NCBI GenBank assembly: GCA_039683615.1
Contig: JBDKRA010000001.1
Span: 25,958 to 89,957, forward strand
DNA length: 64,000 bases
Source of the DNA: Phycisphaerae bacterium
Lineage (GTDB): Bacteria; Planctomycetota; Phycisphaerae; SM23-33
Direction of reading: 5' to 3'
Part shown: positions 1 to 64,000 of the stretch, one piece after another
Numbering within the stretch: the stretch's first letter is position 1
Layout of the letters: every line of letters starts with the position of its first letter
Position numbers and translations under genes: made by a program
Notes under the pieces: generated by a model
Told to the model about the DNA's origin: nothing
What the model saw: only the letters and a program-made list of their open reading frames with translations
Database searches by the model: none

Positions 1-365
1 TGGAACTCCTCGATGACCATCCAGGCCGGCGTGACCAGACCGGCGCGGAGGAAGGCCTGCTTGGAGGCCGCCTTGTCCATCGCCAAAAGACTGGCGTGGG
101 GGCCGGAGAAGGTGTATCGCAGCCCGCGCTGCTCGCAGAGGGTCTGGACCTGCCCGTCCTCGCCGAACTCGCCGTGGAGGACGATGAAGACCAGGTCGAT
201 GCCCTTGCGATCGAGGGCGGAAGTGTCGCGCGGGCCGATGTCGGCGCGGGTCACGCGATGGCCGAGGCGATCCAGGGCGTCCGCCACGGCGGCGCCGCTG
301 AGCAGCGAGACCTCGCGCTCCGGCGAAGGCCCGCCCAGCAGAACAGTAATATCCAACGCATCCAT
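1..365 (-). CDS. ddl: D-alanine--D-alanine ligase, N-terminal part; the gene continues past the window start
   Basis: Minus-strand translation from the ATG at 365 gives MDALDITVLLGGPSPEREVSLLSGA..., a typical Ddl N-terminus (GG-x-S-x-ERE-VSL-x-SG). It lies directly downstream of murB, as in dcw clusters. It is absent from the ORF track because it runs off the window edge. Confidence 0.7.
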   Translation of the reverse strand, partial: MDALDITVLLGGPSPEREVSLLSGAAVADALDRLGHRVTRADIGPRDTSALDRKGIDLVFIVLHGEFGEDGQVQTLCEQRGLRYTFSGPHASLLAMDKAASKQAFLRAGLVTPAWMVIEEF

Positions 366-476
366 GCGCTGTCCCTGCTATCTGACCGGGTGCCATGGCG
401 GCCGTTCCTTAGCCGCCATGTCCCTGATCTTTCCACACCGCATGGCGGCTGAACAACGGCCGCCATGGCACCCGTC

Positions 477-1352
477 TCACCAAACGTCGATTTCCAGCTC
501 CAGGTACACTTCGTGCTGCTTGTACACCGTCTCGCGAATGATGTTGATCAGCTTGAGGATGTCCGAGGCCGTCGTGCCCGCGTCGGCCAGAATGAAGTTG
601 GCGTGCTTGGGCGAAACGTACGCCCCGCCCACGCGCTTGTTCTTGAGGCCTGAGCGGTCGATCAACGCCCCGGCCGAGAGCCCGCGCGGATTCTTGAAGA
701 TGCATCCGGCGTTGCGCTTGGCCAGCGGCTGCGAGTTCTTCTTGTACATCCAGATCTGCTTGACCTGCTTGAGAATGCGGTGCGGGTCGTCCTCGACAAG
801 GCGGAACTCGGCCGCGAGGATAAACTTGGCCGAGATGTTCGTCGAGCGGTAGGCGAAGGCCAGGTCGCCGCGGTAACGCGTGAAGACCTCGCCCTCGGCC
901 GTCATCACGTCCACCGAGTCGATCACGTTGCCGATGTCGCCGAAGGTTCCGCCGGCGTTCATCTTCACGCTGCCGCCGATGCTTCCGGGAATGCCCGTCA
1001 GGCACTCCAGGCCCGACAGCCCCGTCCGCACGCAGCGCAGCACCAGCTTGCCCAGGTCGGCCCCCGCGCCGGCGCGCAGGCCGTTCTCGGTGGCGGTGAC
1101 CTCCTGGAAGGCCTTATGCAGGTGGATGACCGCGCCCTTGACGCCGGCATCATCGATGAGCACATTGGCCCCGCTGCCCAGGACGTACATGGGCACTTCA
1201 CTCTCGCGGCATCGGCGGACCACTTCCGCAAGCTCCTCGACGTTGCGAGGAAGGACGAAGTACATTGCCGGGCCGCCGATGTTCAGCCACGTGTGGCCGC
1301 CCAGCGGCTCGTCAACCCTGACGATCTCTTCCAAACCTGCGAACAATTTCAT
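477..1352 (-). CDS. murB: UDP-N-acetylenolpyruvoylglucosamine reductase
   Basis: The 291-aa ORF has an FAD-binding N-terminus (GGPAMYFVLP, GSGANVL) and a MurB C-terminus. It sits between murC and ddl. Confidence 0.9.
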   Translation of the reverse strand: MKLFAGLEEIVRVDEPLGGHTWLNIGGPAMYFVLPRNVEELAEVVRRCRESEVPMYVLGSGANVLIDDAGVKGAVIHLHKAFQEVTATENGLRAGAGADLGKLVLRCVRTGLSGLECLTGIPGSIGGSVKMNAGGTFGDIGNVIDSVDVMTAEGEVFTRYRGDLAFAYRSTNISAKFILAAEFRLVEDDPHRILKQVKQIWMYKKNSQPLAKRNAGCIFKNPRGLSAGALIDRSGLKNKRVGGAYVSPKHANFILADAGTTASDILKLINIIRETVYKQHEVYLELEIDVW

Positions 1353-2733
1353 CGGCCACTTCCCAGATGTTGCCGGCGCCCATGGTCACCACCAGGTCGC
1401 CGCTGTGCAACTGTTGAGCGAGTTGCTCGACAATCTGATCAAACGCCTGAATATATCGAGCCGACCCGCCGTGCAGGCGAATCTGCGAAACCAGATCCTG
1501 TGATGAAATGTAATCTTTTTCAAGGTCGCTGTCGCGAACAAAGTAGATGTCCGGGACGATCACCTCGTCGGCCGAACCGAACGAGCGGGCGAAGTCCTTG
1601 AGCAGGAACCGCGTGCGGCTGTGCTGGTGTGGCTGAAAGATGCACACCAAGCGCTGCGGGCGGTAGTGCTCGCGGATGGCCCGCAACGTCACGGCGATCT
1701 CGGTGGGGTGGTGGGCGTAGTCGTCCAGCACCGTCACGCCGCCGGCGTCGCCCTTGAACGTCATCCGCCGCCGCGCGCCGGTAAAGCCCGCCAGCAGCGC
1801 CGCCATGCTTTCGGCCGGGACGCCCGCGTGATGCAGCAGCGCCATCGCCGCCAGCGTGTTGTAGGCGTTGTGCAGGCCCGGCAGCGGCACGGTGATGCGG
1901 CAGTACGGTTGACCGCCATGCTGCACGTCCATCGAGACGATGCCCTGCTGCGAACTGGCGTTGACGCCCCGCCACGTGCATGAGTTGGTCAGGCCGAAGG
2001 TCTCGACGGCGCACCGTGCGCGTGAGACCGCCGAAGCGGCGTTGCGGTCCTCGCCGTTGACCACCAGCACCCCGCCCGGGGCCACCAGGTCGCCGAAGGC
2101 GCGGAAGGCCTCGATGATCGCCGATAAATCGCGATAGCAGTCGAGGTGGTCTTCCTCGACGTTGAGGATCGCCGCGTACCGCGGGCGAAGGTCCAGAAAG
2201 TTGCGGTCGAACTCGCACGCCTCGGCGACAAAATGCGGGCCGCTCCCGACGCCGCTGGGCCCGCCGAGCTGATCGACGGTCGCCCCGACGACGTAGCTGG
2301 GGTCCAGCCCGGCCGTCTTGAGTGCGTAGGCGACCATCGCCGTGGTGGTGCTCTTGCCGTGCGTGCCGGCGATGGCGATCCCCTGCCGCTGGGCCATCAG
2401 GCGGCCGAGCATGGCGCTGTAGCGCACGACTTCCAGCCCGCGCTGGCGCGCGGCCACAAGCTCGGGATTCTCGTTGTGAATCGCCGCCGAGTACGCCACG
2501 AGTTGGCAGTCGGCCGCAATGTTCGCGCCGCGCTGGCCGATGTGTACCGTCGCGCCCTGCCCGGCCAGGCGATCGAGCAGATCCGAGTGGCCCGAGTCTG
2601 ACCCGCTCACCCGCGCCCCCTGCGCCAGCAGCACCCCCGCCAAAGCGCCCATCCCGCAGCCGCCCATGCCGATGAGATGAATGCTCTTGCCGGTGAAACT
2701 CTCAGCCGCAGGTTGGTTATTCGTTTGCGTCAT
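1312..2733 (-). CDS. murC: UDP-N-acetylmuramate--L-alanine ligase
   Basis: 473 aa with a Mur ligase P-loop (GTHGKSTTT) and MurC-type N-terminus HLIGMGGCGMGALA. It overlaps murB by 41 nt. Confidence 0.9.
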   Translation of the reverse strand: MTQTNNQPAAESFTGKSIHLIGMGGCGMGALAGVLLAQGARVSGSDSGHSDLLDRLAGQGATVHIGQRGANIAADCQLVAYSAAIHNENPELVAARQRGLEVVRYSAMLGRLMAQRQGIAIAGTHGKSTTTAMVAYALKTAGLDPSYVVGATVDQLGGPSGVGSGPHFVAEACEFDRNFLDLRPRYAAILNVEEDHLDCYRDLSAIIEAFRAFGDLVAPGGVLVVNGEDRNAASAVSRARCAVETFGLTNSCTWRGVNASSQQGIVSMDVQHGGQPYCRITVPLPGLHNAYNTLAAMALLHHAGVPAESMAALLAGFTGARRRMTFKGDAGGVTVLDDYAHHPTEIAVTLRAIREHYRPQRLVCIFQPHQHSRTRFLLKDFARSFGSADEVIVPDIYFVRDSDLEKDYISSQDLVSQIRLHGGSARYIQAFDQIVEQLAQQLHSGDLVVTMGAGNIWEVADEIVRRFGRDRQG

Positions 2734-2850
2734 GAAAACAACATCCGTCCGCAGCCAAACGCGGCCTGTGCGGACACATCGAATCCAGTAATAGCTCCGA
2801 CAATTCCTACTGTTCTTATCGCCCGGTGCAGCGATTTTTCTTTAACGCCG

Positions 2851-2898
2851 CCGTGCGGCACGGGCGTCCCCAAGGGACAGGTCTCGCCCATGCTCCCC
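2851..2898. repeat. REP-like palindromic element, a degenerate copy with an insertion, in the murG-murC spacer
   Basis: Reverse complement is GGGGAGCATGGGCGAGAC...ACGCCCGTGCCGCACGG, related to the GCATGGGCG-RGA-CGCCCATGC hairpin family also seen at 15547, 22783, 30974 and 63960. Confidence 0.6.
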
Positions 2899-2965
2899 GA
2901 CCCTTCAGCATCAGGGACACGCACAACGGAGTTGTGCGTGGCACCCGTCTCGCCCGCGACACGTT

Positions 2966-4069
2966 CTAAGACCGCACCAACCACTGCGCCACCGTTGCGG
3001 CCGCGCAGGGTTTGGCCACTTGCCCGGCGGCGAGGCGCATCGCGTCCAGTTTTGCCGCGTCGGCCATCAGCGGCAGCAGACAGCGGCGCAGGTTTGCGGC
3101 GTTGGCCGCAGCGTCTTTCTCGTCGGGGCAGATCATCGCCCCGCCGCAGCGAACCATCGCCGCGGCGTTGGCGGCCTGGTGGGCGTCGCGATGATACGGG
3201 TACGGCATGAACACGCCCGGCACCGACGCCGCCGCCAGCTCGGCCACTGTCGAAGCGCCCGCGCGGCACAGCGCCAAGTCGGCGGCCGCATACGCCAGGT
3301 CCACGCGCTGGCAGTACGCCACGCGCCGCACCGGCGGCCCCTGCCGCTTGCCGCCTGGCAATTCCTCCCCGGCGGCTGAACCTGTCACATGCAGCACCTG
3401 CCATTGATCGCCCAGCGCCGCGATGTCGCCCAGAACCGCCTCCACAGCCGCGTTGATATTGCTGGCGCCCAGGCTGCCGCCCAGCACGAGCAGCGTCTTG
3501 CGGGCCGGGTCGAGATCGAAATGCGCCATCGCCTCTTGCCGCGAGCCGCCGCTAACGCAGCGGATCGGGCAACCGACGGCCTGCACCTTGGCCCGCAGTG
3601 CGGCCGGGAAAGCGCTCGTCGTCTCGTCGAACTGTGTGAAGATGACCTCCGCGCGCCGCGCCAACGCGCGATTGGCACGGCCGGGGACGCCGTCAGGGTT
3701 GAGCATCGCGCAGCGTACGCCCTTCTTGGCCGCGGCCACCACCAGCGGCGCCGCCGCAAAGCCGCCCAGCCCGAGCACGGCCGCGGGCTTGAGGTCGCTC
3801 AAAAGCCGCCGAGCCAGGCGGCCGCTCTGCCACCACGCCCGCACAAACGGCAGCACCTGCAGGGGGCAGTTGGGCAGAGGCAACACCGGCTGGGGCACGA
3901 TGGCGTGAGGCAGCGGGTCGAGGATGCTGCGGTCGATCGCCCGCCCGGAGCAGGCAAAGACGATTTTCGCGCTGGGTTGGAGGCGCAGCAGTTCTTCGGC
4001 CACGGCCAGCCCGGGATAAATATGCCCGCCGGTCCCGCCGCCGGCGAAGATGTAAATCGCACCGCTCAT
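2966..4069 (-). CDS. murG: Undecaprenyl-PP-MurNAc-pentapeptide UDP-GlcNAc transferase
   Basis: MSGAIYIFAGGGTGGHIYPGLAVAEEL is a canonical MurG N-terminus. The ORF track extends to 4111, but the internal Met at 4069 matches MurG starts. Confidence 0.9.
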   Translation of the reverse strand: MSGAIYIFAGGGTGGHIYPGLAVAEELLRLQPSAKIVFACSGRAIDRSILDPLPHAIVPQPVLPLPNCPLQVLPFVRAWWQSGRLARRLLSDLKPAAVLGLGGFAAAPLVVAAAKKGVRCAMLNPDGVPGRANRALARRAEVIFTQFDETTSAFPAALRAKVQAVGCPIRCVSGGSRQEAMAHFDLDPARKTLLVLGGSLGASNINAAVEAVLGDIAALGDQWQVLHVTGSAAGEELPGGKRQGPPVRRVAYCQRVDLAYAAADLALCRAGASTVAELAAASVPGVFMPYPYHRDAHQAANAAAMVRCGGAMICPDEKDAAANAANLRRCLLPLMADAAKLDAMRLAAGQVAKPCAAATVAQWLVRS

Positions 4070-4203
4070 CGGGGCTGATTGTACCAGAAGCACGGGGAAA
4101 AGACTTGCCACAGAGACTCAGAGGAAGGCGAGGGAAGATGAAGAATGCTATTCGTGCGTTAACCGCGGTCCGGTGCGTCTAGATCTGGCAGATTGTTAGG
4201 GTT

Positions 4204-5091
4204 GTGCCGAACACGTACAATACGAGGGAAGCACTAACGTTCATAAGGTCATTTTTTATGAAAGAGCTACTCGAAACACTGTCGCGACATTTCGATTTTC
4301 TTTTTAGTAAGTACCAATTCCAATTCGTCGAATCTAATACCGATAACATGGGGACAAGTTATGTTGTGCTGGCTGGAAGGGGGCTGCGCATCTGGTTTGA
4401 CAAGCACCGCGGGGAACTAACCGTCGCCGTGTGGCCCGTCAATCATTCGGACAAAGAGCGTTTTGAACTAATCACGCTTAGAGAGTATCTGGCAGCGGTG
4501 CCGGCTCGAATGCCTACGGATGAGACGGTCGGTGACCTGGCAAAATGGTTGGATGATAATCTCGATGCCGTTTGTGACGCGCTGTGCACCGAGCATTACG
4601 CTCGAACATGCTCCGAAATCAAGATCATACTGGATTGCCGTTGGCAGATGCTCCGGAACGGCATTTTCGTGCCTTGCGTGATTGTCGCGGTCACGCCGAT
4701 CGTGCTTGGACGGCAAGGAAGACTCGCCGCCGTTCTGGACACCACCTTAAAGGAATGGAAGGGCCTGGTTCGAAAGAAAGATCGACCCAGCTTGTGGGCT
4801 CGTTGGAAGAATCGCCACGGCGTCTGTGGGCGGATTCTTGCGCATAAGGTGACCATCATCAAGACACCGGCGGGATTGAAATGCGAAACATGGTGCCTGC
4901 CAGGGACAATGCGTGGGAAAGCGGGCGTGTCGCTTGTTTTCTTTCAGGACATGAATCGCGATTGGCTTCGGCCGGGTTCCCGTGTGCAACTCCTCGCGAC
5001 GCAGCACGTAGCGCTGGAAAAATTAATCTCCCTTCCGGATCTCCGTGACCAGGACGTGCGTTTGAAAGATAGACAAGAACTGGATCGCTAA
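4204..5091 (+). CDS. Hypothetical protein on the opposite strand in the ftsW-murG spacer, with lower GC (about 52%); likely horizontally acquired
   Basis: A 295-aa ORF fills the whole 990-bp gap. Its composition is AT-shifted relative to the flanking 68-70% GC dcw genes. No recognisable domain was found. The Arg/Trp/Cys-rich C-terminal half makes the true stop uncertain. Confidence 0.45.
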   Translation: MPNTYNTREALTFIRSFFMKELLETLSRHFDFLFSKYQFQFVESNTDNMGTSYVVLAGRGLRIWFDKHRGELTVAVWPVNHSDKERFELITLREYLAAVPARMPTDETVGDLAKWLDDNLDAVCDALCTEHYARTCSEIKIILDCRWQMLRNGIFVPCVIVAVTPIVLGRQGRLAAVLDTTLKEWKGLVRKKDRPSLWARWKNRHGVCGRILAHKVTIIKTPAGLKCETWCLPGTMRGKAGVSLVFFQDMNRDWLRPGSRVQLLATQHVALEKLISLPDLRDQDVRLKDRQELDR

Positions 5092-5101
5092 ATCCGGAAG
5101 A

Positions 5102-6625
5102 TCAGTTTGTCCTGTCGTTCTCATCCCTCGTTTTGCTCTGTGCCTCTGTGGTAGGTTTTTCTTCGAGATCGGCAAAGAGCGGCTCGGGGTTCTGGGTGGC
5201 CAGGAAGGCGTCGAGGTCGTCTACGGTCACGGGGGCGGCTGAGGCGTCAAGGTCTACCGGCGGGGCGGGTGGCTCGACGGCCGTCGTGGCTGTCGTCCCT
5301 TCGGGACTTCCCGCCACGGCACCCTCGGCACCGGGACTTTCGGCTGCGGCATTGGGCGATTGAGGATCTGCCGCTACGGTGGCCTCTGGCTCGGGACTTT
5401 CTGCGATGGCGGCCTGGGCTTGCGGACTTTCTGCCGCAGATTCCTCCGCCGCTTCCATCATTCCGTCTTCCGTGGCCATTTCTCTCCGGGCCGAGACGGA
5501 GATGATCAGCGCCGCGGCCACAGCCAGGATGAGCATCTGCGTGCCGCCGTAGGAGACGAAGGGCAGGCAGATGCCCGTCGGCGGCAAGACGTTCAGGTTC
5601 ACCGCAATGTGCATCAGGGCCTGGAGCAGGATGGTGAAGCCCAGCGCGGCCGCCAGCACGCTGCCGAAGCGGTTGTTGGCCTTGACGGCTGTACAGCGGA
5701 CATACCAGGCCCAGGCCGCCAGAAGGGCAAAGAGCAGCAGCGAGCCCATGAGGCCCCACTCTTCGCAGAAGACGGCGAAGATATAGTCCGTGGTTCGCTC
5801 GGGCAGATATCCCAGCTTCATCACGCTGTTGCCGGGGCCTTTGCCGAACCAGCCGCCGGAGGTAATGGCCAGCAGCGACTCGCGCACCTGGTGCGACGAA
5901 GCGTTCTCCTGCGACCAGGGGTCCATCCAGGCCCCAATGCGGGCCATCTTCACCGCCATGTGCGTGATGTAATACCAGAAACCCACGGCCGCAGGGGGAA
6001 GCAGCGCGGCAGCGTAATACCACGGCACGCCCGCCAGCAGCATCGTGGTCAGGCCCGCAGCGCCGATGATGATGGCCGTGCCCATGTCCTGCGTGATGAC
6101 CAGCGCCATCGCCACGGCGATCACGCCCAAGGCCCCCAGCACCCATGGCGCCCGGCGGCAACGCTGTGGCTGCATCGTGAACAACGCCGCCAGCAGGATC
6201 ACCAGGGCGTACTTGATCAACTCGGAAGGCTGGAACTGGATGTTGTACTGCGGCGGACCGAATCGCACCCAGCGATAGTACGTGCCCATCTGCTTGCCCA
6301 GGCCCGGAACGAACACCAGCAGGCCCGTGATCATCGCCCCGCAGAAGACGACGACGGCCCAGACGGGCAGGCCGCCGCGCGGGCGGGCCAGGCGGCGGTA
6401 ATCGAAGTGGCAGGCCGCCAGCAGCACCAGGATGGCCGCGACGGCGAAGATCGTGTGCCGCACGTCGACGCGATGATACCAGGCGCCCGGCTCGTTCACC
6501 GACGCCAGGGCGCTCTGCACGAGCACCACGCCCAACGCCAGCAGCGCCAGCGTGATCAGCGCCAACCCGCGCCCCAGCGCGTTTTCCCCCAGGCTCAGCG
6601 GCTTGTCATTGGGCGTCCGTGCCAT
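5102..6625 (-). CDS. ftsW: SEDS-family peptidoglycan glycosyltransferase FtsW, with a roughly 130-aa acidic Ala/Pro/Glu-rich C-terminal tail
   Basis: FtsW/RodA hallmarks are present (multi-TM core, ...SGGWFGKG..., ...PFVSYGG...). The start was chosen at MARTPNDKPLSL (ATG at 6625), 12 nt after the mraY stop. The track ORF extends to 7141, but that part overlaps mraY. Confidence 0.85.
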   Translation of the reverse strand: MARTPNDKPLSLGENALGRGLALITLALLALGVVLVQSALASVNEPGAWYHRVDVRHTIFAVAAILVLLAACHFDYRRLARPRGGLPVWAVVVFCGAMITGLLVFVPGLGKQMGTYYRWVRFGPPQYNIQFQPSELIKYALVILLAALFTMQPQRCRRAPWVLGALGVIAVAMALVITQDMGTAIIIGAAGLTTMLLAGVPWYYAAALLPPAAVGFWYYITHMAVKMARIGAWMDPWSQENASSHQVRESLLAITSGGWFGKGPGNSVMKLGYLPERTTDYIFAVFCEEWGLMGSLLLFALLAAWAWYVRCTAVKANNRFGSVLAAALGFTILLQALMHIAVNLNVLPPTGICLPFVSYGGTQMLILAVAAALIISVSARREMATEDGMMEAAEESAAESPQAQAAIAESPEPEATVAADPQSPNAAAESPGAEGAVAGSPEGTTATTAVEPPAPPVDLDASAAPVTVDDLDAFLATQNPEPLFADLEEKPTTEAQSKTRDENDRTN

Positions 6626-6636
6626 CGGTAGCCTCG

Positions 6637-7749
6637 TCAGTCGATCTTGAGCTTCAGCGTCGCCAGCGCCAGGGCGGCGAAGATGATCCCCAGCATCCAG
6701 AAGCGGACGACGACTTTGCTTTCGGCCCAGCCGCCCAGGTGGAAATGATGGTGCAGCGGCGCGCAGCGGAAGACGCGGCGTCCCTCGCGTCCGCCGGGGC
6801 CTTTGGTCATCTTGAAGACGGAGATCTGGATCATCACGCTCAGGGCCTCCATCACGAACACGCCGCCGGCGATCAGCAGCAGCAGTTCCTGGCGGGTGAC
6901 GACGGCGATATAGCCCAGCAGCCCGCCCAGCGGCAGCGAACCGGTGTCGCCCATGAACACGTGGGCCGGCGGCGAGTTCCACCACAAGAATCCCAGGCAC
7001 GCCCCCAGCATCGACGAGCATAGAACCGCCATCTCCACAACCGACTTGTCGATCAGCGGCAGGTGGAACAGTTCGGTGAAGCTGATGGAGCTGACCAGAA
7101 ACGAGATCAGCAGGAACACCAGCGCCACGATGCCCAGGCACCCGGCGGCCAGGCCGTCCATGCCGTCGGTCAGATTCACCGCGTTGGACGTTCCCACCAT
7201 CGTCAGCGTCGTGACGATGATGTGGACCATCAGGCCGATCTTGATCGGGTCGACCAGGAAGGGGAAATACAAGAACTGGGCGGGCTGAACCGCGCGGTAG
7301 TAATTTCGCATGAAGATCGAGACCAGCAGCGCCAAACCGATCTGGAAGACCAGCTTCTCCCAGCTTCGCAGCCCGTCGCGCGTGGGCGCGCCGGGAGCGT
7401 GGCGCAGCTTCAGCCAGTCGTCGATCCCGCCCAGGACGCCCAGCCAGATCAGCACCAGCAGCCCCATCCGGACGAACATGTTGCCAAAGACATTCGCGAA
7501 CACCACGATCGAGACCAGCATCGCCGCCACGATCAGCGCCCCGCCCATCGTGGGGGTATTGGACTTGTGACGCGTCAACTCGTTGAGATTGGCGTGGTCG
7601 AACTCCGGACGGTCGCCCACCTTGTAGCGCACCAACAGGCGGATGAACCGAGGCGCCAGCAGCGCCACCAGCACGAAACTCATGATGCCCGCCCCAGCCA
7701 GACGCAGCACGAGGCCTTCGTATCCCGCCGGCAAAAGCAGGTAGATCAT
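6637..7749 (-). CDS. mraY: Phospho-N-acetylmuramoyl-pentapeptide transferase
   Basis: The C-terminal 370 aa of track ORF 6637..8763 has MraY motifs (NAVNLTDGMDGLAAG, HHFHL). The start at MIYLLLP (ATG at 7749) forms an ATGA overlap with the murF stop. Confidence 0.9.
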   Translation of the reverse strand: MIYLLLPAGYEGLVLRLAGAGIMSFVLVALLAPRFIRLLVRYKVGDRPEFDHANLNELTRHKSNTPTMGGALIVAAMLVSIVVFANVFGNMFVRMGLLVLIWLGVLGGIDDWLKLRHAPGAPTRDGLRSWEKLVFQIGLALLVSIFMRNYYRAVQPAQFLYFPFLVDPIKIGLMVHIIVTTLTMVGTSNAVNLTDGMDGLAAGCLGIVALVFLLISFLVSSISFTELFHLPLIDKSVVEMAVLCSSMLGACLGFLWWNSPPAHVFMGDTGSLPLGGLLGYIAVVTRQELLLLIAGGVFVMEALSVMIQISVFKMTKGPGGREGRRVFRCAPLHHHFHLGGWAESKVVVRFWMLGIIFAALALATLKLKID

Positions 7750-9179
7750 TTGGCGCCGCCTTTGGGATGCGCCTTGCGGACGCGCGGGGCGGCCGGGGCT
7801 GCCGACAGCGCCGCGGTAATGGGCTCGATCAACCGTTCCATCTGCGATCCGCGCGAGCCTTTGATCAGGATCGTGTCGCCGCGATGAAGCAGCCCGTCGA
7901 GGTGGTCGGCCAGATGCTCGGGGCTCTTGAAGGCCTCGGCGGCCAGCCCCGCCTCGGCGGCGGCGGCGGCCATGCGGGCGCCCAGGTTTCCGGCGCCAAT
8001 GAGCAGGTCGATCTTCATGGTCGCCAGCTTGCGTCCGACGTCTTCGTGCAGCGCCTGGGACTTGCCCCCCAGTTCGAGCATGTCGCCGACGATCATGACG
8101 CGGCGGCGTCCGGCGCTGTCGGCCAGCACGTCGGCGGCGGCGAGCATGCTGGCGGGGTTGGCGTTGTAGGCGTCGTTGATGAGCGTCGAGTGCCCACCCA
8201 GGTCGATGAACTGCAAGCGCATTTCCATGCCGGCGTAGTCGGCCAGGGCCTTGGCGGCTTCGCCCTGGCCAAAGCCGAACCGCTGGGCGACGGCGATGGC
8301 GGCCATGGCGTTGCAGGCGTTGTGCCGCCCGCAGACGCTCAGGGTCACCTTGAGGCGGTTGTTGATGACGAACTCCTGCCCCGTGTCCACCGGCGTGTAG
8401 CTCGTCAGCCGCAGCGACGCCCCGGCCGAGGCGCCAAAGCGAATCACATTGCACTTGTAGTTGGACAAGGCGCGGTCGAGTTCCTTGCTGTCGGCGTTGA
8501 CGATGGCCAGCCCGCGTGCGGCCAGGTGCGTCAGGAGAGCGGCCTTCTCGACCGCCACGTGCGTCAGGCTGCCCAGGCCTTCGAGGTGGCTTGGGCTGAC
8601 GGAGGTGATGACGGCGACGTTGGGCTGGCCAATCTGCGAGAGGCGGGCGATCTCGCCGTGGCTGCTGGTGCCCATCTCGCAGACGACGAAGTCGTCCTTG
8701 GGCTCGACGGCCAGCAGCGTCAGCGGGACGCCGATGTGGTTGTTGTGGTTCTTGAGCCCGCACGAGCCGGTCAGGCGCTTGGAGAGAATGTGGTGGATCA
8801 TCCGCCGCACGGTGCTCTTGCCGTTGGAGCCGGTGACGGCCACCACCGCCGCGGGAAGCTGCCGGCGGTAGAACGCCGCCAGGTCGCCCAGCGCGGTCGT
8901 GGTGTCATTGACGGCCAGGGCGCCGACGCGGAATCGCTGCAGCACGCTGAGCGGGGCGTCAAAGTCCTTGCCGATGATGGCGAGGGTGCAGCCGGCCGCA
9001 GCGGCGGCGGCCAGGTGGTTGTGCCCGTCGTGGTTCTTTCCGACGATGGCGACGAACAACTGGCCCGCCCCGGCCGTGCGGGAGTCGATGCTGACGCCGA
9101 GGATCTTCTCGGACCCGCCGCGGGCCAGCCACCGCCCGCGCACGGCGCGCTGAATTTCCTCGCTCAGCAGAGGTTTCAT
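7746..9179 (-). CDS. murF: UDP-MurNAc-tripeptide--D-Ala-D-Ala ligase
   Basis: 477 aa with a Mur ligase P-loop (GSNGKST) and MurF architecture. It has a 4-nt overlap with murE. Confidence 0.9.
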   Translation of the reverse strand: MKPLLSEEIQRAVRGRWLARGGSEKILGVSIDSRTAGAGQLFVAIVGKNHDGHNHLAAAAAAGCTLAIIGKDFDAPLSVLQRFRVGALAVNDTTTALGDLAAFYRRQLPAAVVAVTGSNGKSTVRRMIHHILSKRLTGSCGLKNHNNHIGVPLTLLAVEPKDDFVVCEMGTSSHGEIARLSQIGQPNVAVITSVSPSHLEGLGSLTHVAVEKAALLTHLAARGLAIVNADSKELDRALSNYKCNVIRFGASAGASLRLTSYTPVDTGQEFVINNRLKVTLSVCGRHNACNAMAAIAVAQRFGFGQGEAAKALADYAGMEMRLQFIDLGGHSTLINDAYNANPASMLAAADVLADSAGRRRVMIVGDMLELGGKSQALHEDVGRKLATMKIDLLIGAGNLGARMAAAAAEAGLAAEAFKSPEHLADHLDGLLHRGDTILIKGSRGSQMERLIEPITAALSAAPAAPRVRKAHPKGGAK

Positions 9180-10645
9180 GGCGCCTCGGTCCTCTGGGCA
9201 AGAAGCTGGCGGGCCACCTCGACATCGTCAAAGTGGATGCGCCGCTTGCCGATAATCTGCTCGCACTCGTGCCCCTTGCCGGCGATGAGCACCACGTCGC
9301 CCTTGCCCGCCCGCGACAGCGCCAGGGCGATGGCCGAGCGGCGGTCGCTCTCGACGTCGACCTTGTCGGAGGCGTCGGGGCTGAAACCGGCCATGATCTC
9401 GTCGATGATGGCCTGCGGCTGCTCGCTGCGCGGGTTGTCGCTGGTGACCACGACGCGGTCGGCCATGCTTTCGGCGACCGACGCCATGCGAGGGCGCTTG
9501 GTGCGGTCGCGGTCGCCGCCGCAACCGAACACGACGATAATGCGTCCGGTGGTGATGGGCCTCAGTGCCCCCAGCACGTTGGCCAGTGCGTCATCGGTAT
9601 GAGCGTAATCCACAAATACCTCAAAGGGTGCATCTGCCGGCACCCGTTCCAGTCGTCCGCGGACCAACGTCACCTGCTGGAGCCCCTGGGCGATGGTCTG
9701 CATCTCCACGCCCAGGCTGCGCGCCGCGGCGGCGGCCGCCACGCTGTTGGACACATTGTGGCGGCCGATCAGCGGCGTGCGGATCCGCACCGACTGGCCG
9801 GCTTCAATCAGGTCAAACTCCCCGCCGGTCTCATCGAGCCGCAAAATCTTGGCGTAGATGTCGGCGGCGGAACTCAAACCATACCACAATACCCGCCCGC
9901 GAGCCGCCGCCGCAAGAGTGTCCGCCGCGGCGTCGTCGCGATTGATGACGGCCGTCGCCGACGGATCGAGCTGCTCGAAGAGCCGCCGCTTGGCCGCGGC
10001 GTACGCCTCCATCGTGTGGTGATAGTCGAGATGGTCGCCGGTGAGGTTGGTGAACACGCCGGTGCGGAAGGCGATCCCGGCCGAGCGATCCTGCGACAGG
10101 GCGTGGGACGACACCTCCATCACCAGGTGCGAGCAGCCGCAGCGGACCATCTCGTCGCAGGCCTGGGCGAGCATGAGCGGGCTGGGCGTCGTCGTCGCCG
10201 CGGGGATAAACCGCAGGCCCGTGCTGTAGCCGATGGTCCCCAGCCGCCCGACGCGCAGGCCGCCGGCCTGAAGGATCCCCTCGAGCAGGCACGTCACGGT
10301 GGTCTTGCCGTTGGTTCCGGTGACGCCCACAGCCGTCAGCTTACGTACGGGCCAGCCCAGCAGCGCCTGCGCCAGATGCCCCACCGCTGCGTGGCTCTCG
10401 TCCACTCGCGCGTACGGCGTTGCGGCGGGCACGGCCGCGGCGTCCTGGCAGACGACGGCAGCGCAGCCGCCGGCGACGGCGGCGGGGATGAATTTGTGCC
10501 CGTCGGCGGCCGTGCCGGCAACGGCGATGAAGCACGACCCGCTGCGGCACTGGCGGGAGTCGTCGGTGAGGTCGGTGATCTCGACGTCGCGCCCGTGGCG
10601 CGCGTGCGGGATGTCGGCCGATTTCAAGAGTTCGGAAAAACGCAT
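9176..10645 (-). CDS. murE: UDP-MurNAc-L-Ala-D-Glu--2,6-diaminopimelate ligase
   Basis: 489 aa with GTNGKTT P-loop and a MurE-type DNPR motif (TSDNPRSE) near the C-terminus. Confidence 0.9.
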   Translation of the reverse strand: MRFSELLKSADIPHARHGRDVEITDLTDDSRQCRSGSCFIAVAGTAADGHKFIPAAVAGGCAAVVCQDAAAVPAATPYARVDESHAAVGHLAQALLGWPVRKLTAVGVTGTNGKTTVTCLLEGILQAGGLRVGRLGTIGYSTGLRFIPAATTTPSPLMLAQACDEMVRCGCSHLVMEVSSHALSQDRSAGIAFRTGVFTNLTGDHLDYHHTMEAYAAAKRRLFEQLDPSATAVINRDDAAADTLAAAARGRVLWYGLSSAADIYAKILRLDETGGEFDLIEAGQSVRIRTPLIGRHNVSNSVAAAAAARSLGVEMQTIAQGLQQVTLVRGRLERVPADAPFEVFVDYAHTDDALANVLGALRPITTGRIIVVFGCGGDRDRTKRPRMASVAESMADRVVVTSDNPRSEQPQAIIDEIMAGFSPDASDKVDVESDRRSAIALALSRAGKGDVVLIAGKGHECEQIIGKRRIHFDDVEVARQLLAQRTEAP

Positions 10646-10721
10646 GCCGATTGCCTCCGCGGGGGAAAAGTCTTCCAGGTGTCATGGCGGTCGTCCGCTA
10701 TGGCACCCAAAGGGCTATGCT

Positions 10722-12482
10722 CTACCGCGACACTACGACAGCGGCCGGCTTGTCGAGGGGCACGTTCAAATAGGCCAAGGCCTGTTCGAGCACCTGCTTG
10801 ACGTAGGGCGCGGCCACCTTGCCCCCATAATACCCTTTTGCCGGGTCGGGCCAATAGACTGAAATCAGGCACACGACTCGCGGGCGGTCGGCCGGGGCGC
10901 CGGCGATGTAGCTGGCGACGTACGCCCCCTCGCGGTAGCCAGCTGGTCCGGGGATCTGGGCGGTGCCGGTCTTGCCGAAGCTCGTCCAGCCGTCGAGGGG
11001 ATACTCCTTGGCCGTGCCCGCCTCGACGACGCCGCGCATGGCCGCCACGGTGGCGGCCGCGGTCGCCGGCGAGATCACGCGCCGCACGGCCTTGGGCATG
11101 CCGCGGTGGATCACCGTCCCGTCGGGGCGGCAGATGTAGTCCACCAGTTGCGGCTCCATCAGCACCCCGCCGTTGGACAGGGCGCTAAAGGCCATGGCAA
11201 GCTGCAGCGAGGTGGTCGATATTTCCTGCCCGAACGGCACGCGGCGAAGGCTGTAGCCGTCCCACTTGCGCAGCGGGCGGACGATCCCGCCGCTCTCGCC
11301 AGGCAGGGGAATGCCCGTGCGGTCGGCCAGGCCGAACGCCTTGGCCCACTCGAACAGGCGGCGATTGCCCATCATCTCGCCGACTTTGGCCATCCCGATG
11401 TTGCTGGAGAACTTGATCACATCCGCCAGCGAGAGCATGCCATAGCTCTGCCCGTGGTCGGTGATCGTGCCGCCCTTGGGCGCGCGGTAGTGGCCGTTCT
11501 CGCAGTTGAGCATGGTGTTGTAGTTCAACAATCCCTGCTCAACGGCCGCGGCGGCGAAGATCGGTTTCATGGCGCTGCCGGCCTCGACGGGCATGCTGAT
11601 GCAGCGATTAACCCGGCTGTCGGCGGGGGAATCCTGGTAGGCCGCCGGGTTGAACGTCGGCACCGACGCCATCGCCAGCACCTGCCCGGTCCAGGGGTCG
11701 ACGATCAGGCCGCTGCCCCATTTGCCGCCGTAGGTGCTGACGGCCTGGGCGAGGGCCTCTTCCAGCATCGCCTGCATCGACAGGTCGATGCTGAGGAAGA
11801 CGTTGTACCCGTCGCGGGGCGGGGTGGACTTGGATTCGTCGCTCCAGATCGCCCGCCGCCGCGCGTCGGCCAGCATCACTTTCTCGCCGTCGGTAGGCAG
11901 CAGGCTCTGGCGGAACGACAACTCCGCCCCTGCCCCCGGCTCGCCGTTGGGGCGGCGGTAACCCAGCACCGTCGCGGCCAGCGACCCGTTGGGGTATTCC
12001 CGCTGCCAGTGGTAGTCGATGCCGACAGCCGGCAGCTTGAGGTTGTGCACGTTCTGCGCCTGCTGCTCGTCGAGGGCTTTGACGACGCGAACGTAGCCCG
12101 ACTCGCGGCGCTGCAGCAGCGTTTCCTGAAGGGCCGGGACGAACTTGATGCGATCCTGCGTCGACATGCCCACGGCCTTGCTGATGCCGATGGCCACTTC
12201 GTCCGACTGGCTTTCCTTGAGCATGCGCGGATCGACGTAGACCCCGGGGACCCGGCGACTGATCACCACCGAGGCATAGCGCCGGCGCTCGCGGGCGAAG
12301 ATGCTGCCCGGGCGACCCGGCAGCGGCACGGTCATGGTCTGCTGCACGCGGATGCGCGCCTGGGCGTTCTCATGCCCCGTGCGGACCAGCGACGCCTGCG
12401 CGCAGGCGAAGCCTGCCAGCGCCACCGCGACGACCGCGAAGGCCGCTTCCAGCCGCCATCGCCCCGGCACCGGAGATATCAT
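10722..12482 (-). CDS. ftsI: Peptidoglycan D,D-transpeptidase (class B PBP; FtsI/PBP3-like)
   Basis: 586 aa with an N-terminal TM segment, a dimerisation region and a transpeptidase active site SAMK (SxxK). It occupies the ftsI position between ftsL and murE. Confidence 0.85.
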   Translation of the reverse strand: MISPVPGRWRLEAAFAVVAVALAGFACAQASLVRTGHENAQARIRVQQTMTVPLPGRPGSIFARERRRYASVVISRRVPGVYVDPRMLKESQSDEVAIGISKAVGMSTQDRIKFVPALQETLLQRRESGYVRVVKALDEQQAQNVHNLKLPAVGIDYHWQREYPNGSLAATVLGYRRPNGEPGAGAELSFRQSLLPTDGEKVMLADARRRAIWSDESKSTPPRDGYNVFLSIDLSMQAMLEEALAQAVSTYGGKWGSGLIVDPWTGQVLAMASVPTFNPAAYQDSPADSRVNRCISMPVEAGSAMKPIFAAAAVEQGLLNYNTMLNCENGHYRAPKGGTITDHGQSYGMLSLADVIKFSSNIGMAKVGEMMGNRRLFEWAKAFGLADRTGIPLPGESGGIVRPLRKWDGYSLRRVPFGQEISTTSLQLAMAFSALSNGGVLMEPQLVDYICRPDGTVIHRGMPKAVRRVISPATAAATVAAMRGVVEAGTAKEYPLDGWTSFGKTGTAQIPGPAGYREGAYVASYIAGAPADRPRVVCLISVYWPDPAKGYYGGKVAAPYVKQVLEQALAYLNVPLDKPAAVVVSR

Positions 12483-12567
12483 GATCGTCTCCTGTTGGTG
12501 GCGCAGCCTTTCCAGGCTGTGCCCTCGCAGGCCGGCAAGCCTGTGCCGCCGTCAACGCCATTGCGGA

Positions 12568-12852
12568 TTACCACGAGTTGCCCCCCGGCGCCGGCGGACG
12601 TGCGGCCAGGTTGCGCCGCACCGCCGTCGTGTCAATCAGCCCCAGGCCCATCTTCTGCGCCCGCTGCCACAGGGCCTGCTGTTGCGTCAGACCCGCCAGG
12701 TGCACCTGCTGATTTCCCAGCCGCCGTGCCAGCACCGCCTGACGCGCCTCGAGCTGGCGGAGGTGATGATAGGTGCGAATTTCCGCCCGGCGTATCTGCA
12801 CCAGCGATACGGTCAGCGCTACCATCACCACGATCAAAATGGCAATTCGCAC
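12568..12852 (-). CDS. FtsL-like small bitopic division protein
   Basis: 94 aa: a short cytoplasmic N-terminus, one TM helix (IAILIVVMVALTVSLV), then a coiled-coil or leucine-zipper-like periplasmic part. The position directly upstream of ftsI matches ftsL. No sequence motif confirms the assignment. Confidence 0.55.
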   Translation of the reverse strand: MRIAILIVVMVALTVSLVQIRRAEIRTYHHLRQLEARQAVLARRLGNQQVHLAGLTQQQALWQRAQKMGLGLIDTTAVRRNLAARPPAPGGNSW

Positions 12853-12862
12853 GTCAGATCCT

Positions 12863-13660
12863 TTAGCGGGGGATGACGATATTCATCCCGACCGGGTAGC
12901 GGCTGAGCCCTTCCAGGAGGGGATTGGCGTTGATAATCTTCTGAACCGCGGCCCCGCTGTCATCGCCGTAATACAGCACGGCAATCTCCTGGAGCGTCTC
13001 ATTGCCCCTGATGGTGTAGGTCCAGCCGGACGATTCGGTGCGGCTTTCGCTACGGGTCATCGCGGCTGCCGGAGCGCCCGACGGGGCGGCAGACCGGACG
13101 ACGGGGGCCGCTCCGGTTGGCGCAGCGGCGTCGGCCGCCGGACGGGGCGCCGCGCCAGGCAGGGCGGGAATCACCAGCGTCTGGCCGGGTTTGAGCGACG
13201 TCGCGCTGCTCAAGCGGCTGCGATTGGCTTCGAGAATGCGGCGGTATTCGTTGCCGTGCGTCGGACCGTATACCTTGCGGGCGATCCCAATGAGGGTGTC
13301 GTTGGAGCGAACGGTATATTGGCGCTCGGCCGGGCGAGGGGCCTCAGCCACGGGCTCGACACGCTGCGATCGAAGCTCGCGCCGCGCCGCATCCACCTGA
13401 GGACCGCCCGCCGCCGGCGCGGGACGCACAGGCGCCGCGCGCTCCGTCCGCACGGCAGGAATGCGCAGATCCTCGATGGGCACGGCATGACTGTAGTCGC
13501 TGCCGGTGACGGCCGCCGACGGCCCGGCGGCCGGACCGCCCGATTCGAGCCCGGTCAGTTCGGCCAGCACCAGTCCGAAGACCACCACGAACCCCAGGCT
13601 TACCAGCAGTCCGATGCGAGTTTCTCTGCCCATGTCACCGGCTCCTTCCGACAGCGGCAA
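12863..13660 (-). CDS. Membrane-anchored protein with two LysM domains, encoded inside the dcw operon
   Basis: 265 aa with an N-terminal TM helix (IGLLVSLGFVVVFGLVLAEL), an Ala/Pro-rich linker, and two LysM repeats (YTVRSNDTLIGIARKVYG... and YTIRGNETLQEIAVLYYG...). Confidence 0.75.
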   Translation of the reverse strand: MPLSEGAGDMGRETRIGLLVSLGFVVVFGLVLAELTGLESGGPAAGPSAAVTGSDYSHAVPIEDLRIPAVRTERAAPVRPAPAAGGPQVDAARRELRSQRVEPVAEAPRPAERQYTVRSNDTLIGIARKVYGPTHGNEYRRILEANRSRLSSATSLKPGQTLVIPALPGAAPRPAADAAAPTGAAPVVRSAAPSGAPAAAMTRSESRTESSGWTYTIRGNETLQEIAVLYYGDDSGAAVQKIINANPLLEGLSRYPVGMNIVIPR

Positions 13661-13672
13661 TCCGTTGCCAAG

Positions 13673-14578
13673 TCACGTCATTTCCAGGCACCGCAGCTTG
13701 GCCGAGCGGCTCCGCGGGTTGCGGGCAATCTCGTCCTCGTCTGCCGTCCTGGGCTTTTTCGTTATCAGTGCGGCCCGGCCCGCTCGGGCCAGGTCCGCGA
13801 AAGCGTGTTTGACACGCCGGTCCTCTAGTGAGTGAAAGCTGATAATGCACGCCCGCCCGCCGCGGCCGAGCACCTCCGGCAGCGCCGCAAGCAGGGCGTC
13901 GAGATTCTCCATCTCGCCGTTGACGGCGATCCGAAGCGCCTGGAAGGTCCGCGTGGCCGGGTGTACGCCCCGCCGCGTCGCCTTGGCTGCCCCGGGGTAT
14001 GCCCGCAAAACGATCGCTGCCAGTTCGCCCGTGGTGGTGATGGGCTTGCTCTGCCGAGCCAGCACGATCGCCCGGGCAATCCGGCGGCTGTACCGCTCCT
14101 CGCCGTAGGCGTAGATCAGGTCGGCCAGTTCGCCTTCGTCCATCTTGGCTACCAGGTCCGCCGCGGCGGGTCGGCCGCTGGTGCGGTCCAGCCGCATGTC
14201 CAGCGGGCCGTCCTGCGAGAAGCTCAGGCCGCGGGCGGGGTCGTCGAGTTGGCTCGAGGCCACGCCCAGGTCGGCCAGCAGGGCGTCAACGCGGGAGATG
14301 CCGGCCTCATCGAGCACAGTTCGGGCTTGGGAGAAGTTGCCTTGGAAGAGCCGCACAGGTTTTCCCAGCGGCTTGAGCCGCTGACCCGCGCGGACGAGAT
14401 TGTCGGCGTCCAGGTCCATTCCGATCAGTTGAGCATCGGCGGGGGCTTGACTTAACAGCAGCTCCGCGTGGCCGCCCAGGCCTACGGTGCAGTCCAGAAA
14501 CACATGCCGCCCCGGACCGCCCAGAACTTCCAGAACGGTCTGGGGCATCACGGGGCTATGAGCGGCCACGCCGGTCAT
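13673..14578 (-). CDS. rsmH: 16S rRNA m4C1402 methyltransferase RsmH (MraW)
   Basis: 301 aa: N-terminal VMPQTVLEVL then DCTVGLGGHA (SAM-binding), which are RsmH hallmarks. Confidence 0.9.
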   Translation of the reverse strand: MTGVAAHSPVMPQTVLEVLGGPGRHVFLDCTVGLGGHAELLLSQAPADAQLIGMDLDADNLVRAGQRLKPLGKPVRLFQGNFSQARTVLDEAGISRVDALLADLGVASSQLDDPARGLSFSQDGPLDMRLDRTSGRPAAADLVAKMDEGELADLIYAYGEERYSRRIARAIVLARQSKPITTTGELAAIVLRAYPGAAKATRRGVHPATRTFQALRIAVNGEMENLDALLAALPEVLGRGGRACIISFHSLEDRRVKHAFADLARAGRAALITKKPRTADEDEIARNPRSRSAKLRCLEMT

Positions 14579-14927
14579 GGCCTTGACCTCGCCTCAGTCG
14601 CCGGCGGCACAGGCCGCCGCCGCCACGGCCACGTGAGGAGAGAAAGCGACCCGGGAGTAGCTACCGCCCAGTCCCTGAACCCGCCGGAGCTTCTGAACTA
14701 AATCCAGCAGGCGCTGCCGGTGCCCATCGGTCATCAAAGATGGCCGGTTAAGCTGTCGGCGAAGTTCGGCCAGGCTCACTGGAGGGCATCCTTGCCTTCC
14801 GGCAGAGTGGCTCTGGGATGTTTGAGAGGTGGCCATTTCAGTCCGTTGCTCCCGGGACCGCTTTCCTTTTATTAAGTCCGCCGCGGGCGTGGTCAACCAT
14901 GACCGGCCCGCGGGCGATTCACACGCC

Positions 14928-15407
14928 TCAATCCATCGAGGCGCCTTGTTTATTCTGTGCATTCAGCGCGTCGGCCGCGTCGTAAAGCATGTCGCCGTAG
15001 ACGGGCAGTTCGCTGTCGACTCGAGCGTCCCATTCCTCGCTGGGCCAGATCTCGATGTGATCGTCCATTCCCAGCAACGTCACCTTGTCCGCAATCACCG
15101 CCCGCTGCATCGACTTTTCCGGAAGCACCACGCGGCCCTGGGAGTCGCCCTTGAGCACCCGCGCCATCGCGAAGAACAGATCGATCTTCCGCTTGTCGCG
15201 AGTGGGCAGGGGCGAACGCTTCAGGCTGGCCGCCAGGCGGCGGTAATACAGGTCCGGATACAGCCACAAATGCCGGTCGGGACCCAGAACCAGGATGAAA
15301 TCCTTGCCGTCTTCCTTGGGATCCATGCAGTCGCGCAACGCCGCACTGATAGCCAAGCGATGCTTGGCATCGATGAGTTGCTCGAACTCTCCCACGAAGA
15401 GCGCCAT
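14928..15407 (-). CDS. mraZ: Transcriptional regulator MraZ
   Basis: 159 aa with two MraZ/SpoVT-AbrB half-domains (DAKHRLAISAALR... and DSQGRVVLPEKSM...). It is the first gene of the dcw cluster. Confidence 0.85.
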   Translation of the reverse strand: MALFVGEFEQLIDAKHRLAISAALRDCMDPKEDGKDFILVLGPDRHLWLYPDLYYRRLAASLKRSPLPTRDKRKIDLFFAMARVLKGDSQGRVVLPEKSMQRAVIADKVTLLGMDDHIEIWPSEEWDARVDSELPVYGDMLYDAADALNAQNKQGASMD

Positions 15408-15445
15408 TCAAGGTTCTTTCCGCCACCGGTTGGGATGGCTAGGGA

Positions 15446-15474
15446 ATATTAACCACTAACAGGGAAACCGACAA
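15446..15474 (-). promoter_or_regulatory. Candidate sigma70-type promoter for the mraZ/dcw operon
   Basis: On the minus strand, TTGTCG-17 nt-TAATAT lies about 40 nt upstream of the mraZ ATG. Nearby (15431-15445) are GGGA repeats with 10-bp spacing that resemble MraZ boxes. Confidence 0.3.
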
Positions 15475-15546
15475 CAAAAAAAAGCGATTCACCACAAAAA
15501 AATCTGTCCTGTCTCTGTTAGGCCTTCCCTGGCCGGCCGCCGTTTT

Positions 15547-15575
15547 GTGGCATGGGCGTCTCGCCCATGCTCCCC
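15547..15575. repeat. REP-like hairpin (CATGGGCG-TCT-CGCCCATG)
   Basis: A perfect 9-bp stem. It is the reverse complement of the 22783-22810 copy. Confidence 0.8.
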
Positions 15576-15907
15576 GGTGCCCATGGCGACCCACGAAAAA
15601 CAGAAACGTGTGTCGCCATGCCACCCGCGCCGTCTGCCGTGGCCTTCCCTGGCCTGGCCGATCTTCCATGACCTGTGCGGCCGCACGCGCCGCGCCCCCG
15701 CCGGGGCATCCATGCCCGGCCAAGACACCCGATAGCGCCCAACCAATCTCTGGCCGGGCGCTGACTCACTAGAGAAACTTGTCAATCAGCGCGATACTCA
15801 AGCCAGGGCGCTATCGGCCCTTCGTTACGTTATCGGTCCTTCAGTAAAAATTGCGTTATTGAATTTTCGCAGCCGATTTGCCCCCCCCGCCCACGCTGCT
15901 GCCGGTA

Positions 15908-16016
15908 ACTCGAACACGAATGTCACGAATTGGGCGAATGGAGCAAAAACCAAGAATCGAAAGATCTCTTCTTCTCCGTCCTCATTCGTTTCATTCGTGA
16001 CATTCGTGTTCTCTTG
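15908..16016. mobile_element. MITE-like element, family A, copy 1
   Basis: About 30-bp terminal inverted repeats CGAACACGAATGTCACGAAT...ATTCGTTTCATTCGTGACATTCGTGTTCTC. The same element occurs at 16112-16217 and 59438-59552. Confidence 0.65.
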
Positions 16017-16290
16017 GGACAGGCAGCAAGATACCTGCGCCGCTACTTCCTGCCGCCGGCGATGCGCGGGGCGTCGAATGTAGTTGTCAGAATCGTGACA
16101 TCGCCAGCAATGCGAACACGAATGACACGAATAAAACGACTGGGCAAAAAGAAAGAACCCCAAGTCAGTTTCTTTTCCCCGTCCTCATTCGTTTCATTCG
16201 TGACATTCGCGTTCTCTTGGGACAGGCAGCAAGGCACCTGCGCCGCTACTTCCTGCCGCCGGCGATGCGCGGGTCGTCGAAGTAGTTGTC
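15911..16290. repeat. Tandem direct duplication (two units of about 180 bp: 15911-16089 and 16115-16290)
   Basis: Both units end with the last 45 nt of the cupin gene (encoding ...PRIAGGRK*) followed by a MITE-like hairpin. Unit 1 creates the artefactual ORF 16043..16492. Confidence 0.8.
16112..16217. mobile_element. MITE-like element, family A, copy 2
   Basis: Same terminal inverted repeats as copy 1. It lies in the second unit of the tandem duplication. Confidence 0.65.
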
Positions 16291-16761
16291 GCCGGCAAGG
16301 CTGGGTTTGCTTACTTCCAGCAGCAGCGCGCTGCCGAGGCCGGTGAAACGGTGGCGGTAGCGCGGGCCGGGGGGCATGGCCAGCACGTCGCCGGCCTTCA
16401 TGATCCTCGTGCGGGCCCCGACGGTCATGCGGACCTTGCCCTGGGCGACGAAAAACGTCTCGTGCTTCATCTTGTGGCAGTGCATGGGGCATGTCTGGCC
16501 GTCAAAGAGGAAGAGGTACTTGCCGCAGTAGCCGGCTTCCACCTCGTTGGCGATCCAGACCTCGATCAGGCCGGTCTTGTCGAACTCGCCCAGGCCAAAG
16601 TCGATGATCAGCGGCTCGGCCGCCGCCGGCAGGGCCACCTTCCACGCCTTCATCTGCCGGCGAAACGCCGCCATCGCCGCCGAGGCGGCGCGGCCGGTGA
16701 TCGACACGTACACGCCCTTGTTCTTCTGCGCGCCGACGGCGGATTTTGGCTTCTGCGTCAT
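16246..16761 (-). CDS. Cupin-fold sugar isomerase (D-lyxose isomerase family-like)
   Basis: Perfect cupin motif 1 in KYLFLFDGQTCPMHCHKMKHETFFVAQG, matching the KYL..GQ..P.H.H..K.E signature of the D-lyxose ketol-isomerase family. The start was chosen at MTQKPK (ATG at 16761) rather than the track extension to 16830. Confidence 0.7.
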   Translation of the reverse strand: MTQKPKSAVGAQKNKGVYVSITGRAASAAMAAFRRQMKAWKVALPAAAEPLIIDFGLGEFDKTGLIEVWIANEVEAGYCGKYLFLFDGQTCPMHCHKMKHETFFVAQGKVRMTVGARTRIMKAGDVLAMPPGPRYRHRFTGLGSALLLEVSKPSLAGDNYFDDPRIAGGRK

Positions 16762-16838
16762 GTGTCGCTCCTTGTATTGGGGGACTCTACCACAAAGGCA
16801 CGAAGGCACAAAGAGACGGGGAAACAGCAATCAACAAC

Positions 16839-16925
16839 TTTGCCACAGAGATCACAGAGAACACGAAGCGACGGCGAAAAGCTTGAAGCAACTCCTTCGT
16901 GTTCTTCGTGATCTCTGTGGCAAAG
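16839..16925. mobile_element. MITE-like hairpin, family B, copy 1
   Basis: TTTGCCACAGAGATCACAGAGAACACGAAG - about 30 nt - CTTCGTGTTCTTCGTGATCTCTGTGGCAAAG: a 29-bp inverted repeat with one mismatch. A related copy is at 17695-17779 and a fragment at 4107-4135. Confidence 0.7.
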
Positions 16926-16952
16926 GTTTCTTCTGCCCTTCAGCCGTGGGCA

Positions 16953-17135
16953 CTACTTCGCGGCCTTGGCTCGCTTGCGGCGGAGGGGATTGATATCGAT
17001 GATCTCGCCATCCTTATAGACGTACAGTGGCGAGCCGGTACGCTTGGCCAGTTCGCGAGCGGCCTTGGCGGCTCTCTTCATCGCAGGCCACGATCCCACG
17101 ATATCTGGATCGCTCGATTGGATTGTCTTCTTCAT
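16953..17135 (-). CDS. Small basic protein (60 aa), translationally coupled downstream of the zeta-toxin-like kinase; candidate partner or antitoxin
   Basis: ATGA overlap with the upstream gene's stop. Sequence MKKTIQSSDPDIVGSWPAMKRAAKAARELAKRTGSPLYVYKDGEIIDINPLRRKRAKAAK. Local GC is lower (about 55%). Confidence 0.5.
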   Translation of the reverse strand: MKKTIQSSDPDIVGSWPAMKRAAKAARELAKRTGSPLYVYKDGEIIDINPLRRKRAKAAK

Positions 17136-17668
17136 GGATTTTCTCCCGAGGCAACCAGTTTCAACTCGGGGCCTGAATTATCATACATCACCCAGCTATT
17201 TACCAGTTCACAGTATATTGTCCGAAGATTCCGCAGGCCCGAGTCAAATCGGCGGCGAATCACCGGTACGGGGACGTGGTGCCCGCCTTGAGCAACACGC
17301 ATCTTCACTCTAGCCACGGCAAAGTCAGCCGAAGGAAGGCTCAGGAAGACCAACTTCACATGGTAGCCCGCTTTCTTCCACCGCTGGATATGCCGCACGT
17401 AGTTTCTGCCGCTGAGGGTTGTCTCGAACGCAAAGCTTTCGCCTCGGCCATATCTGCGGGCAATCTCCTTGAGCATGATCTTTCCAGCCTGGATCGCCAC
17501 GCGCTCAGGCGCAAAGGGCGAGAGACCTCGGGCGATCAGGTCCGCGTTAATGAAGTCCGGACATCCGGCCTCGCGCGGCAGAAACTGCTCGGCAAAGGTC
17601 GTCTTCCCGGCCCCGTTGGGACCGGCGATAATGACGATCTTCTTGCCAGATTGAATTGGCCTGCTCAT
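17132..17668 (-). CDS. Zeta-toxin / COG4185-family P-loop kinase (AAA_33-like)
   Basis: 178 aa with Walker A IIAGPNGAGKTTFAEQF and the overall pattern of zeta-toxin-domain ATPases. Local GC is about 55%, against about 68% in the flanking genes. Confidence 0.8.
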   Translation of the reverse strand: MSRPIQSGKKIVIIAGPNGAGKTTFAEQFLPREAGCPDFINADLIARGLSPFAPERVAIQAGKIMLKEIARRYGRGESFAFETTLSGRNYVRHIQRWKKAGYHVKLVFLSLPSADFAVARVKMRVAQGGHHVPVPVIRRRFDSGLRNLRTIYCELVNSWVMYDNSGPELKLVASGENP

Positions 17669-17694
17669 AGCTCCTCTCAGCTTCGGGGAAACAA

Positions 17695-17779
17695 CTTTGC
17701 CACAGAGATCACAGAGAACACGAAGGGGTTTTTCAAAAACAAAGTTCTTCTCTGTGGTCTCTGTGATCTCTGAGGCAAA
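17695..17779. mobile_element. MITE-like hairpin, family B, copy 2 (degenerate)
   Basis: TTTGCCACAGAGATCACAGAGAACACGAAGGGG...CTTCTCTGTGGTCTCTGTGATCTCTGAGGCAAAG. It sits between the toxin-like gene start and the GT4 gene end. Confidence 0.6.
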
Positions 17780-17824
17780 GCTTCTCCTCTGCGATCTTCG
17801 CGACCTTTGCGGTGAATCGCTTTA

Positions 17825-18940
17825 TCACCCCGCCACTTGCTCGTAGAGGGCCTCGTGGGCAGCGACGGTTTTTTCGATCGGATACGTCGCCCGCACGTGC
17901 TCGCGGGCGGCCGCGCCGAGGGCTTGGCGCAGGGGCGTATCGGCGGCCAGTTCGAGGATCGTCTCCGACAGGGCGACCGAGTCGCCGCTGTCGACGATGA
18001 TGCCCGTTTGGCGGTCGGATACCAGGTCGCTCAGGTGGCCGCTCTTGCTGACGATCACCGGCAGGCCCACGGCCATCGCTTCGGCGGCCGCCATTCCGAA
18101 GGCTTCCCAGCGGCTGGGCAGGACCATGATGTCCAGGGCGTTGAGCAGGGCCGGGACATCGTCGACGAAATCGAGCAGGCGGCAGCTCCGCCCGCCCTCG
18201 CCGTAGCGGATGAAGTTCCGCACGATGGGCTGTCGCGGCCCCTGGCCGGCGATCACGACGTTGACCGGGTTGCCCCGCGCCCCGAGGTGGCTGATGGCCG
18301 ACAGCAGCGTGTCGATGCCCTTCTGCGCGTTGAGCCGCCCGACGAACCCCACGACGATCTGCCGCTCGTCGACGCCCCACTCGCTGCGCACGGCTTGTCG
18401 AAGGGCCGGTGCGGGGGCGAAGCGCACAGTGTCGATCCCGTCGGGGATCAGGGTGTACTTTTCCTGCGGCAGGCCGCTGCGCCGCTGGTGGAACTTCCGC
18501 ACCGACTCGCTGACGCACACCAGGCGGTCGCAGTAGCCGCCCAGAAACCGCGTGAAGGCGAACTCCCACGGGCGGAACCGACCCGCCGGCGTGCGGGCGG
18601 TGTGGATCAGGTGCGGCACGGCGGCCAATCGCGCGGCCGGTCGCCCGATCAGATCTGCCTGGTACAGGTGCGTGTGGACGATGTCGGGTCGCAGGCGGCG
18701 GAGCCGCTCGGCCAGCCCGCGCAGGCGCAGCAGGTGCCACGCCCGCGTCATGCCCAGGACGCTGACGTCCACGCCGGCGTCCTGGAACCATCGGCTGGCC
18801 GCGCCGCCGCGCAGCGCCAGCACCTGCACGTCGAAGCGCTCGCGGCTGAGGCGGCGCGACATCTCGCAGACGCTCCGGGCCGCCCCGCTGGGGCGCAGGT
18901 CGCCGATCAGGTGACATATTCGTATCTTCGAGTCGCTCAA
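17825..18940 (-). CDS. Glycosyltransferase family 4 (GT-B fold)
   Basis: 371 aa with the C-terminal GT4 signature EAFGMAAAEAMAVGLPVIVS (E-x7-E motif). Confidence 0.85.
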   Translation of the reverse strand: MSDSKIRICHLIGDLRPSGAARSVCEMSRRLSRERFDVQVLALRGGAASRWFQDAGVDVSVLGMTRAWHLLRLRGLAERLRRLRPDIVHTHLYQADLIGRPAARLAAVPHLIHTARTPAGRFRPWEFAFTRFLGGYCDRLVCVSESVRKFHQRRSGLPQEKYTLIPDGIDTVRFAPAPALRQAVRSEWGVDERQIVVGFVGRLNAQKGIDTLLSAISHLGARGNPVNVVIAGQGPRQPIVRNFIRYGEGGRSCRLLDFVDDVPALLNALDIMVLPSRWEAFGMAAAEAMAVGLPVIVSKSGHLSDLVSDRQTGIIVDSGDSVALSETILELAADTPLRQALGAAAREHVRATYPIEKTVAAHEALYEQVAG

Positions 18941-19995
18941 ATCCGGCTATCCTTGGCGGCCGCCACCATCTCGTCGATCGTGGTCGTAGCGGCGGCGCAG
19001 ACACGATCGCCTGCGCCGTAGTAAACCACGATGCGCCCGTCTTCGTCCACCGTCAGTCCGTTGGAAAAGACGCAGTTGGCGTAGATGCCCGACATTTCGT
19101 AGGTCTCGCGGGGCTCCAGGACGGGCCTGGCGCTGTGGCTGATGATCCGCTGAGGCCGTTCGAGTTCGCTGAGCATCGCGCCGAGATAATATCGGCCTTG
19201 TTCGTCGGCGGCATGGAAGATTTCCAGCCATCCCGCCGGCGTCTCGATGGGCGCGGCCCCGCAGCCGACGCGCTGGCCCATCCACGTGCCCGGCCGCGGG
19301 GCCAGCGTCATCTCGTGGCGGCCCCAGCATTCCAGGTCCGGCGACCAGCCCGTCCAGATGCACGGCGGATTGAAGACGCTGCGGTACGGGCGGTGGCGGC
19401 AGACGTACATGTTCTGGATCTTTCGCGGGAAGATGCACACGTCTTTCTGGTACGGCGGGAAGACCACGCCGTGGCGGTAGAACTCGACGAAGTCGCTGGT
19501 CGAGGCCAGCGAGACCGTCACCCCGCGGTCGCTGACGGAGGTGTACGTGATGTAATACTGCCCGTTGGTGAACGTGATGCGCGGGTCTTCGCAGCCGTAC
19601 GCTTCGTACTCGTTGATGGGGAAGATCGCCGGTTTGCGGTCGAAGCTGAAGTGCTCGCCGTCGCGGCTGCGGGCGATCCGCAGGTGCGACAGGCTCGACA
19701 GGAGCATGCGCCCGCGATAGTGATACCCGCGGGCGTCGGGCATCGTCAGGTCCGGGTCGCTGACGGAGATGTGCCGCACGTCGACGGCGTCGGCCGCGGC
19801 GTCATAGACCAGGTAGCTGATGTAATGCGGCTGCGGGATCGGCCGCTCGCCCACGCGAACCAGCAACAGCGTCTCGTCGCCCAGGCGCACTGCCGCGGGG
19901 TTGAGCGTGCAGAGCACCTCCAGGTCGCCCCGCGTCGGGGCAACGTCCTGCGGCGTGAGCAGCGGATTGGCGGCCAGTCGTTGCAGCAATGGCAT
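18937..19995 (-). CDS. GH130-family (DUF377) glycoside hydrolase or phosphorylase-like protein
   Basis: 352 aa with the conserved GCEDPRI motif and a five-bladed beta-propeller-like repeat pattern typical of GH130. It has a 4-nt overlap with the GT4 gene, so the two form an operon. Confidence 0.75.
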   Translation of the reverse strand: MPLLQRLAANPLLTPQDVAPTRGDLEVLCTLNPAAVRLGDETLLLVRVGERPIPQPHYISYLVYDAAADAVDVRHISVSDPDLTMPDARGYHYRGRMLLSSLSHLRIARSRDGEHFSFDRKPAIFPINEYEAYGCEDPRITFTNGQYYITYTSVSDRGVTVSLASTSDFVEFYRHGVVFPPYQKDVCIFPRKIQNMYVCRHRPYRSVFNPPCIWTGWSPDLECWGRHEMTLAPRPGTWMGQRVGCGAAPIETPAGWLEIFHAADEQGRYYLGAMLSELERPQRIISHSARPVLEPRETYEMSGIYANCVFSNGLTVDEDGRIVVYYGAGDRVCAAATTTIDEMVAAAKDSRI

Positions 19996-20020
19996 GTTGC
20001 ACCCCTTTGGGGAAGTTGTG

Positions 20021-20152
20021 AGTTGTGAGTGGTGAGTTCAGGAACTCCTTCCCGGGCGGTTCCCCCTCACAACACACAACTCACAACTCTCTTACTTCCC
20101 CCTCACAACTCACAACACACAACTCACAACTCACAACTCACAACTCACAACT
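20021..20152. repeat. Heptanucleotide microsatellite arranged as an inverted pair: (GAGTTGT)n followed by (TCACAAC)n
   Basis: Read directly from the sequence: GAGTTGT x2 plus variants, then two blocks of ACAACTC/TCACAAC repeats of 2 and 7 copies. It lies immediately upstream of the GH130-GT4 operon start at 19995 and downstream of the DUF72 gene. Confidence 0.8.
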
Positions 20153-20918
20153 CCCGCACAATGCGGGCGAACGCCTGCGCATTCGCGGCCGCCTGACCGG
20201 CGTGGCAGTTGTTGAAGAACGCGTAGACCTTTTCGGCCGGCGGCTCCAGCGACGACCAGCCGCGGGCGATCTCCTCCAGCTCGGCGTCGCTGTAATTGTA
20301 ATCATATCGGGCCGCGTATCCGGCGTGCCACTTGGCCGCGTCGCGCGAGTGAAGGCGGAAGTACCCCGCCCCCGCCGTCGCGGCCGGGGCGTGATGGTAC
20401 AGCTCGGCCAGGTCCGGAACGTCCGGAACCACCAGCAGCACGCCCCGCTCACGCAGCGACTGCGTGGCCGCCTCGTCCTGCCACGAGCAATGCCGAAACT
20501 CCACCGCCAGCGGAACCGACGCCATGTCGTCGCAAACGGCCGCAAGGTACTTGCGATTGGCCACCGTTCGCCGGAACGACTGCGGGAATTGCAGCAGCAC
20601 CCCGGCCAGCTTGCCCGCGGCCGACATCGGCGCCAGGGCCTCGAGGAACGGCCTCGCCGCCTCGCGAAGCTGCTTGTGCGTGGTATCCTGGTTGGCCTTG
20701 ACCCAGAACTCGAACCCCGCCGGGCTCTTGCGGGCCAGGGCGTCCATAGTCGCGGCCGCGGGCATCCGGTAGTACGTGAAGTTCAACTCGACAGCCGAGA
20801 ACTGCCGCGCGTACAAATCAAACATGTCCGCCGCTCGGGCCTGGACGGGATAGAAATTACCGACCCAGTCCCCGAACGAATACCCGCACGTGCCGATGAT
20901 AAACCGCGTCTGGTTCAT
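20145..20918 (-). CDS. DUF72 (UPF0759) family protein
   Basis: 257 aa. N-terminus IIGTCGYSFGDW...FYP and the overall pattern are typical of DUF72 TIM-barrel proteins. Confidence 0.75.
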   Translation of the reverse strand: MNQTRFIIGTCGYSFGDWVGNFYPVQARAADMFDLYARQFSAVELNFTYYRMPAAATMDALARKSPAGFEFWVKANQDTTHKQLREAARPFLEALAPMSAAGKLAGVLLQFPQSFRRTVANRKYLAAVCDDMASVPLAVEFRHCSWQDEAATQSLRERGVLLVVPDVPDLAELYHHAPAATAGAGYFRLHSRDAAKWHAGYAARYDYNYSDAELEEIARGWSSLEPPAEKVYAFFNNCHAGQAAANAQAFARIVREL

Positions 20919-21101
20919 ATCTCGAAGTCATCCAGCATCATCATTTACCAGTCACTGCGCCTGCCCCACGCCCGCCAACAAGTTAATACTACACAGGCAA
21001 ACAGCCATCTCAAAGGTGGCAGGGATCAGTAATCGCTAATCGGTGATGGGCGATAGCTGATAGCCGAAAGCTGAAAGCTGACAGCCGCCACCATAATTGT
21101 C

Positions 21102-21140
21102 ATTCCTTGCACTTTGTTGTACTTTTCACAGCGACTTCGC
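21102..21140. repeat. Left 39-bp terminal inverted repeat of a 3.6-kb low-GC island
   Basis: ATTCCTTGCACTTTGTTGTACTTTTCACAGCGACTTCGC. Its reverse complement recurs at 24700-24739 with 2 mismatches. Confidence 0.75.
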
Positions 21141-21523
21141 GGACACGCGCGTCCAATTGCAGCATGCGCGGACCCACATAGCCCACGTTCCCCTCGTCAA
21201 TTGGAAATTCCCAATTGGAAATTGGAAATGGCTAAGCTGCTGTTTCTCTTCTGCCTTGCGGATTGGCGGCCGCGAAGGCATAATGCCCCGCAGGGATTTT
21301 TCCGACAGCGGGACTGCCCCCATCGTCTTTGAAAGGCCGCAATGCCGACGCTGAACTGGATAGGTAAGGATGCCGTCGCTGACCGCACGGATTCTCGAAG
21401 CCCTCTCGCCCCACGCCGGACCCAAGGTCATCTACGGCGAAGGCTCCCGCCTGGGCCCCGCGCGACTAAAACGCCTCAATATCACGTTCAAACAAGTGCC
21501 CTATGAGATCAAGGTGAGCTGAG

Positions 21524-22570
21524 ATGGGTGAAGGACATTTGACAGCAGATAATTCCGAAAATCGCAATTGCGCGCTTTGCGGAAAGGAAGCCCGATTCAG
21601 CGAGTTCCACTTCGTCAACAGACAGCCCATAAAAATGTTTGATTATGACTGCCCAGGGTGCGGGCGATATCTATTGGATTGGACTGTAGGCGCGCGGCTA
21701 AAGCACGATAAGACTGGTTTGGCTTTTAAGCTTGCATGCCTTGTACGAGAGCGCCGTATTCGCCACGACGAGGGGCTATTTGCCATCCTCAGCAAGGCCC
21801 CAGCACAGGATATATCCAAGCTAGTTGATCGGGCATGGCTGGTAGATGAGTTAGCTGCAGATTTTCCCGGCCCGACGGCCATGATCGATCGCACTCTATT
21901 GAATCTATCCAAACTCACGCAACACCCCATGGGAGTGGTATGCCTGTCAAATTGCGACAGGGCCTACTTAACCTTTTGCGATGAAAGAGCTATCCAGGAT
22001 TCCGTAAGCTACTTAGAAGCAAAGGGACTCATACGCGACGCGGGAAGTTCGACTACTTCTACCGAAATCACAATCACTCCAGACGGGTGGGATCGCATCG
22101 AAAAGATTTCAGAAGTGGCGGCTGAGTCAAAACAGGCATTTGTTGCAATGTGGTTTAATGAGTCGACAAGGTGCTTCTTTGATGTGGGAATTGAACCCGC
22201 AGTACGAGAAACTGGGTTTATCTGCAAAAGAATCGACCGCGTCGAGCACATCAACAAGATTTGCGACGAGATTGTCGCGGAAATTCGAAAGAGCCGCTTC
22301 CTAGTAGCCGATTTTTCAGCCGGGTGCTGTAAAATGTGCGGAGAGTGCCAGCATCAGAAGGACTGCAAAGATCAAGTTCGTCCTCGTGGCGGAGTCTATT
22401 TCGAGGCCGGGTTCGCGATGGGGCTGGGCATTCCAGTAATCTGGACAATCCGCAAGGAGCAGTTGGAGCAGGTTCATTTCGACATTCGTCAATACAACTT
22501 TATCGCCTATGAGAATCCAGAAGACTTGAAAGATCGCCTATTCAACAGAATCAGGGCGACAATTCATTGA
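21524..22570 (+). CDS. Zinc-ribbon / winged-helix / nucleoside 2-deoxyribosyltransferase-like (NDT/DNPH1-type Rossmann) multidomain protein; candidate defence or nucleotide-processing effector
   Basis: 348 aa. N-terminal 4-Cys zinc ribbon (CALCG...CPGCG). Central helix plus KGLI plus beta-wing (ITITPDGWDRIE) that looks like a winged HTH. C-terminal QAFVAMWFNEST...FLVADFS...GGVYFEAGFAMGLGIPVIW matches the NDT/DNPH1 catalytic-Glu motif, with an inserted CCxxCxxC cluster. GC is about 49%, against about 68% in the host. Confidence 0.7.
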   Translation: MGEGHLTADNSENRNCALCGKEARFSEFHFVNRQPIKMFDYDCPGCGRYLLDWTVGARLKHDKTGLAFKLACLVRERRIRHDEGLFAILSKAPAQDISKLVDRAWLVDELAADFPGPTAMIDRTLLNLSKLTQHPMGVVCLSNCDRAYLTFCDERAIQDSVSYLEAKGLIRDAGSSTTSTEITITPDGWDRIEKISEVAAESKQAFVAMWFNESTRCFFDVGIEPAVRETGFICKRIDRVEHINKICDEIVAEIRKSRFLVADFSAGCCKMCGECQHQKDCKDQVRPRGGVYFEAGFAMGLGIPVIWTIRKEQLEQVHFDIRQYNFIAYENPEDLKDRLFNRIRATIH

Positions 22571-22716
22571 TGAATTCGTGCATGGACAACACAGAGGCCC
22601 GAATGGGCCGGCAGACGATAGCCGGGGGTGGAGCGGGCGGCGTTTTTGCGGCCGCGGAGCCCCCGGTCCGTCCCCTCGCGGCGTCAAGCCCTGAAGGGGC
22701 GGCACAAGATTGCCCT

Positions 22717-22870
22717 GTGTCGCGGACATCTTGTCCGCGCGTGCCGCGGGCGTCTCGCTTGCGCATCTGGGAGAAGAAGACGGGGAGCATGGGCGAGACG
22801 CCCATGCCACGGGGGAGGGCAAGATGCCCTCGGCACGCGAGGGCGGGACGCCCGCGACACGATTCGGCCA
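22717..22870. repeat. Cluster of three REP-like hairpins inside the island
   Basis: GTGTCGCGGACATCTTGTCCGCGCGTG (22717-22743); GGGGAGCATGGGCGAGACGCCCATGCCAC (22783-22810); GCGAGGGCGGGACGCCCGCGACACG (22836-22870). Confidence 0.75.
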
Positions 22871-22891
22871 TCGGCGACGGCGACCATTTTG

Positions 22892-23029
22892 TCGATATCA
22901 ACAAAATGGTCCCCAACGACAGGGAAATCAAGATGTGCTCGCCCGCCCGATCATACCATCTTCCCGACATCGGGAAGAAGGTCTGCCTGGGCGACGCGGA
23001 CCATTTCGCGCGTGCGCGCAAAATGGTCC
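22892..23029. promoter_or_regulatory. Two 30-bp palindromes upstream of fic (candidate operators)
   Basis: GACCATTTTGTCGATATCAACAAAATGGTC (22892-22921) and GGACCATTTCGCGCGTGCGCGCAAAATGGTCC (22998-23029). Each is preceded by GGCGACG-N-CGACC. The second ends 32 nt before the fic ATG. Confidence 0.5.
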
Positions 23030-23060
23030 TCCCGGACTGCCGGCAGAAGGAGCGACTCTG

Positions 23061-24143
23061 ATGGTTTTTGATCCGTCCAAACCGTACAACGACCTGCCGC
23101 CACTGCCGCCGGCGGCCGAGATTGACACCAAAGCAATCCTGCGCAAATGCATTTCGGCAAACCGGGCATTGGCGGAACTCAAGGCCGGCGGCAGGCTTAT
23201 CCCTAACCAGACGATCCTCATCAACGCCATTCCTCTGCAGGAAGCCCAGGCCAGCAGCGAGATCGAGAACATCGTCACCACGCAGGATGCCCTTTACCGC
23301 GCCACGCTGCACCCCGAGAAAGCGGACGCGGCCACCAAGGAAGTGCTCAACTACCGTCAGGCGCTCAAGGCGGGTTGGGAATCGCTGCGCACGCGGCCGC
23401 TGAGCACACGAACGTTTGTGGAAGTCTGCCGGGGTCTGCTTGACGTGGATATCGACATCCGCCGCACGCCCGGAGTCACGCTGACCAACAAGGCCACGGG
23501 CAAAGTCATCTACACTCCGCCCGAGACGGAGTCGCTCATCCGCGATCTCTTGGGCAACCTCGAGAAGTTCCTGCATGACGACGCCGCCGGTCTCGACCCG
23601 CTCATCCGCCTGGCGGTGGCCCATTACCAGTTCGAGGCTATTCATCCCTTCGGCGACGGCAACGGGCGCACCGGCCGGATCATCAACATCCTGTACCTGA
23701 TCGAGAAAGGGCTGCTGGAGATTCCGGTGCTTTACCTGAGCGGGCACATCATCCAGAACAAGAACCAGTACTACCGCCTCCTTCGCGCGGTGACCGAGAA
23801 GGGCGCCTGGGAGGACTGGATTCTGTACATGCTCGATGCCGTCGAAGAAACCGCCCGCTGGACGGCAGGAAGGATCGCCGGGATTCGCCAGTTGCTGGAT
23901 GAAACGGCGCGGCTCTGCCGGGAGAAGCTCCCAACCGTATACTCGCGTGAGCTTGTCGAACTTCTTTTCGTGCAGCCATACTGCCGCATCGAGAATCTGG
24001 TGGAAAATGGCATTGCCAAGCGGGTGACGGCGTCAAAATACCTGGCAAGCCTGGAAAAAGAGGGTATTATTTCTGGCATAAAAGTCTGGAAAGAAACCCT
24101 TTATGTCAACAATGGCCTGCTTGAACTCCTCGTAAGGCGATAG
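23061..24143 (+). CDS. fic: Fic-family protein (AMPylase-type; class II with an N-terminal inhibitory motif, plus a C-terminal winged HTH)
   Basis: 360 aa with the catalytic motif HPFGDGNGRTGR and the inhibitory (S/T)xxxE(G/N) motif SSEIEN upstream of it. The start at MVFDPSK (23061) was chosen over the long track ORF starting at 22710, which reads through REP repeats. Confidence 0.85.
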   Translation: MVFDPSKPYNDLPPLPPAAEIDTKAILRKCISANRALAELKAGGRLIPNQTILINAIPLQEAQASSEIENIVTTQDALYRATLHPEKADAATKEVLNYRQALKAGWESLRTRPLSTRTFVEVCRGLLDVDIDIRRTPGVTLTNKATGKVIYTPPETESLIRDLLGNLEKFLHDDAAGLDPLIRLAVAHYQFEAIHPFGDGNGRTGRIINILYLIEKGLLEIPVLYLSGHIIQNKNQYYRLLRAVTEKGAWEDWILYMLDAVEETARWTAGRIAGIRQLLDETARLCREKLPTVYSRELVELLFVQPYCRIENLVENGIAKRVTASKYLASLEKEGIISGIKVWKETLYVNNGLLELLVRR

Positions 24144-24149
24144 GAAGTC

Positions 24150-24470
24150 TCATGTTCATGGCGTGAACATGAGAAGGTTATCATGTTCATTCTATAGTCT
24201 TTTTTAGACATGATGTTTGTGCGATACGATGTGGACGCGCGGCGTACATATCTTCAGGATGTGTACAAATTCTCGCGGTTTTCGTACACATGCCGGAACA
24301 TGTCCCAAACCGGGACATGAGGAAGGACGTGTAAAGAAATCGACGTTTTCTTTACACGTTTTGGGAACGTGTAAAGCGGCTTTACACATCCTTCGTCACG
24401 TTCAAGAAGAAGCGTTTTTTGAACATGAGCACTTGGTCATGTACACGGCATGAACATGACGGTTCTTTTT
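24150..24470. other. AT-rich noncoding region with a dense array of short palindromes and hairpins
   Basis: CATGTTCATGGCGTGAACATG; ACATGTCCCAAACCGGGACATG; ACGTGTAAAGAAATCGACGTTTTCTTTACACGT (13-bp arms); GTGTAAAGCGGCTTTACAC; repeated TGAACATGA and TCATGTACA motifs. It lies between the fic stop and the right island inverted repeat. Confidence 0.6.
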
Positions 24471-24699
24471 CCGGATATCAGGAAAAAGAAGATGGTAAGG
24501 CCGGCGGATGAAGGGTGAGAGCGGCGGCTCGGGCAGACTTGCGTATTTCGTGCGGGTTTTACTGGTTGTAAAGCCAAAACGCATCGGAAATGCACCCAAA
24601 AAGCACCTAAAAGGCACCCAAACCTGGTTTATTCCGATTTAGCCCGGACATGTCACCGCAGTCGATCGTGAACCTTTGATGCCCCGTTGTTGCACTTTT

Positions 24700-24739
24700 G
24701 CGAAGGTGCTGTGAAAAGTACAACAAAGTGCAAGGAAGT
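24700..24739. repeat. Right terminal inverted repeat of the 3.6-kb island
   Basis: GCGAAGGTGCTGTGAAAAGTACAACAAAGTGCAAGGAAGT is the reverse complement of the 21102-21140 repeat (2 mismatches). Confidence 0.75.
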
Positions 24740-24894
24740 GGAAGCGCGGGTAGAGGCGGGGTTGTCCGGCGGGATGGGGGTTGGCGGCTGATTCTTCGCC
24801 GGGAATGCAACATTGGCCCCGCTGGGGCGTTGAGATTATTATAATGATCGTTCCGGCGGCTGGTGGGGCGGCGGGGATTTGGCGAGGTGCATGT

Positions 24895-26823
24895 ATGGGA
24901 CGATGCAGATCGTGGGCGGTTGCGGCTGGGCTGATCGGCCTGCTGGCTTGGTGGGCGGATGGGGCTGCGGCTGCGCCGACGCCCCGGCCGGCGCCTAAGC
25001 CGGGGCCTAAGCCGGCGCCCAGGCCGGGGCCTGGAGCGGCCTCTCGGCCGGCGTCTCGTCCAGCGTCACAGCCGGCGTCGCGGCCGGCGTCTAGACCTGC
25101 CGTCGTAGTGGCGGCGGCTGCCTCTGGGCCGGCTACGGCGGCTGGGATTTCGCCTCTGGCGGCCGAGGCGCAGAAGCTTGACGATGCGGCACGCGTCGAG
25201 CGGGCCAAGAAGGCCTCCGGCGAGTTTGAACGCATCTTCGGCAAGCACGTCCGCGCCGTCCTGGCCACGCCGGCGGTGCAGGACGATCTGGCCTTGGCGG
25301 AAAAGCTCATGGCGATGCAGCCGCAGGCGGCCGACGACGTGTTCTTCGCCGCGGCGATGTGCGAGAAGGCGTACGATCTGTCGGCGCCCAGCGCGGCGGG
25401 GCAGACGACGGCCGCGGCGGCGCTGGAGCAGCTGCTCGCGCTGGCGCCGTGGAAGAGCCGGGCCTGGCTCGAGTCGCTCGTCGAGATTCGGCGCAAGAGC
25501 TTCGCGGCCGCCCGCGGCGAGGACCGCACCGCCGAGGGCGACGCCCTCATCGCCGCCACGCTGCGTCTCGCCGAGGCGCTGGCCGACGACGACGCCTTCA
25601 ACGAGGCCTACGAAGTCTGCCACCGCCTGCTGCCCCTGGCCAAGGCGGTCAAGTCGAAGAAGGCCGACGACATCGAGGCCGCCCAGGACCGCTACGCCGC
25701 CCTCAAGCCCATCGGACAGGCGATGGCCGTGCTGCAGATCCGCATCAAGGCCAACCCGGCCGACCAACTCGCCCGCAACGAGCTGATGCGCCTCTACGTC
25801 GCCGAGCGCAACGCCCCGCGCAAGGCCGCCGCCTACCTGACTGCCAAGGCTCCGGCCGACTACCAAGCGAACATCCCCGACGCCCAGCGCAGTCTGGCGG
25901 CGCTGGACGCCGCAGACTGCCTGCGCCTGGGCCTCTGGTACGAAGACCTCATCGACCGCGCCAGCGAGCAGGGCAAAGCCCTCGCCGCCCGACGCTCCCG
26001 AGACTACCTCCAGCAGTACCTCGACCTGCACGAGACCGCCGACGCCACGCGAGCCAAGGCCGCGGCCGCCATCAAGAAACTCGACGCTCTGCTGGCGAGC
26101 CTGGCAGGAAAGAAGACCCACCAGGCCATGAAGTTCGTGCGCACGCTCGATGTCTCTGCCGGGCGGCTGGTCTCCAACCTGCCGATGCACTTCCGCAACC
26201 CCTACGCCCAGCGCACCATCGACCTGTGGATGCTGGCCGGCAAGGACGACGGCATCATCGTCGACCAGGGCGCCTCGCGGGCGGGGATGGTCGTGGGTCT
26301 GTTCAAAAACCGCATCTGCTTCGCCTTCAACGACGCCAAGGAGCACACCCACATCGTCCAGGACGACAAGGGCAACAACCGCACCGAGCCGATCCCCGCC
26401 GCGGTGATCTCGGCGCCGCTGCCGGATCGCGACAAGTGGTGCCACGTCGCCGTCCAGTACGCCAACGGGTACCTGTCGCTCTGGATCAACGGCAAGCTCT
26501 CGGCCGAACGGCAGGTGGGAACCCCCGCCATCCCCGGCGACACCGAGGGCGTGTGCATCGGCGGCGGGTTCGGCTCCAATGCCGGGTACTGGGACGCCAA
26601 GGGATTCGGCGGCAAAGTGGCGGCCGTCCGCTTCTCCAGCCGCGCGCGCTACTCCAAGAACTTCGAGCCCGAGGAGCAGATGGGCACCACCGGCGCGTTC
26701 GCCTTCGTCTGCGCCGACCGACTCTCGACGGGCGAACTCGATCGCTCCACGCGCGACAGCGTCTCGGCCAGCTACATCGTCTGGTCGAGCATCGGCCAGG
26801 TGCGCGTCGTGAACGTCGATTAG
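24895..26823 (+). CDS. Secreted protein with signal peptide, Pro/Ala/Ser-repeat linker, helical region and C-terminal LamG / concanavalin-A-like jelly-roll domain
   Basis: Start chosen at MGRCRSWAVAAGLIGLLAWWADGAAAA (signal peptide). The linker reads PRPAPKPGPKPAPRPGP...SRPASRPASQPASRPASRPA. The C-terminal GIIVDQGASRAGMVVGLFKNRICFAFND...WCHVAVQYANGYLSLWINGK is typical of a LamG fold. Confidence 0.7.
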   Translation: MGRCRSWAVAAGLIGLLAWWADGAAAAPTPRPAPKPGPKPAPRPGPGAASRPASRPASQPASRPASRPAVVVAAAASGPATAAGISPLAAEAQKLDDAARVERAKKASGEFERIFGKHVRAVLATPAVQDDLALAEKLMAMQPQAADDVFFAAAMCEKAYDLSAPSAAGQTTAAAALEQLLALAPWKSRAWLESLVEIRRKSFAAARGEDRTAEGDALIAATLRLAEALADDDAFNEAYEVCHRLLPLAKAVKSKKADDIEAAQDRYAALKPIGQAMAVLQIRIKANPADQLARNELMRLYVAERNAPRKAAAYLTAKAPADYQANIPDAQRSLAALDAADCLRLGLWYEDLIDRASEQGKALAARRSRDYLQQYLDLHETADATRAKAAAAIKKLDALLASLAGKKTHQAMKFVRTLDVSAGRLVSNLPMHFRNPYAQRTIDLWMLAGKDDGIIVDQGASRAGMVVGLFKNRICFAFNDAKEHTHIVQDDKGNNRTEPIPAAVISAPLPDRDKWCHVAVQYANGYLSLWINGKLSAERQVGTPAIPGDTEGVCIGGGFGSNAGYWDAKGFGGKVAAVRFSSRARYSKNFEPEEQMGTTGAFAFVCADRLSTGELDRSTRDSVSASYIVWSSIGQVRVVNVD

Positions 26824-26938
26824 CAGCACGGGCGCGGTGAGCGTCCCAGTCGAGACACGTCCTCTTTTCCGAGTTTCGGGGCGGGGTTCTGCATACGATT
26901 AGACAGGCCGCGGGGCCAGGTTCTAAGAAGGATGCCGG

Positions 26939-28096
26939 ATGATGAAGATCGCCGTATTGCGGGAAATCCAGCCGGGGGAAACTCGGGCGGCGGCTGTGCC
27001 GGAATCGTTGCGGCGGCTGGCTCGCGGCGCGGCGTCGGTAGCCGTCGAGGCGGGGCTGGGTCGCGGGTGCGGCCTTGACGATGAGCGATACGCCTCCGCC
27101 GGGGCGACGGTGGCGCCCGGCGCGGAGGCGGCGCTGGATGGCGCGCAGGTCGTCTTGAAGGTGCTCCCGCCGGCTACCGGGCCCGACGCGCCGCGCGACG
27201 AGGTCGCGCTGCTGCAGCCGGGCCAAGTGCTGGCGGGGATGCTCGCCCCGGCAGCCAACCCTGAATCCATCGCCGCCCTGGCGGCCCGCGGCGTCACGTC
27301 GTTCACGCTGGACGCCATGCCTCGCATCACGCGGGCGCAGTCGATGGACGTGCTGTCGAGCATGGCCACCGTGGCGGGATACCAGGCCGTGATTCTGGCG
27401 GCCGCGGCGCTGGGCAAGATGATGCCCATGATGATGACGGCCGCGGGGACCATCAAGCCCGCCAACGTGCTGGTGATCGGGGCGGGGGTGGCGGGGCTGC
27501 AGGCCATCGCCACGGCCCGGCGCCTGGGGGCGGTGGTCAAGGCCGCCGACACGCGCCCTGCCGTCAAGGAGCAGATCCTCAGCCTGGGCGCCAAGTTCGT
27601 GGCGCTCGAGGTGGCCCACGAGGCCCAGGCCGCCGGCGGGTACGCCGCCGACCTGGGCGAGGCGTACTACCGCAAGGAGCAGGAGATCCTCGCCCCGCAC
27701 GTGGCCGAGGCCGACATCATCATCACCACGGCCATGATCCCCGACCGCAAGGCCCCCCTGCTGATCAGCGACGAGATGCTCGCCTCGATGCGGCGCGGCA
27801 GCGTGATCGTGGACATGGCAGCCGCGGCCGGGGGCAACTGCAAGGCCACCCAGCCCGGCCACGACGTGCAGGCCGCGGGCGTCAAGATTCTCGCCCCGCT
27901 GAACCTGCCCGCGCAGGTCCCTCTCGACGCCAGCCGCATGTACGCCTCGAACATCGCCTCGTTCGTCGCCGAGCTGGTTAAAGACGACCATGTCAACGTG
28001 GACATGGATAATGAAGTGATCGCCGCCACCCTCGTCACTCGCGAGGGGAAGGTGGTCGGCAAGGCCGCCCAGGCATTGAAAGGAGTTGGCGCATGA
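26939..28096 (+). CDS. pntAA: NAD(P) transhydrogenase subunit alpha, part 1 (dI, NAD-binding)
   Basis: 385 aa with alanine-dehydrogenase/PNT N- and C-domains and Rossmann motif VLVIGAGVAGLQA. Confidence 0.9.
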   Translation: MMKIAVLREIQPGETRAAAVPESLRRLARGAASVAVEAGLGRGCGLDDERYASAGATVAPGAEAALDGAQVVLKVLPPATGPDAPRDEVALLQPGQVLAGMLAPAANPESIAALAARGVTSFTLDAMPRITRAQSMDVLSSMATVAGYQAVILAAAALGKMMPMMMTAAGTIKPANVLVIGAGVAGLQAIATARRLGAVVKAADTRPAVKEQILSLGAKFVALEVAHEAQAAGGYAADLGEAYYRKEQEILAPHVAEADIIITTAMIPDRKAPLLISDEMLASMRRGSVIVDMAAAAGGNCKATQPGHDVQAAGVKILAPLNLPAQVPLDASRMYASNIASFVAELVKDDHVNVDMDNEVIAATLVTREGKVVGKAAQALKGVGA

Positions 28097-28419
28097 CTGG
28101 CCTGACCGTCATGTTGGCGACGGAGATGACCCTGACGACGGCCGTCATCGTCTTCGTGCTGGCGATGTTCGTGGGGCTCGAGATCATCACCAAGGTGCCC
28201 ACGATGCTCCACACGCCGCTGATGAGCGGATCCAACGCCATCAGCGGCATCACGATCGTCGGAGCCCTGGCGGCCGCGGCGATCCTCAAGAACGTGGGGC
28301 ATCCGGCGCTGGCCGCCACAGCTGGGACGCTGGCGGTGGCCGCCGCGATGATCAACGTCGTGGGTGGTTACCTCGTGACCGACCGCATGCTGCGCATGTT
28401 CAAAAGGAGCAAACGATGA
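28093..28419 (+). CDS. pntAB: NAD(P) transhydrogenase subunit alpha, part 2 (membrane)
   Basis: 108 aa with 3-4 TM helices. ATGA overlaps with both neighbours; this is the canonical split-alpha arrangement. Confidence 0.85.
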   Translation: MTGLTVMLATEMTLTTAVIVFVLAMFVGLEIITKVPTMLHTPLMSGSNAISGITIVGALAAAAILKNVGHPALAATAGTLAVAAAMINVVGGYLVTDRMLRMFKRSKR

Positions 28420-29819
28420 CGGGCATCCTGGCATTTCAGGTGAGCCAGGAGGTCGAGGATTACGCCTATCTCGCCGCGGCGGTGCTGTTCATTTACGGCC
28501 TCAAGGAGATGGCCTCGCCGCGTCGCGCGCGGGTGGGCAACCTGGTCAGCGGCGCAGGGATGTTGATCGCCATCGTCTTTACGCTGCTGACGCTGGAGAT
28601 CGTCGACTGGACGTGGATCATCGCCGGGCTGGCGATCGGTTCGGTCATCGGGGCAGTGCTGGCGTATGCGGTCAAGATGACGGCCATGCCGCAGATGGTG
28701 GCCATGCTCAACGGGTTTGGCGGGCTGGCGTCGGGCCTGGTGGCGCTGGTGGAGATCTACCGCCGCTGGGGCGCCCCGGGCGACGCCACGGAGTTTCTCG
28801 TCACCGACGGGGTCAGCACGCTCATCGGATGGGTGACCTTCACCGGAAGCATGGTCGCCTTCGCCAAGCTGCAGGAAGTCGTCGTCAGCGGCCGCCCGGT
28901 CGTCTTTCGGTTCCAGAAGCTGGCGAACTTCGGCCTGCTGGTCCTGGCGGTCCTTCTGATCGCCGCCCTGGCATGTTGGCCCGGCCAGCCGCACTGGATC
29001 ATCCCGCTGGCGCTGGTGTCGGCCGCCGTCGGCGTGCTGTTCGTCATCCCCATCGGCGGAGCCGACATGCCGGTGGTCATCAGCCTGCTCAACAGCTACT
29101 CGGGCCTGGCCGCGGCAGCAACGGGCTTTCTGCTCAAGAACAACGGTCTGATCATCTCCGGCGCTCTGGTGGGCGCCTCGGGGATCATCCTGACGCGCCT
29201 GATGTGCCAAGCCATGAACCGCTCGCTGTTCAACGTGCTGTTTGCGGCCGTCGGACAGGTGCGCGCGGGCGAACAGAAGCAGCGACCGCCGGTGAAACGG
29301 TATTCGGCCGAGGACGCCGCCGTCGTCATGGAAGGCTCGCGGCAGGTGGTGATCGTGCCGGGCTACGGGATGGCCGTGGCGCAGGCCCAGCACGTCATCA
29401 AGGAACTGGCCGACCTGCTCGCCCAGCGCGGCGTCGAGGTCAAGTACGCCATCCATCCCGTCGCCGGACGCATGCCCGGACACATGAACGTGCTGCTGGC
29501 CGAGGCCAACGTGCCCTACGACCAGCTCTACACGATGGAGCAGATCAATCCCGAGTTCGAGCAGGCCGACGTGGCCCTGGTCATCGGCGCCAACGACGTG
29601 ATCAACCCCGCCGCCCGCACCGACAAGGGCAGCCCCATCTACGGCATGCCCATCCTCGATGTGGACAAGGCCGCCACGCTGATGATCATCAAGCGCAGCC
29701 TCGCCACAGGCTTCGCCGGAGTCGACAACGACCTGTTCTACAGCGACAAAACAATGATGCTCTTCGGTGACGCCAAGGCGATGGTCACGGACATCGTTAC
29801 GGCGATGAAGGCAGGATGA
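28416..29819 (+). CDS. pntB: NAD(P) transhydrogenase subunit beta
   Basis: 467 aa with an N-terminal multi-TM domain and a C-terminal dIII NADP(H) domain (GYGMAVAQAQH..., IGANDV). The track ORF 28086..29819 starts upstream, so the start was set at MTGILAF. Confidence 0.9.
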   Translation: MTGILAFQVSQEVEDYAYLAAAVLFIYGLKEMASPRRARVGNLVSGAGMLIAIVFTLLTLEIVDWTWIIAGLAIGSVIGAVLAYAVKMTAMPQMVAMLNGFGGLASGLVALVEIYRRWGAPGDATEFLVTDGVSTLIGWVTFTGSMVAFAKLQEVVVSGRPVVFRFQKLANFGLLVLAVLLIAALACWPGQPHWIIPLALVSAAVGVLFVIPIGGADMPVVISLLNSYSGLAAAATGFLLKNNGLIISGALVGASGIILTRLMCQAMNRSLFNVLFAAVGQVRAGEQKQRPPVKRYSAEDAAVVMEGSRQVVIVPGYGMAVAQAQHVIKELADLLAQRGVEVKYAIHPVAGRMPGHMNVLLAEANVPYDQLYTMEQINPEFEQADVALVIGANDVINPAARTDKGSPIYGMPILDVDKAATLMIIKRSLATGFAGVDNDLFYSDKTMMLFGDAKAMVTDIVTAMKAG

Positions 29820-29990
29820 TGGAAGGGTGCCGTGGCGCGCAGGGCCGAAGGCCCGGAGAGCCACGATCCCCGAGTCTTGAGGCAGTCGTGGCTGTCGGGT
29901 TTCGCCCTCCCGCCACGGCACCTGCCCGAAAACATCTAAAGCGGCAGCTAAGGCTGCCGACTCCATAGTTCTGCCCGCTAAGATTCTTTC

Positions 29991-30917
29991 ATGCACGAGC
30001 CAACACGATACGTGGTCACCGGCGCGTTCGGCTTTCTGGGCCGCCACATCGCGCAGCGGTTGATCAAGCGCGGCGATAGCGTCCTGAGCCTCGATGGGCG
30101 GCGGCCGGGCACTGCCGACGACCCTCGCATCGCCCTGGCACGCCTGGACTTTGCCTCGCCGGCGAAGCTGGTCAAAGCCCTGCGCGGTGCGGCAGCGCTG
30201 TTCAACACCTACTGGATCCGCTACCCGATGCACGGCATGACGTTTGAGCGGGCCGTGGAAAACTCCAAGGTGCTCATCGCCGCGGCGTGCGAGGCGGGCG
30301 TGCCACGGGTCGTCCACGTCAGCATCACCAATCCCTCGGCCGATTCGCCGCTGGGTTACTTCCGCGGCAAGGCACTGGTCGAGCAGGCGTTGAAGGAATC
30401 CGGTCTGTCGTACGCCATCTTGCGCCCGGCGGTGCTCTTTGGCGACGAGGGCATCCTTGTCAACAACATCGCCTGGGCCCTGCGACGCCTGCTGGTCTTC
30501 GCCCTTTTCGGACGCGGTGCGTACCGCCTGCAGCCGATTTTCGTCGAGGACCTGGCCGAACTGGCGATCGCGCAGGCCGCCCGCAGCGAGAACGCCACCA
30601 TCGACGCCGTCGGGCCCGAGACGTTCACCTACCGGCAGCTCGTGCAGGCCATCGCCCGCGCCATCGGCGTGCACCGACTCATCCTGCCCGCCCCGCCGCA
30701 CCTGGCCCTGGCGATGGTACAGGCCATGGGCTGGATCGTTGGCGACCCCATCGTCACGCCCCAGGAAATGCGCGGGCTCATGGACGGCCTGCTGGCGACC
30801 AACTCCCCGCCGGCGGGGTCCACTCGCTTGAGCGACTGGCTTAAAGACCATTCCGATACGCTCGGCCATCGGTACATGAGCGAGCGCGCCCGCCGCCGCG
30901 GGTTGGTCTACGACTGA
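29991..30917 (+). CDS. NAD-dependent epimerase/dehydratase-family (atypical SDR, NmrA/NDUFA9-like) protein
   Basis: 308 aa with N-terminal Rossmann motif VTGAFGFLGRHIA. Confidence 0.75.
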   Translation: MHEPTRYVVTGAFGFLGRHIAQRLIKRGDSVLSLDGRRPGTADDPRIALARLDFASPAKLVKALRGAAALFNTYWIRYPMHGMTFERAVENSKVLIAAACEAGVPRVVHVSITNPSADSPLGYFRGKALVEQALKESGLSYAILRPAVLFGDEGILVNNIAWALRRLLVFALFGRGAYRLQPIFVEDLAELAIAQAARSENATIDAVGPETFTYRQLVQAIARAIGVHRLILPAPPHLALAMVQAMGWIVGDPIVTPQEMRGLMDGLLATNSPPAGSTRLSDWLKDHSDTLGHRYMSERARRRGLVYD

Positions 30918-30973
30918 GAAGGGCAACCGGCGCCGTGTCGCGCAGGGCCGAAGGTCTCGCCCGTGCAAGGCCA

Positions 30974-31002
30974 GGGAGCATGGGCGGGACGCCCATGCCG
31001 CA
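30974..31002. repeat. REP-like hairpin (GCATGGGCG-GGA-CGCCCATGC)
   Basis: AGGGAGCATGGGCGGGACGCCCATGCCGC, lying between the epimerase gene and the EncFtn gene. Confidence 0.8.
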
Positions 31003-31227
31003 AAGCGGGCGGCCGCGATTGGGCCGGCAGGAAAAGTTGGACGGATTCCTGGGGGCGGTGCCTAAAATGTTTCACCGTGTGATCGATGCGATTGAAAATG
31101 TTGCAGCCCCTTGTGTCTGATGGAATAAGGGAATATCCTGAACCCGTAGCCAGGGCGGGCGGTTTCGAGTCCTGGGGTAACTATCGATTCGCCGCAGGAT
31201 AGGATTCAAGACGCGAAAGGAGTTTCT

Positions 31228-31584
31228 ATGCCGATTCCGCTTCACGTTCCAATCGAGTCCCTGACGCCGGCGCTGCTGGACATTCACCGGGCCATCGAGA
31301 GTTTCAACGAGGAGTTCGAGGCCGTCGCATGGTATTCGCAGCGGGCGGCCGTCGCGACCGATCCGGCCCTCAAGGCGGTCCTGGAGCACAATCGCGACGA
31401 AGAGCTCGAGCACGCCTCGATGCTCCTGGAGTGGCTGCGGCGCAACTTCCCGCAGCTCGACGAGCCGATGCGAACGTACCTGTTCACGACACTGCCGATC
31501 ACCGAAGTCGAACAAGCCCAAACCCAAGGCTCCGCCCCCGCCGCCGGCGCGGCTGCGAGCCTCAACATCGGATCCATGAAGTAA
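31228..31584 (+). CDS. Encapsulated ferritin-like protein (EncFtn/Flp cargo) with a C-terminal encapsulin targeting peptide
   Basis: 118 aa with the ExxH-type ferroxidase residues (EEFEAV..., EELEHASM). The C-terminal ...AAASLNIGSMK matches the family-1 encapsulin cargo-loading peptide consensus (SLxIGSLK). Strong RBS (AAGGAG). Confidence 0.8.
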   Translation: MPIPLHVPIESLTPALLDIHRAIESFNEEFEAVAWYSQRAAVATDPALKAVLEHNRDEELEHASMLLEWLRRNFPQLDEPMRTYLFTTLPITEVEQAQTQGSAPAAGAAASLNIGSMK

Positions 31585-31597
31585 AGGAGAACTATCC

Positions 31598-32404
31598 GTG
31601 GCAAGCATACTCAAACGCGAATTCGCCCCCATCAGCGACCTGGCCTGGAACTGGATCGACTCCGAGGCCCAGCGCACCCTCAAGCAGAACCTGGCCGCCC
31701 GCAAGGTCGTCGACTTCTCCGGACCGCACGGATGGGAGCTGGCGGCTATCAACCTCGGCCGGCTCGAAAACGTCAAGAAAGACAACGTGCCCTGGGGCAT
31801 CCGCCAGGTGCAGTCGCTGGTCGAGACGCGCATCCCCTTCACGCTGGCCCAGTTCGAGTTGGACAACCTGACGCGAGGCGCCAAGGACGTCGACAACCAG
31901 CCCATCATCGACGCCGTTGAAAAGGCCGCCCGCTTTGAAGACACCGCCGTCTTCACCGGCTTCGACGCCGGCGCGATCAAGGGCATCGTCAAAACCGCCG
32001 CCCACGACGCCATCGCCCTGGGCGAACCGGCCGCCATGGCCTCGGCGGTAGGCCAGGCCGTCAAGACGCTCATCACCGCCGACGTCGGCGGACCCTACAC
32101 CCTGGTGCTGGGGCAGGATGAATACTTCGCCCTGCTGGCCGCGGCAAGCAAGGCCCCCATCCCGCCGTACGAGACGGTCAAGCAGATCCTCCAGGGCGAG
32201 ATCGTGATGTCGCGCGTGCTCAAGGGCGGGCTGGTCGTCTCCAAGCGAGGCGGCGATTTCGAGCTGACCGTCGGCGCCGACTACGCCATCGGCTACAGCC
32301 AGCACGACAGCAAGAACGTCGAGTTGTTCATCACCGAGTCGTTCACGTTCCGCGTGATCGACCCGCGTGCGGCCGTCGTCCTCAAGACCGCCAGCACTAA
32401 GTAG
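31598..32404 (+). CDS. Family 1 encapsulin nanocompartment shell protein (linocin M18-like, HK97 fold)
   Basis: 268 aa, MASILKREFAPISDLAWNWIDSEA..., typical of encapsulins. GTG start with an AAGGAG RBS, 14 nt after the EncFtn stop. Confidence 0.9.
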   Translation: MASILKREFAPISDLAWNWIDSEAQRTLKQNLAARKVVDFSGPHGWELAAINLGRLENVKKDNVPWGIRQVQSLVETRIPFTLAQFELDNLTRGAKDVDNQPIIDAVEKAARFEDTAVFTGFDAGAIKGIVKTAAHDAIALGEPAAMASAVGQAVKTLITADVGGPYTLVLGQDEYFALLAAASKAPIPPYETVKQILQGEIVMSRVLKGGLVVSKRGGDFELTVGADYAIGYSQHDSKNVELFITESFTFRVIDPRAAVVLKTASTK

Positions 32405-32428
32405 CTGACATCGAACGCATCAACGAAA

Positions 32429-32463
32429 GCGCGGCGGGTAATCCCTGCCGCGTTTTTGTTTTG
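32429..32463 (+). terminator. Intrinsic terminator after the encapsulin gene
   Basis: GC-rich hairpin GCGCGGCGGG-TAAT-CCCTGCCGCG followed by TTTTTGTTTTG. Confidence 0.6.
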
Positions 32464-32494
32464 TTACAATGCTTCTTCTTTCAGGAGTGCGTTC

Positions 32495-33238
32495 ATGGCC
32501 GGTGAGTTTCGCAGCGACGACTGGAACACGTACAAGATGATCTACCACGAGCCGCACCGTGCGGTCGAGCCGGCGGAAAAGGAGATCGCCGTCGTCGCCG
32601 CCGCCCTCGAGGCCCTGTGCGAAGCGCACATCCTCCCGCACGCGCAATATGATCACGAGAAGTTCCTCGCCCACCGACGCGGCGTGGCCGAGAGCTTCGA
32701 GATCCCCTGGACCGCCATTACGCCCCGCATGCAGCGCCTGCTGTACGCCATCAACGCGATCATCCAGCCCCAGAACATGATCGCGGCCGGCGTGTTCTGC
32801 GGCAACACGTTCATCTCCAACGCCGGCGCGGGCGTCGGGCCCGGGGCGTGCTACCAGGCCCGCTCGCTGATCGGCGTGGAGATCAAACCCGACGAGGCCG
32901 CCCGCGCCGAACGCAACGTGCGCAAGATCGACCCGACCGGCACGGCGCGGGTGATCGCGGCCGACGCGGTGGATGTCGCCGCGGCATTCGACCAGCCCAT
33001 CGGCCTGCTGTACCTCGACGCCGACGGCGACAAGGCCCGCGGCAAGGGGATCTACCTGGAAATCCTGCGAGCGTGCTACGACCGCCTGGGCAGCGGCTCA
33101 ATCGTGCTGGCGCACAACAGTGTCAACGCCGCCCCGCGCCTCGAGCAGTACCTGGCCTTCGTGCGCGACGGCAAGAACTTCCGATCGAGCATCAATGTGA
33201 TCTTCGATGGGGAAGGCCTGGAAGTCTCCGCCAGGTAG
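32495..33238 (+). CDS. Class I SAM-dependent methyltransferase (O-methyltransferase family 3-like)
   Basis: Rossmann-type motifs (VGVEI, LLYLDADGDK). The start at MAGEFRSDDW has an AGGAG RBS; the track ORF starts at 32456. Confidence 0.65.
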   Translation: MAGEFRSDDWNTYKMIYHEPHRAVEPAEKEIAVVAAALEALCEAHILPHAQYDHEKFLAHRRGVAESFEIPWTAITPRMQRLLYAINAIIQPQNMIAAGVFCGNTFISNAGAGVGPGACYQARSLIGVEIKPDEAARAERNVRKIDPTGTARVIAADAVDVAAAFDQPIGLLYLDADGDKARGKGIYLEILRACYDRLGSGSIVLAHNSVNAAPRLEQYLAFVRDGKNFRSSINVIFDGEGLEVSAR

Positions 33239-33373
33239 GCGAAAGAAGAACCGACGCGGCACTGCACGCGGCGCCGGGGAAAACCGTACTTCAAATGCAG
33301 CGTTGACCTCGATTGCGCGGGGCTTTTGGCCTCATAGGATAAGGATGGCCGGCGTCCTTACGGGGGAATCCCT

Positions 33374-33607
33374 ATGCGAACATTGATGATGTGCTTGATG
33401 ATCGGGCTTTTCGCTGCGGTTGTGGCCACGGCGGGATTGACGGCCGGTTGCTCCACCACCGGCGGCGAATCCGGCAGCACCTATTCGCCTTCAAGCTATG
33501 AGGCCGACCAGGCGGCGCGAGATACGGCGGAATACCGCCATCAGACCGTCGAACCCGACACCACGGACAATCCGGCGGTCGAAGGAACCCCCGCACCCGA
33601 CCGCTGA
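33374..33607 (+). CDS. Small putative lipoprotein
   Basis: 77 aa with a signal peptide and lipobox (LTAGC), followed by a Ser/Thr/Gly- and acid-rich tail. Confidence 0.4.
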   Translation: MRTLMMCLMIGLFAAVVATAGLTAGCSTTGGESGSTYSPSSYEADQAARDTAEYRHQTVEPDTTDNPAVEGTPAPDR

Positions 33608-33611
33608 GCGG

Positions 33612-35198
33612 TCATGGACCCGCCGGGCGCGACGAGCCGCTGCGGCGCCGCCATTGCTCGTCGGCGGCAGTGACCGGCTTGGGTCCGGGCCCGGCCAGAT
33701 ACAACGCCACACGCTCCAGAGCCCACCGATCCGTCAGGGCGGCCGGGCAACTCAATCGAATGCCACCGGCTGTTACGGGTTTGAAAAAGACGATGCGCTT
33801 GTGGCCGACGGTCGAAACCCGGGCGAGTTCTTTCCACGTCTGGCCGTCGAGATATTCGGCGAGCAACTCGCTGATGTTCTGCCCGCGATGCAGATCTTCC
33901 GTCAGGACCATGTGATCGAATGTCGCGGGCGGATCGAGCATCTGCGTAAACGTGGAGAAGCGCCCCCGTGGGCACGCGACAAAGACCGGCGTGGCGAACC
34001 GCCGGCGGATGTCGTCGCCGAACTGCTTGGCGCGCTTCATGACCTCGTCGGTCATCAGCCCGCGCGGGTCGGGGGCGAAGTTGGGCAGGAAGTTCGCCCC
34101 GCGCCCGACGGAGAAGTAATACTTCTTGATCATCGCCTCGACGGGCGCCACGGCCGGGCCGTTCCAGAACCAGTGCCCGCTGAACTCGGTGTTGGTCTCC
34201 CACACGCGGTAGTAGCGCCCCCAGGGTGTCCCGGCGTCGCTCGTCGGGCGTTCAAAAGCCGTGCCGTCAACCGTGTCGACGGCGTTCCACAGCGTCTCGG
34301 GCGCCACGCCGAGGTGGCCGTTTTGAATCCACGTGTCGACGCCGAAGATCAGGCACTGCGGCTGCAGACGCCGCACGAGGGCGTCGATCTTGCGGTACAG
34401 GTCGCTGCCGCGGTGGTGGTCGAACCAGAGGTAGTCGATGGGCCCGTAGTTGCTCAGCAGCTCGATGATCTGCTGCTCCTGCACGCGCTGGTAGGCGGCC
34501 GGGTCGTCTTTGAACACGCGGCGGCTGTAGGCGTCGTGCGAAGGGGTGTGATAGAGGCCGACCTTCATGCCGCTGCGGCGGCAGGCGTCGGTGAACTCGC
34601 GGACGACGTCGCCCCGCCCGCTGCGCCACGAGCTTGCCTTGACGCTGTAATCGTGGCTGGCCGTAGGCCACGTGCAGAACCCGCCCTCGTGGCGGGCGGT
34701 GTAGACGACATAGCGGGCCCCCATCGCCGCGGCGGTCTGCATCCACTGGTCGCAGTTCAGTTCGGTCGGATTGAACAGGTCGGGCGACTTCTTGCCGTCG
34801 CCGCTGGTCTGGTCGGTGTAGGTGTCGAGTCCGAAGTGAATGAACAGCCCCATCTCCAGGTCCTGGAACGCCAACTGCTCCGGCGCCGGCCGGGCGGGGT
34901 TGGCGCGGCGCGTGGAGGCGCTGGCCGGCTGCGTCATCGGTCCGGGGCTGTAGTCGGTCAGATCGGCCAAAGCCGGCTCGTCCTGCCGCTGCGACGGGTC
35001 GGAAGCGTCCAACGGCCCGCGACGATGGGTACTGGCCACAAGCACAAGAGCCCCTGCCGCGACGAGCGCCGCCGCGCCAAATGCCACGATAATAATGATG
35101 AGTCTGCGCGACGCCTTGCTCACTGCCGATCCTTCCTGTGCCGCCCCAAAATCGTCAAACCGCCAGTTTAACCCACCCCCCTGCCGCGGCGGCCGCAA
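33612..35198 (-). CDS. Alpha-L-fucosidase (GH29)
   Basis: YVVYTARHEGGFCTWPT and ...DYLWFDHH... match the GH29 catalytic domain. N-terminal signal/TM anchor. Confidence 0.8.
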   Translation of the reverse strand: MRPPRQGGGLNWRFDDFGAAQEGSAVSKASRRLIIIIVAFGAAALVAAGALVLVASTHRRGPLDASDPSQRQDEPALADLTDYSPGPMTQPASASTRRANPARPAPEQLAFQDLEMGLFIHFGLDTYTDQTSGDGKKSPDLFNPTELNCDQWMQTAAAMGARYVVYTARHEGGFCTWPTASHDYSVKASSWRSGRGDVVREFTDACRRSGMKVGLYHTPSHDAYSRRVFKDDPAAYQRVQEQQIIELLSNYGPIDYLWFDHHRGSDLYRKIDALVRRLQPQCLIFGVDTWIQNGHLGVAPETLWNAVDTVDGTAFERPTSDAGTPWGRYYRVWETNTEFSGHWFWNGPAVAPVEAMIKKYYFSVGRGANFLPNFAPDPRGLMTDEVMKRAKQFGDDIRRRFATPVFVACPRGRFSTFTQMLDPPATFDHMVLTEDLHRGQNISELLAEYLDGQTWKELARVSTVGHKRIVFFKPVTAGGIRLSCPAALTDRWALERVALYLAGPGPKPVTAADEQWRRRSGSSRPAGP

Positions 35199-35279
35199 GA
35201 TTCCGTTGGACCGCCCGCTGCGGGAGGGCTACGATTCCAGAGCCCCAAGGCCGCCAACGAAGACAAAGGCAGGCAGAAC

Positions 35280-35759
35280 ATGAAGACCCTCATCGTCTAT
35301 TACTCGCGAACGGGCCTGACCCGCAAGGCCGCACAGGATATCCAGCAGGCCCTGTCGGCCGACATCGAGGAGATCGCCGACAGCGTCAATCACAGTGGGG
35401 CCTCGGGATGGATCCTCGCCGGGCGCGACGCCGCGACCAAACGCCTTACGCCGATCGGCCCCTTCCAGCACAAGACCGACGAGTATGACCTGGTCGTCAT
35501 CGCCACGCCGGTCTGGGCCTTCACGATGGCCAGCCCCGTGCGGACATGGCTGACCGAGCACGGCCGCGAGTGCAAGAAGGTCGCCTTCCTGGCCACGATG
35601 GGCGGCAGCGGCGACAAACGCTCCTTCGAGCACATGTCCGCCCTCTGCGGCCAGCCCCCCATCGCGACGCTGAGCCTGATCGACAAAGACATCCGCAAGG
35701 ACCTGCACGCCGAAAAAATCACCGCCTTCGTCAAGACGTTGCAGGACAGTGCGGTCTAG
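35280..35759 (+). CDS. Flavodoxin-family protein
   Basis: 159 aa with the N-terminal motif KTLIVYYSRTG.T...A, a flavodoxin FMN-binding loop. Confidence 0.75.
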   Translation: MKTLIVYYSRTGLTRKAAQDIQQALSADIEEIADSVNHSGASGWILAGRDAATKRLTPIGPFQHKTDEYDLVVIATPVWAFTMASPVRTWLTEHGRECKKVAFLATMGGSGDKRSFEHMSALCGQPPIATLSLIDKDIRKDLHAEKITAFVKTLQDSAV

Positions 35760-36457
35760 TTCTTGGTGTAGTGTGCTGGAACGCGGTAGTGCCCCGTGAG
35801 CGGAAACTCGAACAGCCCATCCTCTTCCCTGGCGCCGCTACCGATATTGTGAATGACCAAAGCAATGTTGCGCGAATTTTTCCTGTCGCTGACGATCATG
35901 ATGTGAGGGCGGTTGGGAGGAACCGTGCAGGTGACGATATCGCCGGGAAGATAATCCCCCGCAGCCGACGTCACGGGGAGCGCCCATCCTTTCCTCTGGA
36001 AATACCGCTGCACGTTGGGAACGCGACGATGATCGATATTGGGGTCCGGCCTGGACAGCCCCCACGTATTGGGGTAACTGGCGAAGGAGGCTTTCATGTC
36101 CTCATGCACCCGCGCCTGCAAGTCCATCCCCAGACCGTCGCGCAGGGCCCGAGTCACAACGTCCGTGCAAACGCCCCGATCAATAGGCACATCGCCCAGC
36201 GGGTAGGCCAAACGCACGTAGGCGGGATCGTAGATCGTCGTCCTGCCCACCTGGGACCGCGCCGCAGCGACCACCGGCGGCGAAGGCACGCTCGGCGCCT
36301 GCGAGGCTGCCGCTTTCCGAGCACCGCCAGCCGGCGGCACGTTTGCCGGGCGAGTTCCGCCGGCAGGTTTGTCAGGACGGCCGCAACCGGCCATGAGACA
36401 GCCGCAGCAGACCATAGCCAGTGCGTGCATCGCGATGTGGGACTGCTTGCGTTTCAT
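35756..36457 (-). CDS. DUF1287-family lipoprotein
   Basis: 233 aa with signal plus lipobox (LMAGCG) and the conserved GVCTDVVTRALRD region typical of DUF1287. Confidence 0.65.
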   Translation of the reverse strand: MKRKQSHIAMHALAMVCCGCLMAGCGRPDKPAGGTRPANVPPAGGARKAAASQAPSVPSPPVVAAARSQVGRTTIYDPAYVRLAYPLGDVPIDRGVCTDVVTRALRDGLGMDLQARVHEDMKASFASYPNTWGLSRPDPNIDHRRVPNVQRYFQRKGWALPVTSAAGDYLPGDIVTCTVPPNRPHIMIVSDRKNSRNIALVIHNIGSGAREEDGLFEFPLTGHYRVPAHYTKN

Positions 36458-36590
36458 CTGGTTCCTGCGGCGGTCGCAAGGTCGAAGAGCTTACCAAGAA
36501 ACTATTCAAAAAGTCGCCACATGACAAGACTCGCAGTATATTGCCCTTCACGGGCAACCGAACCTGAGGTTCGTCCCATAGGAGAATGCC

Positions 36591-38054
36591 ATGGAAGAGT
36601 ACGCGCTGCGATATCCGGGGCGGCGGTGGGAGATTGTTTACTCGCGCTATGAGGGCGTGCAGCAGTTCGCCGTCGATGAGGTCCAGCGGGTGTTGCAGCG
36701 GTATCTGCCGTATGTCGTCGCCGTGCGGGCGGCGGGGACGGAGCGGCCTGACGCGGACGTGCATCGCATCCTGATCGGCACGGCCGCCGGCCATGCGGGC
36801 GTGGCGGAATGCATTGCGCGCGGGTACGTTGACAAGCCTCAAGGCGCAGGGGCGTACTCCATCACGGTGTTCAAGACGGGCGAGGCGATCACGGCCGTCA
36901 TCGCCGGGGCCGACAAGGCTGGCGTGCTGCACGGGGCGGTGGATTTTTGCGGCCGCGTGCTGGGCCTGGGCGTCGTCGAGGAGAAGCCCGAACTGCAGCA
37001 GGCCGCCCTGGACCGCCTGGGCGAGGTGAAATACGCCACCGCTCCGGCCGTCGACAACCGCGGCATCTGGACGTGGGGGTACGTGATCTACGACTACAAA
37101 CGGTTCATCGACAACATGGCGCGGCTGCGGATGAACATGCTGACGTTGTGGAACGATCAGCCGCCGCTGAACTGCCCGCAGATCATCGATTACGCCCACA
37201 GCCGCGGCGTCAAGATCGTGCTGGGCTTCCACTGGGGCTGGGGGCTGGAGAAATTCGACATCTTCAGCCAGGCCGACCGCGACGGCGTCCGTCGCGGCGT
37301 CGTCGAAAACTATCGCCGCAACTACGCGCACCTCAAGGCCGACGGCATCTACTTCCAGACCAGCACCGAGCATACGACCACGGCCAGGGACGGTGTCACG
37401 ACCGCCAAGGCCGCCTGCATGCTCGTCAACGAAACCGCTCGCGAGTTGCTGGCCGACCAAGGCGATCTGTACATCCAGTTCGGCCTGCACGCCACGAGCA
37501 TCCAGGATCGCTTCGCCGACCTGGCGGACCTGGACTCTCGCGTGACGATCGTGTGGGAAGACGCCGGCGCCCTGCCCTACACCTACGGCGCCGAGGTGAA
37601 TCCAGACGCCGTCGACGAACCGGGCTTCCCCCGAACGCCGGCGGGCACCATCGAGTACAGCCGCAAGCTGGCGACGTTCCGCCCCGGCACCGAGTTTGCC
37701 CTGGTGCCCAAGGGCTGGACCGCCCTGCGATGGGACTGCGAGTTCGAGCATCACGGCCCATTCATCCTGGGCGAGCGAGACGAAGCGTTCGTGGCCTCGC
37801 GGCTCCGGCGCCGTCAGCGCTGGTGGGACCACGCCAATTCGGCCTGGCTGCGGAACTATCCGCTGGCCGCGAAGTTCTACCGCGAGATCCTCGCATGCAA
37901 ACCGCCGAAAGTCACAGCCACTGCGCTGATCGAGGACGGCGTCTTCGAGGCCAGGATTCAATCCAGCGCTGCGCTGCTGGGACAGATCCTGTGGGATCCC
38001 CGCCGCGAGGATAGCGAGATTCTCAAGCAGGCGATGAGTCCGTATTACCGGTAG
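36591..38054 (+). CDS. Hypothetical protein, possibly a glycoside-hydrolase-like TIM-barrel (family unassigned)
   Basis: 487 aa with a good RBS (GGAGA). The internal NRGIWTWGYVIYDY...MNMLTLWNDQP...GVKIVLGFHWGWG resembles sugar-hydrolase barrels. No decisive motif was found. Confidence 0.6.
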   Translation: MEEYALRYPGRRWEIVYSRYEGVQQFAVDEVQRVLQRYLPYVVAVRAAGTERPDADVHRILIGTAAGHAGVAECIARGYVDKPQGAGAYSITVFKTGEAITAVIAGADKAGVLHGAVDFCGRVLGLGVVEEKPELQQAALDRLGEVKYATAPAVDNRGIWTWGYVIYDYKRFIDNMARLRMNMLTLWNDQPPLNCPQIIDYAHSRGVKIVLGFHWGWGLEKFDIFSQADRDGVRRGVVENYRRNYAHLKADGIYFQTSTEHTTTARDGVTTAKAACMLVNETARELLADQGDLYIQFGLHATSIQDRFADLADLDSRVTIVWEDAGALPYTYGAEVNPDAVDEPGFPRTPAGTIEYSRKLATFRPGTEFALVPKGWTALRWDCEFEHHGPFILGERDEAFVASRLRRRQRWWDHANSAWLRNYPLAAKFYREILACKPPKVTATALIEDGVFEARIQSSAALLGQILWDPRREDSEILKQAMSPYYR

Positions 38055-38072
38055 GTCTGGAGAGGGGGAAAC

Positions 38073-38275
38073 AACCGACGACGAGGACGACGACGAGGAC
38101 GAGGATGAACAATACGCCGCCAGATTGTGTCGCAGCGCGTTAGCGGTCGAGCCCGCCACGGCGGATCTTCGATTTGCTCGACGCGTTTCCCTGAACGCGC
38201 GGGGCGAGCCCCCCGCTGACGAGAGATGAACGATATTCTCGTCCTCGTCGTCGTCCTCGTCCTCGTCGTCGGTTT
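38073..38275. repeat. Imperfect inverted repeat between convergent genes (MITE-like or bidirectional-terminator-like)
   Basis: Arms AACCGACGACGAGGACGACGACGAGGACGAGGATGAAC (38073-38110) and TGAACGATATTCTCGTCCTCGTCGTCGTCCTCGTCCTCGTCGTCGGTTT (38227-38275), which are (GAC/GAG)n-rich. Confidence 0.55.
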
Positions 38276-38293
38276 CTTCTTTTCTCCCGGCGG

Positions 38294-39955
38294 TCACTCT
38301 TTTTTGCGGATAATCGATATCACCAACCACAACCCTATCACCGCGGCGGTGAGGTATCCCAGCACGCCCAGCGACTGCAGGCGGATGATCCCCAGGACCA
38401 TGCCCTCGCGCTGCGTCACCAGCAGGATCGAGCCCACCAGCAGGCCCGAGATGATCAGGGCGAAGCTGATGCGGTCGGAGCTGGTGTGCAGCGTGCGGAC
38501 GAGTTGCTCCAGGTGCTCGTGCTGCACGTGAAGCTGCAGGCGGCCGCGCTTGAGGTGCCGCACGATGGCCGCCAGGTCGCTGGGCAGATCGGCGGCCATA
38601 TTCATCGCGTCGAGGGCGGCGCGGCGGGTACGGCGCCACAGGGCGGCGCCGCTGACCTGCTCGAGCGAGACCCGCCGCGCGTACGGGCGCAGGTGCTCCT
38701 CGAGGCCGAACTCGCTGTCGAGCGTGGTGGCCATCGACTCGATGGCCATCACCGCCTTGAGCATGAGCGTGAACTCGGCCGGCGGACGCAGACGGTGGCG
38801 ACGGAAGAGGTCGAACGTCTGCATCATCATCTCGCCGAAGGGGATTTCCTTGACCGGCAGGGCGTGGTACATGCCCAGCATTTCCCCCGCGTCACGGGCC
38901 AGCTCGCGCACGTCGGTGCCCTCGCCGAGCATCTCGAAACGCTCGAAGTCATGAATGAGGCCGCTGGGGTCGTTGTCCAGAATCGACTGCACGAACTGGC
39001 CGAACAGCACGCGCTCCTGGTCGCCCAGGTGCGCGACCTGGCCAAAGTCCAGCGGCGCCAGCACGTTGTCAGGCAGGATAAAGAAGTTGCCCGCGTGCGG
39101 GTCGCTGTGGAAAAAGCTGAAATCGAAGATCTGTCGCAGCACGAAGTTCACCCCGCGCCGGGCGATGAGCCGCCCGTCCAGCCCCGCCTGGCGCAGGGCG
39201 GCCACGTCGGTGGGCTTGATCCCGTCGATGTACTCCATCGTCAGCACGGCCCGCGTGCAATAGGCGGGGTAGGTGCGCAGGATGTGCACGGTCGGGTCGT
39301 CCTTGAACAGGCGGGCAAAGCGGTCGATGTTCATCCGCTCGCTGTTGAGGTCGACCTCTCGCATGACGGCGCGGGTGAACTCGCGCACGATCAGGACCGG
39401 GTCGGCCCCGGCGCTGCGGCCCCAGCGGGCGCGGAGCATCAGGGCGATCCTGTCGAGCACCTCGCACTCGCTGCGCAGGGCCGTCGCCACGCCCGGGCGG
39501 CGCACCTTGACGGCCACCACGTCCCCCTCCACCGTCACCGCCCGGTGCACCTGGGCGATGCTCCCGGCGGCGATGGGCGAGGGGTCGAACTGGCGGAAGT
39601 AATCGCTCAGCGGCTTGCCCAGCTCGCGCTCGATCTCGGCGCGGATGGTCTGGAAGTCCACAGCCGCCACCTGGTCCTGCAGACGCTCGAACTCGATGGC
39701 GTAGTCAACGGGGATCAGGTCCGGACGGCCGCTGAGCAGTTGCCCCAGCTTGATGAAGGTCGGTCCCAGTTCTTCCAGCGCCATCCGCGCCCGCTGGGGG
39801 CGCGAGAGATGATTGGCCGTCGGCGCGCGGCGGCGCAGGCGGCCTCCGGCGCTTGAAATCTCTCCCAATCCATATTTGGCCAGCACCGCCAGGATGTGGC
39901 GGTACAGCCGCAGGTGCTCGACCGTGCGGGTCAGGCTGAAGGAGAACAGGGCCAT
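38294..39955 (-). CDS. ubiB: ABC1/UbiB-family atypical protein kinase
   Basis: 553 aa. N-terminal ELGPTFIKLGQLLSGRPDLIP and catalytic HSDPHAGN are signatures of ABC1/UbiB kinases. Two TM helices at the C-terminus. Confidence 0.85.
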   Translation of the reverse strand: MALFSFSLTRTVEHLRLYRHILAVLAKYGLGEISSAGGRLRRRAPTANHLSRPQRARMALEELGPTFIKLGQLLSGRPDLIPVDYAIEFERLQDQVAAVDFQTIRAEIERELGKPLSDYFRQFDPSPIAAGSIAQVHRAVTVEGDVVAVKVRRPGVATALRSECEVLDRIALMLRARWGRSAGADPVLIVREFTRAVMREVDLNSERMNIDRFARLFKDDPTVHILRTYPAYCTRAVLTMEYIDGIKPTDVAALRQAGLDGRLIARRGVNFVLRQIFDFSFFHSDPHAGNFFILPDNVLAPLDFGQVAHLGDQERVLFGQFVQSILDNDPSGLIHDFERFEMLGEGTDVRELARDAGEMLGMYHALPVKEIPFGEMMMQTFDLFRRHRLRPPAEFTLMLKAVMAIESMATTLDSEFGLEEHLRPYARRVSLEQVSGAALWRRTRRAALDAMNMAADLPSDLAAIVRHLKRGRLQLHVQHEHLEQLVRTLHTSSDRISFALIISGLLVGSILLVTQREGMVLGIIRLQSLGVLGYLTAAVIGLWLVISIIRKKE

Positions 39956-39961
39956 AGGTTT

Positions 39962-40318
39962 TCATCGCGCGACGGCGGTCTTTCGGCGGCCCGGGGCGGC
40001 GGGCCTTTTTGTCGGGCGGGAGGGCCTCGGTTGCGCCAAGGTCAGTTGGTCGAGCTTGCGTTCGATGCGGGCCAGGTCCTTGCGGCTGGCCAATTCGAGC
40101 CGCTCGACCGCCTGTTCGACCTGGCGATGCACCATCATAGCCAAGTCCCTGCGGGCGTCGTCGGCTGCATCGACGACGGATCTGACAAAGCCTTCGCGAC
40201 TGGTTTTGGCCGCCTCGCCACGGCGGACGAGGTCGTCGAAGAGTTCCTCGGCCTTCTCGCGCGTCATGGACAGCATCCCCAGCCCCGCCGCCATCAATTT
40301 CTCCACCGATTCGAGCAT
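39962..40318 (-). CDS. Phasin-like coiled-coil protein (TIGR01837/PhaF-like), likely co-transcribed with ubiB
   Basis: 118 aa, alpha-helical, MLESVEKLMAAGLGMLSMTREKAEELFDDLVRRGE..., ending 6 nt before the ubiB start. Confidence 0.5.
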   Translation of the reverse strand: MLESVEKLMAAGLGMLSMTREKAEELFDDLVRRGEAAKTSREGFVRSVVDAADDARRDLAMMVHRQVEQAVERLELASRKDLARIERKLDQLTLAQPRPSRPTKRPAAPGRRKTAVAR

Positions 40319-40443
40319 GGCTGCCTCCCTAGCCCGTTAGAACGGAAGTCGTCTGTGTCTTAGACTATTGAATTATAGAGGCGCAGCGGACCCGTATCCG
40401 GGTTTTGACCGGCTGGGCCAGTTGAGATGCAAAAAAACCATCG

Positions 40444-41922
40444 CTAGCCTTGCGACGACGTTTCGGCCGCCAGGCACGGCGCATTGCAGTTGGGAGCATG
40501 TTGGGCGCGGCCGCAGCGGAAGGGCGTGTTGCTCAGGAACAGCAGCGAGCAGATCAGGCCCAGCAGCAGGAATGCCGCAGCCACGACAAAGGAGTACCAG
40601 GCCTTGGCGTCACATCCGGCGCTGGCGCGCATCTGCTCCATCCACAGGATCGCTCCCGAGTACCATTGATCTGTGGCGCCCAGGGCCGTGAAGCTTGCGA
40701 TCCCGTCTTTGATCTTGGCGAAGAGTTGTGGCCCTACAACTCCCGCAGCAGACCACGCGGTCAGGATCACGCCATACACAACGGCCATCATCTTGGGGCC
40801 GAACACATCGGTCACAAACGAGGGCATCGTGCCGAACCCCCCGCCGTAGCACAGCAGGATGTAGCAGATCAGCGCGCCGAAAACCCACGGGTTGCCCACG
40901 AACATCAAGGCGGCAAACGCCGCGATCTGCGTGACGAGCATAATGCGGAAGGCCTGCACGCGGCCGATGCGGTCGGACAGGCCGCCCCAGAAGAATCGCC
41001 CGGCGCCATTGAAGAGAGAACTGATCGCCACCAGCGTGGCGCCGTATCCTGCCAGAAACTTGACGGCCTCCGCCTCGGTCATCCCGGCCAGGGCCGCGCC
41101 CATCGTCTTGCGATACAGGTCCTGGATCATCGGAGACTGCAGGCTGATGATCGAGATTCCCGCGGCAATGTTGCAGAAGAACACCACCCACATCGCGGTG
41201 AACCGTCCGGAGAAGATGCACCACAGGGACCGGTGCTTGACGTCCGAAAGCGAGTTGGCCGCCGACGCCGTTACCGACGGCGAATAACCGGCCGGCACAT
41301 ATCCGGCAGGGGGATTCTTCAGGAATGCCGCCACGATCGGCGTCACGATCAGGAACATGGCCCCCAGCATCGCAAAGAGCAGATCATAGCGTCCGGCAGG
41401 GCTGTCGGCACTCTTGGTGAATGCAAGCAGCACCGGCGCAAGCACCTTGCTCATCAACAACGCGCCAAACCCAAAGCCCATGATCACCATGCCGGTGACG
41501 AGCCCCTTCTTATCCGGGAACCACTTGGCAGCCGTGGCGACCGGCGTGACATACCCCAGACCCAGACCGATGCCGCCGATGACGCCGTAGCCGATCCAGA
41601 GCACCCACAGGTTATGCCAGTACAGCCCTGCCGCGCCCAATAGGTATCCCAACCCGAACAGCGTTCCGCCGATCATCGCGAGCTTGCGCGGGCCGTACTT
41701 GGCCAGGTTGATCCCTCCCCAGGCGGCTGCCAGGCCGAGAAAGCAGATCGCCAGGCTGAAGGCGACCATGACCTGAGTGTTGGTCCAGCCGTAAGTTTTC
41801 GACAGAGGATCCTGGAAGTAACTCCAGGCATAGACGGTGCCCAGGCACAGTTGCAGCAGCGTGCCCATGATGGCGATCAACCAGCGATTGCCCGTTTGCG
41901 GCGTCAAGGGTGCATCCGTCAT
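40444..41922 (-). CDS. MFS transporter, oxalate:formate antiporter (OFA) family
   Basis: 492 aa with 12 TM helices. The N-terminus IAIMGTLLQLCLGTVYAWSYF is characteristic of the OFA family. Confidence 0.8.
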   Translation of the reverse strand: MTDAPLTPQTGNRWLIAIMGTLLQLCLGTVYAWSYFQDPLSKTYGWTNTQVMVAFSLAICFLGLAAAWGGINLAKYGPRKLAMIGGTLFGLGYLLGAAGLYWHNLWVLWIGYGVIGGIGLGLGYVTPVATAAKWFPDKKGLVTGMVIMGFGFGALLMSKVLAPVLLAFTKSADSPAGRYDLLFAMLGAMFLIVTPIVAAFLKNPPAGYVPAGYSPSVTASAANSLSDVKHRSLWCIFSGRFTAMWVVFFCNIAAGISIISLQSPMIQDLYRKTMGAALAGMTEAEAVKFLAGYGATLVAISSLFNGAGRFFWGGLSDRIGRVQAFRIMLVTQIAAFAALMFVGNPWVFGALICYILLCYGGGFGTMPSFVTDVFGPKMMAVVYGVILTAWSAAGVVGPQLFAKIKDGIASFTALGATDQWYSGAILWMEQMRASAGCDAKAWYSFVVAAAFLLLGLICSLLFLSNTPFRCGRAQHAPNCNAPCLAAETSSQG

Positions 41923-42248
41923 GGCAGAAAGACCTCCTTCAGGCGCGGCAGGCGCCGTCCTTTTGAGAATCCATTACTTTAAGGCTGACAAGGACAGATT
42001 TCCAGCAGATTTACGCCTGTCCGAGCATCCCCTCGGTTACAGGGGGGAGGTCGCGGCGGAGGCACCTGGCATTTATCAATGCCGTTTTGCAGGCGTTGAT
42101 GAATACTTGGCCCGGATACCGTACCGGCCCGAAATGAAGAAGTAATTCACACTCAGGCGACGCCACTCAACCGGCTGAATATAATTCCCCGCATCGTGAG
42201 TCCTAAGACTATCGATATGGCCAAGTTGCATGCTTAGGGACCGCAAAG

Positions 42249-45062
42249 ATGGACCATTTTTCGCGCCGAATGTTCCTTCACATGACCGGTGGCGCCGCCG
42301 CCGGCGGAGCGGCCGCCTGGGGCGTCAAGTCCATCGACAGCCTGCTGTCGACGCCCCGGCCGATCCCTCACGTCCGCCCCGGCGAGGTCGCCGTCTACGC
42401 CACCACCTGCCGCGAGTGCCCCGCCGGATGCGGGATGCACGTCTGGCATCGCGACGGGCGAATCAACAAGGCCGAGGGCAACCCCGACCACCCCGTCAAC
42501 CGCGGCGGCCTTTGCGCACGCGGGCAGTCGTCCCTGCAAGGCCACTACGATCCCGACCGAATGCAGCACGTCGCGCAGCGCGGCGGCACGGAGCGGCCGC
42601 AGTGGACGGACGCTCTGGCGGATATCGCCAGAGGTTTACGCGGCGGGGGCAAACTGCTGCTCGTGTCGGATCTGCAGACGGGCAGCCTGGCGGAAACCCT
42701 GAACGCATTCGCTGCCGCCTTCGGCGGCCAGGCGATGTTCTATGAGGCCGTGCACTATCACCCGCTGGCGTCGGCCTGCGCGGCGCTGGGGCTGCGCGGC
42801 ATTCCGCGATTCCGCCTGGACAAGTGCGAGATCATCATCAGCTTTGCCGTGGACTTCCTCGAGACGTGGATCTCGCCGGTGGAGTTCGCGCACGACTTTG
42901 CCCAGATGCGGGCCTACCGCGACGGCAAGATGGGCTCGTTCGTCTACGTGGGTCCACGGCAATCGATGACGGCCGCCAATGCCGATACCGTCATCCTCGT
43001 GCCCCCCGGCGGCGAGGGCGCCGTCGCCTGGGCGATGCTGCACGAGATGCTCTCGGCCGGGCTGGCCAAGGGAAGCCTTGATCAACTGCGAGCGATGGCG
43101 AATCAGCGGCCGCGTGAGGCGCCGGGCGTGCCCCGCGAACAGATTGCCGCTCTGGCGCGGCGATTCGCCGGCGCGCAGGGCAGTGTGGCCCTGGGCGGGC
43201 CGGCGGCAACCGAGAGCCCGGCGGCCGCCGACGCGGCGCTGGCGGCGATGCTGCTCAATGTCGCGGCCGGACGGATGAACCAGACCGTCGAGACCACGCG
43301 CCGCCACGCCCTGAGCGACTGCGTGCGCCCCAGCGAGTTGCTCAAAGCGCTCCAGGGACTGACGGCCAAGGATGTGCTGATCGTCCACAACACCAACCCC
43401 GCCTACAGCCTGCCCGGAGCGGCCGGGGCGATCAGCGAGGCAGGGACAGTCGTTTATCTTGGGACGCTGAAGGATGAGACCGCCGCCCTGGCCCATTGGG
43501 TGCTGCCGGTAGACTACCCGCTGGAGACCTGGGGCGACTACGAGCCATACTCCGGCATCACCGGCGCGATCCAGCCGACCATGGGCCGGCTCTTCGACAC
43601 GCGCTCGGCCGGCGATGTCCTGATGGAGATCGCCCACCAGGCCGGCAAGAAGCTGGACGTTCACGACCAGCCCGCCACCGCCCCGGCGACGCAGGGCGCG
43701 GACCCGCTGGTGCAAGGCTTCACTCTCGCACCGGCTCAGCGCGAGGTCAGCGTCGATTTGACAAGAGTGCGCCTGGAACCTCTTGCTCGACCGCCCGTTA
43801 TCCGAGGCGAACACGTGAAATTGTGGTTATATCCGTCGATCCTCTACTTCGACGGCCGCACAGCAAATCGCGGGTGGATTCAGGAGTCGCCCGACCCGAT
43901 CAGCTACGCGACCTGGGGCAGTTGGATCGACATGCACCCGGAGATGGCCAAGCGCCTGGACATTGAGAACAACGACGAGGTCAAGCTATGGGCGGGAAGC
44001 ACCATCGCTGTTGCTCCGGTGCGGCTGACAGAGGATATCCATCCCGAGACGGTCGCGCTGGCGCTGGGCCAAGGTCATACCGCCATGGGCGCCAATGCCA
44101 ATGGCTACGGTGCCAATGGGTTTGACCTTCTACTGCCATCGCCCGCACATCCATTCGGCAGCGTATCGATCAGCCCCACCGGCCGCAGCGAGGAGCCGAC
44201 CTACACCTCGCCGACGCAGGACCAGTACGGGCGCGAGATCCTGCAGTGGGTCGAGCTGTCGAAAGTGGCGGCGATGCGGCCGGGCGAGGGCGACGATCTG
44301 ATCCTGCCGCTGCCGGAAGGCTACGACCCCAAGCGCGACCTCTACCCGCCGCACGAGTACCCCAAGCACCGCTGGGCGATGGTCGTCGACCTGCACCGCT
44401 GCATTGGCTGCGGCGCCTGCGGCGTGGCCTGCTATGCCGAGAATAACGTCCCGGTCTACGGCAAAGCCCGCGTGGCCAAGGGCCGCGAGATGGCCTGGCT
44501 CAAGGTCGTTCCCTACCGCGACGACCACGACCGCCACCGGCTGGGATGGCTGCCGATGCTCTGCCAGCACTGCGATTGCGCCCCCTGCGAGCCGGTCTGC
44601 CCGGTCTACGCGGCCGTGCACAACGAGGAAGGGCTCAATGCGCAGATCTACAACCGCTGCGTCGGGACGCGGTACTGCTCGAACAACTGCCCGTACAAGG
44701 TGCGGCGGTTCGAGTGGTTCGACCCGAAATGGCCGTATCCGCTGGACCTCCAGCTCAACCCCGACGTCACCGTGCGCTGCCGCGGGGTCATGGAAAAATG
44801 CACCTTCTGTATCCAGCGCATCAAGAAGGTCGAGCTTCAGGCGGCGCGCGAAGGGCGCGCCATCGCCGACGGCGAGATCAAGCCCGCCTGCCTGCAGACC
44901 TGCCCGGCCGGCGTGTACACCTTCGGCGACCTGCTCGATCCCAACTCGCAGGTCTCGCGCCTGACGCGGCGCGACCCGCGACGCTACCACGTGCTTGAGG
45001 AGCTCAACACCAAGCCCGCCGTGACGTACCTGCGGCGCGTCAGCCAGAAGGGGCCCGCCTGA
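42249..45062 (+). CDS. actB: Alternative complex III subunit ActB (fused molybdopterin-like and 4Fe-4S ferredoxin domains), Tat-exported
   Basis: 937 aa with Tat signal SRRMFLHMTGGAAAGG, a CxxC...C Fe-S motif at the N-terminus and a C-terminal cysteine-rich 4Fe-4S block (CIGCGACGVAC...CQHCDCAPCEPVCP). Confidence 0.85.
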   Translation: MDHFSRRMFLHMTGGAAAGGAAAWGVKSIDSLLSTPRPIPHVRPGEVAVYATTCRECPAGCGMHVWHRDGRINKAEGNPDHPVNRGGLCARGQSSLQGHYDPDRMQHVAQRGGTERPQWTDALADIARGLRGGGKLLLVSDLQTGSLAETLNAFAAAFGGQAMFYEAVHYHPLASACAALGLRGIPRFRLDKCEIIISFAVDFLETWISPVEFAHDFAQMRAYRDGKMGSFVYVGPRQSMTAANADTVILVPPGGEGAVAWAMLHEMLSAGLAKGSLDQLRAMANQRPREAPGVPREQIAALARRFAGAQGSVALGGPAATESPAAADAALAAMLLNVAAGRMNQTVETTRRHALSDCVRPSELLKALQGLTAKDVLIVHNTNPAYSLPGAAGAISEAGTVVYLGTLKDETAALAHWVLPVDYPLETWGDYEPYSGITGAIQPTMGRLFDTRSAGDVLMEIAHQAGKKLDVHDQPATAPATQGADPLVQGFTLAPAQREVSVDLTRVRLEPLARPPVIRGEHVKLWLYPSILYFDGRTANRGWIQESPDPISYATWGSWIDMHPEMAKRLDIENNDEVKLWAGSTIAVAPVRLTEDIHPETVALALGQGHTAMGANANGYGANGFDLLLPSPAHPFGSVSISPTGRSEEPTYTSPTQDQYGREILQWVELSKVAAMRPGEGDDLILPLPEGYDPKRDLYPPHEYPKHRWAMVVDLHRCIGCGACGVACYAENNVPVYGKARVAKGREMAWLKVVPYRDDHDRHRLGWLPMLCQHCDCAPCEPVCPVYAAVHNEEGLNAQIYNRCVGTRYCSNNCPYKVRRFEWFDPKWPYPLDLQLNPDVTVRCRGVMEKCTFCIQRIKKVELQAAREGRAIADGEIKPACLQTCPAGVYTFGDLLDPNSQVSRLTRRDPRRYHVLEELNTKPAVTYLRRVSQKGPA

Positions 45063-45063
45063 C

Positions 45064-46962
45064 ATGCCCGAGTACGAACCGGTCAACGCGACGTACGGGC
45101 AGATCAACGACGACGTGCTCGCTGCGCTGAAAAGGCCGCGGGCTCCGTACTTCGCGTTCCTGGCGCTGCTGGCCACCGGTATCGGCGTCTTCTTCGTCAC
45201 CTGGCAATACCAGATCCAGGTCGGCATGGGCGTTGCCGGCATCAGCCACCCCGTCGGATGGGGTTGCTACATCGGCAACTTCGTGTTCTGGATCGGAATC
45301 GCCCACAGCGGGACGTTCATCTCGGCGATCCTGCACCTGGTGCGATCGAAATGGCGCGACGCCGTCAGCCGCTCCAGCGAAGCCATGACCATCTTCGCCG
45401 TCATGACGGCCGGACTGTTCCCGATGATTCACCTGGGGCGATTCTGGGCGTTCTACTACATCCTGCCCTACCCCTCGCAGCGACAGATCTGGCCGGACTT
45501 CCTCAGCCCGCTGGTGCTCGACGTCTGCGCCGTCAGCACGTATTTCACCGTCAGCCTCATCTTCTTCTACGTGGGGCTCATCCCCGACCTGGCCTCGGCA
45601 CGCGACCGCTCGCTGGCCCAGCGCGGACCCGCCCACTGGCGGACCCGCCTGTATCGCCTGCTGGCGTCGGGCTGGTGCGGGGCCGCCAGCCAGTGGAATC
45701 ACTACGGCAGAGGGTACCTGTACTTCGCCGCCCTGGCCACGCCGCTGGTGATCTCGGTGCACTCGGTGGTGTCGTGGGATTTCGCCATGGGCATTCTGCC
45801 CGGCTGGCACGAGACGATCTTCCCGCCGTACTTCGTCGCCGGGGCCATTCACTCGGGCCTGGCGATGGTCCTGACGCTGATGATCCCCACCTGGCGGGTG
45901 CTCAAGCTCGATCGGATCGTAAAGGTGGATCATTTCGAGGCCGTCGCCAAGACGATGCTCGTCACCGGGGCGATCGTCGGCTACGCCTACGTCATCGAAC
46001 CGTTCATCGCCTGGTACAGCGGGGACCTTTTCGAGCAGCAGTGGGCGTGGTGGCAGGCGACGGGCTCGCGCTGGCCGATCTACTTCGGGATGATGGTGCT
46101 GGACTTTCTGGTGCCGCTGACGTTCGTGTTCCGCAAGGCGCGGCGGAACCTGACGTGGCTGTTCATCGCCTCGCTGCTGGTGAACCTGGGCATGTGGCTC
46201 GAGCGCTATGAGATCGTCACCGCCGCCACGGCGCACGATTTTCTGCCGCACAACTGGGGCTGGTACGCGATGACCTGGGTCGAGATCGTCATCACGGTTG
46301 GCGCCTTTACGTGGTTCCTGTTCTTCTACGTCAGCTTTACGCGGCTGCTGCCGGTGCTGCCGATCGCCGAACTCAAGGAAGGCGTCGGGCATTATGTCAA
46401 GCAGGCCCCCCGCGTGCCGCTGCCACGGGACCCCGGCGGGCGGGTCGCCGACAGCAAGGAAGGCGTCATGGCCGTCTTCTCGCGCCCGGACAAACTCCTC
46501 GAGGCCTTGCGGCACGTGCGGCAGAACTCCTCGCTCAAGGCGCTGGAGGTCTTCTCGCCGCTGAAGCTGGGCGAGCTGTCGCAGGCGATGGGGCTGCCCC
46601 ACGGGCCGGTGCGGTTCTGGACGCTCACCGGGGCGATCCTGGGCGCTACGGGCGGCTTCGCCCTGGCGATGGGCTCGGCGGCTGTCAATCATCTCGTCGC
46701 CGGCGGCAAACCGCCGGTGATGTCGATCATTCCCTACTGCGTCGTCGCCTTCGAGGGCACGATCCTGCTGGGGTCGATCTTCAACCTGATCGGCATCATG
46801 GTCCACGCGCGCCTCCGGCCGGCGCGGCCTTTGCCACACGCGTACGACCGGCGGTTCAGCCGAGACAAGTTCGGCCTCTTCATCGCCTGTTCGAGCGACC
46901 AGATCGAGCAGGCGCGCAGCGACCTGGCGGCCACGAACCCGGAGGAACTGCATGTCCTCTAG
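45064..46962 (+). CDS. actC: ACIII subunit ActC (NrfD/PsrC-like quinol-interacting membrane subunit)
   Basis: 632 aa, polytopic. The N-terminal region is typical of NrfD-like ACIII ActC. It starts 2 nt after the actB stop. Confidence 0.85.
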   Translation: MPEYEPVNATYGQINDDVLAALKRPRAPYFAFLALLATGIGVFFVTWQYQIQVGMGVAGISHPVGWGCYIGNFVFWIGIAHSGTFISAILHLVRSKWRDAVSRSSEAMTIFAVMTAGLFPMIHLGRFWAFYYILPYPSQRQIWPDFLSPLVLDVCAVSTYFTVSLIFFYVGLIPDLASARDRSLAQRGPAHWRTRLYRLLASGWCGAASQWNHYGRGYLYFAALATPLVISVHSVVSWDFAMGILPGWHETIFPPYFVAGAIHSGLAMVLTLMIPTWRVLKLDRIVKVDHFEAVAKTMLVTGAIVGYAYVIEPFIAWYSGDLFEQQWAWWQATGSRWPIYFGMMVLDFLVPLTFVFRKARRNLTWLFIASLLVNLGMWLERYEIVTAATAHDFLPHNWGWYAMTWVEIVITVGAFTWFLFFYVSFTRLLPVLPIAELKEGVGHYVKQAPRVPLPRDPGGRVADSKEGVMAVFSRPDKLLEALRHVRQNSSLKALEVFSPLKLGELSQAMGLPHGPVRFWTLTGAILGATGGFALAMGSAAVNHLVAGGKPPVMSIIPYCVVAFEGTILLGSIFNLIGIMVHARLRPARPLPHAYDRRFSRDKFGLFIACSSDQIEQARSDLAATNPEELHVL

Positions 46963-48073
46963 CGAAGCGCCAAGGCGGCCCATCGAGCGTCACACGCTGC
47001 GTCAGGCAGCGTGGCTGGCGCTGTTTGCCGCCGGGACGGTCGTCTGGCTGATCAGCTTCGCCGGCGGCGCCGCCCGGGCGTGGCGCGGGCTGCTCATCAG
47101 CTTCATCTTCTTCACGCCGATGGCGGCCGGGATGGTCGTCTGGTCGCCGGTGGTGTTGCTATCGCACGGGCGGTGGATCGGGCGTCTCGAGCGCGCGTGC
47201 CTGTCGGGGATCGCCTTCGCCCTGCCCTCGCTGATCGCGCTGGGCCTGCTGTGGATCGGCAGCGGCACGTGGCTGCCCTGGGCCGGCAAGGAACTCTCGC
47301 AGGGCGTCTGGCTCAATCGCCATTTCATCTTCGCGCGCGACCTGGGGGCGCTGATCCTTCTGTGGACGCTGGCGGCGTGGTACGTCCGCCGTCGCACCGG
47401 CGGCGATGGACGCATCGTCGGCGGATGGCTCATCGTGACGTATTGCCTCGTCATGTCGCTGCTGGGCTTCGACCTGGTGATGGCGCTGGACCCCCAGTGG
47501 TACAGCACGCTCTTTGGCGGGTTCTTCTTCATCTCAGGGATGTACATGGCCGTGACCCTCTGGACGCTGCTGGCGCTGCGGGCGCCGGGCGGCACGACCG
47601 ACCGCATCCACGATCTGGCCAAACTAATGGTCGCCTTCGCGATCCTGACGACCTACCTGGCGTACGCCCACCTGCTGGTACAGTGGTATGAGAATCTGCC
47701 GCACGAAACGCGCTTCCTCGTGCCGCGAATGAATTACGATCCCTGGCGGTACGTCAGCGCCGGCATCTTCGCCCTGCCCTACCTGGGGCCCCTGGTGCTG
47801 CTGCTGACGATCTGGTCCAAGCGCACGCGCGGATACCTGGGGCTGATCGCCCTGCTGGTGCTGGCGGGGATGTGGATCGAACGCTGCTGGCTGGTGATCC
47901 CGACGGTGCAGTGGACGGCCGCGGCGCCCGCGCAACCGTCGCATCTGCAACTGACGATCGGCATGGCGGAACTGGGCCCGCTGGCGGCGATGGCAGCCAC
48001 GTTGGCCCTTGGGATCGAGATCTTCAGCGCCTTGGTGCCGCCGCACATCGGGCAAGGGGCGGACGACTCATGA
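46952..48073 (+). CDS. actF: ACIII NrfD-like membrane subunit (ActF-like)
   Basis: 373 aa with about 9-10 TM helices. It overlaps the actC end by 11 nt. I assigned ActF rather than ActD because of its size and TM count. Confidence 0.65.
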   Translation: MSSSEAPRRPIERHTLRQAAWLALFAAGTVVWLISFAGGAARAWRGLLISFIFFTPMAAGMVVWSPVVLLSHGRWIGRLERACLSGIAFALPSLIALGLLWIGSGTWLPWAGKELSQGVWLNRHFIFARDLGALILLWTLAAWYVRRRTGGDGRIVGGWLIVTYCLVMSLLGFDLVMALDPQWYSTLFGGFFFISGMYMAVTLWTLLALRAPGGTTDRIHDLAKLMVAFAILTTYLAYAHLLVQWYENLPHETRFLVPRMNYDPWRYVSAGIFALPYLGPLVLLLTIWSKRTRGYLGLIALLVLAGMWIERCWLVIPTVQWTAAAPAQPSHLQLTIGMAELGPLAAMAATLALGIEIFSALVPPHIGQGADDS

Positions 48074-48615
48074 ACGCCCTGCCGGAACAAATCCCGGATC
48101 GCAACCGCCGCCTGGCGCTGATCAGCCTGACGCTGGCGTCGGTGGTGGTCGCCTCGCTGATGTTCATCGGGCTGTACCTGGGCCTGTTCCTGCCTGCGGC
48201 CGGTCCGGAGCAGCAGATTTCATTCAGCCATCACGTGCACGCCGGCAACAAACAGATCAGTTGCTTCGTCTGCCACGGCGGCGCCCAGGACACCGCCCAC
48301 GCGGACATCCCGCCGCTGGAGACGTGCATGCTCTGCCACGAACATGTGATCATAACGCACCCGCAGATCCGCTGCATACGCCAGCAGTACGCCAACAACA
48401 CCGCCATGCCATGGAAGCGCGTGACCAACCTGCCCGAGTTCGTGAAGTTCAATCACCAGGTTCATCTGCAGCGCGGCGTCGACTGCGGGCGCTGCCACGG
48501 CGACGTCAAGAGCATGGACCGCCTGTACATGCCCTGGGACTTGAAGATGGGCTTCTGCATCCAGTGCCACCGCGACAACAAGGCCACTACCGACTGCATG
48601 AACTGCCACCATTGA
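48070..48615 (+). CDS. actA: ACIII pentahaem cytochrome c subunit ActA
   Basis: 182 aa with an N-terminal TM anchor and five CxxCH motifs (CFVCH, CMLCH, CGRCH, CIQCH, CMNCH). ATGA overlap with the previous gene. Confidence 0.75.
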   Translation: MNALPEQIPDRNRRLALISLTLASVVVASLMFIGLYLGLFLPAAGPEQQISFSHHVHAGNKQISCFVCHGGAQDTAHADIPPLETCMLCHEHVIITHPQIRCIRQQYANNTAMPWKRVTNLPEFVKFNHQVHLQRGVDCGRCHGDVKSMDRLYMPWDLKMGFCIQCHRDNKATTDCMNCHH

Positions 48616-48622
48616 GGAGCCC

Positions 48623-50017
48623 ATGATCGCCTTTATCCGAAAACCTTCCAGCGCCGCACTGGTGTTCCTGGTCGCCGGGGCCGCGTGGTTCGTGCTGGGC
48701 ACGCTGTACGGGATGACCTCGGCCATCCACCTGGTCTGGCCGGAGGCGTTCAACAACATCCCGGCGCTGGTTTTCGGGCGCACGCGGGCGATCCACGTCA
48801 ACTCGGTTCTGTTCGGCTTCGCCACCACCACGCTCATCGGCGCCGGGCTGTATTACATGCCGGCCGTGCTGCGCACGCGGTTGTGGTCCGAGCCGCTGGG
48901 ACACCTCAGCGCGTTGCTGTGGAACGGCGCCCTGATCAGCGGACCGATCACCTTCTCGCTGGGTCACAGCCAAGGCCGCGAATACTGCGAACTGCTCTGG
49001 TGGGCAGACGTGGCCATCGTCGCCTCCGTCGTCATCATGGCTGCCAACCTGGCGATGACGATCGCCATCCGCCGTGAGCGGCAGTTGTACATCTCGGTGT
49101 GGTACTTCATGGGCACGTTCCTGTGGACGGCGTCGTTCTACCCGATCGGCAACGTGATGTGGCGGCCGCCCGAGGGGGCCATGCCCGGACTGATCGACTC
49201 GCTGTTCCTGTGGTTCTACGGCCACAACCTGCCTGGGCTGCTGCTGACGCCGCTGGCGACGGGGGCGGCGTTCTTCGTCATGCCGCGCGTGACCAAGACG
49301 CCGCTCTACTCGCACACGCTCTCGCTGATCGGCTTCTGGACGCTGGTGACGCTGTACTCGCACATCGGCGGCCACCACCTGCTCCAGGCGCCGATCCCGA
49401 CGTGGCTTAAGGCCATCTCGGTCATCGACTCGATGGCGATGCTGATTCCCGTTTTCACGGTAATCGCCAACGTGTGGCTGACCACGCGCGGGCACGGGGG
49501 CAAGCTGCTGGCCGACCCGGCGGGGCGATGGGTCACTGCCGGCATCATCTGGTACCTGCTGGTGACGGTGCAGGGCTCGCTCCAGTCGCTGCCGATGATC
49601 CAGCGCGTGACGCACTTCAACAACTGGACGATCGGCCATTCGCACATCGCGATTCTGGGTTTCGCAGGGTCCATCGCCATCGGCGCGATGTGGCACGTCT
49701 TGCCGTACGTCGCACGGCGGAGCCTCTGGTCGCAGCGGCTGGTGAACCTGCAGTTCCTGCTGGTGACCTTCGGCCTGACGGGGTTCCTGGTGGTGCTGAC
49801 CATCGCCGGACTCATCCAGGGGCAGGCCTGGAACAACGGCGAGACGGTCTACCGCGTGCTGCCCACGATCTCGGCGTACATGGTGCTGCGGGTGGTGTTC
49901 GGCGTGCTGATCATCACCGGGGCGATCATCGGCCTCGTCAATCTCATCCTCACCCTGACGCGCGGGCAACGCTTCGAGCCGGCGCCCATCGAGCAGCCGC
50001 AGGAGGACCCGGCATGA
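48623..50017 (+). CDS. ccoN: cbb3-type cytochrome c oxidase subunit I
   Basis: 464 aa with 12 TM helices and haem-copper oxidase His ligands (HIGGHHLL, FYGHN, GHSH). The size and motifs fit CcoN rather than aa3-type CoxA. Confidence 0.85.
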   Translation: MIAFIRKPSSAALVFLVAGAAWFVLGTLYGMTSAIHLVWPEAFNNIPALVFGRTRAIHVNSVLFGFATTTLIGAGLYYMPAVLRTRLWSEPLGHLSALLWNGALISGPITFSLGHSQGREYCELLWWADVAIVASVVIMAANLAMTIAIRRERQLYISVWYFMGTFLWTASFYPIGNVMWRPPEGAMPGLIDSLFLWFYGHNLPGLLLTPLATGAAFFVMPRVTKTPLYSHTLSLIGFWTLVTLYSHIGGHHLLQAPIPTWLKAISVIDSMAMLIPVFTVIANVWLTTRGHGGKLLADPAGRWVTAGIIWYLLVTVQGSLQSLPMIQRVTHFNNWTIGHSHIAILGFAGSIAIGAMWHVLPYVARRSLWSQRLVNLQFLLVTFGLTGFLVVLTIAGLIQGQAWNNGETVYRVLPTISAYMVLRVVFGVLIITGAIIGLVNLILTLTRGQRFEPAPIEQPQEDPA

Positions 50018-51021
50018 AAATGACCCCCGCGCTGCTGATCGTCGGCGGGCTGCTGGTCTTCTGGTCGGCCGTCTTCGTCATGGTCATCCTGCCTATCAGC
50101 ACGATGAGCGAGGCGCCCTCGGACATCTGGCGGCCGTGGACTCAGGAAGAACAGGAAGGCAACGACCTGTGGGTCAACAACGGCTGCCACTACTGCCACA
50201 GCCAGTTCATCCGCGTCAACGACTGGGGGCTCGGCGCCGAGCGCATCGCCCAGGCCGGCGACTATGCCAACAAGCGCGTGGTGATCCTGGGCACCGAGCG
50301 CATAGGTCCGGACCTCTCGCAGGCCGGCGGCGAACACAGCAACGACTGGCACATCGCGCACTTCAACAACCCGCGCTGGACGCGCCCCATCTCGCTCATG
50401 CCCTCCTGGGCGTTCCTGGGCGAGTCGGACGTGCGCAAGTTGACGGCCTTCATCCAGTCGCAAGGCGGCAAAGACGCCGACCAGCGGATGCGGCGCCAGA
50501 TGACATACCGCCCGCAGGCCCAGGCGGCCTACCGCCGCGGTTTCGACGCCAACGTCGAGTGGCTGCACGCCCAGGTGCCCCCGCCGTGGCGGGCCATGCC
50601 CAATCCTTACCCAGCCTCGGAGGCGGCGCTGCTTCGCGGGCACAAGATCTTCCAGGACAACTGCCTGGGCTGCCACGGCCCCATCGGCGACGGACAAGGC
50701 CCGGCCGCGGCGCATCTCGACCCGCCCCCGCTGAACTTCACGATCCTGCGCAAGCACCTGATCGACGGGCGGTATATCGGCGGACTGTTCTACTACCAGA
50801 TCATGAACGGCGTGACCGGCACGTCGATGCCGTACTTCAAGCGGGACCTGGAGAGCGAAAAAATCTGGGACGTCTCGAACTACCTGGCCGTTTACTTCGT
50901 CGGTTACACCGACGCCAACATGGAACCGCGAGGGATCGACGCCTCGTACGAGCCGTCCGACCCCAAGGTCCCGACCACGCAAGGGAGTCAGTCATGCCCC
51001 TACTGTACACCTGGGCAGTAA
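50014..51021 (+). CDS. ccoO: cbb3 oxidase fused CcoO/CcoP-like dihaem cytochrome c subunit
   Basis: 335 aa with an N-terminal TM helix and CcoO-type haem site NNGCHYCHSQ (plus GPDL), then a second haem domain (CLGCHGP). ATGA overlap with the ccoN stop. Confidence 0.75.
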   Translation: MKMTPALLIVGGLLVFWSAVFVMVILPISTMSEAPSDIWRPWTQEEQEGNDLWVNNGCHYCHSQFIRVNDWGLGAERIAQAGDYANKRVVILGTERIGPDLSQAGGEHSNDWHIAHFNNPRWTRPISLMPSWAFLGESDVRKLTAFIQSQGGKDADQRMRRQMTYRPQAQAAYRRGFDANVEWLHAQVPPPWRAMPNPYPASEAALLRGHKIFQDNCLGCHGPIGDGQGPAAAHLDPPPLNFTILRKHLIDGRYIGGLFYYQIMNGVTGTSMPYFKRDLESEKIWDVSNYLAVYFVGYTDANMEPRGIDASYEPSDPKVPTTQGSQSCPYCTPGQ

Positions 51022-51173
51022 TGGCCATCTTAGGGCTGGCAGCCATCGCCGCGGTCTTGGCCTGGGCCGTCAAGACCAAGCAGTTCTCCGGCCAGGACCG
51101 GGCGGCGCGGCTGGCGCTGCGCAGCCACATTCCTGACGACGAGCCGCCTCGCAAGAAGGAGGCCAAACCGTGA
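50994..51173 (+). CDS. Small single-TM protein (CcoQ-like?)
   Basis: 59 aa, MPLLYTWAVMAILGLAAIAAVLAWAV.... It overlaps the ccoO/P 3-prime end by 28 nt. Confidence 0.35.
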   Translation: MPLLYTWAVMAILGLAAIAAVLAWAVKTKQFSGQDRAARLALRSHIPDDEPPRKKEAKP

Positions 51174-51430
51174 TTCCGCAGATGACGCGATATGCCCAGT
51201 GGCTGATCATCGCCCTGGCGGCGGGGGTGGGTCTCGTGGCCGTCACCTGCCTGACGTTCGTGATGCTCAAGCGCCCGCGCGTGATGCGCGACGGCGAAAT
51301 CGACACGCAAACCGGCTGGCGGAGCGTCGCCCGCTACATGCCGTGGGTCCTGATACTGACGTACGGGGGGATGCTCCTCTATGGGCTGATCTACGCGGTA
51401 ATCCGCTTCATCAGCCCGCCAAACTGGTGA
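51170..51430 (+). CDS. Small two-TM membrane protein
   Basis: 86 aa, hydrophobic, with an ATGA overlap to the previous small ORF. It sits in the oxidase operon. Confidence 0.4.
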   Translation: MIPQMTRYAQWLIIALAAGVGLVAVTCLTFVMLKRPRVMRDGEIDTQTGWRSVARYMPWVLILTYGGMLLYGLIYAVIRFISPPNW

Positions 51431-51437
51431 GGCCGCC

Positions 51438-51716
51438 ATGGCTGAACGATACGAACAATATCTGCACGCAAAGCCTGTCTGGGGATGGGTGCTGGCGATC
51501 AGCCTGACGCTGGGCGTGGTGACATGGTGCATGATCTTCCACATGTTCATGCCCGACGTCCCGCGCGTCTGGGACTTCGGGGCTGTCCCGGACGTGCCCG
51601 CGCAGTCGGTCTACTCCTCCAGCCGCCCCAGCGACGAGCAGAACCGCCACGCCCCGCGACAGATCGAGATGCTGCCCGGGGCCCACGATATCGCCGACAA
51701 GGGAGCGCCGCCATGA
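51438..51716 (+). CDS. Small membrane protein
   Basis: 92 aa with one TM helix (VWGWVLAISLTLGVVTWCMIF). Confidence 0.4.
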   Translation: MAERYEQYLHAKPVWGWVLAISLTLGVVTWCMIFHMFMPDVPRVWDFGAVPDVPAQSVYSSSRPSDEQNRHAPRQIEMLPGAHDIADKGAPP

Positions 51717-52231
51717 AATGGCTGATCCGATCTCTGGCCGCCGCGGCATTGACCGGCGCGTTCGTCTGGGCGGTCCTGGCCTTTGGCCTGGGTCCGCGCA
51801 TGCAAAATCAGCCGGCCCTGCAATCGTTCCAGGCGGTGCTGCCGCCCATGCCCGAGGCCTCGCGCCCCCAGCGGGAGCCCTTCGCGCCGGCCCCGACGAC
51901 CCAGCAGGCCCGGTCCCTGCGCAACCCCCTCAAGGGCACGGCCGATGAATTGGCTCGCGGCAAGGTCTACTACGGCTACTACTGCATCTTTTGCCATGGC
52001 GGCGACGGCGGGGGAACCGGACCCGTCGGCGAGAGCTACGTCCCCACGCCCGCAGACCTTCGTCGCCCCGCCGTACAGCAGCTTGGCGACGGCGAGCTCC
52101 TTCGCCGCATGCTGACCGGCGCCGGACACGCTCCCGTGCTCGAGCGCGTCGTGCGAAGCCCGCAGCGCTGGCCGCTGGTGCTGTACGTGCGAAGCCTCGC
52201 CCCCGCAACGGTGCCGCGAACAGCGGAATGA
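51713..52231 (+). CDS. Membrane-anchored monohaem cytochrome c (ActE-like)
   Basis: 172 aa with an N-terminal TM/signal and a single CIFCHG haem site. It is the last gene of the ACIII-cbb3 cluster. Confidence 0.7.
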   Translation: MKWLIRSLAAAALTGAFVWAVLAFGLGPRMQNQPALQSFQAVLPPMPEASRPQREPFAPAPTTQQARSLRNPLKGTADELARGKVYYGYYCIFCHGGDGGGTGPVGESYVPTPADLRRPAVQQLGDGELLRRMLTGAGHAPVLERVVRSPQRWPLVLYVRSLAPATVPRTAE

Positions 52232-52346
52232 ATTAATGAAATGCAACTGATCTCACGCCCGGGACAAGGAGACGCCGTGTCTGGCGAATCCCCGGTCAGT
52301 GGCTATAATTGACCGCACATAAGCACCCGTGAAAGGAGCACAGGAC

Positions 52347-53216
52347 ATGCCGGAGACTGCAACAGCCCAGCCGACGCTGGACCTGGTCGACGCCACTCGA
52401 TCCATGGTCATTCACCAGCTCCAACTGGGGCTGACCCCGATTGCGGCGGCGCCCGACTGGCAGTGTCTCATGCCCGGCAAGATGCTCCGCACGCGCCTGG
52501 TGGCGCGGCTGGTCGCCGCTCTCGACAGCGACGCAGCCACCGCGACGCTGCGGCGCGGGTGCGCGGCCATCGAACTGGTCCACACCGCCAGCCTCTGTCA
52601 TGACGACGTGATCGACGCCGGCGTGATCCGCCGCTCAATGCCCACGCTGTGGCAGCAGAGCGGCTGCTCGGCGGCCGTGCTGGTCGGCGACGTGCTGCTC
52701 TGCCGCGCCATCACGCTCATCGCCGCCATCGAGGGCGGACGACTGGTCAAGCCCTTCATCGAGGCCGTGACGGAAACCTGCGCCTCCGAGGCCCAGCAGG
52801 AACTCCTCTGCCGCAACCACGCCGGCGACGCGCAGACCTGCCTGAAACTGGCCCGCGGCAAGAGCGGAGCGTTCTTCGCCTTTGCCGCCTCGCTGGCCGG
52901 CGGAGGCGACGTCGCCCTCGCGGCCGCCCTGGGCGAAATGGGCTACTGCCTGGGAACCGCCTACCAGATCGGCGACGACCTGCTGGACATCGCCGGCAAC
53001 GAGCAGGAGTGCGGCAAGACCCTGGGCACTGACGCCGCCCGCAAGAAGCCCACGCTGGCGTCCATCGACCCCGACCTGGCCCGCCGGCACCTCGACGAGG
53101 CCTGGCGCAATGCCCTGGTCGCCGTCGCCCCATGGCCCGCCGCCGCGGCCGCCGTCGCCGAATTCCTCGAAGAAGACATCGCCCCGCTCATGGGCGCCCA
53201 GGGCCTGCCGGCATGA
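52347..53216 (+). CDS. Polyprenyl diphosphate synthase (trans-isoprenyl diphosphate synthase family)
   Basis: Two aspartate-rich motifs: LCHDDVIDAG (first DDxxD) and GDDLLD (second). Confidence 0.8.
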   Translation: MPETATAQPTLDLVDATRSMVIHQLQLGLTPIAAAPDWQCLMPGKMLRTRLVARLVAALDSDAATATLRRGCAAIELVHTASLCHDDVIDAGVIRRSMPTLWQQSGCSAAVLVGDVLLCRAITLIAAIEGGRLVKPFIEAVTETCASEAQQELLCRNHAGDAQTCLKLARGKSGAFFAFAASLAGGGDVALAAALGEMGYCLGTAYQIGDDLLDIAGNEQECGKTLGTDAARKKPTLASIDPDLARRHLDEAWRNALVAVAPWPAAAAAVAEFLEEDIAPLMGAQGLPA

Positions 53217-53496
53217 GGCCGATGATAAATTCAAGCGCGGGCAATGACGGCCGGCGGACTGAACTGCTGCCGTAACCATGCGTATAAATCATGTTCGCAC
53301 CGCAGTTTTCCCTTGATTGGGAAGCTTTCGCCGGGCCCTTTATCAGAGGCAGGTGCACAGATTGCCTCCTCTGGCCGATAACAAGGGAGGCACCGCGAGC
53401 GTGATAGGTGTACAATGATAGAGTCAGTCTGGGGCCTCGCAGCTTCGGACAGCACAGGAGAATTCGGCGCCCTGGCGGACGCCGGAAAAACAAGAA

Positions 53497-56031
53497 ATGT
53501 TTGAACGGTTCACCGAACGCGCAAGAAAAGTGATGGCCCTGGCCAACCAGGAAGCCCAGCGTTTCAATCACGAATACATCGGCACCGAGCACATCCTGCT
53601 GGGCCTGGTCAAGGAAGGTCAGGGCGTCGGCGCCAATGTGCTCAAGAACCTCGGCGTCGACCTGGCCAAGGTCCGCATGGAAGTCGAGAAGCTCGTAAAG
53701 ACCGGGCCCGACATGGTCACCATGGGCAAGCTGCCCCAGACACCCAAGGCCAAGAAGGTCATCGAGTACGCCATCGAAGAAGCCCACAATCTCAACCACA
53801 ACTACGTCGGCACCGAGCACGTGCTGCTGGGCCTCTTGCGAGAGCAGGAAGGCGTGGCCGCCCAGGTGCTGCTGAACCTCGGGCTCAAGCTCGAGGAAGT
53901 GCGCGACGAAGTGCTGCACCTGCTGGGCGCGGGCATGGAGCCCGAAGAGGAAGCCCAGCCCCAGGCCCCCCAAGGCGCTGCCGGCGAGGGCGGAACACGC
54001 CCCCGCGGCGGAAAGAGCAAGACCCCCGCCCTGGACAGCTTTGGCCGCGATTTGACCGAACTGGCCGTCGAGGGCAAGCTCGACCCCGTCATCGGGCGCA
54101 GCGACGAGATCGAACGCGTCATCCAGGTGCTCTGCCGCCGCACCAAGAATAATCCGGTGCTGCTGGGCGAAGCGGGCGTGGGCAAAACGGCCATCGTCGA
54201 AGGCCTCGCGCAGCGCATCGTCAACCGCGACATCCCGGACATCCTGGCCGACCGCCGAATCGTCGCCCTCGACCTGGCGATGATGGTAGCCGGCACCAAG
54301 TACCGCGGGCAGTTCGAGGAGCGCATCAAGGCCGTGATGAACGAAGGGCGCCGCGCGCACAACGTCAGCCTGTTCATCGACGAGATGCACACCCTCGTCG
54401 GGGCCGGCGGCGCCGAAGGCGCCATCGACGCGGCCAACGTGCTCAAGCCGTCCCTGTCGCGCGGCGAGATCCAGTGCGTCGGCGCCACGACGATGGACGA
54501 ATACCGCAAGCACATCGAGAAAGACGGCGCCCTCGAGCGGCGGTTCCAGACCATCATTGTCAACCCGCCCAACAAGGATCAGACCCTCGAGATCCTCAAG
54601 GGCCTGCGCGACCGATATCAGAAGCACCACCGCGTCGAGTTCACCACCCGTGCGCTCGAGCAGGCTGTCGAGCTTTCCGGCCGCTATATCACCGGACGCG
54701 TCCAGCCTGACAAGGCCATCGACGTGATCGACGAGGCCGGCGCGCGCGTGCGCCTCAAGACCATGACCAAGCCGCCAGATCTCAAGGGTCTCGAAGAGCA
54801 GATCGGCAACCTCCAGCGTGCCAAAGACGAGGCCGTCAAGAACGCCGATTACGAGCGGGCAGCCGAGCTGCGCGATGAGGCCGAAAAACTCCGCGAGACC
54901 GTCGAGCGCACCCAGAGCGAATGGGAGCACCGCGCCAGCCAGACCGCCGGCGTCGTCGACGAAGAAGTCGTCGCCGAGGTCGTCTCCAAGATGACCGGCG
55001 TGCCCCTGACGCGCCTGGAAAAAGAAGAGGCCCAGCGCCTGCTCGAACTGGAAAACGAACTGCACAAGCGCGTCGTCAGCCAGGACGAGGCCATCAAGAT
55101 CGTTTCCAAGAGCATCCGCCGCGCCCGCTCGGGCATGAAAGACCCGCGCCGGCCGATGGGCAGCTTTATCTTCGCCGGGCCCAGCGGCGTCGGCAAAACG
55201 CTGCTGTCCAAGGCGCTGGCCGAGTTCATGTTCGGCGACGACGAGGCCATTGTGCAGATCGACATGTCCGAGTACATGGAGAAGCACAATATCTCGCGCC
55301 TGATCGGCGCTCCGCCCGGATACGTCGGCTATGAAGAAGGCGGCCAGCTCACCGAGCGCATCCGTCGGCGGCCGTACTCGGTGGTGCTGCTCGACGAGAT
55401 CGAGAAGGCCCACCCCGACGTGTTCAACATGCTGCTGCAGATCATGGAAGAAGGCCAGCTCACCGACTCGTTCGGGCGGCGCGTCGACTTCCGCAACACG
55501 GTGCTGATCCTGACGACCAACATCGGCGCCGAGATGATCAAGAACCGCGGCGGCTTCGGCTTCGCCAAGCGCGACGAGGAAACGACGTACGAGAAGATGA
55601 AGGACATGCTCCACAAGGAAGTGGAACGCCACTTCCGCCCGGAGTTCCTCAACCGCCTGGACGACATCATCGTCTTCAAGAGCCTCAGCCGCGTGGACCT
55701 CGAGACGATCGTCGAATACGAACTGCGCAAGGTGCGCGACCGCCTGGGCGAGCGCGGGCTCGAACTCGAGCTCACCGAGCAGGCCAAGGAGTTCCTCATC
55801 GAGAAGGGCTACAACCCCGACTTCGGCGCCCGCCCGCTGCGGCGGAGCATCGAGCAGTACGTCGAGGACCCCATCAGCGAGGACATCCTTCGCGGCGTCT
55901 ACTCTGAGAAGACGAAGATCACCGTCACCGTCGCCGAGGGCGAAAAGCCCGAGGACAAACACCTGTACTTCGAGGGCAGCGGCGAGCGTCAACCGGAAGA
56001 AAAACCGCTCCCGCAACCTGCCAATCCGTAG
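53497..56031 (+). CDS. clpC: ATP-dependent Clp protease ATP-binding subunit ClpC (Clp/Hsp100, two AAA+ modules)
   Basis: 844 aa with N-terminal Clp_N repeats ([20 protein letters not shown]...), Walker A motifs GEAGVGKT and GPSGVGKT, and a UVR-like middle region. Confidence 0.95.
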
Positions 56032-56054
56032 ACAGAAAAGTCTGAACGAGAGAA

Positions 56055-56086
56055 GGCACGGGCGTAGAACCCCGTGCCTTTTTTCA
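56055..56086 (+). terminator. Intrinsic terminator after clpC
   Basis: GGCACGGGCGTAGAACCCCGTGCC followed by TTTTTTC. Confidence 0.7.
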
Positions 56087-56136
56087 TTCCGCTACGCCGC
56101 AAGCGCGGCGGGAGGAGATTCTCGCTGCTATGACGG

Positions 56137-57267
56137 TCACCGCATCGGGTATCGCCCGCGCTCTTTGACCAGCTTGACCATATAGTCGTACGTCGATGCG
56201 GCTACGTCGCTGGGGACGGAGTGGTCGGACTGGATGATATAACCGCCGCCTTTGCCCGCGGCGAGTTTGCGCAGAACTTCGGCTTTGACCTTCTCGCGGT
56301 CGTTCGTCGCCAGCACCCGCGCGTCGATGTTGCCGCAGAAGCCCAGGCGGCCGGCGTACTGCTTCTTGAGCTCCACCACGTCCAGGCCGGCTTTGACTTC
56401 CAGCGGATTGTACATGTCCACGCCGGCGTCGATCATGTCTTCGTACACCGCCCGCGCGTCGCCGCAGCCGTGATAGATCACCTTAAGACCCGCGGCGTGG
56501 ATCGCCTCGCAGATGCGGGCCAGTTGCGGCTGGTACACCTGCCGCCAGTACTGCGGCGAGAAAAACATCCCATGGTCGTACGCCACGTCGCCCCATACGT
56601 ACAGGCCCGAGAGCCTGCCCCTGGCGGCCGCGATCTGCCCCTCGACCAGCCCGACGGCAAAATCGCCGATTCGCTTGATGAACCTGGCCATGCGGTCGGG
56701 CTCCTCGGCGATCTTGATCAGCGCGTTCTCGGTGCCGACGATGCGCCAGAGCATCTCGTGCGGCTCGCACACGCCGCCGAAGACGCAGAAGTCGTCGGCG
56801 TAGCTGTTGAGCCGGTCGATCCACGAAGGCAGGCCCAGGTTCAGTTCGTCGCCGACGGCATTGAGCTGGTCGTCGATGGCCTCAAAGTACCGCCGCGGAT
56901 CCTTGGGGTCGTCGAAGACCAGCGCCTCCATCTGCTCGAAGCTCTGTGTTTCAAAGCTCTCGAAGTGCGGCATGGGGTATGTGCTCTTGCGGACGATGGT
57001 CGCCCCGAAGCCCGTCCGCACGCGCTTGTGTTCGGACGTGTCCTCGAGCACCTCGATGCCGCTGATGTGCGGGTCCATGTTGGGATTGACGATCACCAGG
57101 TCCAGGTCCCAGTAGCGGTACGGGTCGAAGTCGGTCCCGACGCCCAGCTCGCTGCGGCAGCGGCGGATGAAGTTCGTCCAGAACGCGTCGCTGATGGGCA
57201 CGCGGTCGCCCTGGCGATGTTCGATAGCCGCTATCACGCGATCGATCTTGTTCTGCCTGCTGTCCAT
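56137..57267 (-). CDS. Uroporphyrinogen decarboxylase (URO-D) family protein (MtaA/CmuA-like)
   Basis: 376 aa, a URO-D-like TIM barrel (…IYHGCGD…, …HSVP…). Confidence 0.75.
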   Translation of the reverse strand: MDSRQNKIDRVIAAIEHRQGDRVPISDAFWTNFIRRCRSELGVGTDFDPYRYWDLDLVIVNPNMDPHISGIEVLEDTSEHKRVRTGFGATIVRKSTYPMPHFESFETQSFEQMEALVFDDPKDPRRYFEAIDDQLNAVGDELNLGLPSWIDRLNSYADDFCVFGGVCEPHEMLWRIVGTENALIKIAEEPDRMARFIKRIGDFAVGLVEGQIAAARGRLSGLYVWGDVAYDHGMFFSPQYWRQVYQPQLARICEAIHAAGLKVIYHGCGDARAVYEDMIDAGVDMYNPLEVKAGLDVVELKKQYAGRLGFCGNIDARVLATNDREKVKAEVLRKLAAGKGGGYIIQSDHSVPSDVAASTYDYMVKLVKERGRYPMR

Positions 57268-57375
57268 GAGTTTGGCTCCGCTAGAACCGGCTGATCGGCG
57301 GCAATAATAATGGCAAACGCCGCGTCCGCCAATCCATTAGCGGGCGGGTGCGAGTGCGGCCCCCGGATGCGTCAG

Positions 57376-57421
57376 CCAAAGAAAGCCGCCGGCAGCGGCA
57401 ATGCCAGTCGCTGTCGGCGGC
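57376..57421 (-). terminator. Intrinsic terminator after the Tyr-rich peptide gene
   Basis: Minus strand: GCCGCCGACAGCG-loop-CGCTGCCGGCGGC followed by TTTCTTTGG. Confidence 0.55.
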
Positions 57422-57448
57422 TTGAATCAGAACTTCGACCGTCGCCGC

Positions 57449-57802
57449 TTAGCGGTGGTGATGACCACCGCGGTGACCGCCGTAATGGCCGCCGTAATGA
57501 CCGCCATAATAGTAATTCCCGTACGTCCGCGGATAATAATACCCGTACCCGTAGCTGGGGCTCGCGGCGTAAGGGTAGCTCTGGTAGTACGAGTAGGGGT
57601 AATAGGAAGAATATGGGTAGTAGCTATACCCCTGCGAATAGGGGTAATAAGAATAGGGAGCGTAATACCCGTATCCTCCGCCGTTGCCGATGCCAAAGCT
57701 GATGCTGAACGCATTACTCGGGGTCGGCATCAACGCCACAACCGCTACCGCCGCCAGAGCTCCGATGAGCAGCTTATTCTTATTGGACACCATCGTTTTC
57801 AC
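57449..57802 (-). CDS. Secreted Tyr/Gly/Pro/Ser-rich low-complexity peptide with a His-rich C-terminus
   Basis: 117 aa: a signal peptide (MKTMVSNKNKLLIGALAAVAVVALMPTPSNA), then YYPYS/YGYGYY repeats (about 30% Tyr), ending GGHYGGHYGGHRGGHHHR. Strong RBS (GAGAGGGAGAAAG). Divergent from the ECF sigma operon. Confidence 0.6.
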   Translation of the reverse strand: MKTMVSNKNKLLIGALAAVAVVALMPTPSNAFSISFGIGNGGGYGYYAPYSYYPYSQGYSYYPYSSYYPYSYYQSYPYAASPSYGYGYYYPRTYGNYYYGGHYGGHYGGHRGGHHHR

Positions 57803-58098
57803 CTGATCTTTCTCCCTCTCTACATTCTATGTTTGTTGGCTGCGAGCCATTGCCTATTGAGCTTGTGGCCGCCGGCGCGGGGCGGTTACAGCCGGGGCAA
57901 AAACTAGCGGAAAAATTCCTCCGCGGCGATGTAACCCTTAGGCCCCAGCGGCTACAAGCTCTGTGAGGAGTTGTCCGATGACGGTCAACCGCAAAACCCG
58001 GATTGCGATAAGCCCCGACGACATCGCGGCCGCCGGGAGGATGGTCAACGGGCGTTTGTCATGGACAGCAGGCCCGGCGGCGGAGATAGTAGTGTTCG

Positions 58099-58647
58099 AT
58101 GGAACCGGGAGACTTGCAGGATATTCAGGCGACGTTGGCCGGGCAGCGGGACGCGTACGCGCGCCTCATCAGGCGGCATCAGAATGCCATTGCCGCCAGG
58201 ATGTGGCATTTTACCCGCGACAAAAATCAGCTTGAAGAGCTGGTGCATGACGTGTTCGTGGAAGCATATGTGAGTTTGAAAAGTTATCGAGGAACGGCGC
58301 CGTTCGTTCACTGGCTCAACCGGATCGCCACCCGCGTGGGATACCGCCACTGGAAAGGCCAGGATCGCAAGCGTCAGACCGTGTCGCTGGAAGACTGGGA
58401 CGCCCCCAAGGCCGACCAGGCCGATCCGGCCGCGGCCGACGAGGCCGCCGAACTGCTGCACAAGGTGCTGGCGCAGTTGCCCACGCGGGACCGGCTGGTG
58501 CTGACGCTGATGTACCTCGAAGAACTGCCCGTCAGCGAAGTGGCTCATCGCACCGGCTGGAGTCAGACGATGGTAAAGGTGCAGGCCCACCGGGCGCGCG
58601 GCAAGCTCAGGGCGTTGCTGGACAAGATGGGCGTCGAAAACCTATAA
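58099..58647 (+). CDS. RNA polymerase sigma-70 factor, ECF subfamily
   Basis: 182 aa with region 2 (...ELVHDVFVEAY...) and region 4 (...LYLEELPVSEVAHRTGWSQTMVKV...) typical of ECF sigma factors. Confidence 0.85.
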   Translation: MEPGDLQDIQATLAGQRDAYARLIRRHQNAIAARMWHFTRDKNQLEELVHDVFVEAYVSLKSYRGTAPFVHWLNRIATRVGYRHWKGQDRKRQTVSLEDWDAPKADQADPAAADEAAELLHKVLAQLPTRDRLVLTLMYLEELPVSEVAHRTGWSQTMVKVQAHRARGKLRALLDKMGVENL

Positions 58648-58667
58648 CACAAGAGGCGGAGGATATT

Positions 58668-58934
58668 ATGAACGACAACCTGACAATTCGGGAGCTGGCC
58701 GGGCGGGCCAGGCTCAGCGGCCCGCCTCTGGTCGATGTGGTGGCCTGGGTGATGGCCGATCTGCCCGCCCCGGTCGCGGCGGTCGTACCCCTGTTCAGCC
58801 GGCGGATGATCTGGAGTTTCGCCGGCGCTGCCGCCGCCGTGGCGGCTGCGGTACTGGTGGCGGCGATCTTCTTGTCCCCCACCGGGACCGACGCTATCGC
58901 AGATCTATTTGACCCGATCATGAAGGTGGTCTAA
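58668..58934 (+). CDS. Putative anti-sigma factor (small, single-TM)
   Basis: 88 aa directly downstream of the ECF sigma, with an N-terminal anti-sigma-like helix region then a TM helix (SFAGAAAAVAAAVLVAAIFL). Confidence 0.5.
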   Translation: MNDNLTIRELAGRARLSGPPLVDVVAWVMADLPAPVAAVVPLFSRRMIWSFAGAAAAVAAAVLVAAIFLSPTGTDAIADLFDPIMKVV

Positions 58935-59417
58935 ATGAACGGCGTGCAGAAATCCGAACGTGATGCATTGCGACCATCCGCCAAGGTCCGCATCGGCCCG
59001 GCACTGGCGCTGTGTGCGGCCATCATGCTGGCCGGCGTGGCCATCGGCGTGGGGATCTCGGCGATCTTTCCCTTTGTGCCCGGGATGTTCGGGCCCTCCA
59101 GGGGCGCCCCCCGTTCGTTTGAAGACATGTGCGACCGCTACATGACCCGCCTCGACAGCGAAGTGGGCCTCACCAGCCAGCAGAACAAGCAGATCCGGCC
59201 CATCATCGAAACCCATGTCCGGGAGTTGATGAAGATCCGCGAGCAGATCCGCCCGGAACTGGTCCAGGAGACCCGGCAGCTCGACGCCCAGATCCGCCCG
59301 CTCCTGACGCCCCAGCAGTTGCCGGCGTGGCAGAAGTATTATGACGAGCGCCTCAAACGATGGAGCGACCGCACCCCCGAAACTCAACCCGCCGCCGAAA
59401 CCGCCCCGGCGCCGTGA
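58935..59417 (+). CDS. Periplasmic LTXXQ-motif protein (CpxP/Spy-like)
   Basis: 160 aa with an N-terminal TM/signal and two LTxxQ motifs (LTSQQNKQI, LTPQQLPAW). The start abuts the anti-sigma stop (TAAATG). Confidence 0.6.
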   Translation: MNGVQKSERDALRPSAKVRIGPALALCAAIMLAGVAIGVGISAIFPFVPGMFGPSRGAPRSFEDMCDRYMTRLDSEVGLTSQQNKQIRPIIETHVRELMKIREQIRPELVQETRQLDAQIRPLLTPQQLPAWQKYYDERLKRWSDRTPETQPAAETAPAP

Positions 59418-59437
59418 GGGGTTGCGGCTCAGGTTCC

Positions 59438-59552
59438 AGGAGAACACGACTGTCACGAATCGGACGAATGAGCACGGGGAGTTCTGGACAAGTCGTTATC
59501 TTCGTTTCTTCTTTGACCAATTCGTTTCATTCGTGACATTCGTGTTCTCTTG
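59438..59552. mobile_element. MITE-like element, family A, copy 3
   Basis: GGAGAACACGACTGTCACGAATCGGACGAATGAG...CAATTCGTTTCATTCGTGACATTCGTGTTCTCTTG, with the same terminal inverted repeats as copies 1 and 2. Confidence 0.65.
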
Positions 59553-59632
59553 CGGATTGAGCCAAATGCCCCTTGCGTTGCACGCCGCCAGCGGTAACTA
59601 TGTCAGCGCTGCTTAACTCAGGAGACGCAGAC

Positions 59633-60403
59633 ATGTTGACAGATCCCTTCAATCTTTCGGGAAAGGTCGCGATGGTCACCGGCGCCGGGCAGGGGCTCGG
59701 GTATGAGATGGCTCTGGCGCTGGCCAACGCCGGGGCCGATATCGTCATCGCCGAAGTGAACGACGCCACCGGCGAAAAGGCCGCAAGCGACATCGAAGAC
59801 CTCGGCCGCGAGGCCCTGTTCCTCCACATGGACGTCACCGACGCCGCCAGCGTCAACGCGGCCGTCGACGCGGTCATCGAGCGGTTCGACACCATCGACG
59901 TGCTGGTCAACAACGCCGGGATCGTGCAGTGGGACCGCGCCGAAGACGCCAAGCTCGAAGACTGGCACCGCGTGATGAACGTCAACCTTAACGGCGTGTT
60001 CATCACCAGCCAGGCCGTCGGCAGCGAGATGCTCGAGCGCGGCGGCGGATCGATCATCAACATCGCCTCGATGTCCGGGTCCATCGTCAACGTCCCGCAG
60101 TGCCAGGCGTCGTACAACGCCTCCAAGGCGGCCGTCGTCCACCTGACCAAGTCGTTGGCCGTCGAGTGGGCGCCCCGCGGCGTGCGCGTCAACTCGATCT
60201 CCCCGGGCTACATGGCCACGCCGATGGCTCAGCCGTTCTTCGCCGACCCGCAGTTCGGCGGCGTGTGGATGGAACGCATCCCGCTGGCCCGCCCCGGCCG
60301 CCCCGAAGAACTAGGCCCGGCCGTCGTCTTCCTGGCCTCCAACGCCTCAAGCTACATGACCGGCTCGGACCTGATCATCGACGGCGGGTATACCTGCCTG
60401 TAA
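59633..60403 (+). CDS. SDR-family oxidoreductase (classical short-chain dehydrogenase)
   Basis: 256 aa with the TGAGQGLG cofactor motif, NNAG, and the catalytic S...YNASK triad. The track ORF begins at 59573; the start was set at MLTDPF, which has a GGAGA RBS. Confidence 0.85.
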   Translation: MLTDPFNLSGKVAMVTGAGQGLGYEMALALANAGADIVIAEVNDATGEKAASDIEDLGREALFLHMDVTDAASVNAAVDAVIERFDTIDVLVNNAGIVQWDRAEDAKLEDWHRVMNVNLNGVFITSQAVGSEMLERGGGSIINIASMSGSIVNVPQCQASYNASKAAVVHLTKSLAVEWAPRGVRVNSISPGYMATPMAQPFFADPQFGGVWMERIPLARPGRPEELGPAVVFLASNASSYMTGSDLIIDGGYTCL

Positions 60404-60517
60404 AGAGAGTTGTGAGTTGGCGGCCTGTCTGCTCGGAAACTCTCGCGTGGTTTGGTTGTTCAATGAAAGTGGCGCTTCTATTGTTGCCGCGTGAACTGAT
60501 CCGGAAAGGAAAGATCC

Positions 60518-61948
60518 ATGCTGAGAAAATCTCTTGTCGCTCTGACCTGCCTTCTGGCTGTTTCCTCTGCCGCTCTGGCCGCCGGCGAACTCAAGCTGCC
60601 GGCGATTATCTCCGACCACATGGTGCTCCAGGCCGACAAGGCCGCCCCGATCTGGGGATGGGCGGCGGCCGACGTCAAGGTGACCGTCAGCTTCGCCGAT
60701 CAGAAACTCACGGCTGCTGCCGATAAGGATGGCAAGTGGAGCGTCGAGTTCAAAGGCCTCAAGGCCGGCACTGCCGGCAAGCTCGTCGTTTCGGCGGGCG
60801 AGAAGTCCATCACCGTCAACGACGTGCTGGTGGGCGAGGTCTGGCTGGGCAGCGGGCAGTCCAACATGTGGTGGCGCGTCTCTCAGGCGGCCAACGCCAG
60901 AGCCGAGGCGGCTGTGGCCAAGTATCCGCAAATTCGCATGTTCACGGTCAAGCAGGCCGGATCGCCCGCTCCTGCCGCCGACTGCGCCGGGAGTTGGGAA
61001 GTCTGCACCCCCCAGACCGTGTTGGGATTCTCGGCGACGGCGTATTATTTCGGCCGCGATCTGCACAAGGCCCTCAAGCAGCCCGTCGGGCTGATCAACT
61101 CATCCGTCGGCGGCACGCCGATCGAGTCGTGGCTGCCCGCGGCGCCCAAAGCCGACGACGCCAAAGCCGATGAACCCAAGGCCACCCCCGCTCCGCGCAA
61201 GGCCACACCCAAGGCCGCCAAAGCGCGCAAGCGCAGCGCCGGCGGCGGCGACTTGTACAACGGCATGATGGCCCCGCTCGCGCCCTACGGCCTGCGCGGA
61301 TTCCTGTGGTACCAGGGCGAATCCAACGCCGGAAACGGCAAGCTCTACGTCTCGCAACTGGCGACGCTGATCAAGAGCTGGCGCGACGCATGGAGCGACG
61401 AGACGGCATTCTTCCTGACCGTGCAGCTTCCCAACTTCCAGGCGCCGCAGAAACAGCCAGTCGAGAGCAGCGGCTGGGCGATGGTGCGCGAAGCCGAGCT
61501 CAAGTCCCTGACCCTGCCCAACACCGGTATCGCCGTCACCATCGACATCGGCGAGGCCGGCAACATTCATCCCAAGAACAAGCAGGACGTCGGCAAGCGC
61601 CTGGCCCTGTGGGCATTGGCGACGGTCTATGACAAGAAACTGACCTACTGCGGCCCGCTGTACAAGTCCATGGCCGTCGAGGGCGACAAGATCGTCCTGA
61701 GCTTCGATCACATCGGCGGCGGCCTCGCCGTCCAGGGCGGCGGCAAGCTAAAGGGCTTCGCCGTGGCCGGCGAAGACAAGAAGTTCGTCTGGGCCGATGC
61801 GACGATCACCGGCGACACCGTCGTCCTGACGGGCGTCAAGAACCCCAAGGCCGCCCGCTACGCCTGGGCCAATAACCCCGACTGCAACCTGGTCAACAAG
61901 GACGCCCTGCCCGCCTCGCCCTTCCGAACGGACGACTGGGAGCAATAA
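60518..61948 (+). CDS. Sialate O-acetylesterase-like SGNH/DUF303 carbohydrate esterase
   Basis: 476 aa with a signal peptide, catalytic GEVWLGSGQSNM, and a Lys/Ala/Pro-rich inserted linker. Confidence 0.8.
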   Translation: MLRKSLVALTCLLAVSSAALAAGELKLPAIISDHMVLQADKAAPIWGWAAADVKVTVSFADQKLTAAADKDGKWSVEFKGLKAGTAGKLVVSAGEKSITVNDVLVGEVWLGSGQSNMWWRVSQAANARAEAAVAKYPQIRMFTVKQAGSPAPAADCAGSWEVCTPQTVLGFSATAYYFGRDLHKALKQPVGLINSSVGGTPIESWLPAAPKADDAKADEPKATPAPRKATPKAAKARKRSAGGGDLYNGMMAPLAPYGLRGFLWYQGESNAGNGKLYVSQLATLIKSWRDAWSDETAFFLTVQLPNFQAPQKQPVESSGWAMVREAELKSLTLPNTGIAVTIDIGEAGNIHPKNKQDVGKRLALWALATVYDKKLTYCGPLYKSMAVEGDKIVLSFDHIGGGLAVQGGGKLKGFAVAGEDKKFVWADATITGDTVVLTGVKNPKAARYAWANNPDCNLVNKDALPASPFRTDDWEQ

Positions 61949-61950
61949 CC

Positions 61951-62042
61951 GTGTCGCGGACCTCTCGTCCGCGCGTGGCGAAGGCGTCTCGCCTTCGCCT
62001 GAGCGTTTGTTTTTGCTCCGCGGGCGAGACGCCCGCGGCACG
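61951..62042. repeat. REP-like hairpin cluster, with a terminator-like hairpin, between the esterase and aldo-keto reductase genes
   Basis: GTGTCGCGGACCTCTCGTCCGCGCGTG; GGCGAAGGCGTCTCGCCTTCGCC then TTTGTTTTT; CCGCGGGCGAGACGCCCGCGGCACG. Confidence 0.7.
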
Positions 62043-62059
62043 ATGAATGAGGATCTGCA

Positions 62060-63055
62060 ATGCGGTACGTGAATCTGGGCCGGACCGGCCTGAAGGTGTC
62101 CACGATCTGCCTAGGCACGATGTGCTTCCTGAAAGCCGACGCCGACGAGGCCGAGGGCACGCGCGTCATCCATGCGGCTATCGACGCGGGCGTCAATTTC
62201 ATCGACACGGCCGACTGCTACGGCGAATCGGAACTGATCGTCGGCAAGGCGCTGGCCGACCGTCGCGACAAGGCCGTCCTGGCCACCAAGTGCTGGGCCC
62301 CTTGGAGCAAGTGGCCCAACGAGGGCGGCTCCAGCCGCTACCACATCATGGCCGCCTGCGAGCGCTCGCTCAAACGCCTGCAGACCGACCACATCGACCT
62401 GCTGATGATCCATCGGCCAGACTGGCAGTGGCCGCAGACGCCGACGGAAGAAATGCTGGGCGCCTTCACCGACCTGGTGCGCCAGGGCAAGGTGCGGTAC
62501 ATCGGTTCGTCGTGCTACCCGGCGTGGAAGCTCGTCGAGGCGCAGCTCACCAGCCAGGTGCACCACCTCGAGCGGTTCTGCTGCGAGCAACTCAACTACA
62601 GCATCACCAACCGCCTGCCGGAAAACGACATCCTTCACCTGTGTGAAAAGTACGGCGTCGGCGTGACGGTCTACAGCCCGCTGCAGGAAGGCTGGCTGAC
62701 GGGCAAGTACCGCCGCGGCGCCGAGCCGCCGGCCGACAGCCGCATGGCCCGCAAGTGGCGCATCCGCGCCAACGACCCCAACGCCGAGAAGTATTTCGAC
62801 ATCGTCGAAAAGCTCGCCCCCCTGGCCGAGAAACTCGCCGTGCCCATGAGCCAACTGGCCCTGGCGTGGCTGCTGCAAAACCCGCTGGTCCATAGTGTGA
62901 TCGTAGGCCCGCGAACGCTCGATCAGTTCCAGGACAACCTCAAGAGCCTCGACGTGCAACTCGACGCCGAAACCCTGGCCGCAATCGACCAGATCCACCC
63001 CCCCGGCGCATCCGTCTACGCCGAATACCCCCCCATCCGAAGCTGGCGCAAATGA
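62060..63055 (+). CDS. Aldo/keto reductase
   Basis: 331 aa. FIDTADCYG and the (beta/alpha)8 pattern are canonical for the aldo-keto reductase superfamily. Confidence 0.85.
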   Translation: MRYVNLGRTGLKVSTICLGTMCFLKADADEAEGTRVIHAAIDAGVNFIDTADCYGESELIVGKALADRRDKAVLATKCWAPWSKWPNEGGSSRYHIMAACERSLKRLQTDHIDLLMIHRPDWQWPQTPTEEMLGAFTDLVRQGKVRYIGSSCYPAWKLVEAQLTSQVHHLERFCCEQLNYSITNRLPENDILHLCEKYGVGVTVYSPLQEGWLTGKYRRGAEPPADSRMARKWRIRANDPNAEKYFDIVEKLAPLAEKLAVPMSQLALAWLLQNPLVHSVIVGPRTLDQFQDNLKSLDVQLDAETLAAIDQIHPPGASVYAEYPPIRSWRK

Positions 63056-63288
63056 TATATGGAGTGCGGCAGCCCTAGCTGCGCTTTGGAAGTTGTTGGA
63101 TGAATGGATGGGGTGGATGGGAGGCATGGGGGCACGCAGTTGTACCGCGGGTCGCCATGAGGGGGCGAAATGGTTCTGCCACGGCTGGACACAGCGCAGC
63201 GGAGTCCAGCGTTCCCCGTCGCTTTCGCCCGCAGCGGGTACATGCACATCGAAGACAGGAACGCTGGACTGTGCAACCGAGGTTTTCT

Positions 63289-63888
63289 CTAGCTTGCCCT
63301 CTGCGCTCTTTGCGAACTCTGCGGTGAACCTCTCATCTTCCGCGCAGCGGGCACGGCGGCTCGCAGATAATCTGCCAGCGACCAGAGCGTCGCGGCGATC
63401 ACCAGGGCGGTTGTGATGACGCGGGCGGTCGAGACCAGCGTGGGCGAAGACGATGCATGGGCAATCCATTCAATGATGATGAAGGAAAAGATTCCCGCGC
63501 CCTGGATGACGGCTTTGACCTTGCCGCTGAGGCGGGCGGCTGTGCTCGTGCCGGACAGGGCGGCCACCACGCGGGCATAGGAGACGATGATGTCGCGCCC
63601 GGCCATCACCAGCGGGACGGCAAGGGTTGCCCATCCGGCCAGGGCCAGGGCGAAGTAGATCGTCAGGCGGGCCAGCGAATCGGCCAACGGGTCGAGGATG
63701 CCGCCCAGCACCGAGGCCGTTCCCGCACGACGGGCGGCAATGCCGTCGAAGATGTCGCTGGCTTCCTCCATCGCCGCCAGCGCCAGAAGCGCGATGAACA
63801 GCGCAGCGCTCGTGTCACCAAAGGCGACCAGCGCCGCCATCGCGGCAGCCAAGAGGATTCTTGCGAATGTCAGGATGTATGCGAGCAT
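63289..63888 (-). CDS. CDP-alcohol phosphatidyltransferase (PgsA-like)
   Basis: DIFDGIAARRAGTASVLGGILDPLAD matches D-x2-DG-x2-AR-x8-G-x3-D-x3-D. The start at MLAYILTF (about 199 aa) was chosen over the track start at 63984. Confidence 0.75.
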   Translation of the reverse strand: MLAYILTFARILLAAAMAALVAFGDTSAALFIALLALAAMEEASDIFDGIAARRAGTASVLGGILDPLADSLARLTIYFALALAGWATLAVPLVMAGRDIIVSYARVVAALSGTSTAARLSGKVKAVIQGAGIFSFIIIEWIAHASSSPTLVSTARVITTALVIAATLWSLADYLRAAVPAARKMRGSPQSSQRAQRAS

Positions 63889-63903
63889 GTCCCTTAACCG
63901 CTT

Positions 63904-63985
63904 CGCAGGCGGGACGCCTGCGGATACGCGCGGACGAGACGTCCGCGACACGAACAACGGGCATGGGCGGGACGCCCATGCCACG
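63904..63985. repeat. Three consecutive REP-like hairpins
   Basis: CGCAGGCG-GGA-CGCCTGCG; CGCGGACG-AGA-CGTCCGCGACACG; GGCATGGGCG-GGA-CGCCCATGCCACG. Confidence 0.75.
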
Positions 63986-64000
63986 CACGGGCAAGATGTC

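Follow-up and report, generated by a model that had tools for sequence, protein, structure and literature searches.

The intergenic site between the DUF72 and LamG genes of this Planctomycetaceae chromosome is a variable anti-phage defence hotspot. We think it likely that its present occupant is a decayed Type III operon with a SoFic module, and that the inverted repeats on either side of this cargo are old, rearranged paralogues and not the ends of a transposon.

The site between DUF72 and LamG

We compared the window, i.e. the whole stretch of 64 kb that was analysed, with one close relative (L159, ~90% identity) and one empty site (L160). The site lies between DUF72 and LamG in each of them, with GH130 and GT4 alongside. 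In L160, the more distant relative, the two genes are 116 bp apart, and this empty site has no copy of the repeat (the c unit, present as c1 and c2 in the window). In L159 (dcw - cupin - GT4 - GH130 - DUF72, then the cargo, then LamG) the same place is taken by a different defence-like cargo of Bro-N, HNH and Schlafen-like helicase genes, the first matching PDC-S13 (2e-110) and the last PDC-S41 (2e-285), in the same orientation as the cargo of the window. Defence genes, variable content and an empty site are found between the same core genes, as in a defence island. The earlier note on this DNA had proposed a foreign cargo of the small defence-island kind and a search for presence or absence at orthologous loci. 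Both hold up: L160 is empty, L159 carries the alternative cargo, and the window carries SoFic, a Type III remnant and a member of the ORF A family.

The arrangement around the repeats is not an accident of assembly, since another, independent assembly (L161, GCA_021371965.1) is colinear with the window from 14145 to 26918 and shows 2 mismatches over 12,774 bp. The DNA that is foreign relative to L160 spans ~20919 to ~24790, past both repeat arms. On the DUF72 side it includes non-coding DNA (20919..21055, no strand) without match in L159 or L160, and GC is 0.51 over 20919-21102. The GC of the whole segment is 0.55, against 0.65 for the window average and 0.66-0.70 for the flanking genes. The low-GC island described earlier is uneven in its GC, ranging from 0.44 in the array through 0.50 in ORF A and 0.59 in SoFic to 0.66 in the REP spacer. 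The same description saw no transposase or integrase, and indeed none was found inside the segment or within ~10 kb of it, nor any transposase domain in any frame of the segment's non-coding parts.

Remains of a Type III operon and an intact SoFic gene

The two genes previously proposed as cargo, a zinc-ribbon/winged-helix/NDT-like gene (ORF A) and a Fic AMPylase gene, are both present and intact. They are not alone, as had been claimed, since positions 21342..21522 (+) hold a Type III mod methyltransferase pseudogene, identified by a profile match, C-terminal homology and reading of the sequence. Its first 12 codons (MPTLNWIGKDAV) are fused out of frame to the last 47, with ~500 codons deleted; it matches PADLOC MTase_III (E=4e-11, model positions 499-541/542) and shares 68% identity with the C-terminal end of Mod in L064 and in L061. 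In these two intact homologous loci the order is mod - ORF A - res. A tblastn search with the Res of L064 and L061 gave no match in the window. With Mod not intact and Res absent, there is no functional R-M system in the window.

The mod ATG closes a conserved promoter / 5' leader segment, P155 (21191..21345, +), 82% identical to L159rc 11197-11334. Its alignment with L159 breaks right after the ATG, and in L159 it stands upstream of the different cargo; L139, too, is homologous over the final 18 bases of P155 and the start of mod. In the place of res is a GC-rich spacer (22571..23060, no strand) with host REP-type hairpins at 22717-22860 and, from the inverted-repeat search (I2, I7, I10, I11 and I15 in the spacer), two palindromes with GACCATTT arms (22879-22914, 22998-23029); no res or transposase remnant was found in it. 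The REP hairpins reported earlier are real, and copies of the 22717-22860 elements recur elsewhere in the window, at 15547-15576, 30974-30999, 61951-61992, 63961-63985 and 2881-2899. We suggest that a Type III R-M operon (mod - ORF A - res) was acquired horizontally, and that the cargo consists of its remnants and of a SoFic module. In this operon mod has lost its interior and res is missing, host REP elements having colonised its place. ORF A and SoFic, both intact, probably owe their transcription to P155, the mod promoter segment that was kept.

ORF A (21524..22570, +; 348 aa) combines a Zn-ribbon, a winged helix and an NDT/TIR-like domain with a Cys-rich insert. It has 3691 homologues, whose commonest neighbours are R-M genes, the family being embedded in R-M operons. 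The motifs RGGVYFEAG and HFD are invariant, and E294 in the former is invariant in 33 homologues. Foldseek matched the AlphaFold2 model (pLDDT 87) to BcmB (4jen, TM 0.69-0.71), DNPH1 (~0.6, i.e. 0.63), the SARM1 TIR (0.56) and a MarR winged helix. From its modelled flavodoxin-like NDT fold and the conserved predicted catalytic Glu, the C-terminal domain is predicted to belong to the NDT/TIR-like N-glycosidase superfamily. The NDT-like domain has no sequence-level match to solved structures, ORF A has no match to PF05014 (Nuc_deoxyrib_tr) at E<=0.01, and precomputed PF05014 matches occur in some homologues only; the PADLOC TIR effector match is weak (7e-5).

The Fic gene (23061..24143, +) encodes a SoFic-type AMPylase of 360 aa, with Pfam matches for all three domains (Fic_N, Fic and a SoFic-like C-terminal winged helix). 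The motifs HxFx(D/E)GNGRxxR and (S/T)xxxE(G/N) are both read in the translation, as HPFGDGNGRTGR and as the inhibitory SSEIEN. A defence-model run had been suggested for the island, and PADLOC indeed returned SoFic (E=2e-121, model 8-359/361) besides the MTase_III match. The NCBIfam SoFic model (NF046030) gave 529.7 bits, a near miss below the equivalog cut-off of 550, and the protein is thus filed as SoFic-type and not as an equivalog. We take SoFic to be an abortive-infection AMPylase. No AS1-like small gene was recognised.

The AT-rich hairpin array noted earlier is also real (24144-24500). It is built of inverted half-site pairs, YRTGT-N11-ACAYR and YRTGT-N21-ACAYR, that alternate with a ~70-bp period (24150..24460, no strand; motif search). 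Seven units with spacer 11 or 21 lie at 24151-24458, and the remaining sequence of the 64-kb window has none. The two half-site spacings, 11 and 21 bp, differ by one helical turn. The array is 87% identical to the downstream DNA of L139 and lies 3' of the SoFic gene in the window and in six other loci, whereas in E. coli, Salmonella and Mesorhizobium the same units, with the 70-bp period, are upstream of fic, in the promoter and overlapping the ATG. Across 19 loci, SoFic flanks are enriched 71-fold in N11/N21 units, with 38 counted in 17.1 kb and 5 in 160 kb of other DNA. Judging from the sequences compared, the array appears to be conserved from Enterobacteria through to Planctomycetes, and either covers the start codon or follows immediately on the stop codon. 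Further along, at 24574..24617 (no strand), are two 22-nt tandem repeats (CCAAAANGCAC..., direct repeat family D6).

In its inverted half-sites, long helically phased spacer and adjoining fic gene, the array resembles a Fic-wHTH operator. The SoFic dimer binds its own promoter (bioRxiv 10.64898/2026.07.09.737422), and CccR, a related Fic-HTH protein of Yersinia pseudotuberculosis, protects a pair of inverted boxes of 10 bp with 26 bp between them, AGATAATCAT-N26-ATGATAATCT (PMC9755527). Array and CccR operator are alike in their widely spaced inverted half-sites, which suit a dimer with DNA-binding helices far apart. They differ in the half-site (YRTGT in the array), in the spacings of 11 and 21, and in number, CccR having one site and the window many candidate sites with a 70-bp period. 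We propose the array as a set of candidate binding sites for the C-terminal winged helices of the SoFic dimer, which would occupy the 3' half-sites. A simple autorepression model does not explain the placement of the array 3' of SoFic in the window. The array may tether or titrate the SoFic toxin dimer on DNA. If so, loss of array DNA or competition for it during infection would release or activate SoFic, and the antitoxin effect ('AS1') reported for DNA downstream of E. coli Sofic might in part be exerted by the DNA itself, in cis.

The 38-nt repeats and their probable rearrangement

A 39-bp inverted repeat with 2 mismatches had been reported at the borders of the segment. The repeat is real, but it is 38 nt long and not 39-40: positions 21103-21140 and 24700-24737 are complementary at 36 of 38, and the outer 30 nt do not differ. 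The 64-kb window has no copies besides these two, where chance would give 0. The left arm, c1 (21103..21140, -), is orthologous to the L159 copy at L159rc 15528; outside it lies a spacer, S (21056..21102, -), the reverse complement of the spacer after copy 1 in L159. The right arm (24678..24737, +) consists of c2 (24700-24737) and an upstream hairpin arm (24678-24699), and is colinear with the second copy of L159. The DNA hairpin there has a z-score of -1.9 to -2.4. The hairpin arm is missing at c1, i.e. sequence was kept and not structure. The core, GCTGTGAAAAGTACAACAAAGTGCAAGG, is unchanged in four of four copies (c1, c2 and both L159 copies); it is invariant over 28-30 nt, against 77-87% identity of the adjoining DNA. 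Its conservation in four copies shows that the core does something. If this were a recombination-site role, the repeats would return to the mobility story.

The origin of the arms is read from their orientation and orthology in L159. There, the two core copies are direct (L159rc 15528 and 15636, 108 bp apart) and on the same side of the cargo. Window 24678-26826 matches L159rc 15606-17738, and window 21056-21139 matches L159rc 15604-15521 at 87% in inverted orientation, so that homology runs through the left arm and 47 bp outside it. Since c1 has one orthologue in L159 and c2 another, the repeat duplication is older than the split between the window and L159, and a recent transposition is not what left the arms nearly identical. 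Hence, the arms are best seen as old paralogues inverted by rearrangement. We picture c1 and c2 as old copies of a conserved non-coding repeat in the island scaffold, in tandem upstream of LamG in L159; in the window, c1 and its spacer would have been inverted and now lie on the opposite side of the cargo. The breakpoints are at the S / pre-c2 junction, outside the core. One inversion cannot link the two arrangements: two nested inversions are needed, or excision and re-insertion of c1 and S, and either arrangement is possibly the starting state. After horizontal transfer, cargo would most likely turn over by recombination in the shared scaffold, whose left part is P155 and whose right part is the c-unit region.

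The earlier note read the repeats as the ends of a non-autonomous mobile cassette. What it named as telling against this, a genome-wide REP or relatives with the same genes and no repeats, was not encountered as stated; the reading fails on another comparative test, the orientation and orthology of the repeats in L159, where the homology boundary does not coincide with the left arm. A transposon or MITE-like element is not supported, given that the repeats are not at the ends of the inserted DNA and do not move with the cargo, L159 having them beside different genes. Nor are there target-site duplications around the repeats, for which the note had suggested looking (the flanks ...ATAATTGTCA and GTGGAAGCGC... 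have no direct repeat in common). Further copies, also suggested as a check, occur neither in the 64-kb window, the part of this MAG covered, nor as exact 24-mers, which would miss diverged copies, in three public collections of genome, metagenome and viral contigs. One might speculate that the 38-bp ends of a cassette, or of its remnant, were served by a transposase in trans, the tandem of L159 being a later rearrangement. The repeat does bracket promoter and cargo, is highly significant and, being absent from the empty L160, came with the inserted DNA; the mod and res deletions show that genes, possibly a transposase, can have been lost. Yet no transposase remnant, target-site duplication or other copy accompanies the repeats, the L159 homology crosses the left arm, the L159 copies have one orientation and lie together to one side of a different cargo, the inserted DNA extends past both arms, and the related SoFic module of L139 lacks them, all of which makes this quite unlikely.

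An invertible segment is not supported either: the repeats are present, but a crude search of the 64-kb window and 20 kb of L159 gave no recombinase, the orientation is the same in two assemblies of this genome, and the cargo of L159 is oriented like that of the window. The c units could also be targets of an unlinked site-specific recombinase, with inversion and cassette exchange, the window and L159 being two states. They would then form a platform like an integron or a shufflon, but with no linked recombinase. The invariant core amid diverged DNA, the change of orientation between close relatives, the different cargo between c units and a shared promoter segment ending exactly at the ATG, and the integrase or resolvase genes that often adjoin plasmid SoFic genes would all fit. 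But breakpoints outside the core, a single orientation in both assemblies, units in two genomes only and no recombinase in the 64-kb window or 20 kb of L159 (by a crude search) leave it unlikely. That the c units are ordinary regulatory sites, e.g. host-factor operators for the LamG or island promoter, with inversion as an incidental by-product, we find very improbable. Retention of sequence without the hairpin at c1 speaks for it, as does the position of c2 ~95 bp upstream of a LamG promoter-like site (24813-24842), but the LamG orthologue in L160 does without c units and no factor or motif family was identified. Returning to old paralogues in a shared scaffold, the c units and P155 could be borders of a recombinase-independent or trans-served platform for defence-gene cassette exchange. 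Together with the SoFic-linked array, which may be integral to the SoFic system, these borders could make two non-coding features that are new, though we think this rather unlikely.

Comparison with known systems

Tn3-family and other transposons have ~38-bp terminal inverted repeats and miniature derivatives. The window is similar in having two inverted 38-nt copies ~3.6 kb apart around passenger genes; it differs in lacking the GGGG...TAAG signature, the 5-bp duplication, a transposase, a resolvase and other copies, and in that the copies are direct in L159. With Type III mod-res operons carrying an accessory gene it shares a recognisable Mod N- and C-terminus, and with the intact L064 and L061 the position of ORF A directly after the mod stop, but what is left of its mod is frameshifted and internally deleted, and it has no res. 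Like S. oneidensis SO_4266 and E. coli Sofic, the SoFic protein has three domains in the same architecture, with the catalytic and inhibitory motifs, and it is 60-65% identical to SoFic proteins of proteobacteria. The array beside the gene is made of units built like those of the arrays in the E. coli and Salmonella fic promoters. Unlike in these bacteria, the array is 3' of the gene and not in its promoter, and the gene stands behind an R-M remnant, whose promoter it probably uses.

ORF A is best set beside the HTH-NDT effector of retron Eco1 (Ec86), BcmB/MilB, DNPH1 and the TIR NADases. As in NDT-like and TIR-like effectors, an NDT-fold domain, whose conserved Glu lies in a GxxxExG-type motif, comes after a winged helix of the DNA-binding kind, and the model resembles BcmB, DNPH1 and the SARM1 TIR in its predicted fold. 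Unlike retron Eco1, it has no reverse transcriptase or msDNA with it, and its N-terminal Zn-ribbon and Cys-rich insert are additions to the effector plan.

Defence islands and hotspots, with variable anti-phage cargo between conserved core genes, are found in E. coli, Pseudomonas and Vibrio. The DUF72-LamG site is like them in that the same two core genes have between them either no cargo or one of two defence cargos unrelated to each other, and the window segment has their atypical composition, decayed systems and mosaic structure. In a comparison that covered three genomes, it differs in having no integrase, tRNA or prophage/satellite backbone and in that its conserved borders do not code for protein: they consist of a promoter segment that stops at an ATG, and of two invariant 30-nt repeats.

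The inverted repeat and its copies in a close relative

The two arms at 21103-21140 and 24700-24737 are complementary at 36 of their 38 positions and identical across the outer 30 nt; the 30-nt core is GCTGTGAAAAGTACAACAAAGTGCAAGG. They are the only copies in the 64-kb window, against 0 expected by chance. A second assembly (GCA_021371965.1) is colinear with 14145-26918 and mismatched at only 2 of 12,774 bp. Since a sequencing read also exceeds the repeat in length, the arrangement cannot be put down to an assembly artefact, and the inverted repeat described in the earlier note is real. We sought similarity, even weak, past the 38 nt on both arms and found none, and comparing the flanks (...ATAATTGTCA and GTGGAAGCGC...) revealed no direct repeat, i.e. 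no target-site duplication. Exact matches to a 24-mer of the repeat were absent from genome_contigs, metagenome_contigs and viral_contigs. Rfam and tRNA scans of the window found nothing, so that it holds no ncRNA or tRNA attachment site. Tn3-type ends were ruled out by the absence of the GGGG...TAAG signature, and a LexA box, considered as an identity for the core, was discarded for lack of fit.

The GTDB representatives retrieved with DUF72, one of the genes flanking the island, are at most 61% identical and lack the DUF72-LamG synteny, and hence are unusable as empty sites. Informative relatives came instead from the DUF72 90% protein cluster and from homologues of LamG, the other flanking gene. 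The cluster led to L159, a locus of another Planctomycetaceae MAG (GCA_021372275.1), which is syntenic at 86-91% DNA identity: LamG is on one flank, and murE - ftsI - mraW - mraZ ... cupin - GT4 - GH130 - DUF72 on the opposite flank. The genes between DUF72 and LamG are different there, namely a Bro-N gene (PADLOC PDC-S13, 2e-110), one for an HNH protein and one for a Schlafen-like helicase (PDC-S41, 2e-285). The promoter and 5' leader segment at 21191-21345 is 82% identical to positions 11197-11334 of the reverse complement of L159 (L159rc); this similarity ends at the ATG of the mod gene, with divergence beyond. Two copies of the 30-nt core, 108 bp from each other, are present in L159rc at 15528 and 15636, past the helicase gene and before LamG; both point the same way as the right arm of the window. 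L159rc 15606-17738 is colinear with window 24678-26826, and L159rc 15521-15604 (the first copy with its spacer) corresponds in reverse complement to 21056-21139 (the left arm with 47 bp on its outer side).

In an alignment of the four copies each arm pairs with its own orthologue, with distinctive flanks. The duplication thus predates the split of the two genomes, and the near-identity of the arms reflects conservation rather than recent transposition. That the copies in L159 are direct and lie on one side, together with the lack of a target-site duplication, speaks against the earlier reading of the repeats as termini of a mobile cassette. From the mapping onto L159, the inverted configuration points to a rearrangement that placed one copy and its spacer across the cargo, and either arrangement may be ancestral. 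A single inversion does not link the two loci, because promoter and cargo point the same way in each; a pair of nested inversions is needed, or else excision and re-insertion.

A 28-nt block is invariant in 4 of 4 copies (30 nt with two further bases gapped by the alignment), and the non-coding DNA around the copies is only 77-87% identical. The core probably has a function. A site of recombination is an improbable candidate for it, and a regulatory site is an even poorer one.

Other differences surround the two loci. About five tandem repeats, some 63 bp apart, lie at L159rc 10840-11190 between DUF72 and the common promoter segment. Each carries AATTTCCAATT, the inverse of the AATTGGAAATT motif, of which the window has two occurrences (21199 and 21213) where its promoter segment starts; tandem repeats of this type are absent from the window. 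At 16953-17668, between the cupin gene and GT4, the window encodes a zeta-toxin-like (AAA_33) protein of 178 aa with a 60-aa upstream partner; L159 has a PIN and RHH pair instead, with the cupin gene and mraZ as its neighbours (14204-14877). The region is a second, small spot of variable toxin-antitoxin content, some 4 kb away from the island.

Extent of the island and remains of a restriction-modification operon

In a more distant relative (L160), reached via LamG (46% protein identity), the gap between DUF72 and LamG is 116 bp and the repeat units are absent. Hence all DNA from about 20919 to about 24790 is inserted, and the site, empty in this relative and holding other cargo in L159, is a variable defence hotspot. 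The two comparisons strengthen the view of the earlier note that the cargo is foreign, which was right. The segment between the arms has a GC of 0.55 as a whole, against 0.65 for the window and 0.66 and 0.70 for DUF72 and LamG. It is a mosaic and not uniformly low: 0.50 in ORF A, 0.66 in the spacer at 22571-23060, 0.59 in the SoFic gene and 0.44 at 24144-24500, over the array of palindromes. The 490-bp spacer downstream of ORF A contains GC-rich hairpins of a host REP family that recurs at no fewer than five other sites of the window. Hairpins of this kind lie at 22717-22860, 15547-15576, 30974-30999, 61951-61992, 63961-63985 and 2881-2899, with a 30-nt stretch identical between 22781-22810 and 15547-15576; L159 also has a related short match.

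A reading frame opens at 21342 with MPTLNWIGKDAV and after 12 codons passes out of frame into LTARILEALSPHAGPKVIYGEGSRLGPARLKRLNITFKQVPYEIKVS and a stop. This tail matches the final 43 positions of the PADLOC Type III methyltransferase model (E=4e-11) and is 68% identical to the C-termini of the intact Mod proteins at two other loci (L064 and L061). Since the tail matches Type III Mod C-termini and the start is out of frame, mod is a pseudogene with a deleted interior. Neither a res remnant nor a transposase remnant was detected in the non-coding parts.

ORF A (21524-22570, 348 aa) starts 2 nt past the mod stop. Its homologues number 3691, and the best of them other than itself is 54% identical. 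Their alignment displays a CxxC...CxxC ribbon at the N-terminus and, after a central region, a C-terminal domain in which FVAMWF, RGGVYFEAG and HFD are invariant. In Foldseek searches with an AlphaFold2 model (mean pLDDT 87) the C-terminal domain resembles the CMP N-glycosidase BcmB (TM 0.69-0.71), DNPH1 (about 0.63) and SARM1/TIR (about 0.56), and the central domain matches MarR-type winged helices; by sequence, solved structures gave weak CRP-winged-helix and zinc-ribbon matches only. These results bear out the earlier assignment of a zinc-ribbon, winged-helix and NDT-like protein. The NDT-like domain contains a Cys-rich insert (CCKMCGECQHQKDCKD, residues ~265-287, 22316-22384), which some two thirds of the aligned homologues have and the others cleanly lack; it has lower model confidence and may be a second metal site.

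The order mod - ORF A - res is found in L064 and L061, the downstream gene having ResIII domains, and comparable inverted repeats are absent around such intact loci. At L059 a Mod C-terminus lies immediately 5' of the ORF A homologue. We surveyed co-directional neighbours at metagenomic loci (26 upstream and 25 downstream). The commonest were Methylase_S and N6_N4_Mtase upstream and ResIII, SWI2_SNF2 and HSDR_N downstream, the remainder being mostly other defence-type domains. Both the gene orders and the neighbour families argue that ORF A is an accessory gene of restriction-modification operons. Its closest homologue (L001/L002) follows a mod remnant interrupted by a REP/RAYT element: at L001 1-1320 the remnant is split between GPKVIYGE and ENIMFKQVPYEIKVN by a REP-flanked IS200/RAYT-like tyrosine transposase gene (374-865). 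There, mod decayed independently beside an intact ORF A. Several homologues (L111, L114, L131, L096) are sited after intact Type I HsdS genes, and at L141 201-746 an HsdS fragment is followed by SoFic. The ORF A and SoFic families are recurrent passengers of restriction-modification operons of more than one type. Exact look-ups found neither of the two proteins on record.

SoFic and its array of half-sites

The second intact gene (23061-24143) encodes Fic_N, Fic and SoFic-like_C domains. It matches the PADLOC SoFic model at 2e-121 and scores 529.7 bits against NCBIfam SoFic, whose cut-off is 550; it is 60-65% identical to proteobacterial SoFic. In the plasmid collection the match to the island was limited to the fic gene. 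The nearest relative, L139 (74% identity), has three colinear pieces in common with the window: the end of the promoter segment with the mod start (82%), the SoFic gene (76%) and the first array units (87%). At L139 2789-2852 the Mod N-terminus (MAKLNWIGKDAAANHHREVG and a stop) is fused directly to the SoFic ATG. No repeats like those of the window occur in L139, so the mod-linked SoFic module exists elsewhere without them. L139 and the empty-site contig both come from ENA sample ERZ24794679, with similar coverage and GC, and may belong to one organism with SoFic at another locus.

Just 3' of SoFic, at 24150-24460, lies an array of palindromes with common outer half-sites (YRTGT/ACAYR) and variable inner parts. 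Seven pairs have a spacer of exactly 11 or 21 nt; elsewhere in the 64 kb, none of 10 such pairs has either spacing. The N21 and N11 units alternate, one period being about 70 bp. Arrays with these units, this alternation and this period also lie 5' of fic in E. coli chromosomes (L157, L158), Salmonella plasmids (L152, L153) and a Mesorhizobium plasmid (L151), the start codon in the E. coli and Salmonella loci sitting inside the last right half-site. At six other loci (L139, L141, L142, L145, L147, L149) they start 0-15 nt past the stop codon, as in the window. Over 19 loci, SoFic flanks totalling 17.1 kb contained 38 units and 160 kb of other DNA contained 5, which makes the units 71-fold enriched in the flanks. 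Because the spacings differ by one helical turn and the inner arms are non-complementary in E. coli, the units are putative double-stranded sites for a dimer. RNA or single-stranded DNA hairpins, or REPs of a donor, were rejected given the 11- and 21-bp spacers, these inner arms and the position of the array as a promoter in E. coli.

Published work on DNA binding by SoFic and Fic-HTH proteins fits this reading. SoFic binds as a dimer to the 100 bp immediately upstream of its gene (bioRxiv 10.64898/2026.07.09.737422), CccR, a related Fic-HTH protein, protects a pair of inverted 10-bp boxes separated by 26 bp (PMC9755527), and a Coxiella Fic-HTH enzyme is stimulated by DNA binding (PMC10628234). 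The array thus supplies a concrete operator candidate for this recently reported activity of SoFic. An ORF of 47 aa that lies 3' of Sofic in E. coli reportedly neutralises toxicity, the protein not being purifiable (PMC12249575).

Other repeats accompany these genes. Palindromes at 22879-22914 and 22998-23029, 32-180 bp 5' of the SoFic start, have common outer arms GACCATTT...AAATGGTC, are found nowhere else in the window and do not belong to the YRTGT type; a second operator or an imported element is possible. Two 22-nt tandem repeats (CCAAAACGCATCGGAAATGCAC / CCAAAAAGCACCTAAAAGGCAC) at 24574-24617, between the array and the right arm, have no counterpart in L159. A Marinobacter plasmid SoFic (42% identity) is followed by another array (L156 3650-3970), with GACGGTCAAATTTGACCGTC and GTTGTGGNCGCGNCCACAAC palindromes three times at intervals of about 105 bp.

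Proposed cargo turnover in a common scaffold

We propose a defence hotspot whose cargo, after horizontal transfer, would be turned over by recombination in the common scaffold, i.e. the promoter segment and the region of the repeat units. The cargo of the window is a decaying Type III operon that lost mod and res, in which the retained mod promoter segment probably drives two intact effector genes. By analogy with BcmB, DNPH1, TIR domains and the HTH-NDT effector of retron Eco1, ORF A is most likely a DNA-associated N-glycosidase acting on nucleotides or NAD+; we take its likeness to the Eco1 effector as resemblance, not membership. SoFic would be an abortive-infection AMPylase, EF-Tu being the reported target of the Shewanella protein, and the adjacent array is probably where its dimer binds.

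When genomes are scanned, low-GC cargo enclosed by a highly significant inverted repeat does not suffice for calling a mobile element: here that reading was overturned by a single close relative and a single empty site. The ORF A family, with thousands of uncharacterised members, has its typical setting in Type III and Type I restriction-modification operons, and SoFic genes of different phyla are accompanied by a periodic array of widely spaced inverted half-sites. Modestly novel are this cross-phylum, operator-like array and the invariant units with a promoter scaffold bounded by an ATG. The island itself is a chromosomal defence island, a known kind, and the locus provides a Planctomycete example of the chromosomal defence hotspot.

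Follow-up and report, generated by a model that had tools for sequence, protein, structure and literature searches.

A mobile zinc-ribbon, winged-helix and NDT-fold protein of restriction-modification operons as a candidate single-gene immune effector

The open reading frame at 21524-22570 of the window (the whole stretch of 64,000 nucleotides analysed here) encodes a protein that joins a zinc ribbon and a winged helix to a C-terminal domain of the nucleoside 2'-deoxyribosyltransferase (NDT) superfamily with an invariant glutamate. Its relatives form a large and horizontally mobile family, part of which is embedded in restriction-modification (R-M) operons, and the family gene persists where the methylase gene has been lost. 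The strongest clue to its role, absent from the initial annotation, is the remnant of a Type III mod gene directly upstream. On balance we favour the reading that the target is an autonomous sensor-effector immune protein in which the effector would split nucleotides such as NAD+ at an N-glycosidic bond. That the protein may be a defence effector acting on nucleotides had been put forward from the letters of the sequence alone, and this idea is strengthened by the R-M operons, plasmids, prophage-like contigs and effector exchanges described below.

Domain architecture and the NDT-type domain

Within the target gene we delimited the following features:
21524-22570, + strand: target gene, open reading frame with ATG start, 348 aa; zinc ribbon, helical linker, winged helix and NDT-like domain
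21557-21679, + strand: zinc ribbon, residues about 12-52 (Cys16, 19, 43 and 46), conserved CxxC...CxxCG, a beta-ribbon in the model
21839-22123, + strand: MarR-like winged helix, residues about 106-200
22124-22567, + strand: NDT-superfamily (flavodoxin-like) N-glycosidase-type domain, residues about 201-348
22319-22384, + strand: Cys-rich insert, residues about 266-287, an indel with alternative fillings in the hypervariable beta4-catalytic loop
22403-22405, + strand: codon of Glu294, predicted catalytic nucleophile

The target is a 100% match to the hypothetical protein LLG01_01500 (NCBI, MAG Planctomycetaceae), and an exact-sequence look-up among contigs gave no match. The family alignment, the AF2 model (pLDDT 87.5), Foldseek and the profile alignment bear out the zinc ribbon, the winged helix and the NDT/DNPH1-like domain with its Glu that the initial annotation had read, and the checks by Pfam and by AlphaFold with Foldseek that it had proposed place the C-terminal domain in an NDT-type fold with the catalytic Glu and not in an unrelated one. 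The domain has the three-layer alpha/beta flavodoxin-like fold of the NDT superfamily with five parallel strands, it superposes on BcmB and DNPH1 with Foldseek TM scores of 0.72 and 0.66, and its Glu lies after strand beta4 in the superfamily motif G-x-x-(F/Y)-E-x-G. The invariant positions are FVAM 206-209, D248, R288, G290-V-Y292, E294, A295, G296, G300 and H318-F-D320. In the family profile GVYFEAG aligns to GVGYELG of Rcl and to GTAFEVG of the T. brucei NDT, so that the invariant Glu294, unchanged in alignments of 32 and of 39 sequences, falls on the catalytic Glu of both enzymes. All 39 relatives of the C-domain match PF05014 (Nuc_deoxyrib_tr) at E <= 0.1 (best 5.1e-8), whereas the target itself scores 13.6 bits over its full length and 15.9 bits over the C-domain, below the Pfam gathering threshold of 28.8 bits; judged by these profile scores it represents a divergent NDT subfamily and not a canonical member of PF05014. 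TIR-family profiles (TIR, TIR_2 and CAP12-PCTIR) did not place the family among TIR domains, the Pfam TIR models matching 1-3 of the 39 members, and these weakly, and the PADLOC models gave no match to the target except a weak one to TIR (7e-5).

At the sequence level the only PDB matches of the family are to Rcl/DNPH1 (E 0.01). A single-sequence phmmer search against the PDB returned aureolysin alone, which is spurious. These matches, together with the best structural ones to DNPH1/Rcl and to the (hydroxymethyl)CMP hydrolases MilB and BcmB, would fit a DNPH1/MilB-like hydrolase that removes phage-specific modified nucleotides (e.g. hm-dCMP, hm-dUMP) from the pool and would back up R-M systems against phages that escape them by hypermodification. 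DNPH1/Rcl holds the 5'-phosphate of its substrate with the GSIRGG loop after strand beta1 and with a Ser (Ser87 in rat Rcl). We looked for both features in the target family and found neither: the beta1 loop reads FVAMWF(D/N), and the invariant R288 aligns with the Ser of Rcl PSLGVGYE. Because R288 occupies the position of this phosphate-binding Ser, a phosphorylated substrate is suggested, which suits a pool-sanitising hydrolase. The replaced phosphate loop, however, counts against it; moreover, a constitutive sanitiser would need no large, fast-evolving sensor-like module, and the exchange of the domain for a TIR domain or a transmembrane segment (see below) is easier to reconcile with a toxic effector than with a sanitiser of narrow substrate range. 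We regard this explanation as improbable.

The cysteines of the insert (Cys268, 269, 272, 275 and 281, or CC-x2-C-x2-C-x5-C) lie between strand beta4 and the catalytic loop. The initial annotation was right in placing a Cys-rich insert inside the catalytic domain, but this is not a family feature, being carried by 13 of 32 close and 15 of 109 wider relatives; the others have at this site nothing, a short QGxxGA or a Cys-free insert of 14 aa. We thus rule out the cluster as a hallmark of the family and regard it as a clade-specific filling of a hypervariable loop. AF2 confidence over the insert is low (pLDDT 61-67). It matches the metal-binding DUF2284 weakly (E 1e-3), and it is a probable metal site, for Zn or Fe-S.

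Restriction-modification operons, the mod scar and mobility

At 17 of 80 genome loci the family gene lies within a Type I or Type III R-M operon, R-M genes also flank it at 13 of the 40 loci on viral contigs, and at every one of these loci they share its orientation. The neighbours identified are HsdM/HsdS/HsdR, Type III Mod and Type III Res. Locus L008 has the gene order mod, family gene, two further genes and res, and its Mod matches PADLOC MTase_III at 3e-180; mod and res are intact around the family gene in L008 and likewise in L045 and L130. When we compared the L008 Mod with the window by tblastn, a decayed mod gene appeared next to the target, within a low-GC segment that has the following features:
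21103-21140, no strand: left arm of a 38-nt inverted repeat
21339-21516, + strand: scar of a Type III mod gene (N6/N4 DNA methyltransferase), 178 nt
23061-24143, + strand: SoFic-type Fic gene, 360 aa from an internal Met
24700-24737, no strand: right arm of the inverted repeat, 38 nt, 95% complementary to the left arm

The scar fuses codons 2-16 to codons 484-529 (numbering of the L008 orthologue), about 470 codons having been lost, and ends 8 nt upstream of the target ATG. Its N-terminal piece is identical to the L008 Mod at 13 of 14 residues, and its C-terminal piece has 63% identity (E 5e-14). We found no res remnant in the window, which holds no functional Mod and Res pair of a Type III system. 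Decay of this kind is also seen in L009, where Mod residues 63-478 are deleted, and in L010, where Mod is truncated after residue 108 and Res residues 179-568 are deleted, and at both loci the family gene is intact. The breakpoints of the mod deletions differ among the window, L009 and L010. Differing deletions beside an intact gene indicate that the family gene is independent of the methylase. A restriction enzyme against which methylation protects is disfavoured by these three independent deletions. The mod-scar series (window, L009, L010 and L008) constitutes a natural experiment in which cargo genes outlive the restriction operons that carry them, a point of relevance to the way in which defence islands come together.

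The initial annotation had further suggested that the target might be partnered with the Fic protein encoded downstream. That neighbour is of SoFic type (PADLOC SoFic 4.9e-121; Pfam Fic_N, Fic and SoFic-like_C; 528 bits against NCBIfam NF046030, cut-off 550), but the co-occurrence is not conserved: a census of Fic motifs in the flanking regions of ~125 loci found one at only 4 distinct loci, the closest relatives have Bro-N and 23S-rRNA-IVS proteins as neighbours, and the codon composition differs (GC3 of 0.76 for the SoFic gene versus 0.53 for the target). We therefore discard a two-gene partnership; the SoFic gene is a co-resident of the island and not a conserved partner. The inverted repeat brackets the mod scar, the target and the SoFic gene, and it has two copies only in the window, where chance predicts none; metagenome contigs contained no exact copy of it. 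Scans for sigma-70 promoters and terminators around the target gene gave results no better than those of shuffled sequences.

The family comprises 18,706 clusters at 50% identity, more than 4,000 of which are strong, and spans many phyla. The GC content of the target gene, which had been given as about 49%, is 0.496 against 0.647 for the window, and across the family it is lower than that of the flanks at 62 of 67 loci (mean difference -0.10). Bacillus mycoides megaplasmids and prophage-like contigs carry members of the family, as does a phage-plasmid of Leptospira, where the gene is flanked by those for a SEFIR protein and a methyltransferase, and the family matches PHROG 16139 at 4e-44. Integrases, a transposase, UvrD/GajB-like helicases and a TIR_2 protein also occur among the neighbours. 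The family is thus horizontally mobile. About 80% of the genome loci have flanks without a recognised defence neighbour, and in many of them the gene stands alone among housekeeping genes. A phage anti-defence gene is disfavoured by 0 matches in 50,697 deposited phage genomes and by the R-M contexts of the IMG/VR matches.

Plasmids, prophage-like contigs, R-M operons, a foreign GC content and a gene that is often alone would suit a selfish element, an addiction or toxin module that keeps R-M operons, plasmids and prophages in place and has no primary anti-phage role, and the embedding in R-M operons is compatible with such a role. Neighbour clustering, however, gave no conserved adjacent antitoxin-like partner, and the gene outlasts the decay of the R-M genes, which indicates that it does not stabilise them. 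We give this reading a low probability.

An ordinary function, either as a 2'-deoxyribosyltransferase of nucleoside salvage or as a nucleotide-sensing transcription factor (an R-M controller), would agree with the label 'nucleoside 2-deoxyribosyltransferase' that PGAP and JGI attach to relatives, and the winged helix could regulate transcription. The survey of homologue contexts that the initial annotation had called for did not find them uniformly in nucleotide-salvage operons, and none of the loci inspected lay in one. The sub-threshold Pfam score of the target also argues against an ordinary function, as do the size of canonical NDTs (about 140-170 aa, without a sensor module), the lack at most loci of an R-M system to regulate, and the combination of an invariant catalytic Glu with a strongly foreign composition. 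We hold this explanation to be very improbable, and the database name is probably misleading for the family.

The N-terminal module and the proposed mode of action

Cys16, 19, 43 and 46 are invariant or nearly so in the family alignment, and 61 of 111 N-termini of the family have two CxxC pairs. The conserved parts of the winged helix are helix 1 (FP...IDRxLLNL...HP) and the wing (GWxRI), and the putative recognition helix varies. Members share a mean pairwise identity of 23-31% in the N-terminal regions and of 62% in the C-domain, an asymmetry suggestive of a fast-evolving sensor and a conserved effector. The N-terminal 198 aa gave no match when searched as a single sequence, and relatives of the N-module came from a profile search. 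Two of its 31 matches, hence a rare class, are effector-swapped variants. P0121 joins the same N-module (hhalign 99.9%) to a CAP12/PCTIR TIR domain (Pfam 6.6e-27), and its gene occupies the slot known from L008, with an N6_N4 methylase on one side and a ResIII helicase on the other. P0123 has the same N-module followed by a C-terminal hydrophobic helix (a transmembrane-like tail), and its gene is preceded by an overlapping DUF4145 (HEPN-family) gene. The effector domain is thus exchanged on one N-module between NDT-like, PCTIR TIR and membrane-type forms, and this interchange opens a direct experimental route to the ligand of the sensor.

Instead of sensing, the N-module could just as well direct the protein to DNA. 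The zinc ribbon and the winged helix are of DNA-binding types and would then bind DNA, and the NDT-like domain would excise bases of invading DNA that is either unmodified (a restriction glycosylase) or hypermodified (Type IV-like), the abasic sites killing the phage. The tight linkage to DNA methyltransferases and R-M operons points in this direction, and NDT domains fused to Abi N-terminal domains are predicted to act on DNA (Anantharaman et al. 2013, PMC3710099). The compact CxxCxxCx5C loop near the active site is, as a lead only, reminiscent of the Fe-S loops of DNA glycosylases. On the other hand, most members lack that loop, the repeated loss of mod beside an intact gene speaks against methylation-protected restriction, and the putative recognition helix is unconserved. 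The partners with which the N-module also occurs, a PCTIR TIR domain and a membrane helix, do not target DNA; further, we know of no NDT-fold enzyme acting on polymeric DNA. A DNA-directed glycosylase is on the whole unlikely.

If the favoured sensor-effector reading is correct, the target would be a self-contained, horizontally mobile immune protein of abortive-infection type. The zinc ribbon and winged helix would form a sensing or regulatory module with nucleic acid or a phage protein as putative ligand, and the NDT-superfamily domain would be the effector, in which Glu294 would serve to cleave an abundant nucleotide at its N-glycosidic bond. The retron-Ec86 effector and TIR NADases suggest, by analogy, NAD+ or adenine or deoxy-nucleotides as the likeliest substrates. 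The protein would probably be activated when it is induced to oligomerise and an active site between subunits is thereby completed, with the outcome that the infected cell or the phage is starved. The family often rides as cargo in Type I and Type III R-M operons, where it would be a second line of defence that works without them; in the window the host Type III system has decayed to the mod scar and the target gene is intact. Were this a defence system, a widespread single-gene module with thousands of clusters in many phyla would be added to the anti-phage repertoire, and NDT-fold effectors would be extended beyond retrons. It is quite unlikely, though conceivable, that the target is the first example of a very large class of single-protein immune systems, as yet unnamed, at mod/res and hsdS/hsdR junctions, with an NDT-fold effector of new activity. 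One possibility for such an activity is base excision from phage DNA or hypermodified nucleotides when restriction fails, and the Fe-S or Zn loop beside the active site of the Planctomycete clade could gate it.

Relation to known systems

Type II retron effectors (Retron-Eco1/Ec86, Sen2 and Eco3) likewise combine an NDT effector with a nucleic-acid-binding-type domain in about 300 aa and in a defence setting. The retron-Ec86 effector, which has an NDT-like and a DNA-binding domain, depletes NAD+ or adenine nucleotides and needs dimerisation, which takes place via its NDT-like domains (10.1101/2023.08.16.553469; PMC13276650; PMC7736814). In the target the domain order is reversed, and the partners of the family are R-M operons and not retrons. 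Positions 20000-25500 had no Rfam match above noise, no RT-like ORF was present within about 10 kb on either side or among the recurrent neighbours of the family, and no PADLOC retron model matched the target. We therefore rule out retron membership, there being neither an RT nor an msr/msd ncRNA.

TIR-type NADases (CAP12/PCTIR; Pycsar/CBASS effectors, SARM1, ThsB and the DUF4062 'Swarozyc') are related to the family through P0121, in which a PCTIR TIR domain replaces the NDT-like domain. In Swarozyc a TIR-like NADase is paired with an HTH/winged auxiliary domain that senses the phage portal (10.64898/2026.05.01.722283), an association of NADase-type effector and winged domain that resembles the target architecture. 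The motifs of the target family (VADFT...GGVYFEAG...PVI) are, in contrast, NDT-type and not TIR-type.

DNPH1/Rcl, MilB/BcmB and the nucleoside 2'-deoxyribosyltransferases (PF05014) are the best fold matches, and their catalytic Glu motif aligns with that of the target. They are, however, stand-alone metabolic or biosynthetic enzymes of 120-170 aa, whereas the target adds an N-terminal module of 200 aa, has AMWF as its beta1 phosphate/sugar loop and the extra invariant R288 and H318-F-D320, and belongs to a family found in mobile or defence contexts.

Abortive-infection genes of the PrrC type are embedded in R-M operons. The target family resembles these and the Abi fusions in that a single gene lies between Type I (here also Type III) R-M subunit genes and encodes a variable N-terminal domain and an exchangeable C-terminal domain, which by analogy would be toxic in the target. 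NDT domains fused to AbiJ-NTD1 have already been noted as predicted toxins (Anantharaman et al. 2013, PMC3710099), and the target N-module of zinc ribbon and winged helix is not among the described AbiJ-NTDs tested. Unlike PrrC, the target has a glycosidase-type effector domain and not an RNase, and because its gene survives R-M decay, regulation by an R-M complex is not implied for the family.

Domain architecture of the target protein

The target open reading frame was recovered at exactly the coordinates of the initial annotation, and its product is a 100% match to a hypothetical protein from a Planctomycetaceae MAG. Its computed GC content of 0.496 agrees with the roughly 49% reported before, and its GC3 is 0.53, for a window mean GC of 0.647 and a GC3 of 0.86-0.90 in the flanking host genes. 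A confident AlphaFold2 model (input alignment of 32 homologues, mean pLDDT 87.5) has four parts, in the order beta-ribbon, helical linker, winged helix and alpha/beta domain, and thus contains both the zinc ribbon and the winged helix previously read from the sequence. The zinc ribbon is optional in the family (present in 61 of 111 N-termini).

Features of the target
21524-22570, + strand: target ORF, ATG start, 348 codons
Residues about 12-52: beta-ribbon with Cys16/19/43/46 (AlphaFold2 model)
Residues about 106-200: winged helix (AlphaFold2 model)
Residues about 201-348: five-stranded alpha/beta domain, the C-domain (AlphaFold2 model)
Cys268/269/272/275/281: Cys-rich insert, CC-x2-C-x2-C-x5-C, between strand beta4 (VADFS) and the catalytic loop

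Foldseek matched the C-domain to BcmB (TM 0.72) and to the dNMP N-glycosidase DNPH1 (0.66). TIR domains (MAL 12.7, SARM1 12.1) are interspersed among the structural matches of nucleoside 2'-deoxyribosyltransferase (NDT) type. The target itself scores 13.6 bits against Pfam PF05014, under the threshold of 28.8, and all 39 C-domain relatives tested match this family (best E 5e-8). In the PDB the family profile matched Rcl/DNPH1 and the T. brucei NDT, whose GVGYELG and GTAFEVG motifs, respectively, align with GVYFEAG of the target, so that Glu294, invariant in the family, falls on the known nucleophile position of both. The Foldseek matches, the PF05014 matches of the relatives and this residue uphold the NDT/DNPH1-like domain with a catalytic Glu that had been proposed. 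The DNPH1 phosphate loop, however, is absent (the beta1 loop of the target reads FVAMWF), an invariant Arg (R288) stands where Rcl has its phosphate-binding Ser, and D248 and H318-F-D320 are invariant and particular to the family. From the fold and profile matches, the lost loop and these family-specific residues we conclude that the C-domain is a divergent subfamily of the NDT superfamily; canonical NDT, DNPH1 and TIR were each rejected as its identity on the same evidence. That the target is a sanitiser of modified nucleotides, a reading to be set beside both the Rcl/DNPH1 match and the missing phosphate loop, seems very unlikely.

The Cys-rich insert does lie inside the C-domain as annotated, but it is confined to the target's own subclade. 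Its site is a hypervariable loop with four alternatives among the relatives: no insert (ADFTGQRGGVY), a short QGxxGA, 14 Cys-free residues, or the Cys-rich form (in 13 of the 32 close relatives and 15 of the 109 in the wider set). Because four insert cysteines are conserved inside this subclade, a metal site (Zn or Fe-S) is likely from the sequence. A weak match to DUF2284 'metal-binding' (E 1e-3) is restricted to insert-bearing members.

Modularity and distribution of the family

The N-terminal regions average 23-31% pairwise identity and the C-domain 62%, yet 112 of 114 N-termini are still linked by BLAST. Conservation within the winged helix covers helix 1 and the wing, but not the putative recognition helix. 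We consider it unlikely that the target is a DNA glycosylase. A profile search with the N-module (zinc ribbon and winged helix) returned mostly the target's own architecture, with two exceptions. In the protein P0121 the N-module (hhalign 99.9%, E 6e-34) is joined to a TIR domain of the CAP12/PCTIR type (Pfam 6.6e-27, over the cut-off); its gene has an N6_N4 methylase on one side and a ResIII helicase on the other, the slot of the target at locus L008. In P0123 a linker and then a hydrophobic helix at the C-terminus come after the N-module (99.9%), and the gene is preceded by an overlapping one for DUF4145, a HEPN family (PMC3710099). A constant yet fast-evolving N-module whose C-terminus can be exchanged between NDT-like, TIR-like and membrane types is as expected for the sensor-plus-toxic-effector immune pattern that Anantharaman et al. 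2013 set out in general form (PMC3710099).

When 1.84 billion cluster representatives were searched exhaustively with a profile, 18,706 proteins matched at E <= 1e-3, 10,555 at E <= 1e-10 and 4,229 at E <= 1e-30; the best 150 of the 18,706 matches share one full-length architecture of about 300-350 aa. Scanning one genome per species confirmed at least 578 loci. The matches listed include Planctomycetota, Nitrosomonas, Sphingomonadales, Dehalococcoidia, Bacteroidota, Verrucomicrobiota, Acidobacteriota and others. Homologues labelled 'nucleoside 2-deoxyribosyltransferase' by PGAP are present on Bacillus mycoides megaplasmids and a Leptospira interrogans phage-plasmid. The family also occurs on 40 IMG/VR contigs and matches PHROG 16139, listed as function unknown; none was found in 50,697 deposited phage genomes. 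GC of the homologue is more than 3 points under that of its flanks in 62 of 67 loci (mean -10 points). On the L. interrogans phage-plasmid p4 (L129, 18161-22973 in the record) and at the viral loci L114 and L119-L122, a conserved cassette of three genes places the target homologue between a SEFIR-domain protein and a large class I SAM methyltransferase.

Neighbouring genes and the loss of restriction-modification components

Neighbour clustering over 80 genome loci revealed no universal conserved partner, and many homologues are solitary among unrelated genes. Two neighbour sets recur: N6/N4 (Type III Mod-like) methyltransferases directly adjoining the homologue, and complete Type I hsdM-hsdS-hsdR operons with the homologue inserted between subunit genes. 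In a phmmer census with verified restriction-modification (R-M) proteins, R-M components flanked the homologue in 17 of 80 genome loci (within 1.5 kb in 15 of these) and in 13 of 40 viral-contig loci, always on the same strand; by our calculation, the chance of co-orientation in all 17 genome loci is about 1 in 10^5.

Representative R-M loci
L008: Type III mod (PADLOC 3e-180), target, two small genes, res (5.5e-151)
L045: target, mod, res
L127: hsdM, target, hsdS, hsdR

Further neighbours are a TIR_2 protein, a SEFIR protein, UvrD/GajB-like helicases, integrases, a transposase and 23S-rRNA-IVS four-helix proteins. The last (PF05635) lie directly downstream of the homologue at two Type III-linked loci (L010, 11601-12185; L015, 11125-11715) as another recurrent R-M cargo. 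L032 (11009-13425) resembles a compact defence cluster of several systems: the genes after the homologue encode an N6_N4 methylase with a fused Mrr-type nuclease domain and then a TIR_2 protein of 307 aa. At L107-L112 (e.g. L107, 8935-10371) a gene for a 479-aa trypsin-like peptidase, downstream of hsdR, overlaps the 3' end of the homologue; since some type II-A2 retron NDT effectors have an N-terminal trypsin-like protease domain (PMC7736814), a functional link between protease and NDT may be recurrent. The loci examined included no nucleotide-salvage operon, so homologues are not uniformly housed in housekeeping salvage operons; that the target, for all its NDT-like fold, is an ordinary salvage enzyme or regulator is highly improbable.

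In the window, a Type III mod remnant (21339-21516) lies directly upstream of the target and ends 8 nt before its ATG. It fuses mod codons 2-16 (13/14 identical to the L008 Mod) to codons 484-529 (63% identity, E 5e-14 versus the whole window), about 470 codons having been lost; no res remnant was found in the window. The closest relatives form a loss series.

State of Mod and Res in the window and in the closest relatives (target intact in all)
L008: Mod intact, Res intact
L015: Mod intact, its 3' end duplicated past the cargo block
L009: Mod residues 63-478 deleted in frame
L010: Mod truncated after residue 108, Res residues 179-568 deleted
Window: Mod residues 17-483 deleted, Res absent

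The three different breakpoints show that the methylase was lost three times independently, with the target kept each time. We infer that the target protein does not depend on Mod methylation to spare its host, which argues against a classical restriction-like activity, and that it is maintained on its own account. Such persistence also argues against a selfish addiction module, a reading we find hardly probable. At L015 (7503-11877) the intact Type III mod is succeeded by an ORF of 251 aa, the target homologue, the 23S-rRNA-IVS gene and, lastly, a repeat of the last 43 mod codons (11749-11877); this second copy beyond the cargo suggests that recombination at the 3' end of mod inserts or exchanges blocks of cargo.

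Downstream of the target lies a SoFic-type Fic gene (true start about 23061; PADLOC 4.9e-121; 528 bits against an NCBIfam cut-off of 550). The initial annotation had suggested Fic as a possible partner; we rejected it as a conserved one, as Fic motifs flank homologues at only 4 distinct loci of about 125, the nearest relatives have other genes in its place, and its codon composition is unlike the target's. The mod scar, target and SoFic gene together occupy a 3.6-kb low-GC segment with one arm of a 38-nt inverted repeat on either side (21103-21140 and 24700-24737); the arms are 95% complementary and occur nowhere else in the window. The segment holds no transposase and metagenome contigs no exact copy of the repeat. 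The arms could delimit a mobile cassette of the non-autonomous kind, or the repeat could be a regulatory element that is shared. Downstream of SoFic, 24150-24700 is an AT-rich non-coding stretch (GC 0.44-0.50) in which inverted repeats are nested (arms of 40 nt at 24150-24189 and 24420-24459, palindromes at 24327-24359 and 24463-24490) and a 22-nt unit occurs twice in tandem (24574-24617); neither an Rfam match nor a convincing ORF was obtained from it. About 4 kb from the island, 16953-17668 (- strand) encodes a 178-aa zeta-toxin/AAA_33-like P-loop kinase (Pfam Zeta_toxin 2e-9), whose start overlaps the stop of an upstream 60-aa gene (ATGA); the two look like a toxin-antitoxin pair. In the DUF72 3' flank (about 20025-20200) translations show a repeated peptide, TTHNSQL..., so the intergenic DNA between 19995 and 20145 should contain a short tandem repeat.

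Proposed function and comparison with known systems

We favour, by somewhat better than even chances, a reading of the target as an autonomous single-protein immune module. The N-module would sense an infection cue or keep the enzyme inactive, and the NDT-like domain, via Glu294, would hydrolyse the N-glycosidic bond of an abundant nucleotide. By analogy NAD+ might be that substrate, a tentative and rather doubtful assignment. The target is a strong defence candidate on sequence grounds, experimentally tractable and with an informative evolutionary record. No description of its architecture, family size or embedding in Type I/Type III operons was found, in keeping with the initial annotation, which did not recognise the architecture as that of any named system. 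Already known are the domain identity, reflected in database names, and NDT-like effectors from retrons, and NDT domains as conflict-system toxins were anticipated by Anantharaman et al. (PMC3710099). The reading as a nucleotide-hydrolysing effector draws on the exchange with the PCTIR TIR domain and on the precedent of the retron-Ec86 effector, which combines an NDT-like with a DNA-binding domain, must dimerise, and depletes NAD+ or adenine derivatives (10.1101/2023.08.16.553469; PMC13276650; PMC7736814).
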